This document shows positions 1-64,000 of a DNA stretch of 64,000 nt, one piece after another. Numbering within the stretch: position 1 is the stretch's first letter; every line of letters starts with the position of its first letter. Below the pieces are notes generated by a model. The model saw only the letters and a list, made by a program, of their open reading frames with translations. It searched no databases and was not told where the DNA came from. The stretch comes from Candidatus Magasanikbacteria bacterium RIFOXYC2_FULL_42_28 (GTDB taxonomy: Bacteria > Patescibacteriota > Patescibacteriia > Magasanikbacterales > GWA2-37-8). The stretch covers positions 11,324-75,323 of the forward strand of contig MFQZ01000009.1 in assembly GCA_001784435.1 (NCBI GenBank), written 5' to 3'. The position numbers and the translations under genes were made by a program.

Positions 1-1654
1 GGACGGTAGTGCCATTAACATCCGTACCAACAACTGTAGGTACAATATTATTAGCAGTTGTAGCCCCATCAGCCTGCACATCAATGGCAGAAAAAGTAAG
101 CGCATAACGATCATCATTGCCACCATATGGCGAACCACCACCCAAAGTCGCGCGCGCAACTATTGATTTATTTGTACCTTTTGGAATTGTATATGAGCCA
201 CCACTAAATTTACCAGAATGAAAAACGGCATTACCCGAAGCATCAACCAAAACCGGACCGGCAATTTTGGTAGTCCCGGAATACAAATTAATTTCATTTA
301 TTATATCGCGAGCATTAACAGCGCCTTCAATCGCATTAGCAAAAATACCATCTACATTCTCGTCTATATAAACATGTAGCGTCAAATTTGTTAGCCGAAT
401 ATCTTCGTTTGTGCCAGCTGACAAAAGTAACCCGAGGGAGTCAATACCAGCCGAACCATCATTTATCACCGTTCGAGTTACCGGCGTCGCGGAACGAACA
501 ATAGTGAGACTGCCACTTGGTGGAACAGGCGGAGGCATGCATGCTCCACCTTTACACGTATAACCACTGGCACAAGCTACTTGTGTAGAGCTAGCGAACG
601 TATTAAAACACATTTGCTCTGAAACCGTAGTGGTGTTGACACATGAATCATAATTAGTAGTAAAGACCGTGCCTCCAACACTAATAGAAACCGAACTACT
701 GACCATAGTATTAACCCCGCCATCGCCATCCGTACAAACAATCGGTTTACAAGCACCGGCCACACAGACATCATGAAAAGCACAGGAAGTTGTAACATAA
801 GAAACCGACGAACCGAAACCACAAACTGCTTCTAGCACTCCAATTGAAGGAGTAGACGTAGAAGCACATTTATCCGGCAACGAACTCAAAATATTTCCAT
901 TATTCAAATCAACCACCTTAGCCACCGATGATATATTTACATTACCACCATCAATATCAATACATTTCTTTACCGGGCTATAAACACAACGACCGACACT
1001 ACAACTAAACCCATCCGGACAAGATAACGCAGTTTTAGAAATAACTCCGCCACTACAAGTACCTTCCGAAACTCTACCAGAACCGGTACAAGTGTCCAAA
1101 GTGGAAGAAATCATCCTACCGCCGGACCATAAGGATGTTAGATTTTGACTAATTAAATTCAACCCACCGTCAGGATCAGAACAACCATTCACACACTTAC
1201 CCCCAACTTTTTTCATTCGCGTCGGGCTATAACAAGAATAGGTATAATTACTTGAACCGGAACAACCATTATTAAAATTTTCTGTTAAAGAAATTCCATT
1301 GGCCAGTTGACGACAAGAGCCATTAACGTAAGAATCGGTAAAAGATTTGCTGGTAATGGCGCCAACGCAAGGAGCGCGCCAAATTAAGCGAAAAGTGTTA
1401 TTATTTAGACAAACATAGGTATAACCTTTTCCAGCCGTACAACTATTTAAATATTGCCGTTCCGTGGCCACGCCACCGGCAACAGCGCTACACGATGTTA
1501 CGGTCAAATAAGTTGTTGGTGGTCTAATAGGCGCGACTGCCAAAGCCACATTGCCGGCAACAGCCAAAGCCAAAGTCGCCACTGCCAATTTTAATTTCGT
1601 GACGCTACCAGTTTTTACCAGCGTCATTGTGCCCATTGTGTCGGCTGTGTCCAT
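1..1654 (-). CDS. Cysteine-rich repeat secreted/surface protein (N-terminal 551 aa; gene runs off the window start)
   Basis: Hand translation of the minus strand from ATG 1654..1652 shows no stop through position 1. It is absent from the ORF track because it is open at the window edge. The N-terminal hydrophobic anchor is LKLAVATLALAVAGNVALAVA, followed by repeated ~50-aa Cys-rich modules (C..DxDGG..N..C). Confidence 0.55.
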   Translation of the reverse strand, partial: MDTADTMGTMTLVKTGSVTKLKLAVATLALAVAGNVALAVAPIRPPTTYLTVTSCSAVAGGVATERQYLNSCTAGKGYTYVCLNNNTFRLIWRAPCVGAITSKSFTDSYVNGSCRQLANGISLTENFNNGCSGSSNYTYSCYSPTRMKKVGGKCVNGCSDPDGGLNLISQNLTSLWSGGRMISSTLDTCTGSGRVSEGTCSGGVISKTALSCPDGFSCSVGRCVYSPVKKCIDIDGGNVNISSVAKVVDLNNGNILSSLPDKCASTSTPSIGVLEAVCGFGSSVSYVTTSCAFHDVCVAGACKPIVCTDGDGGVNTMVSSSVSISVGGTVFTTNYDSCVNTTTVSEQMCFNTFASSTQVACASGYTCKGGACMPPPVPPSGSLTIVRSATPVTRTVINDGSAGIDSLGLLLSAGTNEDIRLTNLTLHVYIDENVDGIFANAIEGAVNARDIINEINLYSGTTKIAGPVLVDASGNAVFHSGKFSGGSYTIPKGTNKSIVARATLGGGSPYGGNDDRYALTFSAIDVQADGATTANNIVPTVVGTDVNGTTV

Positions 1655-1705
1655 ATATTTTAAAGTTAATCCCATAAAAATGGGTAATAAATTTAATTTG
1701 CGTAT

Positions 1706-1736
1706 ATTATAACACAAATGCCCCCCCCCAGCACAA
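1706..1736 (-). promoter_or_regulatory. Candidate sigma70 promoter of the 1..1654 gene with a G9 homopolymer in the spacer (phase-variable?)
   Basis: Read on the minus strand the sequence is TTGTGC-t-GGGGGGGGG-catttgtgt-TATAAT. The extended -10 TGtTATAAT is at 1706-1716, the -35-like TTGTGC at 1731-1736, and C9 at 1721-1729 on the plus strand. The spacer is 19 nt, which is suboptimal and changes with tract length. Confidence 0.4.
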
Positions 1737-1801
1737 TGAATTTTAAACAAGACGGTGGATAACTTTTTTTGATACTAAAATTTCTACATTAAAAAATCAA
1801 A

Positions 1802-2161
1802 CTAAAACGGCACCTCATCTTCAAGCACTTCATCTAAAGTCGTAGAATTCATACACCGACCATCATAACAAATCGGCAATTCGGTCGGACAAGTAAATAC
1901 CGAACTGGAAACAACTGGCATTGGTGAATTTGGGGCGCAATAATATTCCAATAAATTTCTATCATCTATACACTCATCTCTTTCGGTGGATATCAAAGCA
2001 TCGTTGAGATAACTTTTTGTATAACCTCGCTCACCTAAATTTTTGCCTGTATCTAAATCTTGACAACGGTGGACATTAATTGGAGTCGTAGTATTTACAC
2101 ATGCACCATCTACACAAAAAGGAGCACCAGCCGGGCAACGATACATACTATAATTAGCCAT
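1802..2161 (-). CDS. Small cysteine-rich protein, translationally coupled to the upstream gene
   Basis: ORF track 1802..2245. The likely true start is MANYSMYRC at 2161, where the ATG overlaps the TAA of the upstream gene (ATGGCTAA). It has repeated C..DG.C motifs and no obvious signal peptide. Confidence 0.4.
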   Translation of the reverse strand: MANYSMYRCPAGAPFCVDGACVNTTTPINVHRCQDLDTGKNLGERGYTKSYLNDALISTERDECIDDRNLLEYYCAPNSPMPVVSSSVFTCPTELPICYDGRCMNSTTLDEVLEDEVPF

Positions 2162-2947
2162 ATATAGAAGGGCCGCTATAAGAACCGGCTGATTCAAACA
2201 ACATGGCCTCGATATCACTGCTATGCGCCAAAGTGGTGGTACCAACTAAACAATATTGCTCATATACAGCTCGATCGCCAGCGCACCAATCAACGCGTGG
2301 GGGCTCAAGATCAAAATGACTACCAAAACCCATTTCATAGTTGACTGCTTCTCCCTTGTAGTACAGATTCGCCCCACCATCACTATCGCGACACCGCCGA
2401 TGTTCAGGCGGATAACTAGTTAAACATTTTCCATGATAACAACCATAGGGAAGACAACGGTGTGTTGTGGTGTTAATGTCAGTGCCGGCAGTATTACAAG
2501 ATGCCTCAACTAAATCAAAAAAATTTTTACAAACATCCGCCACAGATATTCCGCCTATTACAGTAGAAGTGCCAGCAACACTATAATCATAACCACTTGG
2601 GTTATCTTCGTCAGTATTTATACAACTCACCCGACATGACCTAGAACACACCTTGTATGATTTGACCGATTCGCAAGAGTAATAATTTGATTTCTCACGT
2701 GGTGATTTAGTACGACATCTGTTATCTAAAAAAACTGGTGCACCGGAAAATGATGAGCGTCTTATATAAATTCCGTGTAACGCTGTAGTGCAAGACGCCA
2801 CCTTATATTTTACACAACCACTCATCGGAATAATTTTTGCTGGTGTAACCGCCAACACCGCCACATTCGCCGCGAGTAGCGCGAACGTCGCAACCATTAA
2901 TTTAGTATAAGTAATCGTGCTGGTTTTAACGGATGTGACAGTTTCCA
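2154..2947 (-). CDS. Cysteine-rich secreted protein
   Basis: ORF track 2154..3035. The probable start is METVTS at 2947, followed by a signal peptide (MVATFALLAANVAVLAVTPA). The mature part is rich in Cys pairs. Confidence 0.5.
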
Positions 2948-3016
2948 TATTTTTTTCATCAGTAATTAATTTTGAAAAAAGCATAAAAAATTTATTAAAG
3001 AAGGCCAGAGTCAGCC

Positions 3017-4114
3017 CTACTCCGTCTCCCGCCAATCACCAACCACTTTTTTAATATCATCACTATCCACCACGAGCACCCCCATCGCCTCGGCCTGCTT
3101 TTCCAAATCCTCGCGCCGTTTGGTTAACGCCTCGGATTTTTTAGCATAAATTTTGCGATCTAATTCTTGAATTTCACTCCATAATTTAGCGGCTTCGGGA
3201 TATTTTTCACTGGCGGTTTTAAATAAGATGGCCGGCACATCGGGGTGGACATGCGACACTTTCACCATCGCACCCGATTCATCAACCACATCCAACGCCT
3301 TGTCCGGCAAACGACGCGACACAATATATTTTTGCGATAGTTTCACGGCCGCGTCAATCGCGGCATCGGTAAATTCCACTTTGTGAAATTCGCGATAGCG
3401 GTCTTTGACATTTTTTAAAATGCCGATGGTCTCGGCCTCGGTGGGCTCCCTCACTTCTACCGGCTGAAACCGACGTTCCAAACTGGCATCGGTTTTAATA
3501 TATTTTTCATATTCTTCCGGAGTGGTGGCGCCAATCATTTGTAAATCCCCGCGCGCCAAAGCCGGTTTTAAAATATCAGAAAAATTTACCGCGCCTTCGG
3601 TGCCATGCGACTGAATGATAGTATGAATTTCATCAATAAATAAAATTATCCGCCGATCAGCCCGACAAACTTCGTCAATAATTTTTTTCGCGCGCTCTTC
3701 AAATTCCCCGCGATATTTGGTACCAGAAAGCAGACCGGCGACATCCAATGATAACAACCGGTCGCCCTGTAAATGTTCCGGTACTTGTTTTTTAACAATT
3801 AAAGACGCGAGCCCTTCGACGATGGCAGTTTTGCCCACGCCCGGCGCGCCAATTAAAATGGCGTTGTTTTTTTCCCGACGCGACATCACCTGCGCCAAGC
3901 GCGTAATTTCATCTTCGCGCCCCACGACCGGATCCAAACGATTGGCCGCGGCCAAAGCAGTGAAATCCACGGTAAAAGTGGCCAGTATATCCGCGCCACC
4001 TTTTTTAAAACTGAATCCACCGCCTTCTTTGCCTTTTTTAGTGGCAAAATAAATTAAGCCGATGACAACCGCTATTAACGGGCCGACAAAATATGAATTT
4101 AACATAAATACCAA
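3017..4114 (-). CDS. Membrane-anchored AAA+ ATPase with a single Clp/Hsp100-type D1 domain
   Basis: An N-terminal TM helix is followed by VVGREDEITRLAQVMSRREKNNAILIGAPGVGKTAIVEGLA (the ClpA/B/C D1 Walker A region), Walker B IILFIDEIH, and a coiled-coil tail. It has no D2 domain. Confidence 0.7.
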   Translation of the reverse strand: MVFMLNSYFVGPLIAVVIGLIYFATKKGKEGGGFSFKKGGADILATFTVDFTALAAANRLDPVVGREDEITRLAQVMSRREKNNAILIGAPGVGKTAIVEGLASLIVKKQVPEHLQGDRLLSLDVAGLLSGTKYRGEFEERAKKIIDEVCRADRRIILFIDEIHTIIQSHGTEGAVNFSDILKPALARGDLQMIGATTPEEYEKYIKTDASLERRFQPVEVREPTEAETIGILKNVKDRYREFHKVEFTDAAIDAAVKLSQKYIVSRRLPDKALDVVDESGAMVKVSHVHPDVPAILFKTASEKYPEAAKLWSEIQELDRKIYAKKSEALTKRREDLEKQAEAMGVLVVDSDDIKKVVGDWRETE

Positions 4115-4121
4115 AAAATGA

Positions 4122-5108
4122 TTAATCTTTTTTTGCTTCTGATTCAGATAGTTTTTCCCGCGCCCCTACTGCGTCAAATACCGGTTTTACATCCGGATCA
4201 TCTAAATCCATCCCTTCAATTTTACTGCGCACGATGGCGTTCCAAACATCAGTCTCACTCATTTTTAAATATTGGGCCATACCAACAATTACTTCATCCA
4301 AAAATTTTCTTTCCTTTTTATAACCATCATTAACCTCCAAAATATCCAGAACATCCTTAACCGTTTGGGGAGCATATGTTTCCCCATGGCAACGCAATAA
4401 ATACTTTTTCATTATGTCCCTAGTCAATCGTTCAGTAACAGCCTCATCAAACAATCTAAACCTCGAACTTGAAGAGCCCTGAGTTCTATCGTGTTCTGAA
4501 TAACCCCCTCTTGATTTACCCAAACGCACCGGCACCATACCATCTAACATATGTTCTATCACCCAAGCCGCCGCTCTTTTAACTATTGAATCAATCTTTT
4601 GTTCTTCTAAGAGATTATATGAAATAGCGTGAACTTTTTCGTGAATCATTGTATGTAAAACATTAGCAAACATCAAATTCTCATCAACAATCAAATGTCC
4701 TTTTGTTTTTTGCTTTTGACCGCCCTGAATCCAGGCCTTCGCAACCAAAAGCTTGGCATCCAAAAAAATTTTATTAGCGTGAGGGGAATAAAATCCATCA
4801 AAAGCGCTCCCACTTTCTTCCAGCTTTTTAAAATCTTCCACTACAACTTCGGCTTCGTTAAAATTTAATTTCTCTGGACTAACACCACTTTTCGCGCCAA
4901 TTTCTTCAAAAATATTTTGCAGTTCAACCATATTAACTCGTGACAAAAATTCCTCAACCGCTTTTGACCACACCTCAAATGAGCTCCTGTCTGATTTTTC
5001 AGTAAATAATCTTTCACGAACCGGCTCCTCTGCTTGGTCAAGCAAAGTTTGAAATCTTTCCGGTTGCATTGGCCGGCCACGAAAATCAATTATCTCTCTC
5101 GGACTCAT
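4122..5108 (-). CDS. Hypothetical protein with an HExxH zinc-metallopeptidase motif
   Basis: 328-aa ORF containing HTMIHEKVHAISYN. It ends 8 nt upstream of the AAA+ gene on the same strand. Confidence 0.45.
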   Translation of the reverse strand: MSPREIIDFRGRPMQPERFQTLLDQAEEPVRERLFTEKSDRSSFEVWSKAVEEFLSRVNMVELQNIFEEIGAKSGVSPEKLNFNEAEVVVEDFKKLEESGSAFDGFYSPHANKIFLDAKLLVAKAWIQGGQKQKTKGHLIVDENLMFANVLHTMIHEKVHAISYNLLEEQKIDSIVKRAAAWVIEHMLDGMVPVRLGKSRGGYSEHDRTQGSSSSRFRLFDEAVTERLTRDIMKKYLLRCHGETYAPQTVKDVLDILEVNDGYKKERKFLDEVIVGMAQYLKMSETDVWNAIVRSKIEGMDLDDPDVKPVFDAVGAREKLSESEAKKD

Positions 5109-5189
5109 AAATATAATAAATCAAAACAACATCACTATAATACCATATCTTGCCTTTTTCCACAAAATATGGTAAATTTACCGCAAAAT

Positions 5190-6440
5190 ATGCCATTTTT
5201 TAATTTACAACACACCGACAACCGCGCCCGCGCCGGCGTTCTCCATACTGCTCATGGCGATATTGCAACGCCTTGCTTTATGCCCGTCGGCACCCAAGCC
5301 ACTGTTAAAACTTTGGATTCTTTGGATTTGGAAAATTTAAACGCGCCAATAATTTTAGGAAATACTTACCACTTGCATTTGCGTCCGGGCGAAGATTTGA
5401 TTGACACGGCCGGTGGATTACATAAATTTATGAATTGGAAACGACCGATTTTGACTGACTCGGGTGGATTTCAAGTTTTTTCACTTGGTCTACAAAAGGA
5501 CACCAAATTGTCATTTCGAACCGAGCGTAGCGAGCGTGAGAAATCTCCATCCGGTAAACAATACAATAATGGAGATCCCTCGCTTGACGCTCGGGATGAC
5601 AGCAAGAACGGCAACGAAAAACTCGTAAAAATCGACGACGACGGCGTTACCTTCCGCTCGCACATTGACGGCTCTACCCATCGCTTTACCCCCGAATCCG
5701 CCATTGAAACTCAACACAAACTCGGCGCCGATATAATCATGGCTTTTGACGAATGCACACCTGATCGGGCTTCGCCTGGCTACGCCCGACAAGCCATGGA
5801 ACGAACACATCTTTGGGCCGAGCGCTGCATTACTGAACACAAAAAAGAAACTAACCGCCACGGCTACCCCCAATTTTTATTTGGCATAATCCAAGGCGCC
5901 AACCATCAGGACTTACGCGAAGAATCTGCGAAATTTATTTGCGCGCAAGATTTTGACGGCATCGCGGTCGGCGGTGAATCTATCGGCTACAATATGGAAG
6001 CCACTGACGAAATTTTAAAATGGGTGCACCCGTATTTACCAACTAATAAACCACATTACGCAATGGGGATGGGGCTTGATCCAGCTGATTTACTCGTCGC
6101 GGTTGAAAATGGCATTGATATGTTTGATTGCGTCGCGCCGACACGATTGGCTCGGCATGGAATGATATTTACAAAAACAAAAGATAAAAGTGGTAAACAT
6201 AGAATGAATATAAAAAACAGTAGTTTTGCTACTGATTTTAGTCCGATTGAGCTGGATTGCACTTGTCACACCTGCCAAAATTACACGCGCGCGTATATCC
6301 ATCATTTATTCGCGGCCGAGGAGATGACCGCCATGCGCCTGACATCCATTCACAATTTACATTTTATGGTAGATTTGATGAAACAAACACGCGAGGCAAT
6401 TTTAAATAATAATTTTGCGGAATTTAAGAAAAATTTCTAA
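5190..6440 (+). CDS. tgt: Queuine tRNA-ribosyltransferase with a ~30-aa repeat-derived insertion
   Basis: MPFFNLQHTDNRARAGVLHTAHGDIATPCFMPVGTQATVK, ILTDSGGFQVFSL, and a C-terminal zinc site CTCHTCQNYTRAYIHHLF. The start is chosen by N-terminal similarity to Tgt (M-x-F-x-L...GRAR). Confidence 0.85.
   Translation: MPFFNLQHTDNRARAGVLHTAHGDIATPCFMPVGTQATVKTLDSLDLENLNAPIILGNTYHLHLRPGEDLIDTAGGLHKFMNWKRPILTDSGGFQVFSLGLQKDTKLSFRTERSEREKSPSGKQYNNGDPSLDARDDSKNGNEKLVKIDDDGVTFRSHIDGSTHRFTPESAIETQHKLGADIIMAFDECTPDRASPGYARQAMERTHLWAERCITEHKKETNRHGYPQFLFGIIQGANHQDLREESAKFICAQDFDGIAVGGESIGYNMEATDEILKWVHPYLPTNKPHYAMGMGLDPADLLVAVENGIDMFDCVAPTRLARHGMIFTKTKDKSGKHRMNIKNSSFATDFSPIELDCTCHTCQNYTRAYIHHLFAAEEMTAMRLTSIHNLHFMVDLMKQTREAILNNNFAEFKKNF
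5508..5596 (+). mobile_element. RPE-like palindromic repeat (family 1), complete copy inserted in-frame in tgt
   Basis: The copy reads TTGTCATTTCGAACCGAGCGTAGCGAGCG...GAGAAATCTCCATCC...AATGGAGATCCCTCGCTTGACGCTCGGGATGACA. Both hairpin ends are present, and it translates as KLSFRTERSEREKSPSGKQYNNGDPSLDARDDS. Confidence 0.6.
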
Positions 6441-6466
6441 GTTTGATTACACAAGCGTAATCAAAC
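6441..6466. repeat. Perfect palindrome GTTTGATTAC-ACAAGC-GTAATCAAAC (family 3), immediately after the tgt stop
   Basis: 10-6-10 inverted repeat. An identical copy lies at 7180-7205 and variants at 7294-7320, 46963-46988 and 47037-47060. Confidence 0.6.
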
Positions 6467-6580
6467 TGGTGGTTTCGCTCGCCACACAACTTTATCCCAG
6501 AAAGACACTCTTGGCCGTTCGGCCTAGGTTACGCTTTCTGAAATAAAGTTGCGCGTCGAGCTCTATGGTGCATAAAACAA

Positions 6581-7048
6581 ATGAATATGAATATAAACTT
6601 AATCTGTCTAGGCAAACCCAAAGAATCCTACTGGCGCGAGGCCGAGGCCGAATACTTAAAACGGCTTTCTTCAACGTGCAAAATCACCATTCGCGAGCTA
6701 AAAGAGAGGAGTTTTAGCGAAAAAGATGACCCGACCACGATTAAACTACAAGAAGCCGAACTAATTAAAAACGAACTAAAAAATACCAAAACCGGCCCAA
6801 TTTTGGTGCTTTCAGAAAATGGCCAACAATTTTCTTCAACAAAATTTGCCGAAATATTCAAAAATTCCGCTAATTTTACACTAATTATCGGTGGACCGCT
6901 GGGATTAGATGAATCAATTATTAAACTGGCGGACAAAGTAATTTCACTGTCTCCCCTAACTTTTACCCACCAAATGGCGCGAGTGGTGCTGTGGGAGCAG
7001 GTTTATCGGGCGCAGATGATAAATAGCGGGCGAAGATATCATTATTGA
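6581..7048 (+). CDS. rlmH: 23S rRNA (pseudouridine1915-N3)-methyltransferase, SPOUT family
   Basis: 155 aa. IIGGPLGLDESII...SLSPLTFTHQMARVVLWEQVYRA matches the RlmH/YbeA C-terminus. Confidence 0.8.
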   Translation: MNMNINLICLGKPKESYWREAEAEYLKRLSSTCKITIRELKERSFSEKDDPTTIKLQEAELIKNELKNTKTGPILVLSENGQQFSSTKFAEIFKNSANFTLIIGGPLGLDESIIKLADKVISLSPLTFTHQMARVVLWEQVYRAQMINSGRRYHY

Positions 7049-7055
7049 CGAGCGA

Positions 7056-7176
7056 AATGTCAAATTTCCAATTTCCAATGTCAAACCAAATCCAAATTTC
7101 AAATAACAAATACCGAATTTGACATTTTTACTTTGACATTGATTGGAAATTGGAAATTTGGATTTTGAAATTATCA
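7056..7176 (+). repeat. Long palindromic AATTTCCAATTTCCAATGTCAAA...TTTGACATTGGAAATTTGGATTTTGAAATT element (family 2)
   Basis: ~120 bp imperfect hairpin starting 8 nt after the rlmH stop. Four other copies occur at 12119, 19341, 43964 and 62441. Confidence 0.7.
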
Positions 7177-7179
7177 CAA

Positions 7180-7205
7180 GTTTGATTACACAAGCGTAAT
7201 CAAAC
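7180..7205. repeat. Family 3 palindrome GTTTGATTACACAAGCGTAATCAAAC
   Basis: Identical to 6441-6466. It brackets the rlmH and family 2 element segment. Confidence 0.6.
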
Positions 7206-7247
7206 TGTGGATAACTCTGGGTATAAGTCGCCTTTTCTGTGGATAAC
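7206..7247. promoter_or_regulatory. Two perfect DnaA boxes (TGTGGATAA, the reverse complement of TTATCCACA)
   Basis: Boxes at 7206-7214 and 7239-7247, 33 bp apart, followed by an AT-rich stretch at 7260-7380. Confidence 0.5.
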
Positions 7248-7395
7248 ACTTCGCTAATTTTAGCCAAAAAATATTTTCGGCAATAAAAAACTAAATTTGT
7301 ATACACAAGCGTATACAAATTTTTTGATATTTTAAACACTTTTAATCAATAATTTGGCTAATATATAACAAAAACTGCTCGCCTGCCCCACCCCC

Positions 7396-7424
7396 TTGAC
7401 AAAACTATAAATATGTGCTATAAT
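7396..7424 (+). promoter_or_regulatory. Consensus sigma70 promoter (TTGACA-17-TATAAT)
   Basis: TTGACA at 7396-7401, a 17-nt spacer, and TATAAT at 7419-7424. Confidence 0.6.
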
Positions 7425-7430
7425 ATCTTT

Positions 7431-7760
7431 GTAGTTCATTCTACAATTCAAGTTTCACTTCTGTGAAACACCCTCACGAAACTGCCATTTATGACAAGAA
7501 ATGGACTTATCACTGTAAAAACTTCAAAAAACAGCTAACAGTGATAATCCGCACTTCTTGCCTGGTATCCCCAATTTTACATTCGTCTGCGTTTTCCGCG
7601 ACAAATGTCCGGGGTAATACCTCTCAGGTGGTCGGAGGGTAACTCTGTCCGATGATTGACATTTTTCCCTAACGGGATTGATATCTCGTCGCGATGGTTT
7701 TACTAAAGGGCTAGAGCCTTAAAATTATTTTTATCGGGTCACTATGCCCTTTTTTTAATC
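7431..7760 (+). ncRNA. Long (~330 nt) structured 5' leader or ncRNA candidate upstream of the VIT-like transporter (riboswitch-like?)
   Basis: No ORF longer than 15 aa. It contains GC-rich paired segments (GTCCGGGGTAATACC...GGTCGGAGGGTAAC...GTCCGATG), a palindrome GTTTCACTTCTGTGAAAC, and ends in a hairpin plus T7 run (GCCCTTTTTTT at 7746-7757) just before the start codon. Confidence 0.25.
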
Positions 7761-7786
7761 CAATTTTTTTGGTATACTTATCTCAT

Positions 7787-8263
7787 ATGAAACCATCACT
7801 TCTCACCGGCTTTAGTTTTGGCCTAACCTCGGCCACCATCACCACTCTGGGGCTAATGGTTGGTTTGCAGTCCGGCACTAATTCCAAATTGGCGGTTTTG
7901 GGTGGCGTCCTGACTATCGCCATTGCCGATGCTTTTTCCGATGCGCTTGGGATTCATATTTCCGAAGAATCCAAGCTGGACAGTAACGCTAAGCACATCT
8001 GGGAAGCAACCGCATCCACTTTTTTATCAAAATTCTTATTCGCGTTAACTTTTTCCATACCATTTTTCTTTTTGTCATTAACCACGGCCGTTATCGTCAG
8101 CATTATTTGGGGCATAGTACTGCTGGGAGTGTTTAGTTATCATATCGCCAAAGCGAACGGCGCCCGGCCCGGCCCGGTCATTGTTGAACATTTGGGAATC
8201 GCCACGGCCGTTATTATTATCACCCATTTTGTCGGTAAGGCGATCAACACCTTTTTTGGATAA
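7787..8263 (+). CDS. VIT1/CCC1-like (DUF125) polytopic membrane protein, putative Fe2+/Mn2+ transporter
   Basis: GFSFGLTSATITTLGLMVGL and IAIADAFSDALGIHISEESKLD resemble the VIT-family motifs GANDGLVSTASLV and SMAxGEYVSVSSQ. It has 4-5 TM helices. The ATG at 7787 is preferred over the track's TTG at 7769. Confidence 0.4.
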   Translation: MKPSLLTGFSFGLTSATITTLGLMVGLQSGTNSKLAVLGGVLTIAIADAFSDALGIHISEESKLDSNAKHIWEATASTFLSKFLFALTFSIPFFFLSLTTAVIVSIIWGIVLLGVFSYHIAKANGARPGPVIVEHLGIATAVIIITHFVGKAINTFFG

Positions 8264-8285
8264 TAAAAAAAGACACGGGTGGCTA

Positions 8286-8314
8286 TTGACTACCAAAACG
8301 AAATATCGTATAAT
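8286..8314 (+). promoter_or_regulatory. sigma70 promoter TTGACT-17-TATAAT
   Basis: TTGACT at 8286-8291 and TATAAT at 8309-8314. Confidence 0.5.
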
Positions 8315-8350
8315 CTCTCAATAAGAGCGGACGACCTCTAACTTTAATTT

Positions 8351-8737
8351 ATGACAAAAACTACTTACACTAAAGAATTTTTAGACAAAATAAAAAAATC
8401 CCTCACTGCCGAAAAGGCGCGTTTAGAGGCGGATTTAGCTAAATTCACTACCAAAAATACTCACACTTCCGATGATTACGACAGCACCTTTCCGTCTTAT
8501 GGCGATAAGGAAGATGAAAACGCCAACGAAGTCGCGGACTACGCGGCCAATTTAACTTTGGAGGACTCTTTGGAAAAAACCTTACGCGATGTCAACCAAT
8601 CGCTTGATCGCTTAAAAAAAGGCACCTACGGCGTTTGCAAATACTGCAAAAAGGAAATTGGGATAAAACGTTTAGAAGCGCGCACTACTTCCAGCGCCTG
8701 CGTGGAATGCAAAAAAGCGATTACCCAAGAAGTTTAA
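8351..8737 (+). CDS. DksA/TraR-family C4 zinc-finger protein
   Basis: An N-terminal coiled-coil region is followed by a C-terminal zinc finger, GTYGVCKYCKKEIGIKRLEARTTSSACVECKK (CxxC-17-CxxC). Confidence 0.65.
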   Translation: MTKTTYTKEFLDKIKKSLTAEKARLEADLAKFTTKNTHTSDDYDSTFPSYGDKEDENANEVADYAANLTLEDSLEKTLRDVNQSLDRLKKGTYGVCKYCKKEIGIKRLEARTTSSACVECKKAITQEV

Positions 8738-8742
8738 ATTAT

Positions 8743-9180
8743 ATGTGGAGGCAAAAATCCCTGACCATAATTTTGGCGGGATTTTTTTTGTCACTGGACC
8801 AATTTCTAAAATACCGCGCACTGGGCGCTTGGCCGGAAAAAATTCTGTTAAACAAATTCTTCGGCTGGCAACCGTTTTTAAATGACGGCGTGGCGTTTGG
8901 TTTGCCCGTGCCAATGGTGATTATTACGGTGATGTCAATTTTGATAATCGCGATGTTTGTATTCTTGTTGACACGCGATGATAAAATAAAAAACAATTTT
9001 GGGATTTTTGCTTGCTTATCAATTGCCACCGCCGGCGCGCTCTCCAATTTAATTGACCGAATAATTTACGGACACACCGTTGATTATATTTTAATTTTTA
9101 CGGGGATTATTAATTTAGCGGATGTTTTGATTGTGATGGGGGTGGGTGGCTATATTTGGTATAAGAAAAACGATAAATAG
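8743..9180 (+). CDS. lspA: Lipoprotein signal peptidase (signal peptidase II)
   Basis: NDGVAFGLP, ATAGALSNLIDRIIYGHTVDYI and NLADVLIVMGV match the Lsp signature blocks. The start is at MWRQKSLTIILAGFF (8743). Confidence 0.8.
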   Translation: MWRQKSLTIILAGFFLSLDQFLKYRALGAWPEKILLNKFFGWQPFLNDGVAFGLPVPMVIITVMSILIIAMFVFLLTRDDKIKNNFGIFACLSIATAGALSNLIDRIIYGHTVDYILIFTGIINLADVLIVMGVGGYIWYKKNDK

Positions 9181-9204
9181 ATACCTTTTAATTTCCAAAT
9201 CCAC

Positions 9205-9304
9205 TTGTCATTCCGACAACGAAGGAGGAATCTCTATCCCGTTGGCTATTGCAGGCCAAATGGAGATCCCTCGTCGGATGCGAATCCTCACTCGGGATGA
9301 CAAA
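9205..9304 (+). mobile_element. RPE-like palindromic repeat (family 1), intergenic copy
   Basis: TTGTCATTCCGACAACGAAGGAGGAATCTCTATCCC...CAAATGGAGATCCCTCGTCGGATGCGAATCCTCACTCGGGATGACAA. Confidence 0.65.
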
Positions 9305-9348
9305 AAACGCTTGGTAACCAAAAAATAATTAGTTAATTTTCAACAACT

Positions 9349-10857
9349 ATGTTTTTCAAACTCCAAACCGCCGCCACCGTCGGCCTAGACGCTCGCCCCG
9401 TTGATGTAGAAGTAGACATCAGCAAAGGCCAAACGATGTTCAACATCGTCGGCCTCGCCGACACATCCATCAAAGAAGCGCGCGACCGCGTCCATTCGGC
9501 TTTGAAAAATTCCGGATTTAATTATCCGTTTAATTTTCGGATTTTAATAAATTTAGCGCCGGCGGATTTACCAAAAGAAGGCACGGGCTATGATTTGCCG
9601 ATAGCGGTTGGACTGATTGCCGTGTCGCAAAACATCGCTTTGAATACCGCGGACTCCTTGCTCGTGGGACAGTTGGCATTGGACGGTGCCGTGCGCCACA
9701 CCCCCGGGATTTTACCAATGGCGGTGTATGCCAAATCCGCCGGTTGTCGCGCCTTGTATGTGCCGGCAATGGACGCGCCCGAGGCGGCGCTCGTGCGGGG
9801 TCTGACAATTTATCCGGTCAAAAATTTAACGCAGATAATGGATCATTTAACCGGCAAAGATTTAATCGCGCCCTATGTGGCCGAAGCACCAGCGCCATTT
9901 ATCGCGGACGCGGGCGGGTTAGATATGAGCATGATTAAAGGCCAAGAATTCGCCAAGCGCGCGTTAGAAGTCGCGGCCGCCGGTGGCCATAATATTTTGT
10001 TGTCCGGCCCACCCGGTTCGGGAAAAACTTTGCTCGCCCGCACTTTGCCTTCTATCTTACCACCACTACTCACTGACGAAGCATTAGAAATTACCAAAAT
10101 TTATTCTATCGCTGGCCTGTTGCCATCTGGTTTAATTATGGAACGACCATTTCGCGGACCACACCACACCATTTCGCATGTCGCGCTTGTGGGCGGTGGA
10201 AGATGTCCGCGCCCGGGCGAAATTTCACTGTCACATCGCGGGGTTTTATTTTTAGATGAATTTCCGGAATTTCCGCGCACAGTTTTGGAGGCGCTCCGCC
10301 AACCTTTGGAAGATGGTCAAATTACCATTGCCCGCGCGCACGGCTCTTTAACTTTTCCCGCGCGTTTTATTTTAGTGGCCAGTCAAAATCCGTGCCCCTG
10401 TGGCTACAATTCGGACCCCGACAAGGCCTGCACTTGCTCATCAGCGCAAATTTCCAATTACACGCGCAAAATCAGTGGACCGATTTTGGATAGAATTGAT
10501 TTACAAGTAGAAGTCCCCCGCGTGCCGTTTGAAAAATTATCCGATTCGTCTTTGGCCGAATCATCGGCCGTGATTGCCGAGCGCGTGCGCGTGGCGCGTG
10601 ACCGCCAAACCGAACGACTGGCCAACACCAAAATTTTAACCAACAGCGAAATGGGTAATGCCGAAATTCGCGCTCATTGCCAATTAGACAAAGAATCCGT
10701 GGCGCTACTCCGTAGCGCGGTTGACCGCTTACATTTATCCGCGCGAGCGTATGGCCGAATTTTAAAATTGGCCAGGACGATTGCAGATTTGAATGCGCGT
10801 GAGAATATTGAGGTGGTGGATATTGCGGAGGCGCTACAGTATCGGGGGAAGGAGTAA
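9349..10857 (+). CDS. comM: Mg-chelatase-like AAA+ ATPase, YifB/ComM family
   Basis: 502 aa. It has an N-terminal Lon-like domain, Walker A GPPGSGKT, VLFLDEFPEF, and a C-terminal Mg-chelatase subunit ChlI domain. Confidence 0.85.
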   Translation: MFFKLQTAATVGLDARPVDVEVDISKGQTMFNIVGLADTSIKEARDRVHSALKNSGFNYPFNFRILINLAPADLPKEGTGYDLPIAVGLIAVSQNIALNTADSLLVGQLALDGAVRHTPGILPMAVYAKSAGCRALYVPAMDAPEAALVRGLTIYPVKNLTQIMDHLTGKDLIAPYVAEAPAPFIADAGGLDMSMIKGQEFAKRALEVAAAGGHNILLSGPPGSGKTLLARTLPSILPPLLTDEALEITKIYSIAGLLPSGLIMERPFRGPHHTISHVALVGGGRCPRPGEISLSHRGVLFLDEFPEFPRTVLEALRQPLEDGQITIARAHGSLTFPARFILVASQNPCPCGYNSDPDKACTCSSAQISNYTRKISGPILDRIDLQVEVPRVPFEKLSDSSLAESSAVIAERVRVARDRQTERLANTKILTNSEMGNAEIRAHCQLDKESVALLRSAVDRLHLSARAYGRILKLARTIADLNARENIEVVDIAEALQYRGKE

Positions 10858-10870
10858 ATAAAATTTCAAA

Positions 10871-10969
10871 TTGTCATTTCGACGACGAAGGAGAAATCTC
10901 TATCCCAATCGATTACCAATGGAGATCCCTCGTCCCGACTAAGTCGGGAGTCCTCGCTCGGGATGACAA
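10871..10969 (+). mobile_element. RPE-like palindromic repeat (family 1), the fullest copy
   Basis: TTGTCATTTCGACGACGAAGGAGAAATCTCTATCCCAATCGATTACCAATGGAGATCCCTCGTCCCGACTAAGTCGGGAGTCCTCGCTCGGGATGACAA, 13 nt after the comM stop. Confidence 0.7.
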
Positions 10970-10971
10970 AA

Positions 10972-10996
10972 ACCGCCAAACGACTGGCGGTTTTTT
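10972..10996 (+). terminator. Rho-independent terminator hairpin (CCGCCAAACGACTGGCGG + T6)
   Basis: A GC stem followed by TTTTTT. Confidence 0.5.
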
Positions 10997-11039
10997 CAAT
11001 TGGGGATAACTTCTACTAAAATGTCTTGTGTGTGTGTAG

Positions 11040-11350
11040 ATTAACTGATACCATAAATCTTACCGGGCCCCGTGCAACGCACGGACTTTCCCCGGAGGAG
11101 GAACGAAGCTATGGCGACCAAACACGAGCACCGGCAGAAGACCTACGCGAAGAAGAAGGCCCAGATCAAGAAGATCGACGGCGACACCCGCACGACGAAG
11201 ACGACCGCCTAGCTCATCTCGCCGAGCAAAGTGGTCAATGCCCTCAAACACCCCCGCGGGGCCAACGCCCCCAACAAGCCGAACCATTCGGCTGGCTCGC
11301 TTTTCTGGGGGCTGTCGCTCTTTTTTTTCATCGCTCCCACCCAAGCGCTC
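11040..11350. other. GC-rich (~60%) islet with a Shine-Dalgarno-led 33-aa basic mini-ORF (11111..11212)
   Basis: GGAGGAGG lies 7 nt before ATG, and the ORF reads MATKHEHRQKTYAKKKAQIKKIDGDTRTTKTTA. The composition contrasts with the flanks. The 121- and 94-aa track ORFs here look like GC-driven artefacts. Confidence 0.2.
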
Positions 11351-11475
11351 AGGCCCCCTACATTTTTCAAAATACTATAATAGTGTTGTGAAAAGTATCA
11401 TTGGCCTGAGAAAAAATGTCTGCCTCCGAAAATTAAAAATATCTGCCAAATAAGGCGGATATTTTTTGTTAACAG

Positions 11476-12036
11476 TTATTTAGCCATCGCCAACTGCGTC
11501 GGCACGGGCACAATTTCCGGATAATAAACCTCTACAACCAAACGCTTCACCCCAAACTTCATGGCTTCAGCGCGGGTGGTATCTAACCAAATGTCAAAAC
11601 GTTCACAACCATATTTTTTATTCATCCGGTCAGAAACACGGAGTACCAAATTCTTGTCATATTCAGGGATCTTCACAGCGGTATTATGTTTCAAACAGTT
11701 ATTGGCAATCATGCCATCATATACCTGCTCGCCCCAAGCGGCCGTAAACGGATCATCGTCGGTTTGGCCCTTCGTGCTGGTATAAGCCGTAATTACCCCA
11801 TTTATTGTATAACTTGGCTTTTTATCAATATACGGGTAAAACATGCGGTCGGCCTGGGTTTGGCTTAAAACATGGTTTTTGTCGGTATTTTGGCTAATAT
11901 CAGCCAAAACAGTGGTCGGAATGACAATTTGCCACAAAATAGCGCCCAACATAGCCAAATTATAGGCAATATTGGTATACTTGTGGTTGTTTTTTGGCTT
12001 AAATAACATATTTTTAGAAATTAAAAAGGATACCAT
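11476..12036 (-). CDS. 3D-domain (RlpA/MltA-like double-psi beta-barrel) protein, membrane-anchored
   Basis: TSTKGQTDDDPFTAAWGE...LRVSDRMNKKYGCERFDIWLD shows the three conserved Asp of the 3D domain. The start is MVSFLISKN (12036), because the track's N-terminus runs into the family 2 repeat. Confidence 0.55.
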   Translation of the reverse strand: MVSFLISKNMLFKPKNNHKYTNIAYNLAMLGAILWQIVIPTTVLADISQNTDKNHVLSQTQADRMFYPYIDKKPSYTINGVITAYTSTKGQTDDDPFTAAWGEQVYDGMIANNCLKHNTAVKIPEYDKNLVLRVSDRMNKKYGCERFDIWLDTTRAEAMKFGVKRLVVEVYYPEIVPVPTQLAMAK

Positions 12037-12118
12037 ATACCGGTACCCCTGATTTGCTAACTGAATAGTATAGCACAAATTGGCATTTTTGTCAAGATGA
12101 GGTATAATATCCCTGAAA

Positions 12119-12228
12119 TGACAAATGTCAAATTTCCAATTTCCAATCAAATCCAAATTTCCAATATCAAATTAGACATTTTGATTTTGACATTGATTTG
12201 ACATTGGAAATTTGGATTTTGAAATTAT
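12119..12228 (+). repeat. Family 2 long palindromic element
   Basis: TGACAAATGTCAAATTTCCAATTTCCAATCAAATCCAAATTTCC...TTTGACATTGGAAATTTGGATTTTGAAATTATCAC. It lies in the divergent intergenic region and ends 6 nt before the pbp start. Confidence 0.7.
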
Positions 12229-12234
12229 CACCCC

Positions 12235-15126
12235 ATGCCCATCCCACAGTTACGTCCCCGCAAAACTAGAACTTACGGTATTCTGGGTGATTCTCCTCGC
12301 CGTAATTTTTCGTTTTTAAAAAAATTCCGTTTCCCGCGCTTTTGGCAACGACGCGAAGGTAGTCGCGGTTGGTTAAAAAAATTAATTAAGCCGGCCATCG
12401 CTCTTTTGGCACTTGGTATTATTAGTATTACGGCTATGGTCGCTTGGGTGAGCAGAGATTTACCAGATCCAAATAATTTATCCGGCCGACAAATCGCGCA
12501 AAGCACCAAAATTTACGACCGCACGGGCGAACATTTGCTTTACGAAATTTATCAAAACCAAAAACGCACTACCGTGGAATTAAATCAAATTTCTCCCTGG
12601 GTGGCGAAGGCAACCGTGGCGGTGGAGGACCGATTATTTTACGAACATAGTGGCGTGCGCATAGTCAGCATCATTCGCGCTGGCATAAACAATTTGCTCG
12701 GACGCAGCGCCGGTTCGGGCGGAGCGTCAACTTTGACACAACAATTTATTAAAAACGCCGTGGTCGGCGATGAACATAGTATTTTCCGAAAAATTAAAGA
12801 GGCGATTTTGGCATTGCGACTGGAACGCAAATACAGCAAAGACGAAATCATGAAAATGTATTTGAACGAGGTACCCTATGGTTCCACTAATTACGGTGTG
12901 GAATCAGCGAGTCAAAGTTATTTTAAAAAACCCGCTTCCGAATTAACCTTACCCGAAGCCGCGACGCTCGCCGCGATTGTAAAAGCGCCCACTCGTTATT
13001 TAAACAATCCGGAATCATTACGCGACCGACGTGATTTGGTTTTGCGTTTAATGTTTGATCAGGGAATGATTACGGAGAACGAAAAAACCGAGGCGCAAGA
13101 TTCCGCTCTACGCCTATATCGCAATATCGGCATTATGGAAGCGCCCCATTTTGTCTTATATGTTAAGCAATTGTTAGCCGAACAATTTGGTGAAAGTTTG
13201 GTTGATACCGGCGGACTAAAAATTATCACCACGCTCGATTATGACAAGCAAATCTCCGCGCAAAATATTATAAAAGAACAGGGCGACAAATTCGCCAAGG
13301 ACTCCAACGCCAACAACGCGGCGCTCGTGTCAATTGATCCTAAAACCGGTGAAATTTTGGCAATGGTGGGATCACGCGATTTTGCCAATGAAGAAATTGA
13401 CGGCCAATTTAACGTGGCGATTTTAGGGCGACGTCAACCTGGGTCGTCATTTAAACCGTTTGTGTATTTGGCGGCATTTGAAAAAGGATACACGCCCGAA
13501 ACCGTGCTCTATGACACCATCACCAATTTTGAACAGCGCGCCAATGGCGACGATTATATTCCTAAAAATTACGATGGCAAAGAACACGGACTGTTAACGA
13601 TGCGCACGGCTTTGCAAGGATCGCTTAATATTCCGGCGGTCAAAACCTTGTATTTGGTGGGGCAGGAAAAAGTGATTGATATTGCCAAACGTTTTGGCTA
13701 TACCACTTTGACTGCCGACAAAGTAAAAAATGCCGGCTTGAGTTTGGTATTGGGTGGGGCGGAATTAAATTTGTTGGAACACACCGCGGCCTTTGCCACG
13801 CTCGCCAATAACGGCGTCTATCATAAACCGACCAGCATTTTGAAAGTTACTAACCCCCAAGAAGAAACTTTATTTGAGAAAAAAGAAAACGTGGGCGTCG
13901 AGGCGACAACGCCGGAATTGGCCGCGCTCGTCAGTAATGTTTTAAGTGACAATAACGCGCGCGCATATATTTTTGGCTTAAACAATAATTTAGTGTTACC
14001 GGACCGACCGGTCGCGACCAAAACCGGCACGACCAATGACAACAAAGACGCTTGGACAATGGGGTATACGCCCGCGCTTGCTACGGGTGTGTGGGTGGGC
14101 AACACTATCCCCACGCCAATGAAAGCCGGGGGCAACACTTTGGCCGGAACAATCTGGAATAAATTCATGCGCACAAGCACAACAAATATGCCGGTAGAAA
14201 ATTTCCCCGAAGCGCCAACCAGCACCGCGACCAAACCGATTTTGCGGGGCGCGTCCGGTGGTATTATTTTGAAAATAAATTCCGTGAATGGTAAAATCGC
14301 GGTATCTACCACGCCCGAACATTTAATCGTGGAGAAAAAATATTTGCTACCGCACGATATTTTACATTATGTGATAAAAGACGACCCTGCCGGACCGATA
14401 CCAATGAGCCCGGCCGATGATCCGCAATACAGCCGGTGGGAAGATGGCTTGCGCGCTTGGATTGAAAAATCCGTGGCCGCGGGCGAGCAATTAACTTTGG
14501 AAGAACCGCCGAGCGAATTAGACAATAATCAATCACCGGAATTAGCGCCCATTGTCAAAATTATCACCCCTATCAATGGCCAAATTATTACCAACCGCGA
14601 ATTGTACTTGGAGGCAACCGCTTCGGCTCCGCGCGGGATCAGTCGTGTTACTTTTCTGATTGATGGCGCGCCGGCCGGAACGGTTAATGCTCCACCGTTT
14701 GTGGTAAATTATCAAGCCAAAATTTTAGAAAATGGCCAACATGTTTTGCGCGCTTATGCCGAAGATGATATGGGGAACAGCGCGGTAGCCGAACAACTAT
14801 TTGTATTGGACGCGCCCCAGGGGCCACCGGAATTTGTTTGGGCTGAAAATGATAATTTAAAATTAGAAGCGACTGATTTCCCGCGCGCGCTAAAAATAAA
14901 AGTATACCGCTGGAACGAAGTTAAGGACTTGCGTATATTTTTATACAGCGCCGGCCCCACCAAATATATTTACAATTTCAAACCAAACGAAGACAAAGCC
15001 GAAAACGGCCAATTAAACTTTGAATGGAACACCTATCCGGGCGCGGGCAACTACCAAATTAAGGGGGTGCTGACCGGTAGTGATGGGCAGACAACGGAGC
15101 AAACGCTCGCGGTGACGGTGGAATAA
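12235..15126 (+). CDS. Class A penicillin-binding protein (glycosyltransferase + transpeptidase) with a C-terminal Ig-like extension
   Basis: GT motifs EDRLFYEHSGV and GASTLTQQFIKN. TP motifs SSFKPFVY (SxxK), SLN and KTGTT. The C-terminal ~250 aa form a beta-rich extension. Confidence 0.85.
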   Translation: MPIPQLRPRKTRTYGILGDSPRRNFSFLKKFRFPRFWQRREGSRGWLKKLIKPAIALLALGIISITAMVAWVSRDLPDPNNLSGRQIAQSTKIYDRTGEHLLYEIYQNQKRTTVELNQISPWVAKATVAVEDRLFYEHSGVRIVSIIRAGINNLLGRSAGSGGASTLTQQFIKNAVVGDEHSIFRKIKEAILALRLERKYSKDEIMKMYLNEVPYGSTNYGVESASQSYFKKPASELTLPEAATLAAIVKAPTRYLNNPESLRDRRDLVLRLMFDQGMITENEKTEAQDSALRLYRNIGIMEAPHFVLYVKQLLAEQFGESLVDTGGLKIITTLDYDKQISAQNIIKEQGDKFAKDSNANNAALVSIDPKTGEILAMVGSRDFANEEIDGQFNVAILGRRQPGSSFKPFVYLAAFEKGYTPETVLYDTITNFEQRANGDDYIPKNYDGKEHGLLTMRTALQGSLNIPAVKTLYLVGQEKVIDIAKRFGYTTLTADKVKNAGLSLVLGGAELNLLEHTAAFATLANNGVYHKPTSILKVTNPQEETLFEKKENVGVEATTPELAALVSNVLSDNNARAYIFGLNNNLVLPDRPVATKTGTTNDNKDAWTMGYTPALATGVWVGNTIPTPMKAGGNTLAGTIWNKFMRTSTTNMPVENFPEAPTSTATKPILRGASGGIILKINSVNGKIAVSTTPEHLIVEKKYLLPHDILHYVIKDDPAGPIPMSPADDPQYSRWEDGLRAWIEKSVAAGEQLTLEEPPSELDNNQSPELAPIVKIITPINGQIITNRELYLEATASAPRGISRVTFLIDGAPAGTVNAPPFVVNYQAKILENGQHVLRAYAEDDMGNSAVAEQLFVLDAPQGPPEFVWAENDNLKLEATDFPRALKIKVYRWNEVKDLRIFLYSAGPTKYIYNFKPNEDKAENGQLNFEWNTYPGAGNYQIKGVLTGSDGQTTEQTLAVTVE

Positions 15127-15227
15127 TTTTAAAATAAAAATTTTGCAATATTTCTATAACCAAAATGGACTTCTAAAAAAAATTAAGGTATAATATCACC
15201 AACAATTTATTAATTAATTTATCATCT

Positions 15228-15647
15228 ATGATAAATCTGCAAACGGTGGAAAACAAACTCCACCACCCACACGTCGGCCTGCTCCTCACTCGCGTTGCGC
15301 TCGCACTCGTATTTATTCACGCCGGCTGGTTAAAAGTGACCGACATGGATATGGTGCTAACCGGATTCGCCTCCATGGGCTTTCCGGCATTTTTGGCTTA
15401 CTTTGTGTCCTATGCCGAGTTAATCGGCGGTGTTGCCCTGCTACTGGGCTTGGGGGTGCGCTACGTTGGTATCGTGCTCGCAGTTATTATGCTTGTGGCC
15501 ACGAAAGTTCTGTTTGGTAATGGCTTTGGTTTGATGGGGGGCGGTTACGAATACACCCTCATATTAATGTTATTATTGATAGCGGTGGTTACGACCGGTC
15601 CGGGAAAATATTCAGTAGAACAAATGATGAAAAAATCGGCGGTTTAA
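15228..15647 (+). CDS. DoxX-family membrane protein
   Basis: 139 aa with 4 TM helices and LLLTRVALALVFIHAGWLK, as in DoxX. Confidence 0.65.
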   Translation: MINLQTVENKLHHPHVGLLLTRVALALVFIHAGWLKVTDMDMVLTGFASMGFPAFLAYFVSYAELIGGVALLLGLGVRYVGIVLAVIMLVATKVLFGNGFGLMGGGYEYTLILMLLLIAVVTTGPGKYSVEQMMKKSAV

Positions 15648-15662
15648 AATTTTTTTATAACT

Positions 15663-15696
15663 AAAAATATCCCGACTTAGTCGGGATATTTTTTTG
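15663..15696 (+). terminator. Terminator hairpin AAAATATCCCGACTTAGTCGGGATATTTTTTT
   Basis: A perfect hairpin plus T-run. The loop CCCGACTTAGTCGGG is related to the internal hairpin of family 1 repeats. Confidence 0.6.
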
Positions 15697-15712
15697 TAGT
15701 AAAAAACTCAAA

Positions 15713-16828
15713 CTACTGCCGTATCGGCATCACAATATACAAATAACTCTCATCTTTCTCCGGCGCGAGTACGCACGGGCTGTCGGCGTTAATCATCTTC
15801 ATGTACACCCGCTCACCGCGGATGCCATTGAGGCCATCCAACAAATAGCGATGGTTTAAGTTGATATTATTTTCTTCACCCACAATATCCGCGCTAATTT
15901 GGGAACTATATTCGCCGGTTTGGGTGGACGATGACGCGAGCGCGACGCTCTCGCCGGCGAATTTAAATACTACCGCATTAACACCGGTCGTAGAAAACAA
16001 ACTGGCGGCTTTTATTTCTTTGGTTAACTGCGCCAAAGACATACCAGCAGTAGTTTTAAAATCCTTGGGAATAATTTGAGTGTAATCCGGATATTTTCCG
16101 TCCACTAAACGCGACACTAATTGCGCGCCATCGTAATGAATCACTAATTGATTTTCATTAATTAAAATCCGCACGTTTTTTTCCGCTTCTGAGCTGGCCG
16201 CGGATAATAGATGATGGATTTCTTGCGCCGTGCGTCCAGGCACAATTGCTGAAAATGATTCTTCGCCTTGGGTTAATTTAATTTTTTTCTCGGCCAAGCG
16301 ATAACTGTCGGTGGAGGCCATGACAAGCCCTTTAAAACCTTCGGGGTTAAATGAGAAAAACACCCCGGATAATTCCGGACGAATATCGTTGCGCGCGAGC
16401 GCGGGGGTAACTTGCGCCAAACCATTTTTAAAATCTTCGGCTGACACGGTAAAACCATGGCCGTCTTTACTTTGAGGAACAACCGGGAAATCATCGGCCG
16501 GCGAACCCTTAATTTTGGTAGTGGCGCGATCACAGGTTACCACCAGTTCATTATTTACCAACTCCAAATCCACTTTTTCACCCGACAAGAAATTTACAAA
16601 ATCGGCCAATGTTCGTGCCGGCACGGTAAACTGACCTGGCTCATCCACCTTGGCTCGCAAATACGCCACCATTGCCAATTCTAAATTAGTGGCGACTATT
16701 TCCACGGTTTGGGTGTCGGCTTTAATTAAAACATTTCCCAAAATCGGCAGATTAATATTTTTTCCCGCTATCCCACCCACGAGAGATAACACGAGCGCTA
16801 AATTGTCCTTGGTGCATGATAATTTCAT
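15713..16828 (-). CDS. dnaN: DNA polymerase III beta sliding clamp
   Basis: 371 aa in three-domain beta-clamp layout. The N-terminus MKLSCTKDNLALVLSLVGGIAGKNINLPILGNVLIKA is typical. Confidence 0.9.
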   Translation of the reverse strand: MKLSCTKDNLALVLSLVGGIAGKNINLPILGNVLIKADTQTVEIVATNLELAMVAYLRAKVDEPGQFTVPARTLADFVNFLSGEKVDLELVNNELVVTCDRATTKIKGSPADDFPVVPQSKDGHGFTVSAEDFKNGLAQVTPALARNDIRPELSGVFFSFNPEGFKGLVMASTDSYRLAEKKIKLTQGEESFSAIVPGRTAQEIHHLLSAASSEAEKNVRILINENQLVIHYDGAQLVSRLVDGKYPDYTQIIPKDFKTTAGMSLAQLTKEIKAASLFSTTGVNAVVFKFAGESVALASSSTQTGEYSSQISADIVGEENNINLNHRYLLDGLNGIRGERVYMKMINADSPCVLAPEKDESYLYIVMPIRQ

Positions 16829-16832
16829 ATAA

Positions 16833-17088
16833 TTTATTTATTTTTTGGTAGTGTATTGGTTTATTATATCTAATTAATAGTAATAATAAGGGTGGGGATA
16901 GTGGGGATAATTTCGTTTTTTATTTTATCTTAGCCAATTTAGGAGTGGATAATTTTTTTTATTTTTTAATAACTATGATGTGAGTTTGGGGATAACTATT
17001 TGGGTTTGTTTATTTTAAAAATTTGGTGGGGATAGAGGTGTGAGGGTGGGGATAAACTATACGAGTTATCAACAAAGTTATACACAAT
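16833..17088. promoter_or_regulatory. oriC-like region: cluster of six or more DnaA boxes (TGGGGATAA / GTGGATAA) with an AT-rich unwinding stretch
   Basis: GGTGGGGATAGTGGGGATAA, AGTGGATAA, TTGGGGATAA and GGTGGGGATAG...GGTGGGGATAA lie between dnaN and dnaA. An AT-rich stretch is at 16905-16980. Confidence 0.6.
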
Positions 17089-18462
17089 CTAAACATTATT
17101 AATGTATAATTTTTGCTTAATTAAGTCAATCTCTTGCTTTAATTTAATATCATTTTCTACCTCTCTTTTGATTTTTTCATAAGCATGCATAGCGGTAGTG
17201 TGGTCGCGTCCGCCCAATTCGTCACCAATGGTGGGAAACGAGGTTTTTAATTCTTCGCGCAACATAAACATGACAATTTGGCGCGGGTTAGACAAGCGCT
17301 TTTCCCTATTTTTACTGGTAATTTCATCAAAATTCACATTATAAAACTCACAAACAGCATCAATTACTTGGCGAGGAGCCACCGCATGGCGCATGGAACC
17401 GACAGATAGGCCGGTTAAGAGTGTTTTGATTGATTCTTCGTTTGGTTCCAGGTGTTTTAGGTCGTGGTAAGCGATAATTTTGTTAAGCGCGCCTTCTAAT
17501 TCGCGGATATTGCTTTGGATGGACAGGGCGATTAATTTAATTAATTTTTCTTCTAAAGGAAAGTTTTTTTCAATGGTTTTTTTTCCTAAAATCGCTACGC
17601 GGGTTTCAAAATCAGGCGCCGCCACATCCACGATCATCCCCCACTCAAAACGTGATTTTAAACGGTCTTCCAAGGCCGGAATGGCTTTGGGTGGTCGGTC
17701 AGAAGTTAGGATTACTTGTTTGTTGGCTTGGTGCAGTTCATTAAAAGTGTGGAAAAATGATTCTTGGGTGCCGTCTTTGCCGGCGATAAACTGGATATCG
17801 TCAATTAACAGCGCGTCGGCGGTCCGATAATGATCTTGAAAATTTTTGGCCTCGCCCCCTTTCATTGACGAAATGTAATCATTGGTGAATTTTTCCGCGC
17901 TCACATAGACAATTTGATAATGGGGATTTTTTTTGATTATTTCATTGCCGATTGCTTGGAGCAGGTGGGTTTTGCCTAAACCAACGCCACCGTAGATGAA
18001 AAGCGGGTTGTAGGCCTCGCCCGGGCGATTAGAAACAGCTTGGGCGGCCGCAAACGCGAGCTCAGTGCCACGGCCGACCACAAAATTATCAAAACTATAT
18101 TTGGGATTAAGAGTAAAGCCACCGCTAGTTGGTGTGGTTGCCGGTTTGGTTACGGTCTCGGGTGGTATTTCGGTGTTGGGGGCGGGCGCGGCGCAGGCCT
18201 CGGCAATATTTTTGATGCTATCTATTTTGTATTCTAATTTTTTAATCGGTTTTTCTGTTACTCTTTCTAATGATTTGATAATATGATGATGATATTTTTT
18301 TTCAATCCAGGCCTGGCTGAATGTGCTCGGAACGCAAACCACTACCTGGCCTTCTTGCAGGGTGGTAATGCCGGTATTTTTAAACCAAGTGTTAAAATTG
18401 GCCTTGGAAACCATTAATTCCAGTTCGGCGAGGACGGCTTGCCAGATTTCAAGGTTATTCAT
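17089..18462 (-). CDS. dnaA: Chromosomal replication initiator DnaA
   Basis: GGVGLGKTHLLQAIGNE, the Walker B/sensor regions, and a C-terminal DNA-binding domain ending in the HTH. Confidence 0.95.
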   Translation of the reverse strand: MNNLEIWQAVLAELELMVSKANFNTWFKNTGITTLQEGQVVVCVPSTFSQAWIEKKYHHHIIKSLERVTEKPIKKLEYKIDSIKNIAEACAAPAPNTEIPPETVTKPATTPTSGGFTLNPKYSFDNFVVGRGTELAFAAAQAVSNRPGEAYNPLFIYGGVGLGKTHLLQAIGNEIIKKNPHYQIVYVSAEKFTNDYISSMKGGEAKNFQDHYRTADALLIDDIQFIAGKDGTQESFFHTFNELHQANKQVILTSDRPPKAIPALEDRLKSRFEWGMIVDVAAPDFETRVAILGKKTIEKNFPLEEKLIKLIALSIQSNIRELEGALNKIIAYHDLKHLEPNEESIKTLLTGLSVGSMRHAVAPRQVIDAVCEFYNVNFDEITSKNREKRLSNPRQIVMFMLREELKTSFPTIGDELGGRDHTTAMHAYEKIKREVENDIKLKQEIDLIKQKLYINNV

Positions 18463-18570
18463 AGAAAAATCATTTATAGTGTTCGTATTTTACCATGAAA
18501 ACAAAGTTATCCACAACCACGGATAATTCCGTTTTTTGGCTTAATTGGGGATAAGTTGGGGATAAGTGTT
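18463..18570. promoter_or_regulatory. Second DnaA-box cluster upstream of dnaA (TTATCCACA at 18507-18515, TGGGGATAA x2 at 18546-18565)
   Basis: A perfect consensus box plus two variants. This is the typical dnaA autoregulatory/origin arrangement. Confidence 0.55.
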
Positions 18571-18617
18571 ATAATATCAAAATATAAATATCAAAAATCA
18601 AAATTCGACCGTTGGGC

Positions 18618-18646
18618 TTGACAAAACCACAAAAATGTGATATAAT
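18618..18646 (+). promoter_or_regulatory. sigma70 promoter (TTGACA-17-TATAAT) for rpmH-rnpA-yidD
   Basis: TTGACA at 18618-18623 and TATAAT at 18641-18646. Confidence 0.6.
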
Positions 18647-18677
18647 AAAGGGGTGATTATTAAAAATATTCAAAAAT

Positions 18678-18854
18678 ATGGTGAAACGTACATATCAGCC
18701 AAAGAAACGCAAACGTTCTAAATCCCATGGTTTTAGAAAACGTATGAAAACCAGCGCCGGTCGGGCGGTTTTGGCTCGTCGTCGTGCCAAAGGACGCAAA
18801 AAATTAACTGTTTCCGATGAAAAGAAAGGCAAATTGTTGCGTAAAAGCCGTTAA
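18678..18854 (+). CDS. rpmH: 50S ribosomal protein L34 (with a C-terminal extension)
   Basis: [45 protein letters not shown]..., 58 aa. It is not in the track because it is under 60 aa. Confidence 0.8.
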
Positions 18855-18934
18855 AATTACTAAAATTAGCGAAAAATCCGGTTTTATGCCGGATTTTGTT
18901 TTTGGATGGTGTTTTGTGTGGTATAATATAATAT

Positions 18935-19339
18935 ATGTTAACCGATCAATATCGTTTAAAAAAAGTGCGGGATTTTAATATGCTCATGGAGCGTGGACGC
19001 TGGGCAGGCGGGGCGCTTTTTACAGTTAAATGGCTTAAATTAGCGGACCCTGGCATCAGATTGCCAAAGGCAATCGGTGCAGGGCCAGAATTGAAAAAAT
19101 TTATAGAGCAATTGCGTTTTGCTTTTGTGGTGGGTTTGAAGGTGAGTAAAAAGGCGGTTGAGCGCAATCGCTTGAAACGTCAGATGCGGGAGGTTGTTAG
19201 ATTGATGATTAAGGATGGGCGAGTTAAAAGCGGGTTTTATGTGATGGTGGTAGCGAAGGGCGAGGCGCTGGGGAAAGAGTATGGTAAAATTGAGAAAGAA
19301 ATTGAGGGTTTATTAAAGAGGATCGGCGTGGCAAGTTAA
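18935..19339 (+). CDS. rnpA: Ribonuclease P protein component
   Basis: 134 aa, basic, located just after rpmH. The RNR-like motif KKAVERNRLKRQMRE is present. Confidence 0.75.
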   Translation: MLTDQYRLKKVRDFNMLMERGRWAGGALFTVKWLKLADPGIRLPKAIGAGPELKKFIEQLRFAFVVGLKVSKKAVERNRLKRQMREVVRLMIKDGRVKSGFYVMVVAKGEALGKEYGKIEKEIEGLLKRIGVAS

Positions 19340-19340
19340 T

Positions 19341-19452
19341 AATGTCAAATTTCCAATTTCCAATGTCAAATCAAATCCAAAGCTCAAATTACGAATTTGA
19401 CATTTTGATTTTGACATTGATTTGACATTGGAAATTTGGATTTTGAAATTAA
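19341..19452 (+). repeat. Family 2 long palindromic element
   Basis: AATGTCAAATTTCCAATTTCCAATGTCAAATCAAATCCAAAGCTCAAATTACGAATTTGACATTTTGATTTTGACATTGATTTGACATTGGAAATTTGGATTTTGAAATT. It starts 2 nt after the rnpA stop and ends 1 nt before the yidD ATG. Confidence 0.7.
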
Positions 19453-19453
19453 T

Positions 19454-19711
19454 ATGCTTGTAAAGAAAATATTGCTGATTCCGCGCGTGGTAGTTTTATT
19501 ATTTATTAGATTATATCAGAAAACAATATCTCCTGATCATGGCATTTTTAAAAATTTATTTCCACATGGGTATTGCCGGTTTTATCCTACCTGTTCTGAA
19601 TATGGTTATCAGGCGATAAAGAAAGGGGGGTTGGTGGTGGGTGGTTTAAAAACTATTTGGAGAATTTTGCGGTGTAATCCGTGGAATAAAGGCGGGGTGG
19701 ATTTGCCATAG
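19454..19711 (+). CDS. yidD: Membrane protein insertion efficiency factor YidD
   Basis: [39 protein letters not shown] is the YidD/haemolytic-domain signature. The ATG at 19454 is used because the track's start lies inside the repeat. Confidence 0.8.
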
Positions 19712-19821
19712 TTATAGTTGTCAAAATATCGCTTTAATGTTAAACTGAAAACAGTTTAATTTTTATTAAAAGCCCGCCCAGACACCCCGGGCTTGCCCGA
19801 GGTCGGGCTTATTTATCGGGT

Positions 19822-21069
19822 ATGAAAACTAAATTTTTCTTAGGATCTTTGGCAATTGTTATCTCGGCATTATTATGGAGTTTAGATGGCACCTTTTTAC
19901 GACCGGGGTTATTCTCTTTGCCGTCGCCATTGTTGGTATTTTTGGAACATACATTAGGATTTGTGGTGCTCGCGCCTTTTTTATTTATTTACCGTAGCCA
20001 ACTAAAAGAAATTAATAAAAAATCATGGGCTGCGATATTTTGGGTGGCGTTATTCGGGGGGGCGCTTGGCACCACTTTTTTTACCAAGGCGTTATTTGCT
20101 ACCGGGTTCGTCGATATCTCCGTGGTAATTTTATTACAAAAATTCCAACCGATTTTCGCGATAATTTTAGCGGCGATATTTTTGCGCGAACGGTTTCCGC
20201 GTGAGTTTTATGCTTATGCCGGCTTGGCAGTTGTGGCCGGATATTTTGTTACTTTTAAAGATCCGTTTATTGTGTCCGGTATTTGGAGCGCGCCCGCCCT
20301 GGCGGCGGTATTTTCGCTTTTGGCCGCGTTCGCGTGGGGTTCATCTACGGTGTTTGGTAAATATTCTTTGAAAAATTTAAATCACGGTCTGCTCGCGGCT
20401 TTGAGGTTTGGGTTAACGGTTTTGATTATGGTTTTCCCGGCGTTGTATTTTTATGGCACGGGAGTTTCGGCAGTGGCGGGCAAACAATGGTGGACACTCA
20501 TTACGATTGTATTCAGTTCCGGCGCGGTGGCGATGTTTTTGTATTATTGGGGATTAAAAAAAGTGCCGGCATCAGTTTCAACTTTGTGTGAATTAGCGTG
20601 GCCGGTGTCGGCAATTATTTTTGATTATTTTTTGAACGACAATGTTTTATCAACCACGCAAATTTTGGGCGCGTTTGTTTTAGTACTTGCGGCCTATCGC
20701 GCGACCGCGTTAAATCAGCCGATAACTTTTACCGGTAAAGTTTTGCCCGGGCAAGGCAAAGGCGAAGAGGTGGGCGCGAAGACCGCGAATTTAGATGTCG
20801 CGCTCGCGGCTAAATTACCGCCGGGTTTGTATGATTGTGTGGTAACAACCGAAGCCAAGGCGGTTTATAGTGGGTTACTGTATTATGGATATAATTCGTT
20901 GTCACAAAAAGATTGCTTGGAAGTTCATCTGTTAAATTTTTCCGGTGATTTGAAAGGGCAAGAAATTACCGTTACCACCAAAAGGTTTTTGCGCCTACCG
21001 AAAAAATTTAATTCGTTGGATGGGTTGAAGGCGAAGGTGGAGGAGGATTTGAAAAAGACCAAAGAGTAA
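19822..21069 (+). CDS. EamA/DMT-family transporter fused to a C-terminal riboflavin kinase domain
   Basis: The N-terminal ~290 aa contain 10 TM helices in EamA-like repeats. The C-terminus GKVLPGQGKGEEVGAKTANLDV...PPGLYDCVV...CLEVHLLNFSGDLKGQEITVTTKRFLRLPKKFNSLDGLKAKVEEDL matches the riboflavin-kinase motifs G.V..G.G.G...G.PTAN, P.GVY and EVHLLDF..DLYG..I.V.F...IR.E.KF. Confidence 0.6.
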   Translation: MKTKFFLGSLAIVISALLWSLDGTFLRPGLFSLPSPLLVFLEHTLGFVVLAPFLFIYRSQLKEINKKSWAAIFWVALFGGALGTTFFTKALFATGFVDISVVILLQKFQPIFAIILAAIFLRERFPREFYAYAGLAVVAGYFVTFKDPFIVSGIWSAPALAAVFSLLAAFAWGSSTVFGKYSLKNLNHGLLAALRFGLTVLIMVFPALYFYGTGVSAVAGKQWWTLITIVFSSGAVAMFLYYWGLKKVPASVSTLCELAWPVSAIIFDYFLNDNVLSTTQILGAFVLVLAAYRATALNQPITFTGKVLPGQGKGEEVGAKTANLDVALAAKLPPGLYDCVVTTEAKAVYSGLLYYGYNSLSQKDCLEVHLLNFSGDLKGQEITVTTKRFLRLPKKFNSLDGLKAKVEEDLKKTKE

Positions 21070-21083
21070 AAACAAAATAAAAA

Positions 21084-21114
21084 TACGCCTGAATAAAATC
21101 CGGCGTATTTTTTT
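21084..21114. terminator. Bidirectional terminator hairpin (ATACGCC...GGCGTAT + T-run)
   Basis: A stem-loop between convergent genes. Confidence 0.45.
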
Positions 21115-21123
21115 ATAGAAGTA

Positions 21124-22035
21124 TTATTTACAAAACGATTCGCCGTCCGGTTTGGCACCATCGTTGACGCGGAGGTTGTATCTGGAAGTGTAAACTGTTT
21201 TTAATTCCGGCGCGAAATAATCATAGGGGCAGACGGCGGTGGTGTGGATTGTGCTCCAATTAAGTTTGGAGTCGTCGGCGTATTTATTTTTTGTCGCGGA
21301 GTTGTAGAGGCCAAAATCCCAGTTGCCAGCGACGTTTGTTCCAGTGGTGTAACCAATTAAATCTCCGGCTTTGAAATCAACCTTATTTTTTATTTGCTGG
21401 TCGCGGCTGTCGCTCGCCGGTTCAGATAGGAAAACATCTTTTATTGTTTGGATTGGGTCGGTGATATGCATCAAGCGCAATGTTACCTCACAACTGACTT
21501 GGAAATCCAATCGGTATGGGCCCTGCACGTAATACGCGCCAGTAACCAAAGTCATATCGGTGGGGGCGTAGAGAGGCACTTTGGTGTGGTCGGTTTCAAT
21601 GTAGCTGTGGGTTTTTAGTTCTGTGCCTACGAAATTTGGCGGGATGACGATGTTGATTATTTTTGAGGTATCGGTTAAATGATGGGTAAAAATCGGATTG
21701 GGATTATTGGCACAGGAATTGCCGGTAATTTTTTTGATTATTTGTGTGATTGGATTGGTTGGTGGAGTTTTGATTTCGATTGAGGCAGTGGTTTTAGTGG
21801 AGGTAGCAATTGGCGGGATGGTGATGTTGATATTTTGGATATTTTGTTTTGACGGTGTTATTTTTATTTCAGCGGTTGGTGTTTCCGTTTGTGAGGTTGT
21901 CGGGGTGGCAATTTTCGGTGTGTTTTTGGGTGGATTGACAATACTGTGGTTGTCTATGATAAAGGTTTTTACAGCTCTGATGCCGATTAGTATGGCTACG
22001 ATTAGTAAGAGCGCGATAGTTTTGGTATTTTTCAT
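21124..22035 (-). CDS. Hypothetical secreted/membrane-anchored protein with a Thr/Pro/Ile-rich linker
   Basis: 303 aa. It has an N-terminal TM, a low-complexity TPT linker, and a C-terminal globular domain ending in a cysteine (FCK). Confidence 0.35.
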   Translation of the reverse strand: MKNTKTIALLLIVAILIGIRAVKTFIIDNHSIVNPPKNTPKIATPTTSQTETPTAEIKITPSKQNIQNINITIPPIATSTKTTASIEIKTPPTNPITQIIKKITGNSCANNPNPIFTHHLTDTSKIINIVIPPNFVGTELKTHSYIETDHTKVPLYAPTDMTLVTGAYYVQGPYRLDFQVSCEVTLRLMHITDPIQTIKDVFLSEPASDSRDQQIKNKVDFKAGDLIGYTTGTNVAGNWDFGLYNSATKNKYADDSKLNWSTIHTTAVCPYDYFAPELKTVYTSRYNLRVNDGAKPDGESFCK

Positions 22036-22253
22036 AAAATTTCCACGATTTTGTTTTTAGATTTTTCTCCGGAGATTATTTTAATTCGGCTTTTTGGGGT
22101 TTGGTATTCTTTGCTTAATAATTTAATCAGCGCCTCATTGGCCGCGTTATCTACCGGCGGGGCGGTTAATTTTACTTTAATGACGCCGTCGGCCATCGGG
22201 CCGATGATTTCGTTTTTACTGGAGCGGGGGATAACTTTTATTTTTAGTTTCAT
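22032..22253 (-). CDS. DUF167/YggU-family protein
   Basis: KIKVIPRSSKNEIIG...IKVKLTAPPVDNAANEALIKLLSKEYQTPKSRIKIISGEKSKNKIV. The start is at MKLKIKV, because the track's N-terminus comes from the adjacent repeat. Confidence 0.6.
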   Translation of the reverse strand: MKLKIKVIPRSSKNEIIGPMADGVIKVKLTAPPVDNAANEALIKLLSKEYQTPKSRIKIISGEKSKNKIVEIL

Positions 22254-22262
22254 ATTTTTTCG

Positions 22263-22305
22263 TTTGTCATTTGTCATCCCGAGCGCAGCCGAGGGATCCC
22301 TTAAA
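22263..22305 (+). mobile_element. Family 1 repeat, solo half-copy (TTGTCATCCCGAGCGCAGCCGAGGGATCCCTTAAAC)
   Basis: It matches the left arm of the 22610-22712 copy. Confidence 0.5.
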
Positions 22306-22591
22306 CCCATTCTGCGCTTAAATCTTTCCAATGCGGATTGATTTGTTTAATTAAAAATTCTTTTTTGTCTCGACGCCAACTCTTTAACTGTTTCTCTCGG
22401 GTTATCGCCGTGTTGATATCTTGATAGTGTTCATAAAAAACTAGTCTGCCAACATCATATTTTTTTGTAAATCCTTCAACTAATTTTTGTTTATGTTCAG
22501 AAAGTCGTTTTTCTAAATTATTTGTAACGCCGGTGTATAGCGTGCCACTATCACTTGCCAATATGTAAACATAATAATTGTGCTGTTTCAT
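22301..22591 (-). CDS. GIY-YIG nuclease-domain protein (UPF0213-like)
   Basis: YYVYILASDSGTLYTGVTNNLEKRLSEHK is the GIY-YIG core. The start is taken at MKQHNYYVYIL. Confidence 0.65.
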   Translation of the reverse strand: MKQHNYYVYILASDSGTLYTGVTNNLEKRLSEHKQKLVEGFTKKYDVGRLVFYEHYQDINTAITREKQLKSWRRDKKEFLIKQINPHWKDLSAEWV

Positions 22592-22609
22592 AGATTTGTA
22601 AATGTGATC

Positions 22610-22712
22610 GTCGTTTGTCATTCCGAGCGTAGCCGAGGAATCCCTTAAACTTATTATTGTACAAATACTATCTGTAAGGGATCCCTCCGCTCGCTAAGGC
22701 TCGGTCGGGATG
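22610..22712 (+). mobile_element. Family 1 repeat (variant subtype with both arms)
   Basis: TTGTCATTCCGAGCGTAGCCGAGGAATCCCTTAAAC...TAAGGGATCCCTCCGCTCGCTAAGGCTCGGTCGGGATGACAAG. Confidence 0.6.
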
Positions 22713-22720
22713 ACAAGCGA

Positions 22721-23554
22721 TTAACCCCGTATTTTTTTCAAAATTGCCAGATCTTTTTCAACTTTATCATGATCAGTTTCTAAATAGAAATTAATATTTT
22801 GTAATCGTTTGTCAGTTAATAATGCTTGAAATCCCTTCAATCCAATTAGGCCGTCACCGATATGTTCGTGGCGATCTTTTTTCGCGCCGAGTTCTACTTT
22901 AGAATCATTGCAGTGCGCCATTTTTAATTTATCAAGACCGATTATTTTATCAAATTTTTTGAGAGTGGTGTCAACTGTTTCGGGTGTGCGGCAATCATAA
23001 CCGGAGGCAAACGCGTGTTCGGTATCGTAACACACACCGATGTCATATTTTTTTAATTTAGGGTGATAAATAATTTCCGCGATTTCTTCAAAAGTGTCGC
23101 CGATAATTTCGCCGGCGCCGGCGGCAATTTCAATTAAAAATTGCGTTTCGCCTTTGTATCCTTTTAACATTTCCGCCAAGTCCTGTGCCACTTGCGCCAA
23201 TCCCAAATCGTGTCCCAAATCTTTGTAACTGCCGAGGTGCGCCATTAAATATTTGGCGCCCAGAAGCGACGCCCGTTCCAATTCTTCGCGCACAATTTTA
23301 ATAGAGCCAAATCTAATGCGATTATTAGCAGAGGCAAAATTGATAATATACGGCGCGTGCACCGCCCATTCTTTTTGATTAAATGCTTTACACCGATCTT
23401 GAAATTCTTTACCAATACTCTCAGTTATTGGTGGGGTAAATCCGCCCTGAGGCGAGCGTGTAAACATTTGAAAAACTTCGCAACCTAAATTAGCCGCGTT
23501 TTGCGGGGCGTTGGTAATCGCGCCGGCAATGGAAACGTGTGCGCCAAAAAGCAT
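22721..23554 (-). CDS. nfo: Endonuclease IV (AP endonuclease family 2)
   Basis: 277 aa xylose-isomerase-like TIM barrel. AVHAPYIINFAS, metal-binding His/Asp/Glu are spaced as in Nfo, and HCNDSK is present. Confidence 0.8.
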   Translation of the reverse strand: MLFGAHVSIAGAITNAPQNAANLGCEVFQMFTRSPQGGFTPPITESIGKEFQDRCKAFNQKEWAVHAPYIINFASANNRIRFGSIKIVREELERASLLGAKYLMAHLGSYKDLGHDLGLAQVAQDLAEMLKGYKGETQFLIEIAAGAGEIIGDTFEEIAEIIYHPKLKKYDIGVCYDTEHAFASGYDCRTPETVDTTLKKFDKIIGLDKLKMAHCNDSKVELGAKKDRHEHIGDGLIGLKGFQALLTDKRLQNINFYLETDHDKVEKDLAILKKIRG

Positions 23555-23575
23555 ATGGTTGTTACTTGGGGTACT

Positions 23576-24310
23576 TTACAACTTTTCCCAAATTAATTCA
23601 AATATAATTTTAAAAGTGTTGGCTAAATGATGGCTTGTGATCACAGTACCAAAAATAGGTTGTTCCAAAGTGAGTAGCGCGATGTTGTTGTCCCAAATCA
23701 ATATATCAGTTGGCTGGTCGCGGTATTTTTCCGGCAGAAATTTAAAATTATACATACCGCCAATTATTTTTTTGGTCTCTTCGGTGGCGCGCTGCCGGGA
23801 TGCGCCGGTTACTATATCAATTAGAGCGATATTATTTTCTTTTACTTTTTGTTCAAAATATATCAAAAAATCGCCTTCCAATTTTGATAATAAATTTGTG
23901 GACCCAAAGGCGTAAATTTTTTTGTCATTAGTCGTCAGAGATGATAAATAAATTTCTTTAACTTGTTCCCAGCCGTCAAAAAACAATACCCGTGGTTTAT
24001 TTTTGTTGGTGGTGTATAAAGCACGCAAGTCCGGGAGCATTTTTTCCAGATCAATTTTTTGTTTTTCCCAGTTTAAGATTAGCGCCTGCGGGTCGGCCGC
24101 CAAATAAACCTTGCGTTTACGAACTAATTCCGATTTCACCAGTCCGCGATTTTGCAAAGAGCGCAATACATTATAGGCGTTGGTGCGAGCGATACCAGTG
24201 CCAAGCGCGATTTGGGGCGGGGTTGATTGGCCTTGCCCAAGCAGATATAAGTAAATGTCAGCTTCATTATCGTTTAAGTCGGCGTTTTTTAGTTGGGTTT
24301 TTAGGTCCAT
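23576..24310 (-). CDS. TrmB-family HTH transcriptional regulator
   Basis: The N-terminal EADIYLYLLGQGQSTPPQIALGTGIARTNAYNVLRSLQNRGLV is TrmB-type wHTH. It is divergent from the ABC transporter operon. Confidence 0.55.
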   Translation of the reverse strand: MDLKTQLKNADLNDNEADIYLYLLGQGQSTPPQIALGTGIARTNAYNVLRSLQNRGLVKSELVRKRKVYLAADPQALILNWEKQKIDLEKMLPDLRALYTTNKNKPRVLFFDGWEQVKEIYLSSLTTNDKKIYAFGSTNLLSKLEGDFLIYFEQKVKENNIALIDIVTGASRQRATEETKKIIGGMYNFKFLPEKYRDQPTDILIWDNNIALLTLEQPIFGTVITSHHLANTFKIIFELIWEKL

Positions 24311-24428
24311 ATTAGATAATTGTCAATTTTATTTATATCATATTTTATCTATATTGTCAAATAAAAATTACTTTGTAAGTTAAAAAGGTATAGATAATAT
24401 TGACAAATGCTGGTTTTTATGTTATAAT
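24311..24428 (+). promoter_or_regulatory. Divergent control region: three AGATAAT(A)TTGACAA-like operator repeats and a consensus promoter TTGACA-17-TATAAT (24400-24428)
   Basis: AGATAATTGTCAAT (24313), CTATATTGTCAAAT (24349) and AGATAATATTGACAAAT (24392). TTGACA is at 24400-24405 and TATAAT at 24423-24428. Confidence 0.45.
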
Positions 24429-24512
24429 TTAATGTTTAAAACTATTTTTTAATTAATTTCTCGCTATTAATGGTCATTTAATTTGGCCGTGGCGGGAGGA
24501 AAGACAAAATAT

Positions 24513-25514
24513 ATGAGTAAGAAATTAATAGCGGTAGCGGTATTGGTAGCGGTAGCGATATTTGGCGGGTGGAGGTTATTGGGCGGCAATAAGCAGTCCA
24601 ATTCGCCGATCACCTCGTTGCCCAAGGTGAAAATCGCGATGGTAACTTTTCCCGGCTATGGCCCGCTTTATGTGGCCGAGGAAAAAGGTTTTTTTGGCGA
24701 TTTAGATGTTGAGTTGGTGCGGATAGAATCCATTGGTGATATTCGCGCGGCCATGCGCAGTGGTGCAGTTAATATGTACGCGGCCACTTATGACATTTTC
24801 CAATCAACCAAAGGGGTCGCCCCGGAAGGAATAGGTTTTGTGGTGATTGATGAGTCGCACGGCGCTGATGGCGTGGCCGTGGCCGGTGGAATTAATTCAG
24901 TCGCGGATTTGCGCGGTAAAAAAGTTGCCGCCGAACCCGGATTCCCGCCGTATTTAGTGTTGCAGTATTTACTAAATAAAGAAGGGATGACTTTGGCTGA
25001 TTTGGATTTTCAAGATATGCCGACGGTTGATGCCGGCAACGCGTTTGCGGCCGGGAAATTATCAGCTGCCGGTATTTATGAACCGGCCTTGTCTGCGAGT
25101 GTGGCAGCACATTCGGGCGCTAAGGTATTGGCGAGTAGCGCTGATGTTCCCGGTTTAATTCAGGATTTGCTTTTTGCCGATGAAAAGTTTACCAAAGAAA
25201 ATCCTCAGGTCTTAGAAAAGGTGGCTGACGGTTATTTTAAAGCGCTTGATTATATTAACACCAACCATGATGACGCGTATCAGATAATGGCGAAGGCCTT
25301 TGGGGTGAGCGTGCCGGAAATGGAAGATTTCAAAACCGGCGTTAGCTGGGTAAGCAAAGAAGAAAACAAAAAATTATTCAACCAAGCAAGCGATGTTAAT
25401 GTTTTTAAGACATACGACATTGTTTGTGAATTGTTGAAGAAAAATGGCGATGCCGATGTCTGTTTGCCGGCCGCGGCAAAATTAACAGAGGAAATTATTA
25501 ATAATATCAAGTAA
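24513..25514 (+). CDS. ABC transporter substrate-binding protein, NMT1/SsuA/ThiY-like
   Basis: A signal/TM segment is followed by KIAMVTFPGYGPLYVAEEKGFF. The ATG at 24513 follows GGAGG, whereas the track uses an upstream TTG. Confidence 0.65.
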   Translation: MSKKLIAVAVLVAVAIFGGWRLLGGNKQSNSPITSLPKVKIAMVTFPGYGPLYVAEEKGFFGDLDVELVRIESIGDIRAAMRSGAVNMYAATYDIFQSTKGVAPEGIGFVVIDESHGADGVAVAGGINSVADLRGKKVAAEPGFPPYLVLQYLLNKEGMTLADLDFQDMPTVDAGNAFAAGKLSAAGIYEPALSASVAAHSGAKVLASSADVPGLIQDLLFADEKFTKENPQVLEKVADGYFKALDYINTNHDDAYQIMAKAFGVSVPEMEDFKTGVSWVSKEENKKLFNQASDVNVFKTYDIVCELLKKNGDADVCLPAAAKLTEEIINNIK

Positions 25515-25515
25515 T

Positions 25516-26280
25516 ATGGACCTTGGCCCGATAAAAATTAGTAAGAAAAACTTACCTTTGATAGTGTCGCTATTATTTTTGTCGGGCCTATGGTTTTTCG
25601 TTACCGAAACTACTCGCATAGTTAATCCTTTATTTTTACCGTCGCCGGTAAAAGTGGCGACTGCCCTTAGCGGATTGATAACCAATGGTTTGAGCGCTGA
25701 TGTATTTGCCACTGTGGGCCGAGTCGCGGCGGCGTTTGTGCTGTCGGTGTCTTTGGCTTTGCCAGTCGCACTTTTGATGTCAGAATCAAAATTCTTTCAG
25801 CGCCTGTTTACTCCTTATCTGGATTTTATTCGCTATATCCCGGTGCCGGTTTTGATTCCTTTGGCAATACTTTTTTTTGGCATCGGTGAAACCGCCAAAA
25901 TTGTTCTACTTTTTGTTGGGACTTTTTTCCAAGTAGCGCTTCAATTTGAAGTTGATTTAGATGATGTTCCGGTGGATTATTTTGATTTGGCGCATTCGCT
26001 TAATTTTTCTTTTTGGCAACGTTTAAAAATGAAATTATTGGCCGCCGCTCCGGAAATGTACAATAATATGCGCATCTCGCTCGGATTAAGTTGGTCGTAT
26101 GTGGTAATAGCGGAGCTTGTGGCCGCACCCACCGGCATTGGGCATATGATCAAAGAGGCGCAAAGATTTTCACTAACCGCTGATGTTTATGTGGGTATAC
26201 TGTTGATGGGGCTGGTTGGTTTTTTGTCGGATTATATTTTTCGGAAAAGTTATTTTAAATTATTTCCTTACAAAAATTAG
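25516..26280 (+). CDS. ABC transporter permease (BPD-transporter fold, SsuC/TauC-like)
   Basis: 254 aa with 6 TM helices and the EAA-like loop region. Confidence 0.7.
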   Translation: MDLGPIKISKKNLPLIVSLLFLSGLWFFVTETTRIVNPLFLPSPVKVATALSGLITNGLSADVFATVGRVAAAFVLSVSLALPVALLMSESKFFQRLFTPYLDFIRYIPVPVLIPLAILFFGIGETAKIVLLFVGTFFQVALQFEVDLDDVPVDYFDLAHSLNFSFWQRLKMKLLAAAPEMYNNMRISLGLSWSYVVIAELVAAPTGIGHMIKEAQRFSLTADVYVGILLMGLVGFLSDYIFRKSYFKLFPYKN

Positions 26281-26282
26281 TT

Positions 26283-27854
26283 ATGAGCGGAATTAGTGTT
26301 CAAAAATTAAATAAAAATTTTGGAGCGAAAAAAGTGTTGGAAGACATTTATTTTGAAGTAGAAAATGGTGAAGTCGTCGCCATCTTAGGTCCGTCTGGTT
26401 GCGGTAAGACGACACTGCTCAAATGTATTTTGGGTTTGGAAAAATCGGACAGTGGAGAAATTTTTGTCGGTTCCACGCGACTGACCGAGTGGTTAAAAGA
26501 TAATCGCATCGCTTATGTTCCCCAAAAGTACGCCAATTTTAATTATTTGACTGTTGCTCAAAATATTTTGGCGGCTCTAAATGGACAAGAATTAAACCTG
26601 GATAGCCTGGTTGAAAGTAGTTTAAAAAATGTCGGATTGGATAAATTTAAAACATCATATCCCGGGCAGCTTTCGGGCGGGATGCAACAGCGGCTGGCTT
26701 TGGCGCGCGCGCTCGCCTCGGGTGCCGGTATTATCGCTTTTGATGAGCCGTTTAGTTCTTTGGATGTGGAGACGCGCCAGCAAATGCAGGAATTAATTTT
26801 AGAATCTCGTTCGGATAATAAGAAAACGATGTTGTTTGTAACGCACGATATTGAAGAAGCGATATTTTTAGCGCGCAAGATCGTGGTGATGGGGACGAAA
26901 CCCGGCGTAGTTAGAGAAATTATTGATGTGCCGTTTAATTATCCCCGCCCATCATCTTTGCGGTTTGATGAAGAGTTCCAAAAAATTCGCCGGGCGCTGT
27001 CATTTATCGTGCGCTCGGAAGGGATTAAGGGTAAACTTTCCGAAGGTGAGCCGATCGTTGGTCGCTCTCATAAAATCGGACTTTATTATTGGCCGGGCAA
27101 TAGCCCATTTTTTTACGCGCAAGAACGCGGTTGGTTTGAAAATGATTTATTACCGGTCGAGTTTATTTCTTTCAGCGATAATCGCCAGAAAATTGATTTT
27201 TGGAAGTCCGGCAAAATTGATATTTTAAATGTTACCATTGATACCGCGCTTAGATTAAAAAAGGAAATACCGGATACGGAAATTATTATGGGTCTTAATA
27301 TTTCTCGTGGTGGCGACGCGCTTATTAGCCGTGATCCGATAAGTTCGGTAAAGGAAATTAAAAATAAACGGGTGGCTTTGGAAAAAGATGAGATCAGCGA
27401 GTTTTTCTTGCGTTATGTCTTGTATAAAAATGGCATGAATTTGGAGGATGTGATAGTGGCGGATATGAAGGGAGATGAAATCGGCGCCGCTTTAATAAGC
27501 GGTCGGGTTGATGCGGCCGTTTTGTGGGAGCCGTGGCTTTCCAAAACATTGGAATTGTCGCGCGCGCATGTTGTCGCAACCAGCCGTGATTTTTCAGTTT
27601 TCGCGGATGTTTTAGTGGCGCGAAAAAGTTTCGCGGAAGAAAATAAAGAAGAGATTCAAAAAATAAAAATGATTTGGCAGAAATCCGTTGACGCTTATTA
27701 TTTAAACAAACAAGATTTTACGCGCGCAGTCGCGCCCGCCGTGGGGCTAAGTGCTCGGGATTTGGCCAGCCAGCTTGAGTTAATTGAATTTTTTGATGGT
27801 GGGACTAAGCGGGTACTGGAAATTGGCGGGGAGATTAAAGACATGATGAGATAA
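26283..27854 (+). CDS. ABC transporter ATP-binding protein fused to a C-terminal NMT1-like substrate-binding domain
   Basis: GPSGCGKTT, LSGGMQQRLALARAL and IIAFDEPFSSLD, followed by a ~270-aa domain (IGLYYWPGNSPFFYAQERGWF...) resembling the periplasmic SBP of the same family. Confidence 0.7.
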   Translation: MSGISVQKLNKNFGAKKVLEDIYFEVENGEVVAILGPSGCGKTTLLKCILGLEKSDSGEIFVGSTRLTEWLKDNRIAYVPQKYANFNYLTVAQNILAALNGQELNLDSLVESSLKNVGLDKFKTSYPGQLSGGMQQRLALARALASGAGIIAFDEPFSSLDVETRQQMQELILESRSDNKKTMLFVTHDIEEAIFLARKIVVMGTKPGVVREIIDVPFNYPRPSSLRFDEEFQKIRRALSFIVRSEGIKGKLSEGEPIVGRSHKIGLYYWPGNSPFFYAQERGWFENDLLPVEFISFSDNRQKIDFWKSGKIDILNVTIDTALRLKKEIPDTEIIMGLNISRGGDALISRDPISSVKEIKNKRVALEKDEISEFFLRYVLYKNGMNLEDVIVADMKGDEIGAALISGRVDAAVLWEPWLSKTLELSRAHVVATSRDFSVFADVLVARKSFAEENKEEIQKIKMIWQKSVDAYYLNKQDFTRAVAPAVGLSARDLASQLELIEFFDGGTKRVLEIGGEIKDMMR

Positions 27855-27895
27855 AAAATAACGGCTCATAATTTTTTCGGTTGAGTACAAAACAA

Positions 27896-27924
27896 ATAAT
27901 ACCGCCAAATTTGGCGGTATTATT
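27896..27924. terminator. Bidirectional terminator (AATACCGCCAAATTTGGCGGTATT)
   Basis: A perfect hairpin between convergent genes. Confidence 0.5.
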
Positions 27925-27939
27925 ACTTATAATTTAATT

Positions 27940-28974
27940 TTACACCTCACTGATCACATCAAATCCTTTAAAACTACCGGTCAAAGCCAAGCCGATAATT
28001 TTTCCGGAACACAGCCCTTTGTTTTTTATTTTTTCCGCCACGGCGTTTAGGGTTGCGCCCGACCCAACGGCGTCGTCTATCAGCAAAATATTTTTGAATT
28101 TGCGATTGTCATCCACAAAAATAGTACGACGAGCGTTTTCTACGCGGTCGGACAATTTTGACAATGATTTTTGCGGTACCGCGACATCGGATACAGTTTT
28201 TACCAAGTTCAATTGGGGCAAACTGAAATTAAGAATAGTAGCAAATTCTTTTTGAAACTGAATTTGTCTTGGCACGGTGGGCGGAATAAATCCCAGAGCG
28301 TCAATTTTATTTTCCTCTATTAAACGCGTCAGGCGCGCGCGGGTGAGTGCCACTACCATTTTAATCAGTTCTTTATTTTGAGTTTGTTTGGCGTGCAACA
28401 GCAGGGTGCCGAGTTTGGTTTTGCCAAATCTTTCAATGCTGTAAAAATCAAAATAATAAACTTCATCCAAGAAAATTTGCGGAAAAGTGTTTTGAAATTT
28501 CGTTAGCCCGCTAATTAGGCCATCGCGTTTATGTTGATTATATTTTTGCAGTGTCGTTTGATATTCACGCGCGGTTTTTTCTAGAGGCAAATTGTTTTGT
28601 CGGCAGAATTGCGCGAAACCGGATAGGCCGGGCATAAAATTTCCTGCGGATGAGATAAGCAGGTAGTTATCGTTGATGAATTGCAGGAGTGGTTTATCGT
28701 TTATAGATTCTGCCGCAGTCAAGGTTGGTTCGGCCAGGTGATAATAAACTTTCGGTGGTCGTCCCGATTTAGCTATTTTTTGGGTTGATAGCAATTTGTT
28801 GAGGTGTTTGTAAAGGGCCTGGTGACTAATACCAAAAAAACGCTTCATTTCGTTGATTGAAGCCGTATTTTTTTCTTTCAAATAAGCCATTATTTTGTCG
28901 CCAGTGGTATGTTCTTGGTTCATAGTTGCAGGTTGAATATCAACTATCATATCACAATAACCAAAAATTGTCAA
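27940..28974 (-). CDS. HTH-domain protein with a C-terminal phosphoribosyltransferase (PRT) fold (PurR-like / ComF-like)
   Basis: The N-terminal wHTH is INEMKRFFGISHQALYKHLNKLL. The C-terminal PRPP-binding loop is ILLIDDAVGSGATLNAVAEKI. Confidence 0.45.
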   Translation of the reverse strand: MTIFGYCDMIVDIQPATMNQEHTTGDKIMAYLKEKNTASINEMKRFFGISHQALYKHLNKLLSTQKIAKSGRPPKVYYHLAEPTLTAAESINDKPLLQFINDNYLLISSAGNFMPGLSGFAQFCRQNNLPLEKTAREYQTTLQKYNQHKRDGLISGLTKFQNTFPQIFLDEVYYFDFYSIERFGKTKLGTLLLHAKQTQNKELIKMVVALTRARLTRLIEENKIDALGFIPPTVPRQIQFQKEFATILNFSLPQLNLVKTVSDVAVPQKSLSKLSDRVENARRTIFVDDNRKFKNILLIDDAVGSGATLNAVAEKIKNKGLCSGKIIGLALTGSFKGFDVISEV

Positions 28975-28978
28975 GTAT

Positions 28979-29010
28979 TAAAAAATCCGCTAGTTTTAGC
29001 GGATTTTGTG
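28979..29010 (-). terminator. Terminator hairpin AAAATCCGCTAGTTTTAGCGGATTTT
   Basis: A stem-loop downstream of tig. Confidence 0.45.
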
Positions 29011-29018
29011 TGTAATTA

Positions 29019-30302
29019 TTATTTTCCAACCACCTTTTCTTTTAAATATTCCACCACCTTACGATTTTGAACGGTGACAGCGAGCATATCCAGCACCTCC
29101 GGGCGTTTGAGGGCATCTTCCACTTTATCATCGCCTTTATACGCGGTGCGAATGGCCTCTTTTTCTTTTTCAATTTCGCTTGGCTCCACTTTGATGTTAT
29201 TATCTAATGCCACTTGGCGGGAGACCAGCGCGGCTTTGACGCGAGTGATCGCGCGCTCTTCAAAATCCTTGAAAATTTCGTCTTCGGTTTTTTTCAAGTC
29301 CTTTAAATATTTTTCCATATCAATACCGGCGCGTTCTAAGTCGGCTTTTAATTCGTTAAACATTTTATGTTTTTCCGTGCGCATTAATACTTCGGGCAAT
29401 TCGCCAAACTCGGCCACTTCAATAATTTTATGTAAAATTTCTTCTTCCAGACGTTGGGTTTCTTTTTTCTCGGCTTCGGCGGTTAAATTTCCGTGTAATA
29501 ATTTTTTTAATGTTTCCAAATCGGTTTGGCCCAAGCCCTTGGCGAATTCGTCGTCAAGTGTTGGGTATTCCAAAGTATAAATATCTTTTACTAATACTTC
29601 AAAATCAATATCCTTGCCGGCCAGATGTTTTTGATAATGATCGGCCGGGAATTTCAAAGTAAAATTTTTCTTGTCATCTTTTTTCAAACCGACAATTTGC
29701 TCGGCAAAGCCCGGGATATAGTGGGGCTCGGATAAATATACTTGGTGGTTGGGGGCTTGCCCGCCTTCGACCGGCACTTTGTCAATAAACATATTCATGG
29801 ACACGACCGCTTTGTCGGCGGTAGTGGCGACGCCGTCTTTTAACACCTCTTTACCGCGCATTTTTTTCAAATTATCCAAAACGTCATTCAACTGTTTGTC
29901 TCCCACTTTCACTTCTTTTTTAGCAATTTTAATGGTCGCAAGATCCGGTAATTTTAGCGAGGGGAAAAGCGCGACTATGGCTTTGAAAACAAAATCATTG
30001 CCCGGTGCCATTTTTTCCAAACTGATTTCCGGCATGCCGACCGTGGTTAATTTTTCCGCCACGACCGCGGTGTGGAAATTTTTCTCCACGATGATTTGCA
30101 TCGCCTCTTCCAGAATTTTAATTTCGCCGATTTGTTGTTTGACAATATCATAAGGCGCTTTGCCCGGGCGGAAGCCGTGAATAGCGGCGCGTAAGGATAT
30201 GCGCGTAGCGGCGTCTTCCATATCTTTTTTGTAATCGGCAACCGCGACAGTGATGATGAGTTCGGCTTGGGATTGGGGGAGGAGTTTTAGGGTGTGGGAC
30301 AT
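29019..30302 (-). CDS. tig: Trigger factor
   Basis: 427 aa with the GFRPGKAP ribosome-binding signature and a PPIase-like middle domain. Confidence 0.9.
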   Translation of the reverse strand: MSHTLKLLPQSQAELIITVAVADYKKDMEDAATRISLRAAIHGFRPGKAPYDIVKQQIGEIKILEEAMQIIVEKNFHTAVVAEKLTTVGMPEISLEKMAPGNDFVFKAIVALFPSLKLPDLATIKIAKKEVKVGDKQLNDVLDNLKKMRGKEVLKDGVATTADKAVVSMNMFIDKVPVEGGQAPNHQVYLSEPHYIPGFAEQIVGLKKDDKKNFTLKFPADHYQKHLAGKDIDFEVLVKDIYTLEYPTLDDEFAKGLGQTDLETLKKLLHGNLTAEAEKKETQRLEEEILHKIIEVAEFGELPEVLMRTEKHKMFNELKADLERAGIDMEKYLKDLKKTEDEIFKDFEERAITRVKAALVSRQVALDNNIKVEPSEIEKEKEAIRTAYKGDDKVEDALKRPEVLDMLAVTVQNRKVVEYLKEKVVGK

Positions 30303-30314
30303 AGTGTTAATTTA

Positions 30315-30362
30315 AAATGTAAATATCAAAATGGAAAATGACAAGTTAAAATTAAAAATAAG
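30315..30362. repeat. AT-rich AAATATCAAAATG...ACAAGTTAAAATTAAAAAT repeat (family 4)
   Basis: Near-identical to 35918-35975. Related ATATCAAAA units occur at 18571-18610 and in-frame in polA (36836-36870, 38694-38725). Confidence 0.45.
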
Positions 30363-30459
30363 TGATTGAAGTTTAACCGATTTTTTGGAAAAAGTCAAGT
30401 TTAACAGGTCTTTTCTTTTTAAAATCTTTATGATAGGGTAATTGGTGAAAGGAGGGCGG

Positions 30460-30621
30460 ATGAAATATTTCGCCCAATGGTATGATCCCGTTTTGGCCGC
30501 TTCTGTTGTAGGTGGCGTCGTGTTCGGCGTTGCCGGCAGTGTTGTGGTCGCAACTGCGGTCGGCTTGGTGGCAGGGGCCGGATTTCTCGGCCTGCTCATC
30601 AAGCACGATTCCAACCGTTAG
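30460..30621 (+). CDS. Small hydrophobic protein (53 aa) in a GC-rich islet
   Basis: AGGAGGG lies 5 nt upstream. The ORF reads MKYFAQWYDPVLAASVVGGVVFGVAGSVVVATAVGLVAGAGFLGLLIKHDSNR and is under 60 aa, so it is not in the track. Confidence 0.35.
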   Translation: MKYFAQWYDPVLAASVVGGVVFGVAGSVVVATAVGLVAGAGFLGLLIKHDSNR

Positions 30622-30644
30622 GAGGTTTTGTGTTAACCGATTTT

Positions 30645-30773
30645 ATGGTACCGTCTGATGACATGCTGATCCCGTGCGCGACGATCATCGGTGTACTCAT
30701 CGGCGTACTCATCGCGTGGTTCGTCGTGGCGGGAGATGTTCGCCCTGTCTCTCGTCGTCCGCAGTCCAAGTGA
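30645..30773 (+). CDS. Small hydrophobic protein (42 aa), second gene of the mini-operon
   Basis: AGGAGG lies 13 nt upstream. The ORF reads MVPSDDMLIPCATIIGVLIGVLIAWFVVAGDVRPVSRRPQSK and is followed by the hairpin GGGGCGAAG...CTTCGCCCC. Confidence 0.35.
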   Translation: MVPSDDMLIPCATIIGVLIGVLIAWFVVAGDVRPVSRRPQSK

Positions 30774-30835
30774 CAGCCAACCTTTCACGGGGCGAAGATT
30801 TGAGGACCTTCGCCCCTAGTCCTAAATTTAAAATC

Positions 30836-30866
30836 ATCCCGACTAAGTTGGGATGATTTTTTTGTT
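30836..30866. terminator. Hairpin AAAATCATCCCGACTAAGTTGGGATGATTTTTTTG
   Basis: The same CCCGACTAAGTxGGG core as the 15663 terminator and the family 1 internal hairpin. Confidence 0.5.
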
Positions 30867-32080
30867 TAAAGTAATGGGATAAAAAGTTCGTTGGTTTTTT
30901 CGTTGTTGTCAACCCCGTTAAAATATAAACAATAAGTCGCGGAATTCGGGTAGTCCAGCTTAAAAGCAGTGGGCAGGCGGCACTTGCTTTGGTTGGATTT
31001 TATTTCCAAGGCGATATTTTGACCATTGCCGATGTCTAAAATAAAATCCACTTCATTCTGATTTTTATCTCGCCAATATTGAGGTGAATATTTGTTTTTG
31101 ACAAATTGCATGTAGGTGGCGTTTTCCAAGAGTGGGCCGTTATCGGCGCGTTTATCAAAAATTTGAAAATTATTAATAATGTGATTGCGCAAGCCGGTAT
31201 CAAAAAAATAAACTTTTTGATTTTTTACTATTTCTTTTCTTTTGTTATTATAAAATGGGCGGATTAAACTGATGATGTAGGTCTTGCTAAGAAAGTTTAG
31301 GTATTTTTTTAAGGTATGATAGGCGAATTCGGATATTTCCGTCAGTTCTTTATATTCAATTAAATTACCAGTTTGCAGAGCTAGTGCTTTGATTAATTTC
31401 CCTAATTTATAATCATCCACTAACCCCAAAATATCCTTTACATCTCTTAAAAAATAAGTGTTATAAATATTTTTTAGCACTTCCTTTTTTTCGGCCTCTG
31501 TTTTTGATAATATTACCGCCGGGTATCCACCCCAAATCGCGTATTCTTCAAAATATTTTTTTAAAATTATATTTTGCTCGGCAGTCAAAGAATAATTTTT
31601 AGTGTTTTCCCAATCAATTTTATTTTTAGTATAGATACTGCAATATTTAGGGTCGCGACATTGCAAATACTCTTCAAAATTGAATGGCAACATTTCTAAA
31701 ACAAACACTCGGCCGACCAGAAATTTGGCCGCCTTGATAGTAAGATCAAGTGCTGACGAGCCGGAAATAATTATTTTGGTAGGATGTTCGTCGTAGATAT
31801 ATTTTAAAAGCTTTCCGCCGTTTTTAGCATACTGGAATTCATCAATAAAGACATAATCGTTGCCAGCGATGTGGGTACTAATAAATTCTTTGATATTTTT
31901 CTCAAATAAATTAAGCGTGTCTTGATCTTCAAATGTTAAAAATACCGCTTTTTTTAAATCGTTATAAATTTTTTTAATAGTGGTAGTTTTACCGCATTGG
32001 CGGGGGCCAATAAGCGCGATTATTTCCGGTCTTTTTAAATACCCAATAATCTCGGCTTCTATTTTTCGCTTAATATACAT
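30866..32080 (-). CDS. AAA+ ATPase (AAA_14 + DUF4143 type)
   Basis: The Walker A is IALIGPRQCGKTT, the Walker B is YVFIDEFQY, and the C-terminal domain is typical of the COG1373 family. Confidence 0.65.
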   Translation of the reverse strand: MYIKRKIEAEIIGYLKRPEIIALIGPRQCGKTTTIKKIYNDLKKAVFLTFEDQDTLNLFEKNIKEFISTHIAGNDYVFIDEFQYAKNGGKLLKYIYDEHPTKIIISGSSALDLTIKAAKFLVGRVFVLEMLPFNFEEYLQCRDPKYCSIYTKNKIDWENTKNYSLTAEQNIILKKYFEEYAIWGGYPAVILSKTEAEKKEVLKNIYNTYFLRDVKDILGLVDDYKLGKLIKALALQTGNLIEYKELTEISEFAYHTLKKYLNFLSKTYIISLIRPFYNNKRKEIVKNQKVYFFDTGLRNHIINNFQIFDKRADNGPLLENATYMQFVKNKYSPQYWRDKNQNEVDFILDIGNGQNIALEIKSNQSKCRLPTAFKLDYPNSATYCLYFNGVDNNEKTNELFIPLL

Positions 32081-32159
32081 AAAATTAAGGTTACTACTCT
32101 AAAATTGACTTGTATGTTAATTATAGAGTATGCGGTGATTATTGTCAATAGTTGGTGTT

Positions 32160-32491
32160 TTGGTTTGACAGAGAGAGAGATGTTTGATAGATTTTAGGGG
32201 CGAGATGGAGAAAGGGAGGGTATATGGAGCAGCACTTTGTTTTGTCAGAAATGGAGGATGTAGATGTTTTTAGGTTTTCTCCGAATTTTTATGGCCAAAG
32301 GCCAAAGGAGGTGTTGTTCGGGTATGCAAGGTTTAACGCCTTGCATCATTTGCTCGACGATTGGCGTGCTCGTCTTCAAGGTGGCAGTTCCGCCACCTCG
32401 GATACGGACGCGACCTAACAGGGGGTTTCCATCTCGCACCCCCAATTATTTAAAATCACCCGCCGAATTGGCGAGTGATTTTTTTGTTTGA
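32160..32491. other. GC-richer islet with overlapping mini-ORFs; best candidate is 32324..32491 (55 aa, AAGGAGG-led)
   Basis: GGCCAAAGGCCAAAGGAGG is followed by ATG MQGLTPCIICSTIGVLVFKVAVPPP... The alternative is 32224..32418, which follows GGGAGGG. The coding frame cannot be decided by eye. Confidence 0.2.
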
Positions 32492-32499
32492 ATTTATTT

Positions 32500-34485
32500 T
32501 TATTTCATGAGCAATCCCACAATTAAAAGCGCCATAATATTCGCCACTTTAATCATCGGGTTAATCGCCGGACCAGCCGTGTCCTTGTAGGGGTCGCCAA
32601 CCGTGTCGCCGGTTACCGCGGCTTGATGAGCAAACGATCCTTTGCCTCCATAATTTCCTTTTTCAATATATTTTTTCGCGTTGTCCCAAGCGCCACCACC
32701 AGTTGTCATTGAGATTGCGACAAATAATCCGGTGACGATTGTACCAATAAGTAATCCACCCAACGCGGCAATTCCTAAAGTGTAGCCGACGATAATCGGA
32801 GCCAACACCGGAATCGCTGCCGGTAAAATCATTTGACCGATTGCGCCTTTGGTCACGATATCCACGGCCTTGCCATAATCTGGCTTGGCAGTACGTTCCA
32901 TGATACCGGGAATTTCTTTGAATTGGCGACGAACTTCTTCGACAACTTTACCCGCGACTTTTCCGACTGATTCCATTAACAATGCGCCGAAGAAGTATGG
33001 GAGTAACCCACCAATAAATAATCCAGCTAAAACTTTTGGATCATTAATTAAAAATTGGAATGTGTCTGGTAATTTATGAGTGAAGTCAGCGAATAAAACT
33101 AACGAAGCCAACGCGGCCGAACCGATTGCATAGCCTTTTGTCACCGCTTTTGTGGTGTTGCCAACCGCGTCCAATGGATCAGTGATGTCGCGTACAGATT
33201 GTGGCAATTCCGCCATCTCGGCAATACCGCCGGCGTTGTCAGTGATTGGGCCGTAAGCGTCAATTGTTACTACTATACCAGTCAAAGACAACATACCCAT
33301 CGCAGCGACAGCCACGCCATAAATTCCAGCGAAGTGATAAGCGCCAAGCATACCAGCAACGATACATAATACTGGCAAAGCAGTTGATTTCATTGAGACC
33401 GCTAAACCGGCAATTACGTTTGTGCCATGTCCGGTTTCAGAGGCTTTGGCAATTTGTTTTACCGGGCCATATTTAGTCGCGGTATAATATTCAGTAATCC
33501 AAACCATCGCGGCTGTCAAAACTAAACCGATTACCGCGCAGAAGAAAATATTGTTTGCGGTGTAACCAACAAGGTCGCCCATTAACCATTTGGTGGCTGG
33601 ATAAAATCCGATCAAAGCCAAAACGCCAGAAGCGCCTAAACCTTTGTACAAAGCGTTCATCACGTTTAAATCTTTGCCCAAGCGAATGGCAAAAGTTCCA
33701 ACGATGGAAGCGATAATAGAAATACCGCCGAGCACGAGTGGGTAGACAACGGCTTTTTCATTCCCAACAAATAAAATTCCACCCAAGATCATAGCAGCGA
33801 CAGCTGTGACAGCATAAGTTTCAAATAAATCCGCGGCCATACCGGCGCAGTCGCCAACATTATCACCGACGTTATCGGCAATTACGGCCGGGTTGCGTGG
33901 GTCATCTTCTGGAATTCCTTTTTCTACTTTACCGACAAGGTCGGCGCCCACATCAGCGGCTTTGGTGAAAATACCACCGCCGATACGAGCGAAGACAGAA
34001 ATTAAACTTCCGCCAAAACCTAAACCAATCAAAGCGGATAAATCTTTGGTTAATAAATAAAATCCGGACACGCCGAGCAAGCCTAAACCCACGACCAGTA
34101 AACCAGTAATTGAACCACCGCGAACCGCGACGTTCATCGCTTCTTTAAAACCGGTTTTAGCAGCTTCGGCCGTGCGGACATTGGCGCGCACCGAGACACT
34201 CATGCCGATGACGCCAGCGACTCCGGACAACACCGCTCCGACTACAAATCCGAAACCGGTCATCCAATCAACGAATAATCCGATTAATAAAAAAACTAAA
34301 AACGCGACATAAGCAATAGTTTTGTACTGGCGTTTTAAATAAGCATTGGCGCCGTCTTGAATGGCGCGAGCGATTGCTTTCATCCGGTCGTCTCCAGCCG
34401 GAAGTTTGTTAATCCAGTAAACTAAAACACCGCCATAGATAATGGCGATAAGCGCGGGCAAAAGCGCGAACAGGACTACGGTCAT
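32500..34485 (-). CDS. hppA: Membrane-bound H+/Na+-translocating pyrophosphatase
   Basis: 661 aa with 15-16 TM helices. [20 protein letters not shown] and [18 protein letters not shown] are diagnostic. Confidence 0.9.
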
Positions 34486-34589
34486 ATTTGGCTAGGTTAA
34501 GATTTAAAACACCTGCTTGGGACAGGTTGAAGGGTTGATTTATACCGTATTTTATGCTAAAATAGGTCAACAGTCAAGTGGCGTAAGTT

Positions 34590-35915
34590 ATGAAAAATAT
34601 AATTTTGTTAAAGACCTTGCGCGCGCTTATATATAGTAAGCGTGTTTTGTGGTGGTTGGGGTCGGGTTTTGGGCGAGTTTTAGGTGTTATTTTTATTCCG
34701 GTGCATCGGGTTTTTGGGTGGGGACATTATAAAATCGGGTATTTTTTTAAAAGAACCGGCCTGACTAGCAGTGGCGCTTGGTGGTTGCGTCGGAGTGTGA
34801 TGCAAATGGCGGTATTTGTGGTGGTGATTGTTTTGGCTATGCCCCAAACCAAATTATACGCTAAACGCGATATCTCCACCGTTGGTCAAGATAGTCTGGC
34901 TTTTCGTTTGACCAGCCCGGAAGAAAAATTTTCTACTGAGGACATTATTGTTGTCAGTGATAATTTTACGCCTGATGTTAATCGGCAAGCCGGGGTAGTT
35001 GAGGCCGAAATGTTTTTACCCGGCAATGTGTTTGATGCTTGGCAAGATCAGGAATTATCCGCGATCGTAGCCGGAGGTACCGCTTTTGGCAAGCCGATTT
35101 TGTTGCCGGGCGGACATAGTTTGGCCAATAGCACGCGTACCGAGCCGGTGGAATATATTATTGAAGCCGGTGATAATTTGGGCAGTATTGCTAATCGGTT
35201 TGGCGTGAGTTTGGCAACAATTTTATGGGAGAATAAATTAACGGAAAGATCAATTTTACGTTTGGGACAAAAAATTATTATCTTGCCGGTAACCGGCGTC
35301 ACTCACAAAGTGGTCAAAGGCGATGTGGTGAGTAAATTAGCCAAGACCTACCGGACCGAAGAAACAAAAATTATTGAATTTAATAAGTTAGAAGAAAATG
35401 GCGGTGGTTTGGTAGCGGGCAATTTTATAATTATTCCCGATGGCGTGAAACCGGCATCAGCGGTTCCGGCTTCCGCTCGTATTACTCCGACGGTTGGTAA
35501 TGTGACGCGACCGCCGGCATCAGCCGCCGCGCCGACTGCTTCCGGTTTTGTTTGGCCGGCCGGTGTTCGTGTCATAACGCAATATTATAATTGGAATCAT
35601 CACGCGATTGATATTGCCGGTGGTAATTTTAAGACGCCAATTTACGCGTCTAAGGCCGGCACGGTAGTAGTTTCGCAATGCGGTTGGAATGGCGGTTATG
35701 GTTGTTATGTTACTTTGGATCACGGCGGTGGTGTTCGGACAATTTATGGGCATAATTCTAAATTATTGGTTAGTGTTGGCGATTATGTTGGTACTGGCGA
35801 AACCATCGCGCTCATGGGCAATACCGGTAATGTGCGCGGTAAGACCGGCATTCATTTGCATTTTGAAGTATTGGTGAATGGGGTGAGGAAGAACCCGTTG
35901 AGTTATGTGAAGTAA
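34590..35915 (+). CDS. LysM-domain M23 peptidase (cell-wall endopeptidase)
   Basis: Two LysM domains (YIIEAGDNLGSIANRFGVSLATI, HKVVKGDVVSKLAKTY). The C-terminal M23 domain is HHAIDIAG...GHNSKLLVSVGDYVGTGETIALMGNTG...HLHFEV. Confidence 0.8.
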   Translation: MKNIILLKTLRALIYSKRVLWWLGSGFGRVLGVIFIPVHRVFGWGHYKIGYFFKRTGLTSSGAWWLRRSVMQMAVFVVVIVLAMPQTKLYAKRDISTVGQDSLAFRLTSPEEKFSTEDIIVVSDNFTPDVNRQAGVVEAEMFLPGNVFDAWQDQELSAIVAGGTAFGKPILLPGGHSLANSTRTEPVEYIIEAGDNLGSIANRFGVSLATILWENKLTERSILRLGQKIIILPVTGVTHKVVKGDVVSKLAKTYRTEETKIIEFNKLEENGGGLVAGNFIIIPDGVKPASAVPASARITPTVGNVTRPPASAAAPTASGFVWPAGVRVITQYYNWNHHAIDIAGGNFKTPIYASKAGTVVVSQCGWNGGYGCYVTLDHGGGVRTIYGHNSKLLVSVGDYVGTGETIALMGNTGNVRGKTGIHLHFEVLVNGVRKNPLSYVK

Positions 35916-35917
35916 AA

Positions 35918-35975
35918 AAAATATCAAAAATTAAATATCAAATATCAAAATGACAATTTAAAATTAAAAATTTAC
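35918..35975. repeat. Family 4 AT-rich repeat
   Basis: AAAAAATATCAAAAATTAAATATCAAATATCAAAATGACAATTTAAAATTAAAAATTTACAG. Confidence 0.45.
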
Positions 35976-36033
35976 AGTAATGCGTTTGGGCTTGAAAATT
36001 TAAAGATTATCTGATATTGTGTAATCATAAAAT

Positions 36034-36108
36034 GGTACCGTGGCCAAGTAGTAAGGCGAAGCTCTGCAAAAGCTTTATGCGTGGGTGCAACTCCCACCGG
36101 TACCTCCA
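36034..36108 (+). tRNA. tRNA-Cys (GCA)
   Basis: The acceptor is GGTACCG/CGGTACC, the anticodon stem AAGCT/AGCTT, the loop CTGCAAA (U33, A37) and the discriminator U73, with CCA encoded. The T-loop TGCAACT is atypical (G at position 55). Confidence 0.6.
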
Positions 36109-36187
36109 AATCCGTCTTTTGTTTAGGCGGATTTTTTGTTTGCTAAAATAAGATTTTAGAGGTAAAATATAGCCACAAAATATATCT

Positions 36188-38905
36188 ATGAAGAAACTTG
36201 TTATTATAGATGGGAACGCAATAATACATAGGGCCTATCACGCCATTCCGCCCATGAACACCAAAAACGGGATGATGGTCAATGCGGTGTATGGGTTTAC
36301 TTCCATGTTGTTGCGCGTTTGGAAAGATTTAAAGCCGACACATATTGCCGTCACTTTTGATATGCGCGGTCCGACTTTTCGGCATGAAAAATTTAAGGAA
36401 TACAAAGCCACGCGCGTGAAAGCGGATCAGGAATTGTATGATCAGATTCCTTTGGTGCACAATGTTGTTCGTGCTTTTAATATTCCGATTTATGAAAAGG
36501 CCGGTTATGAGGCCGACGATGTGATTGGCACGGTCGCTCGCATGGTAGAAAATAAAAAAGAGGTTGAGACGTATATTGTGACGGGTGATAAAGATACTCT
36601 ACAGTTGATTGAGCCAGGGGTGAAAGTTTTTACCTTGCGTAAAGGGATGAGTGATACGGTAATTTATGATGCCGAGGGTGTAAAAGAAAAATTTGGATTT
36701 TTACCGGATAAAATGGTGGATTACAAAGCGCTGGCCGGTGATGCGTCGGATAATATTCCGGGGGTGCCGGGGGTGGGAGAGAAGACGGCGACAGATTTGA
36801 TTCAGAAGTTTGGGGGGATTGATGAGATTTATGATAATATCAAAAATCAAAAATCAAATATCAAAGATATTAAGGCGGGTGTCTTGAAAAAATTGATTGA
36901 CGGCGAAGAGTCGGCGCGGATGAGTTTTGAACTTGCGACGATTGACCGCAATGTTCCGGGGGTGGATTTTAAGTTGGAAGATTGCGTGGCAAAAGAATTT
37001 GACCGCGAGAAAGTGGTTAAGATTTTTCAGGAGTTGGAGTTTATGTCGTTGTTGAAGCGTTTACCCGGCGAAGCATTAGCGAAGACGGGGTTGCCGGGGG
37101 CGAGTGGGGATGGAGATCCCTCGCTTGACACTCGGGATGACAAACAAAAAAAAGTCCGAGCGAAATTTAAAGTTGATGAAATAAAGACAAAAGATGAAGT
37201 TGAGAAATTAGTTGAGCAGATTCGTAAAACAAAATCATTTGCCTGCCGTGAGGCCACGGCTGGACGTGAAGTTTATAATTCAGAATTGTTTGGTGTGGCG
37301 GTTATTGTTTCTGGCGCCGGATATTTTATTAGTGAAAAATTATTAAAAGAATTTTTGCCGGTATTTGAATTTTCGGATTGTGAATTCGTTGGTCATGATT
37401 TAAAACAGTTAATCAAAATTTTAAAACTGCAGGGCGTGGAAATAAAAAATAAATTGTTTGACACGATGATCGCGTCGTATCTGCTGGAACCGGGCAGTCG
37501 GGCGCATGACAGCGCCAGTATTGTTTTGAAAGTGTTAGGCCAAGAATTACCAGCCGGTGCCGGGCAGAATAGTTTGTTTGGGGCGGATATGCTTGCGGTA
37601 ACACAAGAATTATACCAACTATCTTTGGCGGCCGAAAAATTAAAAAAAGAATTAGTCGCGATTAGCGATTTTGGTTTAATGGAAAAAATAGAGATGCCAC
37701 TTTTGCCGGTCCTCGCGCAAATGGAATTAAACGGTATTGCCGTGGATTTAAAATTACTACAAAAATTATCCGAACAAGTGACGGCGGAAATTAAAACCGT
37801 GAGCGCGACTATTTTTAAATTGAGTGGAACGGAATTTAATATCTCGTCGCCGACACAATTGCGCGAAGTGCTGTTTGAAAAAATGGAAATTCCAGTGGAA
37901 GGAATTAAAAAAGGCAAAACCGGTTTGTCCACTTCTGCCGAACAGTTAGAAAAATTGCGCGGTCAACACCTAATCATTGAACATATTGAAAATTATCGCG
38001 AATTGGAAAAATTGCGCAATACCTATATTGATGTTTTGCCGACTTTGATAAATAAAAAGACCGGTCGGATTCACACCACTTTTAATCAGGCGGTCGCGGC
38101 GACTGGGCGCCTGTCATCGTCTGATCCAAATTTACAAAATATTCCCATTCGCACGGAGTTGGGGCGCAAGATCCGCAAGGCCTTTGTGGCCGAAGATGGC
38201 AATGTGCTTATTTCCGCCGATTATTCGCAAATTGAATTGCGCGTGGTGGCATCACTCGCCGAGGATAAAAAAATGATGGAAATTTTTGAGGCTGGTTTGG
38301 ATATTCACGCGGCGACAGCAGCGGCGATAAATCATGTGGATTTAAAAGATGTTACCAAGGACATGCGTCGCGCGGCCAAGGAAGTAAATTTTGGCGTGTT
38401 GTATGGCATGGGCGCATATGGCTTGGCTTGGCGGGCCGATATTCCCCAGTGGCAAGCCAAAGATTTTATTGATAAATATTTTAGTGAATTTAGTGGTGTG
38501 AAAAAATATTTAGACGCGACTTTGGAATTTACCAAAAAAGAGGGATACTGCGAAACACTGTTTGGTCGGCGCCGGTATATTCCGGAATTAAACGCCAGCA
38601 ACCACCAATTGCGGATGGCCGGCGAACGGATGGCGATTAATCATCCGATTCAGGGGACGGCCGCGGATTTGATTAAGATGGCGATGATAGAAATATCAAA
38701 ATGTAAATATCAAAATGAAAAATTATTGAGCGACGATGTGCGAATGATATTACAAGTGCACGACGAATTGGTGTTTGAAGTAAAAAAAGAATTGGCTGAT
38801 GAAGTCGGTAAAAAGGTAAAAGAAATTATGGAGGGTGTGGCCAAATTGCGCGTGCCGATTGTGGTGGAGGTGAATGTTTCTAAAAGTTGGGGGGAGATGA
38901 AATAA
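36188..38905 (+). CDS. polA: DNA polymerase I (5'-3' exonuclease, 3'-5' exo-like and polymerase domains)
   Basis: 905 aa. The polymerase motifs are RRAAKEVNFGVLYGM (motif B) and QVHDELVFEV (motif C). The N-terminal FEN-like domain is present. Confidence 0.9.
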   Translation: MKKLVIIDGNAIIHRAYHAIPPMNTKNGMMVNAVYGFTSMLLRVWKDLKPTHIAVTFDMRGPTFRHEKFKEYKATRVKADQELYDQIPLVHNVVRAFNIPIYEKAGYEADDVIGTVARMVENKKEVETYIVTGDKDTLQLIEPGVKVFTLRKGMSDTVIYDAEGVKEKFGFLPDKMVDYKALAGDASDNIPGVPGVGEKTATDLIQKFGGIDEIYDNIKNQKSNIKDIKAGVLKKLIDGEESARMSFELATIDRNVPGVDFKLEDCVAKEFDREKVVKIFQELEFMSLLKRLPGEALAKTGLPGASGDGDPSLDTRDDKQKKVRAKFKVDEIKTKDEVEKLVEQIRKTKSFACREATAGREVYNSELFGVAVIVSGAGYFISEKLLKEFLPVFEFSDCEFVGHDLKQLIKILKLQGVEIKNKLFDTMIASYLLEPGSRAHDSASIVLKVLGQELPAGAGQNSLFGADMLAVTQELYQLSLAAEKLKKELVAISDFGLMEKIEMPLLPVLAQMELNGIAVDLKLLQKLSEQVTAEIKTVSATIFKLSGTEFNISSPTQLREVLFEKMEIPVEGIKKGKTGLSTSAEQLEKLRGQHLIIEHIENYRELEKLRNTYIDVLPTLINKKTGRIHTTFNQAVAATGRLSSSDPNLQNIPIRTELGRKIRKAFVAEDGNVLISADYSQIELRVVASLAEDKKMMEIFEAGLDIHAATAAAINHVDLKDVTKDMRRAAKEVNFGVLYGMGAYGLAWRADIPQWQAKDFIDKYFSEFSGVKKYLDATLEFTKKEGYCETLFGRRRYIPELNASNHQLRMAGERMAINHPIQGTAADLIKMAMIEISKCKYQNEKLLSDDVRMILQVHDELVFEVKKELADEVGKKVKEIMEGVAKLRVPIVVEVNVSKSWGEMK
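37109..37144 (+). mobile_element. Family 1 repeat half-copy embedded in-frame in polA
   Basis: ATGGAGATCCCTCGCTTGACACTCGGGATGACAA translates as GDGDPSLDTRDDK, in the linker between the 5'-exo and 3'-exo-like domains. Confidence 0.55.
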
Positions 38906-38908
38906 ATT

Positions 38909-39046
38909 ATGATTATCTATCTATCCGGCCCCGACACCTTTCGGAGTCGGCAATATTTAAAAGAACAAGTGGAGAAGCTTAAAATTGCCCACTACTACGA
39001 TGGATACGAGAAAATTTTAGAAGATATTTTGGCTAATATATAATAA
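38909..39046 (+). pseudogene. Truncated duplicate of the holA 5' end (45-aa remnant)
   Basis: MIIYLSGPDTFRSRQYLKEQVEKLKIA matches MIIFIHGPDTFRSRQYLKEQVEKFKIA of holA at 43001. The two are ~90% identical at the DNA level over 83 bp, and the copy starts 3 nt after the polA stop. Confidence 0.6.
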
Positions 39047-39120
39047 AAATCGTCCTCTTGACAATTAGTATACTCATAAGGTATAATACTCACGAGTATA
39101 CTAATTAAAGTATCTATCAT

Positions 39121-40536
39121 ATGTCATTTATAAATCGTGAACAAGAGTTAAAAATGCTAAATGAAAAATGGCAATCAAATATCGCTCAGTTTTTTATTAT
39201 TTATGGTAAACGCCGCGTTGGCAAGACTGAGTTGATTAAACAATTTATCAAAGACAAACCAGCGTTATATTTTTTAGCCGATAAGCGCACGACGGCGGAT
39301 CAATTGCGGGAGCTGGGGCAAATAGTGGGAAATTATTTTAAGGATGAAATTCTGATTAGCAATGGTTTTAGTGATTGGTTGGAAGTATTTCTATATTTAA
39401 AAACAAAGACAATCACCGAACCTTTGATTTTGGCGATAGACGAATATCCGTATTTGGTTGAAAATGATAAATCCACCAGTTCGCTTTTTCAAAAGGGTTG
39501 GGATGAATATTTAAAAAATACTAAAATATTTTTGATACTGTCCGGGTCCAGCATCGCCATGATGGAATCGGAAACGCTGAACCAAAGCGCGCCGTTGTTT
39601 GGCAGGCGTACCGGTCAAATTTTGGTTGACCCATTAAATTTTTTGCAATCGCGCCAATTTTTTCCAGAGAAAAATTTTTCTGATTTTTTAAATATCTACA
39701 CTATTACCGGTGGCATGCCGGCGTATTTGAAACAGTTTGAAGAGGGCGCGGGAATGTCCGAAGAGATTAAGAATAAAATTTTTAACAAAACCGCTTTTTT
39801 ATACAACGAAGTGGAGTTTACCCTGAAAGAAGAGTTGCGTGAACCAAAAAATTATTTAGCAATTTTGCGCGCCATTGCACTCGGGAAAAGAAAGTTAAGT
39901 GAAATTGTTAATGAAGTCGGGATGGACACAGCCGCCACCAACAAATATCTTTCGGTGCTTATTAATTTGCGTTTGGCGGAACGGGAGGTGCCGGTAACCG
40001 AGAATAAGCCGGAGAAGTCGCGACGCGGTTTGTATAAAATTTTGGATAATTTTTTTGGATTTTGGTTTCAATATATTTTTCCTTATAAAAGTTATTTGGA
40101 AATGGGCAATTATAATTATGTTTTGGAGAAAATGTTTAGCGGTTTAAAATATAATGATAAGGTTAATTCCGGTTTCAAACTTATTGTCGCGCAAGTTTAT
40201 GAACGCGTCGCGATTGAATTGCTGCCCGCTTGGCAAGATAAAATTTTCTCGTTTGAGCGCGTTGGTCGTTATTGGGACAATAATCAAGAAATTGATGTGG
40301 TGGGGATAAGTTTGCCGGAAAAGAAAATAATTTTCGGTGAGTGTAAGTGGTCCGAAAAACCAGTGGGGACAGATATTTATGAAGAATTAAAAAAGAAAGC
40401 GGAAAAAGTGGAGTGGAATTTGGGCGATAGAAAAGAATTTTATATTTTATTTAGTAAGAGTGGTTTTACCGAGGCAATGATAAAAATAGCGAAGAGCGAA
40501 GGTGTGTTTTTAGTGGAGAAGGATACTATGAAGTAA
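39121..40536 (+). CDS. AAA+ ATPase (archaeal-ATPase/DUF234 type)
   Basis: The Walker A is IIYGKRRVGKTEL and the Walker B LAIDEYPYLV. The C-terminal DUF234-like domain is present. Confidence 0.65.
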   Translation: MSFINREQELKMLNEKWQSNIAQFFIIYGKRRVGKTELIKQFIKDKPALYFLADKRTTADQLRELGQIVGNYFKDEILISNGFSDWLEVFLYLKTKTITEPLILAIDEYPYLVENDKSTSSLFQKGWDEYLKNTKIFLILSGSSIAMMESETLNQSAPLFGRRTGQILVDPLNFLQSRQFFPEKNFSDFLNIYTITGGMPAYLKQFEEGAGMSEEIKNKIFNKTAFLYNEVEFTLKEELREPKNYLAILRAIALGKRKLSEIVNEVGMDTAATNKYLSVLINLRLAEREVPVTENKPEKSRRGLYKILDNFFGFWFQYIFPYKSYLEMGNYNYVLEKMFSGLKYNDKVNSGFKLIVAQVYERVAIELLPAWQDKIFSFERVGRYWDNNQEIDVVGISLPEKKIIFGECKWSEKPVGTDIYEELKKKAEKVEWNLGDRKEFYILFSKSGFTEAMIKIAKSEGVFLVEKDTMK

Positions 40537-40652
40537 AGATAATTATCCAACAAAAAACCAACAGTGATAAGCCGTTGGTTTTTTGTTATCTTCTTGGTAC
40601 CAACAAGAATGGTGCGCACGGGGTGAAGACGGTGCGCGCGTCTGTGGGGTGG

Positions 40653-41195
40653 TCAAAATGCATATGACACCCCGGGTTGAAAGAGCAAGGTCCAGATGCC
40701 GGTGCCGAGCGTGGTGCCCGGGCCGACCACGAGCGCCAGTGACAAGCCGTTGCCGATTTTGACACTGGTGCCGAGTCCGCCACCGATGAAGTGGGAGTGG
40801 GGTGTGTTGTTGTACCAGTAGTTAAACTGGTACACGACCGAGGTGCTCACTCCGACTCGATCGGTGAGCGCGTATGACACTCCGATTCCAGCGCGTGGGG
40901 CAGGACGGAAGGTGTCATTCGGCGTTTTGAAGCCGATGAGGGCGGACACACCGAAGTTATTCGGCAGTTTCCACCCGAGCGACAGGTGGAGCCGGGTGGA
41001 AACCTCGCCTGGGGAGGTCGCACCGTCTTTAAAGACGATGATCATCCCTTCGGCCATCGCCACCGAGACGCTCGGAGTGGTCGGGTTGGGCTCTTCACCG
41101 GCGTTGGCGCACATTGAGATCATCAAAACTCCGATGATGGTTACCAGCCAGATCATTCCACCCGTCAGAAAACAAGTTTTCGCCATCCTATTCAT
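40653..41195 (-). CDS. OmpW/OmpA-like small beta-barrel outer-membrane-type protein (GC-rich, likely foreign)
   Basis: The signal peptide is MNRMAKTCFLTGGMIWLVTIIGVLMISMCANA. Alternating amphipathic beta-strands end in ...FQPGVSYAF (an aromatic beta-signal). GC is ~56% against a ~40% background. Confidence 0.45.
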   Translation of the reverse strand: MNRMAKTCFLTGGMIWLVTIIGVLMISMCANAGEEPNPTTPSVSVAMAEGMIIVFKDGATSPGEVSTRLHLSLGWKLPNNFGVSALIGFKTPNDTFRPAPRAGIGVSYALTDRVGVSTSVVYQFNYWYNNTPHSHFIGGGLGTSVKIGNGLSLALVVGPGTTLGTGIWTLLFQPGVSYAF

Positions 41196-41336
41196 CTCAC
41201 CCTCCTTTTTGTAGAAGAACCTGCCGAGACCATCTCGACTTAGCATTATATCATAAAATAATATACATGTCAAGGGTTATTTGGCTAATATAAGGCAAAA
41301 AGTAGTCAAGTTTGTAATGATTAAACTAAAATTATC

Positions 41337-41365
41337 TTGACTTTTTTGGCTTTGTTTACTATAAT
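41337..41365 (+). promoter_or_regulatory. sigma70 promoter TTGACT-17-TATAAT
   Basis: TTGACT at 41337-41342 and TATAAT at 41360-41365. Confidence 0.5.
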
Positions 41366-41402
41366 ATTATTATCATAAAAATTATGACAGAAGTAATAAA
41401 AT

Positions 41403-42956
41403 ATGATTGAAAATCAATTAAAACAGTTGGGTTTTGGTAAAAATGAAATTAAAATATATTTGGCTTTGTTTGAATTAGGCAAATGTAAGGCGCATGAGGT
41501 AATTGTTCATACTGGTTTGCATCGCAATATTGTGTATCAAGATTTAGAGGATTTAGTTAAGCGGGGGTTGGTGACAAAAACTGAAGTTAAAAATGTTTTT
41601 GAATACAGCGCCAATAATCCCGAGGCATTAGTAGAGGAATTTGAAAACAAAAAAGAAATATCGCAAAAAATCGCCGAACAGTTAAAAGAAAAACAAATTG
41701 AAACACCGCGCGAGGTGGCGGTGTATGAAGGGGTGGATGGTTTGAAAAAAAGCCGAGCCAAAATTTTAAATTATCAATCCGGTGATGAAGTTTTTATTTT
41801 TGGCGCTGATTTAGAACCATCAATGGAAAAAGTAATGCGTAAAATTCACAAAAAACGCGAGGATGCTGGGATTAATATGAAAATTTTATACGACCAAAGC
41901 GCTAACAAATCGGATGTTGCTTGGCGTAATACATTGGAGCATAGTAAAGCAAAATTATTGCCATTTAGTCAAAAGTTTCCAATTTGGTTTGCTGGTATTG
42001 GAGAGCATTTGGAAATTGGTATACCACAACATAACAATCCCTTAATTTTTAATATTCGCAACCAAGAAGCAGTTGATGGTTTTAAAACTTTTTTTGATTA
42101 TTTTTGGAATCAAGAAAGCATAAGTTACCAAGGGATAGATGAAGTAGAGTCGGCCTATAATGAAATTTTGGAAAATTCGAGTAATGACCAGGATGTTGTG
42201 ATTTTTGCAGCTAAGCCAAGCGAGCAGAGAAGTTCTAATTTTAATTTAGAGTGGAATAAGCAATTGCGGAAAAAAGTTAAACGTTTGCGTTTGTTATATT
42301 ATGGCGCAAATGAAATTAATATCAGTAGGGCAAAAGAAATGTTGGACGTGGGCGCAGAAGCAAAAGTGAGTGGCACTAGCCAGTCGCTTCCAATTTCTAC
42401 AATTATTGCTGGTGATGTTGTGTTAACGGTGGTTTGGGATAAAAATCCAGCTTGTTTTAAAATAAAAAATAAAACAGTAGCTGATTCTTTAAAAAATAAT
42501 TTTGAATTATTGTGGAATCAGCAGGTTGGTGTTGAATCTGGCTTAGATCCATTGAAAAATATTATTTATGAAATGTTAGATGAATTAAATTCTGGGGAAG
42601 AGTATTGCGTGCTGGGTGCTTCGTATGGCCATGAGACCGGCGGGGTTCAAGAATTGTATGATAAATTTCATACCGACAGAATTAAAAAAGGTGTAGTGAC
42701 GAAAATGTTAGTTTATCGTGAATCATTTGAGCGGATAAAAAAACGGTTTGAGAGATGTGGTGATCAGTTTGGCAAAGTAAGCCAGTTGAAACAATATGGG
42801 TCTGCGCCGAAAATACCTATGCAAATTAATTTATATAATAACAAGGCATTTATAATTTTTTATGGCGAGGCTCCAACTGTAATTAAATTTAATCGGCCGG
42901 AATTTTTTGCCGGGTTTAAAACTTATTTTGATGAGCTGTGGAGAAAGGGTGGATAA
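41403..42956 (+). CDS. TrmB-family regulator, long form (paralogue of 23576..24310)
   Basis: The N-terminal NEIKIYLALFELGKCKAHEVIVHTGLHRNIVYQDLEDLVKRGLV is TrmB wHTH. A duplicated C-terminal sugar-binding-like domain is present. Confidence 0.55.
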   Translation: MIENQLKQLGFGKNEIKIYLALFELGKCKAHEVIVHTGLHRNIVYQDLEDLVKRGLVTKTEVKNVFEYSANNPEALVEEFENKKEISQKIAEQLKEKQIETPREVAVYEGVDGLKKSRAKILNYQSGDEVFIFGADLEPSMEKVMRKIHKKREDAGINMKILYDQSANKSDVAWRNTLEHSKAKLLPFSQKFPIWFAGIGEHLEIGIPQHNNPLIFNIRNQEAVDGFKTFFDYFWNQESISYQGIDEVESAYNEILENSSNDQDVVIFAAKPSEQRSSNFNLEWNKQLRKKVKRLRLLYYGANEINISRAKEMLDVGAEAKVSGTSQSLPISTIIAGDVVLTVVWDKNPACFKIKNKTVADSLKNNFELLWNQQVGVESGLDPLKNIIYEMLDELNSGEEYCVLGASYGHETGGVQELYDKFHTDRIKKGVVTKMLVYRESFERIKKRFERCGDQFGKVSQLKQYGSAPKIPMQINLYNNKAFIIFYGEAPTVIKFNRPEFFAGFKTYFDELWRKGG

Positions 42957-43000
42957 AGTGTTTTGCATAACATTGGGGAACATATTATAATGAGCTTACT

Positions 43001-43963
43001 ATGATTATATTTATACACGGCCCCGACACCTTTCGGAGCCGGCAATATTTAAAAGAACAAGTGGAGAAATTTAAAATTGCCCGCGATCCACAGGGGTATA
43101 ATGTTGTGTTTGCGGACGCGGTGAGCGACGAGCCGGGGAAAATTTTAGGGGAGATTTCCAGCGCGCCGTTTTTGGCAGATAAGAGAATGATTGTTGTAGA
43201 AAATATTTTGGCATGCAAGGATAAGGATTTTATGGCTACGCTCATTGAAATGGTAAAAAATAATAAAGTGCCGGAAAGTAATGTTGTTTTGTTTTGGCAA
43301 GGCGAAGATAAATCAAAAATAAAAGAAGTGGATGAATTGGATAAATTATTGAAAAAAGAAAAATACGCGAAAGAATTTGATATGTTAACGGGCGCGCAAT
43401 TGTCCGTTTGGATAAAACAGGAATTTGTTAAATCAAAAGCGACTGTCAGTATGCCGGCGTTAAATTTTTTGGCGCAGAACGCGGGTGGTGATATGTGGCG
43501 ATTGTCGTCTTTAATCGCGCAATTGTCGGCCTATGCCACTGGGCGCGAGGTCGGCGTGGAAGGTGTAAAATTATTTTTGGATGAAAAGGTTGATGATAAT
43601 GTTTTTAATATGGTGGAAGCGGTCGTGTCGGGCAATCGTAAGCAGGCGTATAAATTATTAACCGAGCAAAGGCGGTTAGGCGAAGAGGACGGAAAATTAT
43701 TTGGTTTGATATTGTGGCAATTTCGGATTTTGGTGAATTTAAGGTCGTTGTTTGAAACTGAAGATAATTTAACGGCTGATCAAATGGCTAAACAACTTGG
43801 TTTGCATCCGTTTGTCGTGAAAAAGAATTTGGCACTGGTAAAACGAATGAGCTCGGCACGCTTAAAAGAAATTTACGAGATGCTTTTGGATATTGATAAA
43901 AAAATAAAAACCGGGCGGGGGGACTTGGGGTTGTTGGTTGATGTGCTGGTGGGACGCTTATGA
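43001..43963 (+). CDS. holA: DNA polymerase III delta subunit
   Basis: 320 aa with the HolA N-terminal fold IFIHGPDTF...FLADKRMIVVEN and a C-terminal helical domain. Confidence 0.75.
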   Translation: MIIFIHGPDTFRSRQYLKEQVEKFKIARDPQGYNVVFADAVSDEPGKILGEISSAPFLADKRMIVVENILACKDKDFMATLIEMVKNNKVPESNVVLFWQGEDKSKIKEVDELDKLLKKEKYAKEFDMLTGAQLSVWIKQEFVKSKATVSMPALNFLAQNAGGDMWRLSSLIAQLSAYATGREVGVEGVKLFLDEKVDDNVFNMVEAVVSGNRKQAYKLLTEQRRLGEEDGKLFGLILWQFRILVNLRSLFETEDNLTADQMAKQLGLHPFVVKKNLALVKRMSSARLKEIYEMLLDIDKKIKTGRGDLGLLVDVLVGRL

Positions 43964-44066
43964 ATGTCAAATTTCCAATTTCCAATGTCAAATCAAAGCC
44001 AAAATGACAAATTTGACATTTTTATTTTGACATTGATTGGAAATTGGATATTTGGATTTTGAAATT
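43964..44066 (+). repeat. Family 2 long palindromic element
   Basis: It starts immediately after the holA TGA as AATGTCAAATTTCCAATTTCCAATGTCAAATCAAAGCC...TTTGACATTGATTGGAAATTGGATATTTGGATTTTGAAATT. Confidence 0.7.
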
Positions 44067-44101
44067 AGTAAAGTCAGACACATACAGAAGCTTGAGTTTA
44101 A

Positions 44102-44131
44102 AACAAAAAATCTCCTTGGCAGGAGATTTTT
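44102..44131. terminator. Bidirectional terminator AAAAAATCTCCTTGGCAGGAGATTTTT
   Basis: A perfect 7-bp stem flanked by an A-run and a T-run, between convergent holA and rpsT. Confidence 0.6.
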
Positions 44132-44143
44132 GATTTAAGTAGC

Positions 44144-44398
44144 TTATTTTAACGCATTCACTTTCTTCATCAAGCGCGATAATTTGCGCGTGGCGGTGTT
44201 TTTCTTGATAGTACCGTGCTTAACGGCTTTGCCGAGCGCTTTTTGAGCGATTTTTACCGCTTTTAACGCTTCGGCTTTGCTGGCGGCTTTTAAGGTCGCC
44301 TTGAAACCATCGCGAATGGCGGTTTTTTTGGCGACATTCAGAAGCGCGCGTTTTTTGGCTTGGCGCAAGGCCTTGGCGGCATTTTTTAGATTAGGCAT
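44144..44398 (-). CDS. rpsT: 30S ribosomal protein S20
   Basis: MPNLKNAAKALRQAKKRALLNVAKKTAIRDGFK... is the S20 signature. Confidence 0.9.
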   Translation of the reverse strand: MPNLKNAAKALRQAKKRALLNVAKKTAIRDGFKATLKAASKAEALKAVKIAQKALGKAVKHGTIKKNTATRKLSRLMKKVNALK

Positions 44399-44440
44399 AG
44401 ATAATTAGTTTGAATAAAATTGAGAGTGATTATGCGGTGG

Positions 44441-44469
44441 ATTATATATGATAATGACTAAAAAGTCAA
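44441..44469 (-). promoter_or_regulatory. rpsT promoter (TTGACT-17-TATAAT on the minus strand)
   Basis: AGTCAA at 44464-44469 and ATTATA at 44441-44446 on the plus strand. Confidence 0.5.
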
Positions 44470-44745
44470 GGTTATCCTATAAAGCTGCAGATGGTGGACC
44501 TCGGCCTCTAAAGTCCACCAGTGTCGCGTCGACACGCCTTGGGGCGGCCCGTGCACGCCCCGAATGTCTTTTTGTGTGGCGTTGGCCAGCAAGCTTACCT
44601 GTGGTAAGACAAAATTTGAGAGGACGCATGAGGCATCAACTCAGTAATTTTGTCCCGGCAAGCCCGGACCGGTCGATTGGTCACCCTCCTTGTGCAACCG
44701 CGCGAGCACCATAGAACAGTAGAAGCCGAGGTATTTATATTGTAC
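44470..44745. other. GC-rich (~58%) non-coding block with strong hairpins; unidentified structured RNA or foreign DNA remnant
   Basis: GGGGCGGCCCGTGCACGCCCC, TGGTGGAC...GTCCACCA and GTCCCGGCAAGCCCGGACCGGTCGATTGGTCACC. The 88-aa track ORF is Arg/Pro/Ala-rich and probably an artefact. Confidence 0.2.
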
Positions 44746-44782
44746 AACTATTTAATTTTGTTATCAAAAACTTATCCCCAGC

Positions 44783-45856
44783 TTAGTCATTTTCTTCTAA
44801 TCTCGGCTTATCAAGTGTCAACGGTTCAATCGCTTTTTCTCCATCGGTAATTTTCACCACGTCTTTATCAATTTTATTTAATTCTTTGTAAGCGGTGTTG
44901 TAAGAATTTACCGTAGTCGTTAAATTATTTCCTAATTTTTTAAAATAATCATCATAGGCCATAAGGTGTTTGCCTAATTGTTCCACGCGGTCGCGAATTT
45001 CTTTGGCCGACTCCTCTATCTTCATGGCGCGCAAACCTTGCAAAACAGTTTGTAAATATGCCAAGAATGATGTTGGTGAAACAATTATCACGTGCCTTTC
45101 TTTAAAGGCATATTCAATTAAATCATGCGTATTTACTTTGACCGCACCAACTTGATTGATAAGTAAATCATAATAAATTCCTTCGGCCGGGATGAACATA
45201 AATGCGAAATCCATGGTGTTTTCCTTGGGTTTGATATATTTACTGGTTTCGTCAATGCGATTTTTTAAATCATTTTTAAATATTTTTTCCAATTCAATTC
45301 GGCGCGTCGGATCACGCTCTTCCACAATGCGATTATAGTTTTCCAAACTGAATTTGGAGTCAATTGGTATGACTTTGTCTTTTACAAAAACAGCGGCGTC
45401 CACGATGTCGCCGTCCGTAAATTTATATTGCATTTGATAACTGCCGGGCGGTAAAACATTTTTCAAAACATTTTCCAAATAATATTCCCCGAGGATGCCA
45501 CGCTGTTTTGGATTTTGTAAAATATTTTCTAAGTTTTGTAATTGATCGGCAAAGCCAACGACTTGGCGATTGGTCTCGTCTAACTTGGCGAGTCGTTCGG
45601 TAACGTCGGTAATTATTTTTACACTTTGGCCGTGTTGTGATTGTAACGCTTGGTGCATGCTTGCTTGCGTGGCGTTAACAATTTTATGGGTGTCGGAAGT
45701 TTTCTGGTCAATTAAGCGCGACAGATCCTGAATTTGGTTTTGGAGCATTAGGAGCGATTGGGTGTTTTCGGGTGGTTTGGGTTTTTTGGAATTGAAAATT
45801 AAAATACCCAGTCCAACGGCGATAATTAATAGTAAGATTATAATCCAAATGTCCAT
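44783..45856 (-). CDS. rmuC: DNA recombination protein RmuC
   Basis: An N-terminal TM helix is followed by a long coiled coil and the C-terminal RmuC nuclease-like domain (FAFMFIPAEGIYYDLL). Confidence 0.8.
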   Translation of the reverse strand: MDIWIIILLLIIAVGLGILIFNSKKPKPPENTQSLLMLQNQIQDLSRLIDQKTSDTHKIVNATQASMHQALQSQHGQSVKIITDVTERLAKLDETNRQVVGFADQLQNLENILQNPKQRGILGEYYLENVLKNVLPPGSYQMQYKFTDGDIVDAAVFVKDKVIPIDSKFSLENYNRIVEERDPTRRIELEKIFKNDLKNRIDETSKYIKPKENTMDFAFMFIPAEGIYYDLLINQVGAVKVNTHDLIEYAFKERHVIIVSPTSFLAYLQTVLQGLRAMKIEESAKEIRDRVEQLGKHLMAYDDYFKKLGNNLTTTVNSYNTAYKELNKIDKDVVKITDGEKAIEPLTLDKPRLEEND

Positions 45857-45882
45857 ATTATTTTTTGGCTAATTCAAAATTG

Positions 45883-45954
45883 TCTCCTCACCAGGAATTG
45901 AACCTGGATCTAGACGTTAGGAGTGTCTTATTCTATCCGTTGAACTATGAGGAG
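45883..45954 (-). tRNA. tRNA-Arg (CCU)
   Basis: On the minus strand: CTCCTCA-TA-GTTC-AACGGATA-GAAT-A-AGACA-CTCCTAA-CGTCT-AGAT-CCAGG-TTCAATT-CCTGG-TGAGGAG-A. CCA is not encoded. Confidence 0.75.
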
Positions 45955-46576
45955 AAATGATTTTGTTGACCTGTGTATTTATAGCAGAAATTTTCTTAAA
46001 AAGCAACCCAGCTTTCTTGACCCTAACTCGACACATGCCAAACTTAAGTTTTCCGATTTTTTTGCCTTTAAGTACATTTATACTTACATTGTCCCACAAA
46101 TCCAGTTTAGTAATGGTTGACCAATGGCGAATGCACGCGTCTTTGTCCAGATCTTCATAAATTCTAATTGAAATCTTAAAATCCAAATCTTTTACGTGAA
46201 ATTCAGTTCGCAATATATCCATAAATACTGCCACCATTTTTGAATCGGTGTTTGAGAAACTGAAGTCGCTTTTACTTCCCTCTGCCCAATATAATGCGCT
46301 GGCGAAAAGCATTCTTTCCCGATGGCTTAATTCAGTGAGTGTTGTAGTTGCGTGTAAGATGGCTTTGTCCCAATTTCTCTCGGACATGATTTTGCTCGCA
46401 TTTCTACGCGCCAGCCAGCGTTGTTTAAATTCAGGCAAAATAGTAGTATTTTTTGAAATTCGCCACGCAGTTGCACGATTTACTCCCAAGATTTGGCTAA
46501 TCTCAGGCATACTTCGGCCGTGTTTTCTTAATTCGACAATTTTATCTTTTATTTCTTGTTTGATTAGTTTCGACAT
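45917..46576 (-). CDS. HTH + LAGLIDADG-like (single-motif) homing-endonuclease-family protein
   Basis: The N-terminal HTH is ELRKHGRSMPEISQILGVNRATAWRI. Downstream, LFASALYWAEGSKSDFSF resembles the LAGLIDADG/EG motif. The 3' end of the ORF overlaps the first 38 nt of tRNA-Arg. Confidence 0.4.
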   Translation of the reverse strand: MSKLIKQEIKDKIVELRKHGRSMPEISQILGVNRATAWRISKNTTILPEFKQRWLARRNASKIMSERNWDKAILHATTTLTELSHRERMLFASALYWAEGSKSDFSFSNTDSKMVAVFMDILRTEFHVKDLDFKISIRIYEDLDKDACIRHWSTITKLDLWDNVSINVLKGKKIGKLKFGMCRVRVKKAGLLFKKISAINTQVNKIISPHSSTDRIRHS

Positions 46577-46763
46577 AATCTATCTTAATTTATTACCTAA
46601 AATGTATTATAGCATGAAATAGCCAAGTAGTCCAAGTGATGTTTGGCTCTTTACAATAGATTTTGGTAATAATATAGGTCTTGATTAATTTGTAAATATA
46701 GTGTATAATTTTATCTAGCGGAATTTGTATTATTATGATAGTGTTTCTGGTTGTAGTTATAAT

Positions 46764-46834
46764 GGGCCCATGGTCTAGTGGTATGACACGGCATTCGCAT
46801 TGCCGGAGCGGCAGTTCGATTCTGCCTGGGTCCA
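46764..46834 (+). tRNA. tRNA-Ala (CGC)
   Basis: The acceptor GGGCCCA/TGGGTCC has G3:U70 and A73. The anticodon loop is TTCGCAT and the T-loop TTCGATT. CCA is not encoded. Confidence 0.8.
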
Positions 46835-46925
46835 CACGGCTTCACTGCGTTACGCCGTGTAAACTACGGCTATTAAATTAAATACAAAGTAGAGTTTACA
46901 GGGCGTAGCCGTAGGCGAAGCCCTG

Positions 46926-46948
46926 GGGATAACTTTGGGGATAAATCA
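46926..46948. promoter_or_regulatory. Tandem GGGGATAA DnaA-box-like motifs
   Basis: TGGGGATAACTTTGGGGATAA, the same variant box as in the dnaA-flanking clusters. Confidence 0.3.
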
Positions 46949-46962
46949 GTTGAAAAGTGGAT

Positions 46963-47060
46963 GTTTGTATACGCTAGCGTAATCAAACTTTAAAAATGCT
47001 CAATTTTGGGCGTTTTTTTGATATATTTAAAATTTGATTACGCTAGTGTAATCAAACGCG
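46963..47060. repeat. Two family 3 palindromes (GTTTGTATACGCTAGCGTAATCAAAC at 46963-46988; TTTGATTACGCTAGTGTAATCAAA at 47037-47060)
   Basis: The same arms as the 6441/7180 copies with a different 6-7 nt centre. Confidence 0.5.
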
Positions 47061-47146
47061 CTAGTTCAGGTGTAGTTTTTCAGGTTTTTGTGGTTATATT
47101 GCGTGATTTTTGTTTAAAGGTTTGGTTAGGATATGGCGCTCACAGT

Positions 47147-47245
47147 GTTTCATGTGAAACAAATGGTTTTTACTTTATATTTAGCCAATTTATCTATTAA
47201 ATCACGAAAATACTGCAAAAATGTTTCATGTGAAACGTTTTTGTT
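47147..47245. promoter_or_regulatory. Two copies of the palindrome GTTTCATGTGAAAC, 85 bp apart (candidate operator pair)
   Basis: Copies at 47147-47160 and 47232-47245. A related GTTTCACTTCTGTGAAAC lies at 7452-7469. Confidence 0.35.
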
Positions 47246-47458
47246 GGTCCAATATGGTAATTATCAACCTATTATCATTTGGCAAGTAAAAAATATTTTT
47301 CTTAAACTCTGATCATTTAAATTTTTTTAATGGTATCACCGGTGTCCTTGATGCCAAGTTTTGGAAAATTTATTTTATAAAATTAGCTTACCCCGACGCT
47401 GTCGGTCGGGGTCAATTTGATCTTGCGATCAGATTGAAAGTTATACACAGTTTTTTAT

Positions 47459-47487
47459 AAGAAAAAAATTAGATTGTGTGCTATAAT
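47459..47487 (+). promoter_or_regulatory. Extended -10 promoter (TGcTATAAT) for the 47534 gene
   Basis: TGTGCTATAAT at 47477-47487, with a weak -35. Confidence 0.35.
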
Positions 47488-47533
47488 ATAATAAATAATA
47501 AGTAAAAGGAAATTAATTTTTTACATTAAAGCT

Positions 47534-49837
47534 ATGTTTCAGAAACAGTTGGCAAAATTTTTTGAGTTTGGGTCGTATATTTTATTGTTGTTATCAGTAT
47601 TGTTGGTGCCGATGGCCATTGATAACCAGCTGGTGAATTCGTATATCATACCAAAACAGTATGTATTAGGGGGATTGGTTTTGCTCGCGGCATTATTTTG
47701 GGCGGCGCGGGCGGTAGTAACTAAAAAGGTTTCTTATATTCAATCATTTGCCGACAAGCCCTTGATTTTATTTCTGTTAGTCGCTTTACTCACGGCAATT
47801 TTTTCTGCCAATCGTAGCAGTTCGTTTTTAGGAGTGGCTGATTATTATATTTTGAGTTTTGCGTCTTTTGTGGTTTCGGTGCTTTTTTATTTTTTAATTG
47901 TTAATCATTTCACCACGGCCAAACGTTGGCGTCTCGGCGTTGATTTGACGGTATTAGTTGGTGGTGTTTCGGCAACGTTATTTTTATTGCGCACTGTTTT
48001 TAATTTTGATGTTTTGTCTAAGTTGGGGATCTCGGCCTGGAATCTGATTGACCCAACTAACACCGCGTTTGGAATTTGGCTCGTTGCTATTTTTATGCTT
48101 TCGGCCGGTCAATTAATCAAGAAAAATTGTCCGGTCGGTCGGTCGTTGTTTAATTTTTTTGTGGCTTTGCTCGCGGTGGCGTGTCTCTTAACTTTAGGGT
48201 TTGATGTTTTGTGGTGGGTGTTGTTGATTGGTTTAGCGTTGCTGTTATTGTTAGGTGTAACATTTTTGCGTGAAGCGCGTTTGGGGTGGTTGACGGTTTT
48301 GTTTGCTCTGCTTGTTACCGATATAATTTTTATCACTTTTAATTCGCCTAAAGTTTTACAGACCAGCGTGCCGGTAGAAGTGGCGCTGGGCGCGCGACCA
48401 TCTTGGGATGTTACCAGCGCGACGCTTGGAGGCGGGGTAAAGAGTTTTCTTTTGGGTTCCGGTTTGGGTACTTTTGGCGTGGATTTTTCTCGTTATCGCA
48501 GTGTGGATTTTAACAACGACCCAGTCGCGTGGTCATTGCGTTTTAATCAACCGTTTAATACTTTATTGGCATTTTTGTCAGAGGGCGGGTTGTTGCTGGC
48601 GTTGGCGTTTGTTTTTGTGGTGGTCTTTTTCTTGGGGCATATTTTGTATGTCTGGCTTGGGCAAAGAGCGGAAGTAATGTTTGGCGGGTTGTCCGGAGAT
48701 TTGGGTTGGAAGTCCGGAGATTTGCGGTTTGAAATATTTTTAGTGTCTTTGGTTTGGGTGCTACTGACTATTTGCACGGGGTTTGCTTTTTTTGGACAAA
48801 GTTTGTGGTGGTTGTGGTGGTTTTTGCTTGGACTTTCCGCCAGCGGTTTGGGTTTTATTTATTCTAAGGCACATAATTTGCGCGAGTGGGAAATAGAAGA
48901 CGCGCCGCAATATAGCTTGTCCTTTTCTTTTATTTTAGTGGTATTGTCAGCCGGGATTGTAATGTCGGGGGTGATTGGGGCGCGAATGTATATGGCGGAA
49001 CGAGCGTACGCGGTCGCGGTTAGAGCCGATGATTTGGATACAGTAGAAATAAATTTAAAAAAGGCGATTAGTTTGCGTGATAATTACAGTGTTTATAATT
49101 TTTATATGGCGCGCTTGTTTTTGTCTCGGGCGGTTGAAGCCAGTAAAAATTCCAATCCAGACCCCGCGGTAATAAGCGCGCTTATGAGTAACGCGGTAAA
49201 TACCGCTCGTCGCGCTACCGATATCGCGCCGGCATCGGTGGGGTTGTGGGAAAATTTAGCCACGATGTATGAAAACGCGGCAGTGATAGTGCCGGAAGCG
49301 CGTGATTGGGCGGTGAAATCTTGGATGAAATGTACTGAATTAGAGCCCACCAACCCGGTCTTGTGGTTGCGACTGGGGAATAATTATTTGGCGAGCGGGA
49401 ATAACGAAGACGCGAAGAAAAGTTTTGAGGAGGCGATAAAATTAAAATCTGATTATGTCGTCGCGAGCATTTCTTTGTCGCAGATTTATGAGACCGAACA
49501 GAATTTTGAAAAGGCGGTTGAAATATACGAAAAAATTATGACCATAGCCGGCAATAACGCGGAGGTGGCTTATAACTATGGTCGTTTGTTGTATAACCGC
49601 AATGCCAAAGGTGATCGCGACGGGGCCGAACAGATTTGGCTAAAAGTGATTGAAGCGCAACCGAATTTCTCCAATGTTTTGTATAGTTTGGGGATGTTGT
49701 ATGAAACGCGTGGCGATAAATATAAAGCGTTAGATTATTATTATCAAGTAAAAGAATTAAATCCGGATAACAAAGATATCACAGCGAAGATTAAATCACT
49801 CGTCGGTGTACCGGTGGCTGAAGTCAATAAAAAATAA
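47534..49837 (+). CDS. O-antigen-ligase-like (Wzy_C) polytopic membrane protein with C-terminal TPR repeats
   Basis: ~12 TM helices with a large periplasmic loop are followed by TPR-like repeats (AEVAYNYGRLLYNRN...VLYSLGMLYETRGDKYKALDYYYQ). Confidence 0.6.
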   Translation: MFQKQLAKFFEFGSYILLLLSVLLVPMAIDNQLVNSYIIPKQYVLGGLVLLAALFWAARAVVTKKVSYIQSFADKPLILFLLVALLTAIFSANRSSSFLGVADYYILSFASFVVSVLFYFLIVNHFTTAKRWRLGVDLTVLVGGVSATLFLLRTVFNFDVLSKLGISAWNLIDPTNTAFGIWLVAIFMLSAGQLIKKNCPVGRSLFNFFVALLAVACLLTLGFDVLWWVLLIGLALLLLLGVTFLREARLGWLTVLFALLVTDIIFITFNSPKVLQTSVPVEVALGARPSWDVTSATLGGGVKSFLLGSGLGTFGVDFSRYRSVDFNNDPVAWSLRFNQPFNTLLAFLSEGGLLLALAFVFVVVFFLGHILYVWLGQRAEVMFGGLSGDLGWKSGDLRFEIFLVSLVWVLLTICTGFAFFGQSLWWLWWFLLGLSASGLGFIYSKAHNLREWEIEDAPQYSLSFSFILVVLSAGIVMSGVIGARMYMAERAYAVAVRADDLDTVEINLKKAISLRDNYSVYNFYMARLFLSRAVEASKNSNPDPAVISALMSNAVNTARRATDIAPASVGLWENLATMYENAAVIVPEARDWAVKSWMKCTELEPTNPVLWLRLGNNYLASGNNEDAKKSFEEAIKLKSDYVVASISLSQIYETEQNFEKAVEIYEKIMTIAGNNAEVAYNYGRLLYNRNAKGDRDGAEQIWLKVIEAQPNFSNVLYSLGMLYETRGDKYKALDYYYQVKELNPDNKDITAKIKSLVGVPVAEVNKK

Positions 49838-49850
49838 GCGGAATTAATTT

Positions 49851-50489
49851 ATGCGTAATTTTTTGGCAATAATTTTAATCGCGCTTGGGCTTGTGGTTGA
49901 CCCGGTTATTTTGCGCGCGGCGATGTCGTCCACGGATTATTATATTTACGCGGATGATTTTAGTATGGGCGGTGGTTTGAGTACCGGTGGCGAATATAGT
50001 TTACAAGATACGATTGGTCAATCGCCGGTCGACGCAATTAGTGGTGGTAGTTATGCTTTAAGCGCCGGGTATCAATTTCAAACGCTTGGAACAATCAGCA
50101 TGTCAATTTCCAGTTCGTCGTTGAGTTTGGGGACGTTGTCTGCCACGGGCGCGTCGTCAACAGCCGAGACCACGGTTACGGTTATTACTGATTCTGCCAG
50201 TGGGTATGTTTTATCGGTTTCAGATGTAAGTGGCGAAAGTTTAACGCCGGTGGCCGATGACGCGGTGGATGGTAATGGTGATTCCGAGGAGTATGGGTTG
50301 GCGGTGAGCGGGAGTGACGCGGATTTTGCGACCGATGAACCGGTGGCGACCAGTTTAACATTGGCTTCCAATTCTGAAATAGCCAATGGTAACGCGACCG
50401 TTTTGACTTTTAAGGCAATTCGCGGGGTGTCTTCTACCGCCGATACCTATAGCCAGAGTATTACACTTTCGGCAGTGGCGAATTTTTAA
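49851..50489 (+). CDS. Secreted Ser/Thr-rich hypothetical protein
   Basis: A signal peptide is present, and the sequence is Ser/Thr/Gly-rich with no Cys or Trp. Confidence 0.35.
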   Translation: MRNFLAIILIALGLVVDPVILRAAMSSTDYYIYADDFSMGGGLSTGGEYSLQDTIGQSPVDAISGGSYALSAGYQFQTLGTISMSISSSSLSLGTLSATGASSTAETTVTVITDSASGYVLSVSDVSGESLTPVADDAVDGNGDSEEYGLAVSGSDADFATDEPVATSLTLASNSEIANGNATVLTFKAIRGVSSTADTYSQSITLSAVANF

Positions 50490-50539
50490 TCCCGCTTCGC
50501 CTTTGGCTACGCAGGACAAGTGCCTGATTTAATAGTTTA

Positions 50540-51418
50540 ATGGTCATGAAAAAAATTTTCTTAATTATTTTACTGGGGATTTTGGCACCGACTTTGGGGG
50601 CGCGCGCCTTTTCTTTAAGTCCATTGAAATATATTTTTTCTGTGGAACGTGGTGAAAGCACGGTGATTACAGTAACTCTAAATAATTATGAATCCGGGGT
50701 GATTGCCTTGGAGCCGGCGGTGGTGGGGATGAAAACCGACAAAGCCGGTCGGCCGGTTTATGATAGCACAGCCGAGGTAATTGGTTGGGTAAAGTCGGAT
50801 TGGAATTTTATAAATTTAAAAGAAGGCCAAGGCCAAAAAGTTCATTTTTTAGTTACCGTTCCAGCTGGCGCGTATCCGGGTGATTATTATTTAGGTGTCG
50901 GCGCGAAACGCGTTGCCGGTGTCGGCGCGGTAAGTATCGGTGAGCAACTTTTGACAGTAGTGAATTTGAAAGTGGCTGGAACTGCGCGCGAGGATTTGGT
51001 GGTGAAAAAATTTGAAGTTAGTGGAAAATTTTTTGAAAAAAATAAAAAATTTAATTTGGAAATTGAAAATAAAGGCAATGTGGAAATGCCGATAAGCGCG
51101 GTTTTAAAAATAAGCGATTGGCGTGGGCGGATAATTTTGGAACAGCCGGTTGCGGTGGGAAATAAAATTTTGCCATTAGCATCGCGAGTAGCATCAACCG
51201 ATTTTGTCATTGCGAGGAGCGAAGCGACGCGGCAATCTATCGTGCCGGGTTTGTATCAAGTGGATTTAACAGTTGATTACGGTTTGACTAAACAAAAAAT
51301 TACCGCGGTGGAAAATTTTTGGTATGTGCCAACTTGGACGTTGGGTGTGTTGGTGGGGGTGATTATATTGGTGGGATTAATTATTTTTATTAAAAATAGG
51401 AAAAATTTTGGGTATTAA
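50540..51418 (+). CDS. DUF916/DUF3324-like cell-surface protein with a C-terminal TM anchor
   Basis: A signal peptide is followed by FSLSPLKYIFSVERGESTVITVTLNNYESGVIALEPAV (a DUF916-like start). The C-terminal TM ends in the basic tail KNRKNFGY. Confidence 0.4.
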   Translation: MVMKKIFLIILLGILAPTLGARAFSLSPLKYIFSVERGESTVITVTLNNYESGVIALEPAVVGMKTDKAGRPVYDSTAEVIGWVKSDWNFINLKEGQGQKVHFLVTVPAGAYPGDYYLGVGAKRVAGVGAVSIGEQLLTVVNLKVAGTAREDLVVKKFEVSGKFFEKNKKFNLEIENKGNVEMPISAVLKISDWRGRIILEQPVAVGNKILPLASRVASTDFVIARSEATRQSIVPGLYQVDLTVDYGLTKQKITAVENFWYVPTWTLGVLVGVIILVGLIIFIKNRKNFGY

Positions 51419-51427
51419 ATATTACTC

Positions 51428-54400
51428 ATGTTTAGTCCGAAAAAAATATTTTTTACAATTTTGACAGCAGTGCTGGCGGTTGGTTTATCAACCGCCTCTT
51501 TAGTATTAGCCGAAACGCAAACCGGGGGGTTGACAGTGGGGGTTACTATTGGGAGTGACGCTGTTTGTGGAAATGGCGCGGTTGAAGGCGATGAGGCCTG
51601 TGATGCCGGCAGTAGTAACGGGCTTTGTTCCGCGACTTGTAGTACCAGTTGTACGGTTAAGGCCACGACCGATTGTGGTGGCGGTGGCGATACCGACAAT
51701 TCTCCGACAATTTCCAATGTAACCACTACTCTGATTACGGTTAACAGCGCAACGGTGAGCTGGAACGCGACTGATAACAACGGAATTTCCACCTCCACTT
51801 TTGTTTATGGAATTGATATCAATTATGGCAGTAGTGCGACAATATCAGGTTCCAATCCGTATAGCGTAAATTTATTCGGTTTATCTGCCAACACGGTTTA
51901 TTATTTTCAAATTTCCGTTACTGATACTGGCAGTCATACCGTTGAATCTACTGGCAGTTTTACGACTTTATCAACGGCGGTAGGAGATACCATCCCTCCT
52001 AATATTTTTAATGTTATTGTTTCCCCAATCGGCGTAACTATGGCGACAATTTCATTTGATACCAACGAGTTGACGACAGCGCAAATTAAATTTAGTTCCG
52101 ACTTTTCTTATGCCAGCAGTACGGCCTTGGACGCGGTTTTGGCTACCACACACACAATTTCAGTGCTGGGTTTATGGCCGGATACTACCTATCATTTTCA
52201 AATTATCGCCAATGATGAACCGAATAATACCACCACCACTTTGGATGCTACCTTTACTACTTTGCCGGCGCCGGCCGTGGCCGATGTTGGTCATTTTGAA
52301 TTATCACCGTCATTTGAAGCAATTACTTTAAGTTGGGATTTGCCTGATTCTCCGTATTACGACCATATTATATTAAATCGTCAAGTTACCGGCGATCCGG
52401 CCACATTGGTAGAGTTGCCGGTTGATCCATTGGATAGTTTATTTATCGATTATGGGATTGATTTTAATATCAATTATACCTATACGATTTATGTCGTAGA
52501 TATTTTTGACCAACAAAGCCAAGGGGTATCGGTAAATGGCGAAGTTTTAGCATTTGGTTTAGAGGATTGTGATAACGGTGATGTTGACGATGATGGCGAT
52601 GGTGATGCTGATTGTGGTGATTTAGACTCTTGTTTCTCCCACCCCCACTGTGTAATTGAGGAAGTGTGTCATGATGAAAATGGTGATGGCTTGGAAAATT
52701 GTGATGATCCGAGTTGCGCTGGCAATGCGGTATGTTTAGCATTACACGAAGATGAGATTTGCGGTAACTTGTTTAATGATAACGGCGATGATTTTGAAAG
52801 TGATTGCGAAGACCCTGACTGTGCCGGATTCCCCGACCCGCAATGTGTCCTTTTTGATGTCGTGGCTTGTTCGGACCAGCAAGACAACGATGGCGACGGC
52901 CAAATTGATTTTGGCAATGACACCGGTTGCGTGAGCGCTGGTGATAATGACGAAAGTGACGACACGGTGCCGAGTTTTTTACAGTTGAATGTTAATGATA
53001 TTAAATTTTTTGCCGGTAATCGTCAAATTCCTTTGGCGCCGGTTAATGAAGTGGTGAGCAGTTTGGCTGGTAGTAACTTTACTGTGGCGGTCGCGCCGGC
53101 AATTACTCCCCAGGCAGTTACCTTGGTTTTGGAAGGGGCCACTTATCAGTTTGGCTTTAATGCGGTGGATAATATTTATTATTCAGATTTTACTTTGCCA
53201 TTTGTTGGTGTGCATAGCGCTTATTTAAATATTGATTATGGCAATGGCCAACAGGATAGCGTATTGATTAAAATAAATTGTTTGCCTTGGGGGCAAGTGG
53301 AAAGTGGTGGTGAGCTAATTGCGGGCGTGGAAATGTTTTTGCTTGATACCAATAATGAAAAAATATATTTGGGTGAATACGGTCAAACTAATCCGGTTTT
53401 GACGAGCGCGAGCGGGTTATATGGCTGGTCGGTATTGCCTGGTCACTACCTCGTGCGCGCAAACAAGGAGGGATTTTATGAACGGACTGTTCAAATTTAT
53501 GAGGTAAAAAATAATTCCATTAACGCGAATATTGATTTAATTAAAATGCCGACTAATTGGTTAGGGGCCATAGACGCGGCGCGGGGGTTGGCTCTACAAG
53601 CGGTAAATGATGTTGCCGATAATCCGGCAGTGGAGCAAGTCGCCCAGCAGGTAGTGGCGCCGGTGGCAGTAGGGGTGTCAGCGGTGGGGACGATTTTGGT
53701 GGTGCCGTGGTGGAATTTGTTGGCGCTGTTACGTTTCTTATTTTTACAACCGCTTTTACTTATCGGTCGGGGCAAACGCAAACAGTGGGGCATGGTTTAT
53801 AATTCTTTGAGCAAAATGCCAATTGATTTGGCAATCGTGCGTTTGTTTGACGCGACCACCGGCAAATTGTTGCGTTCGCGTGTTACCGACGAACACGGTC
53901 GTTATGCGTTTATTATGCCACCAGGCAAATATCGTCTGCAAGTGGTAAAAATGAATATGACTTTTCCCTCCGTGTTGTTAGCCGGTATTACGCACGACGG
54001 CAATCGGCCGGATATTTATCATGGTGAAGAAATTATTGTTAATGAAAAAAATGTTTTGATTACGGCCAATGTCCCGCTTGATCCGTCCGGAGATGGTAAA
54101 ACGCCGAAACGGATTTTGCGTGAGCGGTTTTGGCGTAAAGTGCAGTCGGGCGTGTCCGGTTTGGGTTTGGTTTTCACTTTGGTCGCGTTATATATTTCAC
54201 CGCGTTGGTATATGTGGGTTTTGGCCGGGGCGCATATTGGTTTGATGTTGGTATTTAGACGTTTGGCAAAACCAAAAACTGCCAAGGGCTGGGGAATTGT
54301 TTCCGATACTGTCACGAGTAAACCGGTGGGGCGCACGGTGGCGCGTTTGTTTGATACCAAATTTAATAAATTGGTGGCCACCGAAGTTACTGATAAACAC

Positions 54401-54562
54401 GGGCGGTATAACTTTTTGGCCGGTGATAATAAGTATTATGTTACCTATGAGCATGAAAATTACGAGACGACTAAGACCGATGTACTGGATTTAACCGGTA
54501 AAGAAGAGGACGCGATCGCGACAGACGCGAAGTTAAAAAAGAAAGATTTATCCACAGAGTAA
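51428..54562 (+). CDS. Large surface protein with a myxo-type Cys-rich repeat, fibronectin-III-like domains, an Asp/Cys-rich module, CarbopepD_reg-like domains and C-terminal TM segments
   Basis: CGNGAVEGDEACDAGSSNGLCSATCSTSC matches CxxGxxExxExCDxG...C. Three segments resemble Fn3 (VSWNATDNNG.., ISFDTNELTT.., LSWDLPDSPY..). The Asp/Cys module is DCDNGDVDDDGDGDADCGDLDSC. Three DEHGRY/DKHGRY beta-sandwich units are present. Confidence 0.55.
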   Translation: MFSPKKIFFTILTAVLAVGLSTASLVLAETQTGGLTVGVTIGSDAVCGNGAVEGDEACDAGSSNGLCSATCSTSCTVKATTDCGGGGDTDNSPTISNVTTTLITVNSATVSWNATDNNGISTSTFVYGIDINYGSSATISGSNPYSVNLFGLSANTVYYFQISVTDTGSHTVESTGSFTTLSTAVGDTIPPNIFNVIVSPIGVTMATISFDTNELTTAQIKFSSDFSYASSTALDAVLATTHTISVLGLWPDTTYHFQIIANDEPNNTTTTLDATFTTLPAPAVADVGHFELSPSFEAITLSWDLPDSPYYDHIILNRQVTGDPATLVELPVDPLDSLFIDYGIDFNINYTYTIYVVDIFDQQSQGVSVNGEVLAFGLEDCDNGDVDDDGDGDADCGDLDSCFSHPHCVIEEVCHDENGDGLENCDDPSCAGNAVCLALHEDEICGNLFNDNGDDFESDCEDPDCAGFPDPQCVLFDVVACSDQQDNDGDGQIDFGNDTGCVSAGDNDESDDTVPSFLQLNVNDIKFFAGNRQIPLAPVNEVVSSLAGSNFTVAVAPAITPQAVTLVLEGATYQFGFNAVDNIYYSDFTLPFVGVHSAYLNIDYGNGQQDSVLIKINCLPWGQVESGGELIAGVEMFLLDTNNEKIYLGEYGQTNPVLTSASGLYGWSVLPGHYLVRANKEGFYERTVQIYEVKNNSINANIDLIKMPTNWLGAIDAARGLALQAVNDVADNPAVEQVAQQVVAPVAVGVSAVGTILVVPWWNLLALLRFLFLQPLLLIGRGKRKQWGMVYNSLSKMPIDLAIVRLFDATTGKLLRSRVTDEHGRYAFIMPPGKYRLQVVKMNMTFPSVLLAGITHDGNRPDIYHGEEIIVNEKNVLITANVPLDPSGDGKTPKRILRERFWRKVQSGVSGLGLVFTLVALYISPRWYMWVLAGAHIGLMLVFRRLAKPKTAKGWGIVSDTVTSKPVGRTVARLFDTKFNKLVATEVTDKHGRYNFLAGDNKYYVTYEHENYETTKTDVLDLTGKEEDAIATDAKLKKKDLSTE

Positions 54563-54602
54563 TTTTATTAAAAATGTGGTATAATATATGGAAGAGAAGT
54601 GA

Positions 54603-57600
54603 GTGATTATGGCAATTATAGGATTGAAAAATTTATTAAAATTATCAAGCCGAATTTTTGTAATATCCGCCATATTTTTGTCCGCAATTTTTAGTTTATG
54701 GTTATGGCAAAATAGCGCGGTCGCGGCGATCGCGCCATCAGTAATTACTTACCAAGGTAAAGTATTAGTAAGCGGTTCACCAGCGTCATCTACTTTATCA
54801 ATGAAGTTTGTTTTGTATGACTCTTTAACTGGTGGCACTGCGCTCTATACTGCTTCCGGCACTTTGCCAACCACGAGCACAATTAGTATTACTCCTTCCA
54901 GTGGTATATTTAGTGTTGATCTTGGTGGTAGTGGTACAAACACGATTGATCCAACTATTTTTCAAAATAACAGTAGTGTATATTTAGAAGTAACCATCGG
55001 CAGTCAAACCCTTACCCCCCGAAAACAAATCACTGCCGCTCCTTATGCTTTCAACGCTAAATATCTAGATGGTCTCGCCACTTCATCATTCGCCAAACTT
55101 GGATCCAATGAAACGGTTACCGGCACTTGGACCTTTTCGGCAACCACGACTATGGTCACGACGACGGTGAGTGGGAGGTTAGGTATTGGGACGACCACGC
55201 CAGATCAAGCGTTGACAGTGGTGGGGAGTATTAGTAATCCGGTGAATGGGAATTCTGGGATAACAGAAATTGCGACTCTATCAACAGGTAACGACCCGTT
55301 TGCGATATTTGTCTCTGGTCGGTATGCTTATGTGGCCAATTCTGCTTCTAGCACCATGACTATAATTGATATTTCTAAACCAACCGTGCCGGTGCAGGTA
55401 GCAACAGTTTCTGTCGGAAATTCACCGCGTTCCGTATTTGTTTCTGGTCGTTATGCGTATGTTGGAAATTATGGACATGGCACTATATCCATCGTGGACG
55501 TGTCTAATCCATTTTCTCCTGTTGTTGTTGCTACCCAGCAGGATTTGCCGGGTATCCCATCTTCTATTTTTATCTCCGGTCGGTATTTGTATACCACCTT
55601 ACAAGGCCAAGATATCTTGGCGGTTGTTGATATATCAGATCCGCTGACTCCGGTTTTGGCTGCGGCTGTCACTGTCGGTGATTACCCACAATCAGTTTTT
55701 GTCTCCGGTCGTTATGCTTATGTGGCGAATAGAGCATCCGGCACCATTTCTGTGGTTGACATATCTAATCCTTTGTCTCCAGTCCAAATTGCCACGACCT
55801 CTGTTGGTGTTTGGCCTAGTTCTATAGCTGTCTCTGGTCGTTATGCTTATGTGGCCCATGATTCTGATTTGTTTATTTCTGTAGTGGACGTGTCTAACCC
55901 CGCTATCCCAGTTCAAGTGGCTACCACCTCTGTCGGTTTTGTACAGTCGTCCGTATTTGTTTCCGGTCGTTATGCGTATTTTAGCACGGGTATTACTGCA
56001 AATGATTTAGGCAATCTTTCGGTTGTGGATATTTTAAATCCGTTGGTACCGGTTTTAGTGGCAACTACGCCGGTTGGAAAAAATCCACAATCAGTTTTTG
56101 TCTCCGGTCGTTATGCTTATGTGGCTAATGCGGGGCCTCTTGCGGGCAATGGTGGGGAAAATACTATTTCCATCATCGATCTCTCCGGCGCCGAATTTTC
56201 CACCCTAATCGCCCACTCCGCCGAAGTCGGCCAAATCCAATCGCGCAATGACATCATCGCTCAAGGCATAGTTGGCGCCAACAGTTTACAAATCGGCAGT
56301 GGTGGTATCCTCTCTAACGGGCCCATCAGTATCACCGCCACCGATACCTATTCTTACTTCGGCGGTGGCATTACCGCCACCGGCACAGTAACCACTACTA
56401 ATTTGGCGGTCATCGGCAATGCCACTTTTGGTGGCACATTGTCGCTGGGCAATACCGACATCACCGGCAATCTTACTGTCTCCGGCAACGCTACTACCAC
56501 TGGTAATCAAGTAATATCCGGCACACTTAATATTTCCGGCACTTCCACTCTCGTTACCACCACTGCCACTGCCTTAACTGTCACTGGCACATCAACTTTA
56601 ACAAATATTTCATCCACTGGCATTTCCAATCTAGGCACTTTAAACGTTTCTGGCAGTACCATTCTTTCTGGCACATTAAATGTAACCGGCACATCAACTT
56701 TGGCCACTACCACCATTTCCAAATTAACCATTAGCAGTCAAGGTATTATTATTTCCAGTAGCACTCCGGTCGTTACTTCTTCCACTTTGTATAATGTTGG
56801 TGACACCCTTTATTGGAACGGCAACGCCTTATCAACCTCTACTGGTAGCGGTTTGCCGTCTAGTATTGATGGCCAAATTTTATTCTCCGCTGGTTCTACT
56901 TGGACCGCGACTTCGGCGATTAGTATTGTGAGTACAACTGGTAATGTTGGTATCGGTACCACCAACCCAGGTACTTTGCTCACAGTCCACAACACCAATA
57001 TCGCTTCGGCCACTTCTTCCACTTTAAAACAATCATATTTATCAGTTGACCAAATGGCCTTGTCACAATTAGAAGGTGGAGCATATTTTGGCCGAACAAA
57101 AATAAAAAATAATAATTGGGTAGTTCAAGTAGCGGATAATTTTGTTTTGAGTGAGGCACCGTTATCTATGAAGGGTTCGGCTGGTTCGGCTGATGGGGAA
57201 ATTTTAGCAATAGTTTTAGATGGCAATCAAATCGGGCTGTTTTCCGGTTTTGATGCTGATGTTCAATTGGTGGCTAGCGTTCAAAATTGGGAGGATATCG
57301 CGATGTCCGTTGATGGTAAAATTATGTCGGCTGTGATTGATAATGGCGGGATTCATCGTTCCATTGATTATGGCGCCACTTGGGCGACCTCATCCGCTTT
57401 GACAAAAAATTGGACAGGTATTGCAATGTCGGCCGATGGTAAATATCAAACGGCCGTGGCCACCGGTGATAGCGTTTATATTTCTGCTGATTTTGGTGTT
57501 ACCTGGATCGCCAAAGACAGCAGTCGCGCTTGGACCGGTGTGGCCATGTCATCGGACGGTAAATTACAAATTGCCACTGTTTCAAGCACCGGCAATATTT

Positions 57601-60600
57601 ATCTTTCGGTTGATTATGGTAGTACTTGGGTTGCTAAAGCCAGTGCCAATGATTGGGACAGCGTGGTTATGTCGGCTGATGGGCGGGTAGTATTGGCCGG
57701 AGTGAATAGTGGCAATCTTTATCTTTCCACTAATTACGGCTATTCTTGGACAACCACTACCGCTCCGACCGGAGCTTGGAGCGCGGTCGGTATGGATGGC
57801 GATGGTAAATATCAAGTGGCCGGAATTTCGGGTGGGGCGTTATATATATCTGGTGATTATGGTTCCACTTGGGCCACTTCAACGTCAGCTACGAGTGGGG
57901 TTTGGTATGATATTGACGTTACGGCCGATGGCGCTACGGTGGTTGCAACGGACAATGTCGCGGGGTATTATATCAATCAGGCCGATCAGTTTAGTTTAAA
58001 AAATATTGCGATTGGCGCGACTACGGTTGCCAGCGGTTTGGCGCTTGATGTTACCGGTGTTGGTTCTTTTTCCGGTAATTTATCGGTTGGTGGCGGTTTA
58101 ACTGTTACCGGTAATGCTACCAGCACTAATTTTATTGCGACCGGCAATGTTGGAATTGGCACCACAACACTTACCGAAAGATTAAATGTTAAAGGTAATA
58201 TTAATTTGGTCGGCAATCTTAATTTAGCAACCGGTACGATAAAATATTCCGGCAGTAATTTATTGTCAATTACCGGTGGCGCGTCATCAGTTGCTTTAGG
58301 GGTAAATGCCGGGCACAGTGCAACCGGCACAGGTAATGTGTTTGTTGGCAGTGGAGCCGGCCAAAACAATGATTCTGGTTATAACAATACTTTTATTGGT
58401 CTTAATGCCGGGCAGACTAATACCTCATCGGCCGGGAACACCTTTATCGGGGCGACCGCTGGCGCTAGCAACACATCTGGTAGTAGTAATGTCTTTGTTG
58501 GTTCGGGGGCGGGGGGGCTTAACACTACCGGTCTGGGTAATTCGTTTTTTGGTGCTCAAGTGGCCAGTGCCAATACCAGCGGTAGCATTAATTCGTTTTT
58601 TGGAGCCTACGCCGGCATTGCTAATACTGAAGGCGGCAATAATTCGTTTTTTGGAGCATACGCCGGCACTGCCAACATTACCGGTAATTATAATGTATTT
58701 ATTGGCGAATACGCCGGATCAAGTGTTACTTCCGGGTATTCCAATACTTTTTTGGGCGCGCGCTCTGGTTATTTGAATATTATTGGGGCCGGTAATGTGT
58801 TTTTAGGCAATCAAGCCGGTTATAACGAGACAGGCTCTAATAAATTATATATTGCCAATTCCAACACAGATTCGCCTTTGATTTATGGTGATTTTAGCGC
58901 GAGTGCCTTGACGATAAATGGAAGTTTAACGGTGTCATCAACTAACACTTCTACTTTTAATAGTAGCATTAATATCACCAGCGGATGTTTCGCGGTCGGT
59001 GGAAATTGTTTGTCAGACGGCACTACTCTTAATACCACCGTGCTTAATGTTAGTAGTACTCTTACCACCAACAGCACCACAATTTTGGTTGGTAATAATT
59101 ATTTTAATTTTACCGGGGCAAATATTGGTGGAAATGATTATGCGTCTTTATCTATCGGTAATGGCGCATCTTCCACTAACGGAGCGGTAGCAATTTGGGG
59201 TGATACCACGGTTGGGCCAAGATTTATGTTAGTGGCGACCACATCCGCGCCTTCTGCCACTGTTGGCGATAGTCCGATTTTTGTCGTTGATATGACTAGT
59301 GGTTATGCGCGCGTGGATATTGGCAGTACCGGTAACGCCAAATCAGGATTGTTAAGATTATATGATAACGCCGGTGTGAATAAAATTTATTTGAGCGCCA
59401 GTTCTACCGACGGCGATTCGTTTGTGTTGGATAATTTTTTAGTGGGCGCGAATTCCGAGAGTATTGCCAACACTGGTTTTGTTTTAACTAATAACAACAG
59501 TTTATACACCGAAGGCGATTTGGGTGTTAATGGTAATATTTATACCGACGGGGCAATTTATATTTCTGGCACTTCTACTTTGGCTATTACCACTATTACC
59601 GCCTTAACTGTATCTGGAGATGTAACTCTATCTACCTCCACTATCTTTTTAAATAATGTTGGCAGCTTCACCAGCTCAACCGCTTTTATTTTTAATGTTG
59701 CTAATTTTTCTTTGTCTGCCGCTGATAGATATATTTTGTCTTTACGTTCTAATAACGCACCAGTATTTTCCGTCTCCGCCAATGGTGATGTTAATACAGT
59801 AGGTAGTTTGCATGCGTTTTCAGCCACTGTTGGGGCCGATGGTAATCCCGGTGACTTGGCCGAACGCGTTGATATTGCCGTTGATGATATCGCCGAAGCT
59901 GGCGATGTGGTCGTGGTTGATCCAAATAATATTGATACCTATCGCCGTAGTAGTGAGGCATATAGTCAATCCGTGGCTGGAGTAATTTCTACCGCTCCAA
60001 CCATCGTAGTTGGTGATGGTAAAACTGATTACACCGCTGTCATGGCTATGATTGGTCGCGTGCCAGTTAAAATTTCCAGTGAAAACGGCGCGATTAAGCG
60101 TGGTGATTTATTAGTGTCGGCATCGCTTCCCGGTTACGCGATGAAATATAATCCGGAAGATGATAATGGTTTGAAGATGGTGGGTATTGTGGGTGTGGCT
60201 TTGGATAGTTTTGCCGATGTCGGCGGAACCGGGAAAATTATGGCTTTAATCCGCACCGGTTGGGTCAATTCGCGTGGGCAAACTATCAATGATATTAAGA
60301 GTGACTTAGAAACTTTGGCGCAGAGTCAAGGTGTGAATATTAATTCTAATCCAAGTGATTTGACAGTGGAGCCAAGTGGCGGTAATTTGGTGTATAGCAG
60401 TGGTAATTTGAATTTACATGGTGGCAGTTTGTTGGGCGTAGCGGCGATTTCCGGCTTGAATGGTCGGTGGGAAATAAACGCTGATGGTTGGTTTATCACG
60501 CGCGTTGACACCACGAGTGGGCAAAAAGAAATGTATGGTTTGCAATCACCGGCCGCGGAATTTGTATTTTCCAGCTCATCACAGTTGATGAATGGTGAAG

Positions 60601-61106
60601 CGCGGGTTACTTTTGATGTTGCCGCGCAGGAAATTATTGATACGGACGCGATATTAAAAGTAAGTGTAACTTTAACATCGGGCGAAGCAATGGGTGTGTA
60701 TGTAACTGATAAAAATGCGACTGGTTTTACGGTAAAAGAAGTAGGGAATGGCACAAGTAACGCGACTTTTGATTGGGTGGTGGTGGTAAAGCAAAAAGAT
60801 CCCAATACTCCGGTAAGCGCGCCGGTTAGTGAACCAATAATAGACACGCCCGTTTCCTCTGGCGATTCTAGCGGTTCGTCAACCACCTTAACCACCGAAA
60901 CGCCACTGGTTATTGAATCAACCACAACCTCAACTACTGAGCCAGCGCCAGCACCGGTTGAAATCCTAACCCAGGAACCGACTGCCACAGTTGAGCCAAC
61001 ACCAGAAACAACGCCTGTGCCTGAACCAGCGCCGGTAGTTGTTGAGCCCACCCCTGAACCAGCGCCAGCACCGGTTGAAATTCCATCCTCGGAACCAGCA
61101 CCTTGA
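54603..61106 (+). CDS. Giant (2167 aa) cell-surface protein with LVIVD-like propeller repeats, BNR/Asp-box repeats, NxFxGxxAG 14-residue repeats and a Pro/Thr/Glu-rich tail
   Basis: After a signal/TM segment there are ~9 units of VFVSGRYAYVAN...ISVVDISNP (LVIVD-like). Six SxDxGxTW Asp-boxes follow (SIDYGATW, SADFGVTW, SVDYGSTW, STNYGYSW, SGDYGSTW). There are ~12 tandem repeats of the form NVFVGSGAG.., NTFIGLNAG.., NSFFGAYAG... The C-terminus has PAPAPVE/EPTPE repeats. Confidence 0.6.
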   Translation: MIMAIIGLKNLLKLSSRIFVISAIFLSAIFSLWLWQNSAVAAIAPSVITYQGKVLVSGSPASSTLSMKFVLYDSLTGGTALYTASGTLPTTSTISITPSSGIFSVDLGGSGTNTIDPTIFQNNSSVYLEVTIGSQTLTPRKQITAAPYAFNAKYLDGLATSSFAKLGSNETVTGTWTFSATTTMVTTTVSGRLGIGTTTPDQALTVVGSISNPVNGNSGITEIATLSTGNDPFAIFVSGRYAYVANSASSTMTIIDISKPTVPVQVATVSVGNSPRSVFVSGRYAYVGNYGHGTISIVDVSNPFSPVVVATQQDLPGIPSSIFISGRYLYTTLQGQDILAVVDISDPLTPVLAAAVTVGDYPQSVFVSGRYAYVANRASGTISVVDISNPLSPVQIATTSVGVWPSSIAVSGRYAYVAHDSDLFISVVDVSNPAIPVQVATTSVGFVQSSVFVSGRYAYFSTGITANDLGNLSVVDILNPLVPVLVATTPVGKNPQSVFVSGRYAYVANAGPLAGNGGENTISIIDLSGAEFSTLIAHSAEVGQIQSRNDIIAQGIVGANSLQIGSGGILSNGPISITATDTYSYFGGGITATGTVTTTNLAVIGNATFGGTLSLGNTDITGNLTVSGNATTTGNQVISGTLNISGTSTLVTTTATALTVTGTSTLTNISSTGISNLGTLNVSGSTILSGTLNVTGTSTLATTTISKLTISSQGIIISSSTPVVTSSTLYNVGDTLYWNGNALSTSTGSGLPSSIDGQILFSAGSTWTATSAISIVSTTGNVGIGTTNPGTLLTVHNTNIASATSSTLKQSYLSVDQMALSQLEGGAYFGRTKIKNNNWVVQVADNFVLSEAPLSMKGSAGSADGEILAIVLDGNQIGLFSGFDADVQLVASVQNWEDIAMSVDGKIMSAVIDNGGIHRSIDYGATWATSSALTKNWTGIAMSADGKYQTAVATGDSVYISADFGVTWIAKDSSRAWTGVAMSSDGKLQIATVSSTGNIYLSVDYGSTWVAKASANDWDSVVMSADGRVVLAGVNSGNLYLSTNYGYSWTTTTAPTGAWSAVGMDGDGKYQVAGISGGALYISGDYGSTWATSTSATSGVWYDIDVTADGATVVATDNVAGYYINQADQFSLKNIAIGATTVASGLALDVTGVGSFSGNLSVGGGLTVTGNATSTNFIATGNVGIGTTTLTERLNVKGNINLVGNLNLATGTIKYSGSNLLSITGGASSVALGVNAGHSATGTGNVFVGSGAGQNNDSGYNNTFIGLNAGQTNTSSAGNTFIGATAGASNTSGSSNVFVGSGAGGLNTTGLGNSFFGAQVASANTSGSINSFFGAYAGIANTEGGNNSFFGAYAGTANITGNYNVFIGEYAGSSVTSGYSNTFLGARSGYLNIIGAGNVFLGNQAGYNETGSNKLYIANSNTDSPLIYGDFSASALTINGSLTVSSTNTSTFNSSINITSGCFAVGGNCLSDGTTLNTTVLNVSSTLTTNSTTILVGNNYFNFTGANIGGNDYASLSIGNGASSTNGAVAIWGDTTVGPRFMLVATTSAPSATVGDSPIFVVDMTSGYARVDIGSTGNAKSGLLRLYDNAGVNKIYLSASSTDGDSFVLDNFLVGANSESIANTGFVLTNNNSLYTEGDLGVNGNIYTDGAIYISGTSTLAITTITALTVSGDVTLSTSTIFLNNVGSFTSSTAFIFNVANFSLSAADRYILSLRSNNAPVFSVSANGDVNTVGSLHAFSATVGADGNPGDLAERVDIAVDDIAEAGDVVVVDPNNIDTYRRSSEAYSQSVAGVISTAPTIVVGDGKTDYTAVMAMIGRVPVKISSENGAIKRGDLLVSASLPGYAMKYNPEDDNGLKMVGIVGVALDSFADVGGTGKIMALIRTGWVNSRGQTINDIKSDLETLAQSQGVNINSNPSDLTVEPSGGNLVYSSGNLNLHGGSLLGVAAISGLNGRWEINADGWFITRVDTTSGQKEMYGLQSPAAEFVFSSSSQLMNGEARVTFDVAAQEIIDTDAILKVSVTLTSGEAMGVYVTDKNATGFTVKEVGNGTSNATFDWVVVVKQKDPNTPVSAPVSEPIIDTPVSSGDSSGSSTTLTTETPLVIESTTTSTTEPAPAPVEILTQEPTATVEPTPETTPVPEPAPVVVEPTPEPAPAPVEIPSSEPAP

Positions 61107-61144
61107 CGAAATTGAAAGTTGATTGTATAATCTAATTGTTTTTT

Positions 61145-61215
61145 AAGGGCCCGTAGTATAACGGTAATACACGTCCATGGCATGGATGAGTTAAGGGTTC
61201 GATTCCCTTCGGGTC
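61145..61215 (+). tRNA. tRNA-Ala (GGC)
   Basis: The acceptor GGGCCCG/CGGGTCC has G3:U70 and A73. The anticodon loop is ATGGCAT and the T-loop TTCGATT. Confidence 0.8.
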
Positions 61216-61216
61216 C

Positions 61217-61243
61217 ACAAAACTTCCTGTTCAAGGAAGTTTT
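61217..61243 (+). terminator. Terminator AACTTCCTGTTCAAGGAAGTTTTTT
   Basis: A perfect 7-bp stem plus T6, directly after the tRNA. Confidence 0.6.
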
Positions 61244-61255
61244 TTAAAAAATTTT

Positions 61256-62407
61256 ATGTCTTTTTCCATCGGGATTGTCGGATTGCCAAATGTCGGTAAA
61301 TCAACTTTATTTAATGCTTTGACGCGCAGTAAGCAAGCGGACGCTGCCAATTATCCTTTTTGCACTATTGATCCGAATGTGGGCGTAGTCGCGGTTCCGG
61401 ATGAGCGGTTAGCAAAGTTATCCGAAATTTCTAAATCAAAAAAAATTATCCCAACGGTGATTGAATTTGTGGATATTGCCGGTTTGGTAAAAGGCGCGAG
61501 CGAAGGCGAGGGTTTGGGTAATAAATTTTTATCACATATTCGCGAAGTGGACGCCATCGCGCAAGTAGTGCGCGCGTTTTCGGATAGTAATGTTATTCAT
61601 GTGAATAATAAAGTGGACCCAAAGAATGATAGCGAGGTGATTAATTTAGAATTGGCGTTGGCGGATTTACAAGTTGTTACCAAAAGATTAAGCACTGCCA
61701 AAAAAGATACCAAAGGTTCGGTGGCAAAAGACAAAGAAAAAGAAATTGAATTATTGACAAAAATTAATGCCCAGCTCGAGGCCGGCAAACCGGCGCGCGC
61801 GTTAGAATACAATGATGATGAAAAAATAATTTTAAAAAAATTACAGCTGTTGACAGCCAAACCGATGTTGTATGTGGTGAATACTGACGAAGGGGGCGGA
61901 ATTTCACCAATTGTTACTCCGACGACGAAGGAGGAATCTCTATCCCAATTGATTGCCAATGGAGATCCCTCGTCCCGACTAAGTCGGGAGTCCTCGCTCG
62001 GGATGACAACGCAAATAAACGTTTGTGCCAAGTTGGAAGCGGAATTGGCAGATTTGAGTGTGGAGGAAGCCAAAGAATATTTAAAAACTGCTGGCATTAC
62101 CGAAACCGGTTTGGATAAATTAGTTGTCGCCAGTTACAAATTATTGGATTTAATAACTTTTCTAACTTCGGGCGAACCGGAAACGCGCGCTTGGACGGTA
62201 AAAAATGGCGCGAGGGCCCCGGAAGCGGCCGGAGTCATTCACACGGATTTTATCAAAGGTTTTATTAAAGCCGATGTTTGTGACTGGCAAGATTTTGTTA
62301 CGCACCACGGTTGGTCAAAAATAAAAGAAACCGGAAAACTCCGATTAGAGGGAAAAGATTATGTCGTGAGAGATGGAGATGTTGTGTATTTCCATGTTAG
62401 TACCTGA
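61256..62407 (+). CDS. ychF: Ribosome-binding ATPase YchF (Obg family) with a repeat-derived insertion
   Basis: IGIVGLPNVGKSTLFNALT, NYPFCTIDPN and the C-terminal TGS domain (VVRDGDVVYFH). It is 383 aa, against ~363 aa typical for YchF. Confidence 0.85.
   Translation: MSFSIGIVGLPNVGKSTLFNALTRSKQADAANYPFCTIDPNVGVVAVPDERLAKLSEISKSKKIIPTVIEFVDIAGLVKGASEGEGLGNKFLSHIREVDAIAQVVRAFSDSNVIHVNNKVDPKNDSEVINLELALADLQVVTKRLSTAKKDTKGSVAKDKEKEIELLTKINAQLEAGKPARALEYNDDEKIILKKLQLLTAKPMLYVVNTDEGGGISPIVTPTTKEESLSQLIANGDPSSRLSRESSLGMTTQINVCAKLEAELADLSVEEAKEYLKTAGITETGLDKLVVASYKLLDLITFLTSGEPETRAWTVKNGARAPEAAGVIHTDFIKGFIKADVCDWQDFVTHHGWSKIKETGKLRLEGKDYVVRDGDVVYFHVST
61911..62009 (+). mobile_element. Family 1 repeat, full copy inserted in-frame in ychF
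   Basis: TTGTTACTCCGACGACGAAGGAGGAATCTCTATCCCAATTGATTGCCAATGGAGATCCCTCGTCCCGACTAAGTCGGGAGTCCTCGCTCGGGATGACAA is 96% identical to the 10871 copy and translates as IVTPTTKEESLSQLIANGDPSSRLSRESSLGMT. Confidence 0.65.
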
Positions 62408-62440
62408 TTATTCTTATGGAGTTAGAATAAGTATTAATAA

Positions 62441-62549
62441 TTTCAAAATCTAAATTTCCAATGTCAAATCAATGTCAAAATCTTAATGTCAAATTTAGTA
62501 TTTGAGCTTTGGATTTGATTTGACATTGGAAATTGGAAATTTGACATTT
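62441..62549 (+). repeat. Family 2 long palindromic element (variant)
   Basis: TTTCAAAATCTAAATTTCCAATGTCAAATCAATGTCAAAATC...GATTTGATTTGACATTGGAAATTGGAAATTTGACATTTCG, located between convergent ychF and the methyltransferase. Confidence 0.6.
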
Positions 62550-62551
62550 CG

Positions 62552-63742
62552 CTATACTTTTTTGAACCTCCAAATCTCCCGCCCTACTCGCTGTCCCGGC
62601 CGGCCATACAACAAGTATGGCTTTTTTTGTTGAAGCGAGACCGTTTTAAATCCTAAATTATTTATTTCCGATTCGCAATTAATCGTGATCCACTGCCCGC
62701 GTGAAAAAAAACGGGGAATAATAAAAATTACTGTGCCATCTTTTTTTAACAATTTTGTAAACGCGCGAAAAGCATTTAAATACAAGGTTTTTAATTCGCC
62801 AACTTGTAATCGTAACTCGCTTTCGCTTTCACGTCCGGTTAATGGTTTTCCTAAATATGATTCGGTGATGATTGTGTCAATTGAATGGGGTTTTATTTTT
62901 TTCTCTAAATTATCAATATCAATATTGTAAATTGGAAATTGAGAATTGATTGGAAATTTGAAATTTGAAATTGGAAATTGCCGTGCCGTCCACTCCACAT
63001 TTTTTCGTGTATCCGCTATCGCTTTTTCAGATATATCACTCCCGATTAAATTTTTATAACCCAAAATCATCGCCTCGGTCAAAATTGTCCCCGAACCACA
63101 AAATGGATCGAGCAAGGTCGCGTCCAAATCTGCTTGCGCCAAATTTATCATCATCATCGCCAACTTCGGCGGCAACATGCCCGAAAAATCATCGCGTCCC
63201 GGTCGTCCAAAGTCGCGCGCGCCTAATTCTTCAAACGGTTGAATGGCAATTGTTTTGGCCAAAGCAAAACCGTCAGCAGTTTTGGTGATTAAAAACTCCC
63301 GTCCTTTAGTAGTGAGTTGGTTGTGAAATACGGTTGCCGAAGATAACTGGTTATGTTCATCGCTCGGCACATAACGCACTGACAGGCCATTCTTTTTCAA
63401 TTCTTTTTTTATGTCCAAGGCAAATGGCTTAACGCCAATTTGTCCGGACTTATCATATAAACTGATGCCAAAATGGATTTTGCCGGTAATGGTTTGCAGT
63501 TCTGCAATAATTTTTTCTTTTAATTCGTTTTCTGTTAATTCCGAGCCGACCTCTTCGGCGATCTTAATTGTTCCGCCTAAACGTTTAATTAAATCGGTTT
63601 CCACGGCCGTATTAATTTTTAAAATATTTTCCGCCAAAAATTTAACCGCTTCATTTGGTAATTTTAAAACCGTGGTGATTTCCGCCGTGGATATTTCCGG
63701 TTCTCGTCCTAAAACAAACCAAGTGAAATTATTTTTTTTCAT
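62552..63742 (-). CDS. THUMP-domain RNA methyltransferase (Trm14/RlmL/TrmN-like, class I SAM MTase)
   Basis: The N-terminal THUMP-like region is followed by SAM motif I LLDPFCGSGTIL and the catalytic region. The ATG is at 63742. Confidence 0.65.
   Translation of the reverse strand: MKKNNFTWFVLGREPEISTAEITTVLKLPNEAVKFLAENILKINTAVETDLIKRLGGTIKIAEEVGSELTENELKEKIIAELQTITGKIHFGISLYDKSGQIGVKPFALDIKKELKKNGLSVRYVPSDEHNQLSSATVFHNQLTTKGREFLITKTADGFALAKTIAIQPFEELGARDFGRPGRDDFSGMLPPKLAMMMINLAQADLDATLLDPFCGSGTILTEAMILGYKNLIGSDISEKAIADTRKNVEWTARQFPISNFKFPINSQFPIYNIDIDNLEKKIKPHSIDTIITESYLGKPLTGRESESELRLQVGELKTLYLNAFRAFTKLLKKDGTVIFIIPRFFSRGQWITINCESEINNLGFKTVSLQQKKPYLLYGRPGQRVGREIWRFKKV
62925..62990. repeat. 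Family 2 repeat fragment (GGAAATTGGAAATT units) embedded in-frame in the methyltransferase gene
   Basis: AAATTGGAAATTGAGAATTGATTGGAAATTTGAAATTTGAAATTGGAAATT encodes QFPISNFKFPINSQFPIYN on the minus strand. Confidence 0.45.
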
Positions 63743-63993
63743 AGGGTAGTACTGGTAGTGGCGCTGGTCGTGGTAGTGGCATCAGCATAATTAAAAATAT
63801 CGCGCGGATTGGCTGGCCATTCGGTCGTAGTGGATTTTAACAGTAAATTTTTTTGCGCTTGTTCATAAGCCGTGATGTCCACCGCGTCCGTTGACGGCGT
63901 TGATTCCCAGACCGCAATCGCGGCGGTGTTGGAAATCGTAGTATAGATATTACTATAAATGAACCAGATTGAAAATAGCGCGCTACCAAACAT
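63739..63993 (-). CDS. Small membrane protein (84 aa), stop overlapping the methyltransferase start
   Basis: Track ORF with an N-terminal TM MFGSALFSIWFIYSNIY. The gene may start beyond the window end. Confidence 0.3.
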   Translation of the reverse strand: MFGSALFSIWFIYSNIYTTISNTAAIAVWESTPSTDAVDITAYEQAQKNLLLKSTTTEWPANPRDIFNYADATTTTSATTSTTL

Positions 63994-64000
63994 CGCGCCG

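What the first reader, a model, noticed from the sequence alone, without database searches (positions are those of the whole stretch)
1690..1760. Poly-G(9) tract inside the promoter spacer of a Cys-rich surface protein gene (candidate phase-variation switch)
A run of nine G (minus strand; C9 at 1721-1729) sits between a -35-like TTGTGC and an extended -10 TGtTATAAT, upstream of the 1..1654 surface-protein gene. This gives a 19-nt spacer; losing one or two G would give optimal 17-18 nt spacing. Homopolymer slippage in promoter spacers is a classic ON/OFF mechanism for surface antigens. A 9-mer G tract is conspicuous in this AT-rich DNA.
Basis: partly seen in the sequence, partly recalled or inferred. 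Interest (0 to 1): 0.7.

Follow-up and report, generated by a model that had tools for sequence, protein, structure and literature searches.

The report
Conserved variable poly-G promoter tract
A run of nine G's lies in the promoter of a secreted cysteine-rich protein gene of an uncultivated groundwater bacterium (Candidatus Magasanikbacteria), and related species keep a G-run at exactly the same spot with other lengths (5, 10, 11), so it is a credible but unproven slippage-driven expression dial, a mechanism not yet reported for this group.

Summary
C9 lies at 1721-1729 (G9 on the minus strand), between TTGTGC and TGtTATAAT with a 19-nt spacer, 67 nt upstream of the true ATG (1654) of a secreted Cys-rich protein gene.

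On its own the tract is not statistically remarkable: 34% of simulated windows contain one. Comparative data make it real. The promoter cassette (TTATCCAC box, upstream segment, Gn, 9 nt, TGnTATAAT, hairpin leader, ATG) recurs upstream of the orthologous gene in two other Magasanikbacteria lineages, with G10/G11 and G5. The flanking sequence is only about 50% identical and the neighbouring genes differ.

Among near-identical species-2 assemblies the only indel is in the tract (G11 in four haplotypes, G10 in one). All five species-1 assemblies are clonal and G9.

The -35/-10 ON/OFF model fits less well. The genome's own promoters use exactly 17-nt spacers, while observed alleles give 19-21 nt. 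TTGTGC matches the consensus at 3 of 6 positions and is absent in the G5 lineage. What is conserved is the box-to-(-10) distance of 43-45 nt. This favours a Bordetella fim-like or rheostat mechanism acting on an extended -10 promoter.

No read-level or expression evidence exists. Verdict: a plausible new member of a known kind, and the first candidate in CPR bacteria.

The parts
1721..1729 (-). Poly-G tract (G9; C9 on the + strand), the length-variable element
   Evidence: It is G9 in all five species-1 assemblies. The homologous position holds G11 or G10 in species 2 and G5 in species 4.
1706..1714 (-). Extended -10 element TGtTATAAT (TATAAT = 1706-1711)
   Evidence: TGNTATAAT occurs 13 times against 3.86 expected, mostly upstream of genes. 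It is conserved as TGgTATAAT in species 2 and species 4, and as TGtTTTAAT in L005.
1712..1720 (-). Fixed 9-nt segment between the tract and the -10 (CATTTGTGT; contains a TRTG-type -16 motif)
   Evidence: The length is exactly 9 nt in all three lineages: CATTTGTGT, CGAGTGTGG and TAAATGTGG.
1731..1736 (-). TTGTGC hexamer (-35-like, 3 of 6 match to TTGACA), 19 nt upstream of TATAAT
   Evidence: It is identical in species 2 and not conserved in species 4. The 19-nt spacer lies outside the 17 nt used by this genome's promoters.
1755..1762 (-). TTATCCAC box (matches the DnaA-box consensus TTATCCACA at 8 of 9; a perfect 9-mer in species 2 and species 4), 43 nt upstream of TATAAT
   Evidence: 8 copies in the window against 1.94 expected. 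It lies exactly 18 nt 5' of TTGTGC in species 1 and species 2. The box-to-(-10) distance is 43, 44, 45 and 44 nt across alleles and lineages.
1655..1705 (-). Predicted 5' leader (51 nt from the -10 to the ATG) containing the hairpin CCCAUUUUUAUGGG (1671-1684)
   Evidence: MFE -7.1 kcal/mol, z = -1.9. The species-2 leader is also 51 nt with an equivalent hairpin (z = -2.5) and one C-G to U-A double change.
1..1654 (-). 5' part of the regulated gene (full length 891 aa; identical to P0001, a hypothetical protein of Cand. Magasanikbacteria RIFOXYC2_FULL_42). It has an N-terminal hydrophobic signal or anchor, Cys-rich C-x-D-x-D-G-G-x-N modules and repeated beta-rich C-terminal domains.
   Evidence: The start at ATG 1654 is supported by homologue N-termini. 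There is no Pfam or NCBIfam hit. The Cys-rich module is shared with about 400 proteins.
1802..2948 (-). Upstream paralogous Cys-rich gene, split into two reading frames (2154-2948 and 1802-2161). Its stop codon at 1802 bounds the 147-nt intergenic region that holds the promoter.

Best explanation
The G9 run is a selectively maintained, slippage-prone segment of variable length inside the promoter of a Magasanikbacteria-specific secreted Cys-rich protein gene. The core promoter is an extended -10 (TGtTATAAT) without a usable -35.

The tract sits between this -10 and a conserved upstream block: a TTATCCAC box (DnaA-box-like, centred near -60), AT-rich DNA and TTGTGC. Gain or loss of a G by slipped-strand mispairing during replication changes the distance and the helical phase between the upstream block and RNA polymerase at the -10. 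That would raise or lower transcription of the surface protein in a heritable, reversible way, as a phase-variable or rheostat-like promoter.

Shown here: the anatomy; conservation of the cassette and of the uninterrupted tract; length differences between and within lineages; and a conserved box-to-(-10) distance.

Inferred: that slippage is frequent in this organism, that geometry controls transcription, that a protein binds the box, and that the gene product is surface-exposed.
For: (1) The cassette recurs upstream of orthologues in three lineages with 38-52% protein identity, in different gene neighbourhoods, always with a G-run ending exactly 9 nt before TATAAT.

(2) Flanking non-coding segments are only 8 of 18 and 5 of 9 identical, yet 9-11 G's remain uninterrupted. 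The neutral expectation is roughly 0.5^9.

(3) Length is the variable feature: G9 in species 1, G11 and G10 in species 2, G5 in species 4. Among species-2 haplotypes differing by 2-20 SNPs, the only indel is in the tract, and none of 14 other homopolymers of 7 or more changed.

(4) The box-to-(-10) distance is held at 43-45 nt even though the tract ranges from 5 to 11; the upstream segment is 30 nt with G5 and 25 nt otherwise. So geometry is under constraint, and single-G changes should matter.

(5) The promoter elements are real for this genome. TGnTATAAT is enriched 3.4-fold. TTATCCAC is enriched 4-fold and also sits 24 and 33 nt upstream of two other extended -10 promoters that lack a -35, spacings that differ by about one helical turn.

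(6) The product has an N-terminal signal or anchor and many cysteines. In species 2 the gene lies in a cell-envelope locus with an LTD/InlB-repeat protein, Wzy_C and glycosyltransferases.

(7) A species-2 strain (L005) has the whole promoter replaced from about the transcription start upward by a tract-less ATGACA-16-TGtTTTAAT promoter. Two metagenome contigs (L007, L005) end within about 140 nt upstream of the gene: L007 starts 10 nt before the tract, and L005 starts 99 nt before the point where its sequence diverges. This pattern is expected if the site is heterogeneous in populations.

(8) There are known precedents for the mechanism: Bordetella Pfim3 poly(C) (PMC10172299) and Neisseria fetA and porA (PMC5320596).
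Against: No read-level data could be examined, so heterogeneity within populations is unproven. Consensus length is stable: five of five species-1 assemblies are G9 (but they carry no SNPs either), and four of the five tract-bearing species-2 haplotypes are G11.

The single G10 allele lies 10 nt from a contig end, where assembly errors are commoner. Species 4 manages with G5, too short to be hypermutable, so a long tract is not required for promoter function.

A perfect extended -10 may drive transcription whatever the tract length, which would limit the dynamic range. Only one such tract exists in about 70 kb of species-1 sequence, so there is no evidence of a wider set of such loci. The transcription start, the binding protein and the surface location are all inferred. 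The mismatch-repair status is unknown.
Confidence: 0.55

Rival explanations
1. One reading: classic -35/-10 spacer phase variation. TTGTGC is the -35, G9 (19-nt spacer) is the OFF or low state, and loss of one or two G's (18 or 17 nt) switches the gene ON.
For: TTGTGC plus one base immediately precedes the tract in both species 1 and species 2. This genome's sigma-70 promoters use 17-nt spacers, so the arithmetic is right. The tract-less L005 variant has ATGACA at 16 nt from the -10 at the equivalent place. Precedents are Neisseria porA and fetA (PMC5320596).
Against: TTGTGC matches the consensus at only 3 of 6 positions and is not conserved in species 4. All observed alleles give 19, 20 or 21 nt, so species 2 would be three or four slippage steps from ON. 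The extended -10 makes a -35 largely dispensable (established knowledge of TGn promoters). The conserved quantity is the box-to-(-10) distance, not the TTGTGC-to-(-10) spacing.
Confidence: 0.2
2. Fixed cis-element. The G-run is a structural or protein-binding part of the promoter (rigid G/C spacer DNA or a recognition element). Its length drifts slowly and neutrally within a tolerated window, and there is no biologically meaningful switching.
For: Consensus length is constant across five species-1 assemblies and across four of the five tract-bearing species-2 haplotypes. Species 4 keeps a G5 at the same position. The total box-to-(-10) distance stays within 43-45 nt, as expected if deviations are selected against.
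Against: A recognition or spacer element would be expected to keep its length, yet it ranges from 5 to 11. G/C runs of 9-11 are intrinsically unstable in every bacterium studied (established knowledge; for example, mixed Pfim3 poly(C) lengths within single cultures, PMC10172299). The one indel among species-2 haplotypes is in the tract.
Confidence: 0.25
3. Chance or neutral homopolymer with no function, tolerated because it is intergenic.
For: 34% of simulated 64-kb windows contain a G/C run of 9 or more. Homopolymers are expected to survive preferentially outside coding sequence.
Against: The G-run occupies the same anchored position in three lineages while the surrounding sequence is about 50% diverged. 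The expected frequency per 150-nt intergenic region is about 0.0013.
Confidence: 0.04
4. Translational phase variation. The tract lies inside the coding sequence (GGG GGG GGG = Gly3), with translation starting at an upstream TTG, so slippage would shift the reading frame.
For: The reading frame of the gene is open upstream through the tract to a TTG (L001 13359), read directly. One gene caller started the gene at a TTG inside the promoter, at window 1717.
Against: The N-termini of P0002, P0003, P0009 and the paralogue all align from the Met at ATG 1654. In species 2, G11 and G10 would be in different frames. In L004 the gene starts 28 nt after the preceding gene, with the same ATG context. The region upstream of the ATG shows promoter and leader conservation, not codon conservation.
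Confidence: 0.02

Closest known systems
Bordetella pertussis fim2/fim3 promoters: a poly(C) tract between the BvgA~P binding sites and the -10
   Same: A G/C homopolymer lies just upstream of the -10 of a surface-structure gene. The promoter lacks a conventional -35. A conserved upstream protein-binding site must be correctly positioned relative to RNA polymerase, and single-base length changes alter output (PMC10172299). Here the conserved box-to-(-10) distance of 43-45 nt mirrors that logic.
   Different: The activator is unknown; the box resembles a DnaA box, not a BvgA site. The tract is shorter (9-11 against 13-16). No mixed lengths have been shown within a population. The organism is a CPR bacterium from groundwater, not a pathogen. 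No expression data exist.
Neisseria porA (poly-G), fetA (poly-C) and opc (poly-C) promoter tracts
   Same: A homopolymer between -35-like and -10 elements of an outer-surface protein gene. Tract length differs between strains, and the tract is conserved at the orthologous site across species (PMC5320596; opc from my own knowledge).
   Different: In Neisseria the expressed alleles give 16-18 nt spacers. Here all alleles give 19-21 nt, the -35-like hexamer is weak and is not conserved in one lineage, and a perfect extended -10 is present.
Helicobacter pylori sabA promoter T-tract 'rheostat' and Mycoplasma hyorhinis vlp poly(A) promoter tracts (my own knowledge, not checked with tools)
   Same: A promoter-proximal homopolymer tunes transcription of an adhesin or variable surface lipoprotein by changing spacing or helical phase, in small-genome, host-dependent bacteria.
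   Different: Those are A/T tracts at different positions (adjacent to the -35, or within a 17-nt spacer), and they are experimentally validated. Here everything is inferred from sequence.

Membership tests
Simple-sequence-repeat (homopolymer) transcriptional phase variation | A homopolymer of hypermutable length (G/C of about 8 or more) located within or immediately upstream of the core promoter | tested here: met
   G9 ends 9 nt upstream of TGtTATAAT. The promoter is supported by conservation of the -10, the leader and the ATG across lineages.
Simple-sequence-repeat (homopolymer) transcriptional phase variation | Tract length polymorphic between strains or within populations while the flanks are constant | tested here: inconclusive
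   Between lineages: 5, 9 and 10/11. Within species 2: one G10 against four G11 haplotypes, and this is the only indel, but the G10 is next to a contig end. Within species 1: five of five are G9, but the assemblies are clonal. No reads are available.
Simple-sequence-repeat (homopolymer) transcriptional phase variation | Tract conserved at the orthologous site despite divergence of the surrounding sequence | tested here: met
Simple-sequence-repeat (homopolymer) transcriptional phase variation | Length changes alter transcription; switching is frequent and reversible | not testable with these tools
   This needs reporter fusions, in-vitro transcription, or metatranscriptomes paired with read pileups.
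Simple-sequence-repeat (homopolymer) transcriptional phase variation | The regulated gene encodes a surface-exposed or surface-modifying product | tested here: inconclusive
   There is an N-terminal hydrophobic signal or anchor, and the protein is Cys-rich and modular. Species 2 places it in an envelope-gene neighbourhood. There is no family hit and the structure model is unusable.
-35/-10 spacer subtype (Neisseria porA/fetA type) | The tract lies between functional -35 and -10 hexamers, and observed alleles bracket the optimal 16-18 nt spacer | tested here: not met
   Spacers are 19, 20 and 21 nt. The genome's optimum is 17 nt. The hexamer matches 3 of 6 and is absent in species 4.
Activator-distance subtype (Bordetella fim type) | The tract lies between a conserved upstream binding site and the -10, and the site-to-(-10) geometry is constrained | tested here: met
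   The TTATCCAC box lies 43-45 nt from the -10 in all lineages despite G5-G11. Binding of any protein is untested.
Translational (intragenic) homopolymer phase variation | Tract inside the coding sequence | tested here: not met
   The start codon is ATG 1654, 67 nt downstream of the tract.
Invertible-promoter phase variation | Inverted repeats bracket the promoter; the alternative orientation is found in other assemblies | tested here: not met
   No bracketing inverted repeat was found. The L005 alternative upstream sequence has no match on either strand within the 4-6 kb held.
Intrinsic terminator of the upstream gene | A G+C-rich hairpin followed by a T-run | tested here: not met
   The fold of 1700-1800 is no better than shuffled sequence (z = +0.71). 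No terminator was called at the tract.

The most novel reading that the evidence does not exclude
The TTATCCAC(A) box is a genuine DnaA-binding site, and DnaA (or another box-binding factor) activates a small set of -35-less extended -10 promoters that drive large secreted or surface proteins in Magasanikbacteria: this gene, the 2167-aa LVIVD-repeat protein and the TPR protein. The box would act from positions one helical turn apart. In this one promoter a hypermutable G tract has evolved in the linker, so that surface-protein expression is gated both by the replication-initiator state and by stochastic slippage. Such a coupling is not described in any bacterium, and it would be the first contingency locus in the Candidate Phyla Radiation.
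Probability: 0.1. Interest if true: 0.75.

Novelty: new member of a known kind. Interest (0 to 1): 0.55.

Why it matters
CPR/Patescibacteria are ultra-small, mostly uncultivated bacteria thought to live attached to host cells, and almost nothing is known about how they regulate or vary their surface. Full-text searches found no report of homopolymer-mediated phase variation in this group.

If this locus is a true contingency locus, stochastic bet-hedging of surface proteins, a hallmark of host-adapted pathogens and mycoplasmas, would extend to environmental episymbionts. That would point to this Cys-rich protein family as an interface with hosts or phages.

The hypothesis can be tested directly from existing public read sets. 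The analysis also yields a first sketch of promoter architecture in a CPR genome: canonical TTGACA-17-TATAAT promoters, frequent extended -10 elements, and a class of promoters associated with the TTATCCAC box.

Tried and rejected
(1) An exact-flank, variable-gap scan of JGI metagenome contigs found 0 hits, so the source population is not held there under identical flanks.

(2) Pfam and NCBIfam scans of both Cys-rich proteins found nothing above threshold.

(3) A word-indexed homologue search with the N-terminal alignment returned only P0002, and a search with P0009 added nothing new. The exhaustive HMMER search was what revealed P0009 and P0015.

(4) AlphaFold2 on P0001 with a 3-sequence alignment gave mean pLDDT 29.7, which is unusable, so no fold search was run.

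(5) RNAalifold on a two-sequence leader alignment gave no pairs because the hairpin was mis-registered. Single-sequence folds were used instead.

(6) The look-up of P0008 (the JGI copy of the species-1 protein, on a 250-kb contig) found nothing on record.

(7) The invertible-promoter idea was rejected: there are no bracketing inverted repeats, and no inverted copy of the L005 upstream sequence.

(8) The terminator or structured-DNA idea was rejected.

(9) The idea that the tract lies within the coding sequence was rejected on homologue N-termini.

(10) A search for other simple repeats that could mark further contingency loci found no pure multi-copy repeat in the window and no other G/C run longer than 7.

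(11) Sequencing or assembly artefact was rejected: five species-1 assemblies from at least two runs and three pipelines agree on G9.

Full report
**1. What is there**

The window comes from Candidatus Magasanikbacteria bacterium RIFOXYC2_FULL_42 (CPR/Patescibacteria, Rifle aquifer). The downstream protein is 100% identical to that organism's hypothetical protein P0001.

On the minus strand the region reads TTATCCAC-CGTCTTGTTTAAAATTCA-TTGTGC-T-G9-CATTTGTGT-TATAAT, followed by 51 nt and the ATG. In window coordinates:
- G9 = 1721-1729
- TGTTATAAT = 1706-1714
- TTGTGC = 1731-1736
- TTATCCAC = 1755-1762
- ATG = 1652-1654

The gene is partial in the window. The full protein is 891 aa (L001). It has a hydrophobic N-terminal signal or anchor, repeated Cys-rich C-x-D-x-D-G-G-x-N modules and repeated C-terminal domains. 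It has no Pfam or NCBIfam match.

Gene callers disagree on the start (891, 898 or 912 aa), and the frame is open through the tract. However, the N-termini of P0002, P0003, P0009 and the upstream paralogue all align from the Met at 1654. The tract is therefore non-coding, 67 nt upstream of the start.

**2. Is it more than chance?**

Within the window, no. It is the only G/C run longer than 7, but a first-order Markov model gives 0.1-0.4 such runs per 64 kb, and 34% of simulated windows contain one. The promoter scanner does not report the site.

The significance comes from comparison.

**3. Comparative evidence**

The protein has very few relatives: three by word-indexed search. The exhaustive search found about 400 proteins sharing the Cys-rich module, but only P0002, P0003, P0009 and P0015 share the N-terminal region. 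I recovered the DNA for all of them.

| Lineage | Locus and source | Tract | Notes |
|---|---|---|---|
| Species 1 | window plus four other assemblies | G9 in all five | All 100% identical over up to 15 kb, so clonal and uninformative about mutability |
| Species 2 | RIFOXYD2_FULL_41_14 and four other haplotypes; about 49-52% protein identity to species 1; entirely different neighbouring genes | G11 in four haplotypes differing by 2-20 SNPs; G10 in one (L007) | Same cassette: TTATCCACA-18 nt-TTGTGC-C-Gn-CGAGTGTGG-TATAAT-51 nt-ATG |
| Species 4 | L020, P0009; 38% identity to species 1, 44% to species 2; directly after the same AAA-ATPase gene as in the window | G5 | TTATCCACA-30 nt-G5-TAAATGTGG-TATAAT, then a 70-nt leader with the hairpin |
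| P0002 (L004) | gene 28 nt after the preceding gene | none | No promoter of its own |
| P0015 (L021-23) | gene 44 nt after the preceding gene | none | No promoter of its own |

In species 2, the tract indel is the only indel among these haplotypes. None of 14 other homopolymers of 7 or more changed. L007's contig starts 10 nt upstream of the tract, so an end-of-contig error cannot be excluded.

One species-2 strain (L005) has a 98.8% identical gene. From about the transcription start upward its sequence is different and tract-less: ATGACA-16 nt-TGtTTTAAT. That upstream sequence has no match on either strand in the 4-6 kb held.

**4. What the comparison implies**

(a) The promoter is real. The extended -10, the 9-nt segment before it, the leader hairpin (which carries one C-G to U-A double change) and the ATG context are all conserved.

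(b) The uninterrupted G-run is under selection. The adjoining segments are only 8 of 18 and 5 of 9 identical, so nine neutral sites would rarely all survive.

(c) Length is the one free parameter: 5, 9, 10 and 11.

(d) The distance from the TTATCCAC box to the -10 is held at 43 nt (species 1), 44-45 nt (species 2) and 44 nt (species 4). In species 4 a 5-nt longer upstream segment offsets the shorter run. Geometry matters, so a slippage event should have a phenotype.

**5. Which mechanism?**

This genome uses canonical sigma-70 promoters. There are three perfect TTGACA-17/18-TATAAT promoters and several near-perfect ones. TGnTATAAT is enriched 3.4-fold. Every extended -10 promoter with a recognisable -35 has a 17-nt spacer.

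Against that standard, TTGTGC at 19-21 nt is misplaced in every allele seen. It matches the consensus at 3 of 6 positions and is missing in species 4.

A second promoter class in the window lacks a -35 but has a TTAT(C/A)CAC box 24 or 33 nt upstream of the -10. These are the promoters of the 2167-aa LVIVD-repeat protein and of a TPR protein. The tract promoter has the box at 43-45 nt, roughly one and two helical turns further.

TTATCCAC is 4-fold enriched in the window. It is the DnaA-box consensus, and the window contains dnaA, dnaN and the GC-skew minimum.

I therefore favour an activator-distance or rheostat mechanism, like Bordetella Pfim3 (PMC10172299), layered on a constitutive extended -10. 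Whether DnaA or any other protein binds the box is inference.

**6. Rivals**

- A fixed structural element with neutral length drift remains credible (0.25), because consensus lengths are stable within species.
- Chance is excluded by conservation.
- Intragenic frameshifting is excluded by the start codon.
- An invertible promoter is excluded by the absence of bracketing inverted repeats.
- A terminator or other structure is excluded by folding (z = +0.71).

**7. Novelty**

Promoter homopolymer phase variation is a well-known kind (PMC5320596, PMC10172299, PMC11868660). Full-text searches found no report linking it with CPR or Patescibacteria. A 2025 review of phase variation does not mention the group. 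The nearest item is a hypervariable intragenic repeat in a Gracilibacterium (PMC6851277).

So this is a candidate new member of a known kind in a phylogenetically new setting. It is supported by comparative sequence evidence only.

**8. Limits**

- There are no reads, no transcription data and no structure (AlphaFold2 pLDDT 29.7).
- Only four lineages exist in public data.
- The single within-species length difference rests on one contig end.
- Only about 70 kb of the species-1 genome was examined for other tracts.

Noticed in passing
window 15713-18950 (also 7050-7770): The window spans the replication-origin region. It holds dnaA (17089-18462, minus strand) and dnaN (15713-16828, minus strand). 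Perfect DnaA boxes TTATCCACA lie at 18507-18515 and 16944-16952, with a pair at 7206-7246 in a 720-nt intergenic gap. Tandem GTGGGGATA and TTGGGGATAAG repeats flank dnaA. The cumulative GC-skew minimum is at about 10-16 kb.
   Followed up: partly
window 1802-2948 (minus strand): The Cys-rich paralogue immediately upstream of the tract is split into two reading frames (2154-2948 and 1802-2161) that overlap in an ATGGCTAA start/stop junction, interrupting a Cys-rich module. It is either a frameshifted pseudogene or two translationally coupled ORFs. It is identical in all five species-1 assemblies and no homopolymer lies at the junction.
   Followed up: partly
window 47441-47487 and 54548-54585 (+ strand): Two other extended -10 promoters lack a -35 but have a TTAT(A/C)CACA box 33 and 24 nt upstream of TATAAT. 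They drive a 767-aa TPR protein (47534-49837) and a 2167-aa LVIVD-repeat protein (54603-61106). Together with the tract promoter this may be a box-dependent promoter class.
   Followed up: partly
L005 1-99 versus L006 3859-3958: In one species-2 strain the whole promoter upstream of about the transcription start is replaced by an unrelated or strongly diverged sequence carrying ATGACA-16-TGtTTTAAT and no G tract, while the gene is 98.8% identical. The contig ends 99 nt upstream, so the origin of the replacement is unknown.
   Followed up: partly
L006 7117-7225 (Wzy_C / O-antigen-ligase-like gene downstream of the species-2 orthologue): There is a dense cluster of about 30 substitutions between L006 and L005 within about 110 nt of an otherwise 99% identical gene. 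This looks like a recombination patch or a hypervariable segment.
   Followed up: no
window 7063-7079, 7142-7158, 19348-19364, 43970-43986, 62924-62980: A short heptamer, AATTTCC or its complement ATTGGAA, recurs in tandem copies (2.4 to 8.6 copies), mostly between genes. Its function is unknown.
   Followed up: no
window 58538-58675: A 51-nt tandem repeat (2.7 copies, 78% match) lies inside the 2167-aa LVIVD-repeat protein gene.
   Followed up: no
window 1671-1684 (minus strand) and equivalents in L006, L005 and L020: A small hairpin (CCCAUUUUUAUGGG) is conserved in the 5' leader about 17 nt before the ATG, with one compensatory C-G to U-A change between species. It may be an mRNA-stability or translation-control element. 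The scan also flagged it as terminator-like.
   Followed up: partly

Follow-up and report, generated by a model that had tools for sequence, protein, structure and literature searches.

In Rickettsia, palindromic elements (RPE) were reportedly described by Ogata et al. in 2000 and 2002. To our knowledge, the in-frame palindromic repeats of this genus have been known since 2000, and we know of no enzyme that mobilises them.

Tagged hairpins of a related kind, the CGTC REPs, are treated by Di Nocera, De Gregorio and Rocco (2013, PMC3733652). According to the sections of that paper drawn on here, the tag of a unit is often TGTC, with CCTC also accepted, and is followed by a stem of 8-9 bp that starts with complementary A-T, a loop of 4-5 nt and a short unpaired tail with the consensus CCA. 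The units occur chiefly as head-to-head dimers with the tags outside and spacers of 20-100 bp, and dimers that lie within genes code for 20-30 aa. The same sections assign Neisseria dRS3 to CGTC-1 and, in Rickettsia conorii, RPE-6 to CGTC-1 and RPE-4 to CGTC-4; they give R. conorii the top intragenic count of CGTC REPs, know of no dedicated transposase and report no associated enzyme. In Neisseria, SsnA, a single-domain GIY-YIG nuclease of 94 aa, binds the repeat NTS (CGTCATTCCCGCGMAVGCGGGAATCYRG) and cuts single-stranded DNA (ssDNA) just upstream of it (Chenal et al. 2025, PMC11893778). As reported in the parts of that study drawn on here, homologues of SsnA across phyla are flanked by Ssn-related motifs (SRM), NTS/SsnA modulates transformation in Neisseria, and 2% of NTS are intragenic in N. 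meningitidis.

Here we analyse a stretch of 64 kb, referred to as the window, in which a hairpin repeat is translated as part of tgt, the gene for queuine/preQ1 tRNA-ribosyltransferase (Table 1). The phenomenon is of a known type, the Rickettsia-type in-frame hairpin repeat, and is found here in a candidate-phyla-radiation (CPR) bacterium.

Table 1. Coordinates of the tgt element and of related features in the window
Feature	Position	Strand	Description
tgt (queuine/preQ1 tRNA-ribosyltransferase)	5190..6440	+	416 aa, ORF intact, hosts the insert
Head-to-head dimer of TGTC-tagged REP/SRM hairpins	5509..5601	.	93 bp, translated as 31 aa (about LSFRTERSEREKSPSGKQYNNGDPSLDARDD)
Left arm, degenerate REP unit	5509..5548	+	nhmmer 8.7 bits, E 0.24; no stable hairpin alone
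Spacer / apical loop of the long hairpin	5549..5569	.	hypervariable
Right arm, canonical unit	5570..5601	-	nhmmer 27.3 bits, E 2.7e-07
Intergenic hairpin dimer	9203..9303	.	repeat alignment, nhmmer
Intergenic hairpin dimer	10869..10969	.	directly past comM/yifB-like ORF; repeat alignment, nhmmer
Single unit directly downstream of ssnA-like gene	22266..22311	+	direct repeat of the 22610 arm, 87%; nhmmer
ssnA-like single-domain GIY-YIG gene	22301..22591	-	96 aa; Pfam GIY-YIG 3.2e-17, no other domain; candidate trans-acting partner
Complete hairpin dimer directly upstream of ssnA-like gene	22610..22714	.	repeat alignment, nhmmer
Single unit in frame, polA interdomain linker	37111..37142	-	peptide GDPSLDTRDDK; nhmmer
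Single unit, other subfamily, in frame in hypothetical ORF 50540..51418 (292 aa)	51205..51240	+	peptide VIARSEATRQS; nhmmer
Hairpin dimer in frame within ychF (ORF 61256..62407)	61909..62009	.	nhmmer

A 93-bp hairpin dimer within the tgt reading frame

The element in tgt runs from (T)TGTCAT to ATGACA, its limits being 5509-5601 or, equivalently, 5508-5600, and its length of 93 bp corresponds to 31 codons. These ends were set by alignment with the four other complete copies in the window. An earlier reading of the sequence alone had proposed an 89-bp element at 5508-5596, of which the start was right and the end 5 nt short; a length of 89 bp would make an in-frame insertion impossible. Its statement that about 30 aa are added without a stop codon agrees with our translation, in which the peptide KLSFRTERSEREKSPSGKQYNNGDPSLDARDDS is present, uninterrupted by a stop, and the insert amounts to 31 aa. 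The insert occupies residues 107-137 of Tgt, with the junction peptides DTK-LSFRTERSEREK and DARDDSK-NGNEK.

Folded as RNA, the element forms a hairpin of -40.8 kcal/mol (z = -5.7; 0 of 200 shuffles as good), and as DNA it reaches -23 to -24 kcal/mol on either strand (z about -5.4). Its terminal 13-mer was counted 10 times, where 1.55 occurrences would be expected. Read on the minus strand, the right arm has the sequence TGTC-AT-CCC-GA-GC-(GTCAA)-GC-GA-GGG-AT-CTCCA and differs from the polA copy by one mismatch. It has a hairpin of its own, consisting of 5 bp, tandem G.A and 2 bp under a 5-nt loop, in which AT-CCC-GA-GC and GC-GA-GGG-AT face each other over nine positions, two of them being the tandem G.A, and enclose GTCAA. 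The left arm shows, by eye, an apparent 9-nt internal duplication (CGAGCGTAG/CGAGCGTGA), and 39 nt of it are invariant across three insert-bearing genomes. Judged by its profile score, the left arm is a decayed partner of the canonical right arm. Between the arms, one 3-nt indel leaves the frame intact, and the two indels in or near the insert in the related genome L002 are of 3 nt each, which is the expectation if the insert is translated. Rfam, searched over the window at gathering thresholds, returned four tRNAs and no match at the tgt element, and a literature search with the exact arm sequences returned only unrelated primers.

The insert is confined to one Tgt lineage

The Pfam TGT match to the window Tgt (3.1e-145) is broken into two stretches. 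Likewise, in the alignment with the PDB structure of Z. mobilis TGT (1.6e-99), query residues 4-100 and 145-416 correspond to chain residues 16-112 and 114-377, and approximately 43 residues of the window protein have no counterpart. Both alignments are interrupted exactly at the insert segment. We then compared the 120 best Tgt homologues, which are about 59-100% identical and come mostly from Patescibacteria or Magasanikbacteria, and measured the length of the loop between DSGGFQVFS and GVxF. This loop has 19-22 aa in 65 of the 120 and ranges from 15 to 64 aa overall. In the window Tgt it has 53 aa; without the 31 insert residues it would have 22, the usual length in orthologues. Among these 120 best homologues, this segment is found at the same place only in P0002 and P0003 (89-90% identical, from other samples), and it is absent from the next-best homologues (68% identical) and from more distant ones. 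The DNA of orthologues was gathered protein by protein; a Tgt search of genome contigs gave mostly distant phyla, with L003 and L004 as the only Patescibacteria. Three independent assemblies from different samples (the window, L001 and L002) carry the insert, which excludes an assembly artefact. The sequence-only reading had called for an orthologue alignment to delimit the insertion and had named the presence of the same segment in repeat-free relatives as the observation that would speak against it. The alignment delimits a lineage-specific, in-frame insert of 31 codons, and among the Tgt orthologues the repeat-free relatives lack the segment.

The host protein appears to have remained functional. 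With the insert left out, tgt of the window compared with that of L001 or L002 gives dN/dS values of 0.11-0.13 at dS 0.52-0.59, which indicates that the gene has long been under purifying selection since the insertion. In an alignment of 48 sequences, the catalytic aspartates D90, D187 and D300 are invariant. The same is true of the zinc ligands C357, C359, C362 and H388, through which the reading frame passes beyond the insert, bearing out the earlier claim that the ORF carries on into the C-terminal zinc site. An AlphaFold2 (AF2) model built from this alignment has a mean pLDDT of 86 and falls below 50 only at residues 95-104 and 106-139. Foldseek places the model on Z. mobilis TGT with a target-normalised TM of 0.94 and an rmsd of 1.8 A. 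The prediction is therefore of an intact fold from which the insert departs as a disordered segment; a literature search found no mention of disorder in the equivalent loop of Z. mobilis TGT.

The insert loop follows the catalytic-Asp segment DSGGFQVFSLG and precedes the three-stranded sheet LVKIDDDGVTF, and the insert starts 17 residues past the catalytic Asp (D90, DSGG motif) at a site that, by general TIM-barrel logic, we take to be on the catalytic face. For this reason we do not claim that it is remote from the tRNA site, and the insert might affect tRNA binding by Tgt. The surface loop expected earlier is consistent with the low-confidence (disordered) prediction and the natural length variation, the two observations in its favour. 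The sequence-only reading had also called the enzyme essential; for the window gene the evidence goes as far as purifying selection, and in E. coli tgt mutants are viable, so that the gene is dispensable there.

Related units in the window belong to a variant of the CGTC-REP superfamily

A unit profile for nhmmer, for which seven units of the window and five of related loci were combined (12 in all), detected 13 units in the 64-kb window. Six of the 13 are inside coding sequence, namely two in tgt, two in ychF, one in polA and one in a hypothetical ORF. In all four genes the palindromic repeat is in frame and the ORF intact, and the window YchF shows a net gain of 20 aa over E. coli YchF. There are five complete dimers with the tags outside, and TGTC, a variant of the CGTC tag, terminates the tgt element and every other window copy on both sides. 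The spacer of the tgt dimer is about 21 nt. The unit tail is CTCCA(T) in the tgt, polA, 9203 and 10869 copies and CCCTTA in the copies flanking the ssnA-like gene, to be compared with the CGTC-REP consensus CCA. The 15-mer TTGTCATCCCGAGCG was found in 81 stretches of viral contigs, a count from which we draw no conclusion.

By its tag, stem, loop and dimer arrangement, the tgt element is a probable member of the CGTC-REP superfamily, which has recently been called Ssn-related motifs and includes Neisseria dRS3/NTS and Rickettsia RPE-4/-6. The published SRM pattern, HGTCWYN(0-2)YYVSBRHN(0-5)WNVSBRGN(0-2)RNCYNB, has 0 matches on both strands of the window, because the extra tandem GA in CCCGAGCG breaks it. 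The window units are thus a variant outside the published pattern.

An SsnA-like GIY-YIG gene lies between repeat copies

One gene of the window encodes a small GIY-YIG protein that is 100% identical to a Candidatus Magasanikbacteria protein, which makes this group the probable source of the window. A tblastn search against plasmid-filed records, which matched two N. gonorrhoeae chromosomes, supplied a Neisseria homologue of 94 aa. The two proteins are 52% identical (BLASTP 1e-28), well within the E < 1e-10 used by Chenal et al. for SsnA homologues. Nine canonical NTS lie within 1 kb of the N. gonorrhoeae ORF; because of its length and these flanks we take its product to be SsnA, and the assignment as the SsnA orthologue is accordingly putative. 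A search of NCBIfam with the window protein gave no informative family, and a PDB search gave distant UPF0213 structures only.

The gene is embedded in a motif-ssnA-motif layout at 22266-22714, with the dimer on its upstream side and the single unit on its downstream side. We examined 80 metagenomic loci that encode homologues of the window protein, of which 68 had enough flank to be scored. GTCAY-type tags were present within 150 nt upstream in 39 of the 68, the reverse complement of the tag was present downstream in 39 of the 68, and 32 of the 68 had both, often in exactly complementary form, against a background of 5% per comparable window. These figures mirror the motif association of SsnA, given as 71%/42% in the parts of the Neisseria study drawn on here (PMC11893778). 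At locus L086 a tagged arm, the GIY-YIG gene and an inverted arm are followed directly by a gene-less hairpin copy.

The location of the ssnA-like gene between motif copies suggests that the nuclease could spread or maintain the repeats. We consider this quite possible, if somewhat short of probable. We know of no Ssn enzyme for which a mobility function has been demonstrated.

The same Tgt loop has been colonised repeatedly

Among the 120 orthologues, the Tgt loop reaches at least 40 aa in 25, and tag-derived peptides occur in the loop of 16, in two reading frames. Loop peptides of frame one follow the form VIPS or VILS ... (R/Q)ND(N/K), and those of frame two the form xSSR or LSFR ... (R)ND(K) or ARDD. 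The DNA of four such orthologues (L083-L086) shows TGTCATC...AATGACAA hairpins at slightly shifted positions. When the nearest neighbours of Tgt were determined by clustering on the loop-free core, proteins with an insert often paired with proteins that lack one: P0034 with P0052 (95% core identity), and P0108 with P0066, P0089 with P0037 and P0081 with P0044 (91% each). Judged by frame, position and sequence, the related elements in the Tgt loop of other Patescibacteria go back to at least eight independent events, and other palindromic families (PPL...KGG type: P0018, P0022, P0059) account for at least three more loop insertions. In the portions of the RPE and CGTC-REP literature drawn on here, we found no description of recurrent insertions into one loop of one protein across many lineages.

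Collectively, our results make a strong case for the insertion itself, for the family to which the element belongs, for its retention under purifying selection and for repeated independent insertions in the same loop of other Patescibacteria. We propose that the 93-bp dimer would have entered tgt before the three sampled genomes split (dS about 0.5). The ribosome would read through the insert and so add 31 hydrophilic, probably disordered residues to a naturally length-variable loop, with Tgt staying functional. The repeats may have spread by an ssDNA route analogous to that of REP/RAYT, and intragenic copies would persist in this gene-dense genome because selection removes all insertions except those that keep the frame, bring no stop and fall in permissive loops.

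Arm conservation and alternative explanations

In the comparison of the window with L001 and L002, the arms of the tgt element have 2 variable sites in 69 and the apical loop between them (columns 5548-5571) has 16 in 24; the remainder of tgt has 227 in 1158 (19.6%). The arms are the third and fourth longest invariant runs of tgt. Conserved arms and a variable middle are also seen in the insert-bearing pairs P0055/P0074 and P0094/P0108. The arms are conserved beyond the expectation for a neutral passenger, a finding for which a pure 'tolerated junk' view has no explanation. One explanation would be that the intragenic repeat owes its retention to a cis-acting role as nucleic acid, either as an Ssn nuclease site, through which the recombination of core genes with incoming ssDNA would be limited, or as an mRNA hairpin that modulates tgt translation. 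The contrast between arms, loop and the rest of the gene, in an insert whose peptide is dispensable, fits such a role, as do its recurrence in the two other pairs and the modulation of Neisseria transformation by NTS/SsnA (PMC11893778). However, the arms could also be kept alike, without any function, by gene conversion with copies elsewhere in the genome, and invariant runs of 59 and 50 nt occur elsewhere in tgt, in catalytic segments. Moreover, the left arm is a degenerate unit, and most close relatives thrive without the insert. We therefore think a cis-acting role unlikely as the reason for retention and favour the in-frame insertion of a dispersed repeat into a permissive loop.

The nature of the mobile unit can also be questioned, since the inverted-repeat termini TG...CA are those of many DDE elements, and size and copy number are MITE-like. 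A classical MITE, derived from a DDE-transposase IS and mobilised in trans, would make the association with the GIY-YIG gene incidental. Against this, two filled-versus-empty comparisons of Tgt DNA, in which the flanks had diverged, revealed neither a target-site duplication nor a conserved target; the insertion context was A-rich, with T usually before the tag. Furthermore, each arm taken alone is already a tagged REP hairpin, what such arms enclose is a gene for a GIY-YIG nuclease and not for a transposase, and the sections of PMC3733652 drawn on here describe CGTC REPs without an associated transposase. No transposase was noticed beside the repeat copies in the annotation of the window, which is not exhaustive. 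A MITE origin is very improbable.

The natural loop range of 15 to 64 aa might suggest an ancestral Tgt loop that is repeat-like by chance or convergence and was lost in the shorter orthologues, but this has hardly any chance of being right: the DNA is that of a dispersed-repeat member, which has one mismatch to the polA copy and scores 27 bits with the unit profile, the segment is present in three closely related genomes only, other lineages hold different elements at slightly other positions and frames, and no conserved homologous peptide was seen in distant repeat-free lineages. A decay of the interrupted tgt into a pseudogene, or an insert created by chimeric assembly, is just as implausible, as nothing beyond the foreign DNA within tgt points that way, and three assemblies from different samples agree in an intact ORF, dN/dS has stayed low since the insertion, the catalytic and zinc ligands are all kept and the core fold is predicted with confidence.

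Having weighed these alternatives, we return to the translated dispersed repeat. A bolder extension would see the Ssn-type nuclease and the TGTC hairpins as an active ssDNA mobile system in Patescibacteria, the A-rich Tgt loop as a preferred-target hotspot and the intragenic arms as selected nuclease sites that, for example, police incoming ssDNA recombination at core genes; we would give it little weight at present. If it were true, this enzyme family would also provide the factor, long missing, that mobilises or maintains the protein-coding palindromes in Rickettsia.

Comparison with described repeat systems

The window presents the repeat superfamily of Rickettsia RPE-4 and RPE-6 with the same in-frame behaviour in a distant genome-reduced phylum, with a homologue of the motif-linked ssDNA nuclease nearby. 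It offers a concrete enzyme-substrate pair for the question whether Ssn nucleases move or maintain repeats, and the Tgt loop, hit many times, is a natural replicated experiment on how a protein absorbs selfish DNA. Annotation pipelines should be able to recognise such repeats, which, once translated, inflate the domain hits of CPR proteomes and break them into fragments. New relative to the portions of the literature drawn on here are the phylum, a G.A-stem variant missed by the published pattern, the large share of intragenic units and the repeated colonisation of one Tgt loop. A literature search for palindromic elements in CPR found no relevant report.

The tgt element shares with the CGTC REPs the terminal (C/T)GTC tag, the A-T/T-A start of the stem, the 4-5 nt loop and perhaps the short tail, and differs from those described in the conserved tandem G.A mismatch of its stem; Patescibacteria are not among the five phyla listed for CGTC REPs in the sections of PMC3733652 drawn on here. 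With NTS and the SRM, the window units have in common the succession of GTCAT, a GC-rich hairpin and ATC. In contrast to NTS, which are rarely intragenic (2% in N. meningitidis), close to half of the window units are in coding sequence, and in its many intragenic CGTC-REP copies the window resembles R. conorii. As in the SsnA system, a motif-gene-motif arrangement surrounds a single-domain GIY-YIG protein of roughly 95 aa.

The earlier suggestion that the tgt insert is an instance of the RPE phenomenon is supported, and more closely than by analogy, since architecture and PMC3733652 place both in the same superfamily; neither its name nor its host makes the element an RPE, and the kinship rests on the equation of RPE-4 and RPE-6 with CGTC REPs in that paper. 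Like RPE, the window repeats are dispersed palindromes that lie in frame in unrelated housekeeping genes and give the protein a short extra peptide that does not destroy it. Hosts in both cases are often genes of repair and replication (here polA, and uvrD in L084). RPE are found in Alphaproteobacteria and the present repeats in Patescibacteria, and RPE-1 is longer (about 150 bp) than the 93-bp tgt element. Finally, REPIN/RAYT systems resemble the one in the window in having inverted REP doublets that form long hairpins, a single-copy domesticated nuclease gene flanked by repeats and a presumed ssDNA mechanism. They differ in their GTAG tag and in their enzyme, an HUH tyrosine transposase in place of a GIY-YIG nuclease.

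Repeat copies within other coding sequences of the window

Besides the element in tgt, a complete hairpin dimer of TGTC-tagged REP units lies in frame within ychF. The encoded YchF has 383 aa compared to 363 aa for E. coli YchF, and a native segment of the protein appears to have been partly replaced by the dimer. In polA, a single canonical unit that differs from the right arm of the tgt dimer by one mismatch is read through in the linker joining the 5'-nuclease and 3'-5' exonuclease domains. Since remnants are found upstream of this unit, they suggest that it is the rest of a decayed dimer. One further unit, which belongs to another subfamily, lies in frame in the gene for a hypothetical protein, secreted or membrane-located.

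The Tgt loop in which the window element sits is also occupied in orthologues P0018, P0022 and P0059 (as well as P0086 and P0117), by inserts from other palindromic repeat families that encode peptides such as SPYPPLKKGG...PPLFKDGSGGG.

Positions of intragenic REP copies and of other repeats
Feature	Position	Host gene or ORF	Sequence or peptide
Complete hairpin dimer, in frame	61909-62009	ychF, 61256..62407 (+)	...ISPIVTPTTKEESLSQLIANGDPSSRLSRESSLGMTTQ...
Single canonical unit, in frame	37111-37142	polA, 36188..38905 (+)	GDPSLDTRDDK
Single unit, different subfamily, in frame	51205-51240	50540..51418 (+)	GTCATTGCGAGGAGCGAAGCGACGCGGCAATC; VIARSEATRQS
Tagged hairpin, another Patescibacteria genome	L084 5329-5400	uvrD-like helicase gene, 4549-6753	
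AT-rich palindromic family, ~111 nt	7049-7173, 12117-12227, 19341-19451, 43957-44067, 62439-62549		AATGTCAAATTTCCAATTTCCAATGTCAAAT...
Perfect palindrome, 30 nt	6439-6468, 7178-7207, 7293-7322, 46961-46990, 47030-47059		AAGTTTGATTACACAAGCGTAATCAAACTG
Direct repeat, 83 nt (90% identity, 4.1 kb between copies)	38908-38990 and 43000-43082		first copy: TATGATTAT...
Tandem coding repeats, periods 129 nt and 51 nt	55300-56170 and 58538-58717		

The SsnA-like locus and other repeats

At 22266-22714, copies of the tagged repeat bracket the SsnA-like GIY-YIG gene. For this gene as well as for its DUF167-like neighbour, the longest ORF opens within a repeat arm. The true starts are therefore probably located further downstream, at MKQHNYY... 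and MKLKIKV..., respectively.

A second, AT-rich palindromic family is scattered over the window, its arms being complementary between copies by up to 93%. The tgt stop codon coincides with a 30-nt palindrome, two more identical copies of which follow the next gene; these palindromes may either act as terminators or form a third family of repeats. Just past the polA stop begins the first copy of an 83-nt direct repeat. This copy looks like the beginning of a coding sequence, and the repeat may represent the starts of two paralogous genes. The tandem coding repeats likely belong to repeat-domain surface proteins.

A tagged hairpin in a helicase gene of another genome

The UvrD-like helicase whose gene contains a tagged hairpin has 734 aa, compared to 674-722 aa in its relatives. 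This location is in line with the reported bias of intragenic REPs towards repair genes.

Follow-up and report, generated by a model that had tools for sequence, protein, structure and literature searches.

Intervening sequences (IVSs) that carry an S23p/four-helix-bundle (4HB) ORF are found in Leptospira, Coxiella and Xanthomonas, and ORF-less IVSs in Salmonella and other bacteria. Correia/NEMIS of Neisseria and ERIC of the enterobacteria are miniature inverted-repeat elements that are co-transcribed and form long hairpins, which are cut by RNase III in the case of Correia and affect mRNA decay in that of ERIC. The Rickettsia palindromic elements (RPEs), reportedly described by Ogata and colleagues in 2000, are said to be palindromes of ~100-150 nt in the reduced genomes of host-dependent bacteria, lying both between genes and in frame within essential genes, to which they would add peptide segments, with no transposase involved. 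The IVS of Coxiella is a selfish element of 428 nt with a 28-bp inverted-repeat stem and tandem heptamers upstream of its S23p ORF; it is excised by RNase III, and its origin and mobility are unexplained (PMC4990558). In CPR bacteria, the rRNA genes are reported to contain 23S_rRNA_IVP ORFs and also, at IVS sites, numerous short inserts for which there is no explanation (PMC11270868). The components of the system described below, namely IVSs, the PF05635 protein family and miniature hairpin repeats, are already known. In the literature searched, which was thin in subscription journals, we found nothing specific on palindromic elements or MITEs in CPR, and no description of dispersed IVS-type 4HB cassettes and their miniatures in CPR protein-coding context, with a quantified stop-codon preference and in-frame copies.

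The window, that is, the whole stretch of 64,000 nt of Magasanikbacteria DNA analysed here, contains five palindromes of one family and one partial match, listed below with their neighbours, whose identities are taken from Pfam. An ENA contig, ERZ27254748 k141_200363, is identical to the window, and the methyltransferase encoded here matches a protein of Candidatus Magasanikbacteria bacterium RIFOXYC2_FULL_42_... at 100% identity, whereas an exact look-up of the YchF protein gave no match.

6581-7048, plus strand: rlmH
7056-7173, plus strand: copy 1, probable ORF-less cassette remnant, 7 nt past the rlmH stop codon (7046-7048)
12080-12108, plus strand: promoter-like site TTGGCA-17-TATAAT, conserved in relatives
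12117-12227, plus strand: copy 2, in the 5' leader of PBP1A, with the extra 5' word AATGACA
12235-15126, plus strand: PBP1A gene
18935-19339, plus strand: rnpA
19341-19451, plus strand: copy 3, occupying the rnpA-yidD spacer
19454-19711, plus strand: yidD
43001-43963, plus strand: holA
43963-44067, plus strand: copy 4, whose first A is the final base of the holA stop codon TGA
44144-44398, minus strand: rpsT
61256-62407, plus strand: ychF
62438-62548, minus strand: copy 5, inverted, between ychF and the methyltransferase gene
62552-63742, minus strand: Trm11-like methyltransferase gene
62912-62982, minus strand: partial left-arm match inside the methyltransferase ORF (E 5e-5 with the five-copy profile)

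Searched with a profile of the five copies, the window yields exactly five full copies, with E-values of 1e-31 to 1e-35. All the palindromes that the original prediction had placed here were located, and their limits were refined. The copies are 87-93% identical to one another and all five share the 24-mer AATGTCAAATTTCCAATTTCCAAT. The 23-mer previously taken as their building block, for which 100 shuffles gave an expectation of 0 matches, is exact in four copies, and the fifth matches it through the inverted arm only. The earlier assignments of rlmH, rnpA, yidD, holA and ychF were confirmed by Pfam. At the four of these genes for which closeness to the stop codon had been claimed, the gap to the element is 7 nt for rlmH, 1 nt for the TAA of rnpA (read TAATG) and 31 nt for ychF, and in holA the A is shared; the copy said to adjoin the start of yidD ends 2 nt ahead of its ATG at 19454. 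The copy at 12119, however, does not follow any stop codon, but lies between the promoter-like site and the PBP1A gene, starting 8 nt past the -10 box (12103-12108) and ending 7 nt ahead of the ATG at 12235; since the promoter-like site is upstream of it, this copy would sit in the transcribed leader. The copy at 62441 is inverted relative to the others and adjoins a convergent gene, its AATGTC end lying 3 nt past the TAG of the methyltransferase gene. Two further copies occur in the 10 kb past the end of the window, one preceding an FG-GAP gene and the other occupying the pilB-pilC spacer, which brings the count to seven copies in ~84 kb.

When folded as RNA, as the original prediction had suggested, every window copy forms a slightly bulged, AU-rich hairpin of ~45 bp at -30 to -40 kcal/mol, with z-scores of -3.9 to -7.3 and none of 200 shuffles equally stable. 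The ends are imperfectly inverted over ~35 nt and read AATGTCAAA ... TTTGAAATT; the left arm is nearly free of G, is not self-complementary and is open (without a stop codon) in all frames. An Rfam scan of the window at gathering thresholds returned four tRNAs and nothing else. Several known kinds of repeat could be set aside. Elements of the REP/REPIN type, which RAYT transposases mobilise, likewise form hairpins of ~100 nt, lie outside genes and are numerous, but each of their arms is itself palindromic, with a conserved GTAG-type head, unlike the left arm here, and no RAYT-like gene was noticed. In integron attC sites, R''/R' core sites (RYYYAAC ... GTTRRRY) flank an imperfect palindrome after the cassette ORF; the ends of the present elements do not fit this pattern, and on either side are housekeeping genes whose synteny is conserved. 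TIGR-Tas guide arrays (PMC12045711) were rejected because the palindromes here are single, not in tandem arrays.

The probable identity of the family becomes apparent when its arms are followed into other genomes, where they enclose an ORF of ~120 aa in at least five independent contexts (L088=L078, L023=L066, L098, L131 and L070). This ORF encodes a 4HB protein (TIGR02436, 5.5e-21; PF05635, 2.8e-14; both above curated cut-offs), and PF05635 is the family named "23S rRNA intervening sequence protein". A full cassette measures ~470 nt, its left arm consisting of 7-nt words (AATGTCA, AATTTCC, AATCAAA and similar) and its right arm being the inverted complement of the left. In locus L088, it spans 13113-13587, starting 1 nt past the upstream TGA and ending 8 nt ahead of the next ATG, and it folds at -135.9 kcal/mol (z -6) into a structure in which the two arms are paired and the ORF lies between them. 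The start codon and N-terminus of the 4HB protein belong to the left arm: three 7-nt words make seven codons, MSNFQFP, and the first ATG, inside the 21-mer AATGTCAAATTTCCAATTTCC, is in frame with the ORF in L088, L023, L098 and L131. At E<=1e-15, the protein family comprises 5,747 clusters. Identity is 65-75% for the best 120, the named ones among them being mostly from CPR, and the N-terminus MSNQxQNPNVKKKYDL was present in 26 of 28 homologues sampled from these clusters. Some 4HB cassettes lack the right arm (L146-L148), and the search of the ~84 kb read from the source genome found no 4HB gene.

The cassette and the 23S rRNA IVS have in common an inverted-repeat stem around a PF05635 ORF, heptamers upstream of the ORF start, a length of ~430-470 nt with ORF-less versions of ~100 nt, and the fact that they are held to be selfish and horizontally spread with no known mobility enzyme. 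They differ in that the copies examined here are all in protein-coding context, none being in an rRNA helix, and in that seven copies lie in ~84 kb, with arms conserved across many CPR lineages. An Rfam scan of 13 loci placed no copy inside an rRNA gene; one lies ~600 nt upstream of a 16S gene. What ties the cassette to IVSs is therefore its architecture and the family of its ORF, and not identity of the arm sequences.

The five window copies align to the left arm of the L088 cassette joined directly to its right arm. Of the ORF, they keep the first 12-14 codons, as far as a K-(F/Y)-D motif, past which the sequence switches to the right arm. The remnant peptides include MSNQIQ..NKY, MSNQSQNDKFD and MSNQIQSSNTKFD, and correspond to the conserved N-terminus of the 4HB homologues. 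Four remnant ORFs can be read from the first ATG:

7057, plus strand: MSNFQFPMSNQIQISNNKYRI*, in copy 1
19342, plus strand: MSNFQFPMSNQIQSSNYEFD...
43964, plus strand: MSNFQFPMSNQSQNDKFDI...
62547, minus strand: MSNFQFPMSNQIQSSNTKFDI...

These ORFs end at differing points and in differing frames, and a reading of them as a conserved micropeptide was therefore discarded. The central junction is identical in all five copies, and the codons AAA-TTT-GAC (K-F-D) that precede it resemble the right-arm word TTTGACATT, which would have made microhomology available for a deletion. A single shared junction argues that the window copies descend from one ORF-less master, and not from five independent decays, and that it was the miniature itself that increased in number, whether through mobilisation in trans, as a MITE does, or through conversion. 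Taken with the ORF stub, it marks them as MITE-like ORF-less derivatives. We thus consider it likely that each palindrome is a copy, shortened by internal deletion and without the ORF, of a selfish, hairpin-bounded cassette widespread in the ultra-small CPR/Patescibacteria, an identity that the original prediction missed.

The rnpA-yidD spacer measures 114 nt in the window, all of it element, versus 7-8 nt in the relatives L049-L054, in which RnpA is 66-71% identical and the gene order dnaN-dnaA-rpmH-rnpA-yidD is the same. The short empty spacer of these syntenic relatives shows that the copies are insertions. In the PBP1A leader, three related genomes have three different palindromic elements right after the same -10 box, and this leader looks like an insertion hot spot. 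The arms were found in more than 130 loci, mostly in MAGs of CPR/Patescibacteria. The 21-mer occurs at 47 loci in a one-genome-per-species collection and, among the matches listed, at more than 87 metagenome loci, with the right arm of reverse-complement words present at most of its matches. Its hosts are mostly CPR, including Parcubacteria, Saccharibacteria, Falkowbacteria, Peribacteria, Berkelbacteria, Buchananbacteria, Doudnabacteria, Magasanikbacteria, Moranbacteria and Microgenomates; a few loci carry non-CPR MAG labels (Stahlbacteria/WOR-3, Gammaproteobacteria and Bdellovibrionales), which are bin labels only. Distant lineages, among them a bin of G+C 0.60-0.65, are identical over as much as 33-35 nt, and 33 nt at the 5' end of copy 2 are identical in L009. 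The spread of the family appears from these matches to be wide and patchy. The 21-mer is absent from the viral contigs of IMG/VR and the full cassette has no blastn match in phage or plasmid collections, so that no vector was identified.

The preference for gene ends that had been proposed from the window was borne out and proved general. Of 118 non-redundant copies drawn from ~130 loci, 22 fall within ORFs of at least 100 codons (17 on the sense strand) and the other 96 are intergenic. A gene end borders 64 of the intergenic copies on one side; an end of the element comes within 10 nt of the stop codon in 37 of these and within 20 nt in 47, and 12 copies overlap the stop codon itself. As a null model, each element was removed and re-inserted uniformly in the intergenic DNA of its own locus in 20,000 simulations. 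Insertion points within 10 nt of a stop codon numbered 26 of 95, versus 6.7 expected, and those within 20 nt 36 of 95, versus 12.1 expected, values that none of the simulations reached. Copies between tandem genes have the stop codon a median of 4.5 nt away and the next start 26 nt away. This proximity could alternatively come from purifying selection alone, with neither targeting nor coupling. An orientation rule, according to which the AATGTC end faces the stop codon of the gene, holds for all five window copies but fails across families (41 sense versus 31 antisense) and is also broken by the pilB-pilC copy; since the palindrome reads C-rich and then G-rich words either way, the rule is largely an effect of its symmetry.

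The full cassettes trail housekeeping genes, as in lepA-4HB-divIC, in response regulator-4HB and in rpsQ-4HB, where the genes overlap as TAATG within a ribosomal protein operon. Their first ATG lies 0-8 nt past the host stop codon, often as TAATG, and is buried in the stem, and no promoter or Shine-Dalgarno sequence of their own is evident at the cassette junctions when these are read by eye. A start codon just past a stop codon is the classic layout for termination-reinitiation coupling. We propose that the ORF of a full cassette could be translated in this manner, the ribosome that ends the host gene opening the stem, in which case placement next to a stop codon would be advantageous to the element. 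This expression strategy, in which a selfish ORF would be translated only when the ribosome of the host gene opens the stem, is testable. An RNA stem of ~45 bp is also a textbook substrate of RNase III, and once transcribed it would probably be cut by this enzyme, like the stems of rRNA IVSs; no RNase III gene (rnc) was found in the ~84 kb read of a genome of ~1 Mb. An effect of the hairpins on RNA stability or processing is plausible, the ORF-less copies being at most processing or stability sites, not terminators.

The terminator role envisaged in the original prediction was not supported, given the AU-rich stem, the lack of a U tract, and the copies in operons and in the PBP1A leader. More generally, we regard it as very unlikely that the hairpins are RNA elements selected by the host, be they intrinsic terminators, attenuators or 3'-end stability hairpins for the upstream mRNA. 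Such a function would agree with the start of four of the five window copies at no more than 7 nt from a stop codon, with the z-scores of their folds, and with the fact that copy 5 is the only hairpin between the convergent ychF and methyltransferase genes. Nevertheless, the stems have nearly no G-C pairs, no T run follows any window copy, and a terminator consensus scan of positions 6000-20000 flagged none of the three copies there. Past copy 4 comes another hairpin (44108-44135, as read from the sequence), which is G+C, resembles a terminator and has a T run, and after it the convergent rpsT. Copies also occur where termination would be harmful, at rnpA-yidD, pilB-pilC, gatC-gatA (L031) and the PBP1A leader, and some are in frame within ORFs; the orthologous rnpA-yidD site is empty in relatives, and a decayed ORF start is kept in the copies.

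The elements are short, non-coding and multi-copy, with terminal inverted repeats of ~35 nt and with presence or absence at rnpA-yidD. These features and the empty sites of relatives would suit a classical MITE that depends on a DDE transposon, such as one of the IS630/Tc1-mariner type with TA duplication, the transposase being encoded elsewhere and the 4HB ORF a captured passenger. A T often precedes (~20 of 52 copies, on the 5' side) and an A often follows (in most, on the 3' side), and the empty rnpA-yidD spacer of L054, TAA-TAAT-TTTT-ATG, fits a TA target. However, whereas Correia elements show a clear TA duplication, the T...A or TAA...TAA flanks present here in some copies (L003, L037 and window copy 3) and not in others are inseparable from an extension of the palindrome, and four of the five window copies show no TA duplication on their 5' side. 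No transposase was found beside any copy and no ORF of transposase size lies between matching arms at ~140 loci; a matching right arm 0.2-4 kb downstream of the 21-mer was found only for the in-frame insert in LeuRS (L004) and for 4HB genes (L023 and L031). In all the relatives that bear an ORF, which occupy at least five contexts, the gene is that of a 4HB protein and starts within the left arm, so that the partner sharing these ends encodes no recognised transposase; to our knowledge, the 4HB protein is not a known transposase or recombinase. An origin as a DDE-type MITE is for these reasons distinctly improbable. Somewhat better placed, though still unlikely, is an account without transposition of ORF-less copies, in which full 4HB cassettes inserted and were then reduced to one ORF-less allele by ectopic recombination between arms, or decayed independently. 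Recombination could act on the more than 35 nt over which the arms are nearly identical, the microhomology between AAA-TTT-GAC and TTTGACATT would assist deletion, and decayed cassettes of other shapes do exist (L070 and L146/L147). On the other hand, the one junction in all five window copies excludes independent decay, and the 84 kb examined hold no full cassette; conversion and mobilisation in trans are indistinguishable with these data.

Returning to the ORF-less derivatives of a selfish cassette, a wider proposal can be made, which we put forward tentatively and as a possibility less probable than not. The 23S rRNA IVSs might be no more than a fringe, resident in rRNA, of a much larger family of hairpin-bounded 4HB (Avd-like) cassettes spread across the CPR, which would home just past stop codons, be expressed via the terminating ribosome, and shed ORF-less miniatures into operons, leaders and essential reading frames, being moved outside the known transposase classes, perhaps by the nucleic-acid-binding 4HB protein or through an RNA intermediate with a reverse transcriptase of the type found in diversity-generating retroelements (DGRs). 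The cassette ORF family, PF05635, resembles Avd, the DGR accessory protein (PMC10053308), but, unlike DGRs, the examined copies have no adjoining reverse transcriptase, template or variable repeat, and their hosts are housekeeping genes. The nature and movement of rRNA IVSs and of their 4HB ORFs has been an open question since the early 1990s (PMC4990558), and hundreds of copies in ordinary gene contexts, with an ORF-bearing parent and a sharp insertion preference, make it tractable by comparative genomics. Correia/NEMIS and ERIC, by comparison, each occur in a single genus or family and are not known to have a parent with a 4HB ORF.

Operons, leaders and reading frames all tolerate copies of the element. 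In the TrmD of locus L034, a full element in frame makes an insert of ~30 aa: residues 1-90 and 125-158 align with positions 84-174 and 179-212 of chain 8byh_A, and solved TrmD structures have four residues at the place of the insert. Shorter in-frame stretches of the left arm occur in TsaD (L019), GatA (L021) and LeuRS (L004), and in a MiaB-like gene of two Stahlbacteria MAGs (L017 and L020). In inserting in frame without disruption, the elements also behave like RPEs; they differ from RPEs in having an identifiable ORF-bearing parent and a marked preference for stop codons. For the annotation of CPR genomes, such elements can produce spurious N-terminal extensions (yidD, PBP1A and the 4HB genes) and lengthen essential proteins by peptide inserts (TrmD, TsaD, GatA and LeuRS), and their long hairpins can interrupt operons. 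The partial match at 62912-62982, the only in-frame case in the window, encodes FPISNFKFPINSQFPIYN in the methyltransferase. It adds a net ~7-8 residues relative to most of 18 homologues, and strings similar to FPISNFKFPINSQFPIYN are present in three of the methyltransferase homologues, so that this stretch is best read as a short word-type insertion, not as a full element.

Besides family 2, the ORF-less palindromes of about 110 bases, the window holds another palindromic family of about 100 nt, richer in G+C (TTGTCATTTCGACGACGAAGGAG...CCTCGCTCGGGATGACAA), which ends TGTCA...TGACA, the same pentamers that terminate the family-2 arms.

Copies and fragments of the G+C-richer palindrome
10869-10969, window, copy
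9203-9303, window, copy
61909-62009, window, copy
5569-5601 and 37110-37142, window, fragments
3135-3215, relative's locus L049, copy

One copy lies in frame within ychF, where it codes for about 34 residues (GISPIVTPTTKEESLSQLIANGDPSSRLSRESSLGMTTQ); its identity to the intergenic copy is 94%. In other CPR bacteria, proteins homologous to the window methyltransferase (P0317, P0243 and P0263; alignment A4) carry unrelated inserts of 20-45 residues, for example SPVILNESASWRRSEESLSGRQLRQRSFATAQDDRN, at three further positions, which points to frequent in-frame insertion of elements in CPR proteins. In the PBP1A 5' leader, three related genomes have three different palindromic elements immediately 3' of the conserved -10 box (window 12109-12234; L054 62-164; L049 3110-3215); this leader is possibly a hot spot for insertions, or else a position that needs a hairpin.

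At two loci with four-helix-bundle cassettes (L146 915-1010 and L147 1580-1680), the four-helix-bundle ORF is followed by a second left-arm/ORF start as a direct repeat, itself broken by a G+C hairpin (GCCTCGCCTGCCAGAGTTCAGGAGGAACGGCGAGCAGGC); cassettes therefore occur in tandem and insertions are nested. Similar words (AAATATCAAAAATCAAA...) also make up AT-rich stretches of the window that lack an inverted partner (18574-18621, 30314-30359 and 35903-35975), and yidD of L049 begins with the same kind of words (MQKSKIKITIQNLKL). The window stretches are probably the family 1 of the original prediction, and may represent left-arm-only remnants of related cassettes, with a weak profile match (E 0.11).

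Consensus DnaA boxes (TTATCCACA) lie shortly downstream of family-2 copy 1 (two boxes) and upstream of dnaA (one box); they are listed below with dnaA, dnaN and a further group of palindromes.

Features of the origin region and 24-nt palindromes (window)
7206-7246 and 18507-18515, consensus DnaA boxes
17089-18462, minus, dnaA
15713-16828, minus, dnaN
6442-6465, 7181-7204, 7293-7322, 46964-46987 and 47033-47056, 24-nt near-perfect palindromes

The GC skew turns at about 8-16 kb, with its cumulative minimum in the DnaA-box/dnaA-dnaN region, and the window therefore spans the replication origin region. The 24-nt near-perfect palindromes (TTTGATTACACAAGCGTAATCAAA) gave eight matches over both strands, against none expected; two of them flank family-2 copy 1, one adjoins two DnaA boxes, and they look like operators or protein-binding sites.

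Window 10970-11102 is 100% identical to L049 470-602 over 133 nt, whereas the flanking genes of these genomes reach only ~70-87%. This stretch consists of a hairpin resembling a terminator and the leader of a 121-aa ORF (11026-11391); it had no match in Rfam and may be a conserved leader or a small RNA. Finally, the 5' end of holA (43000-43082, MIIYLSGPDTFRSRQYLKEQVEKLKIA) has an 83-nt copy of 90% identity at 38908-38990, directly 3' of the stop codon that ends the 36188-38905 gene, and no long ORF lies downstream. The copy looks like a duplicated fragment of a gene start.
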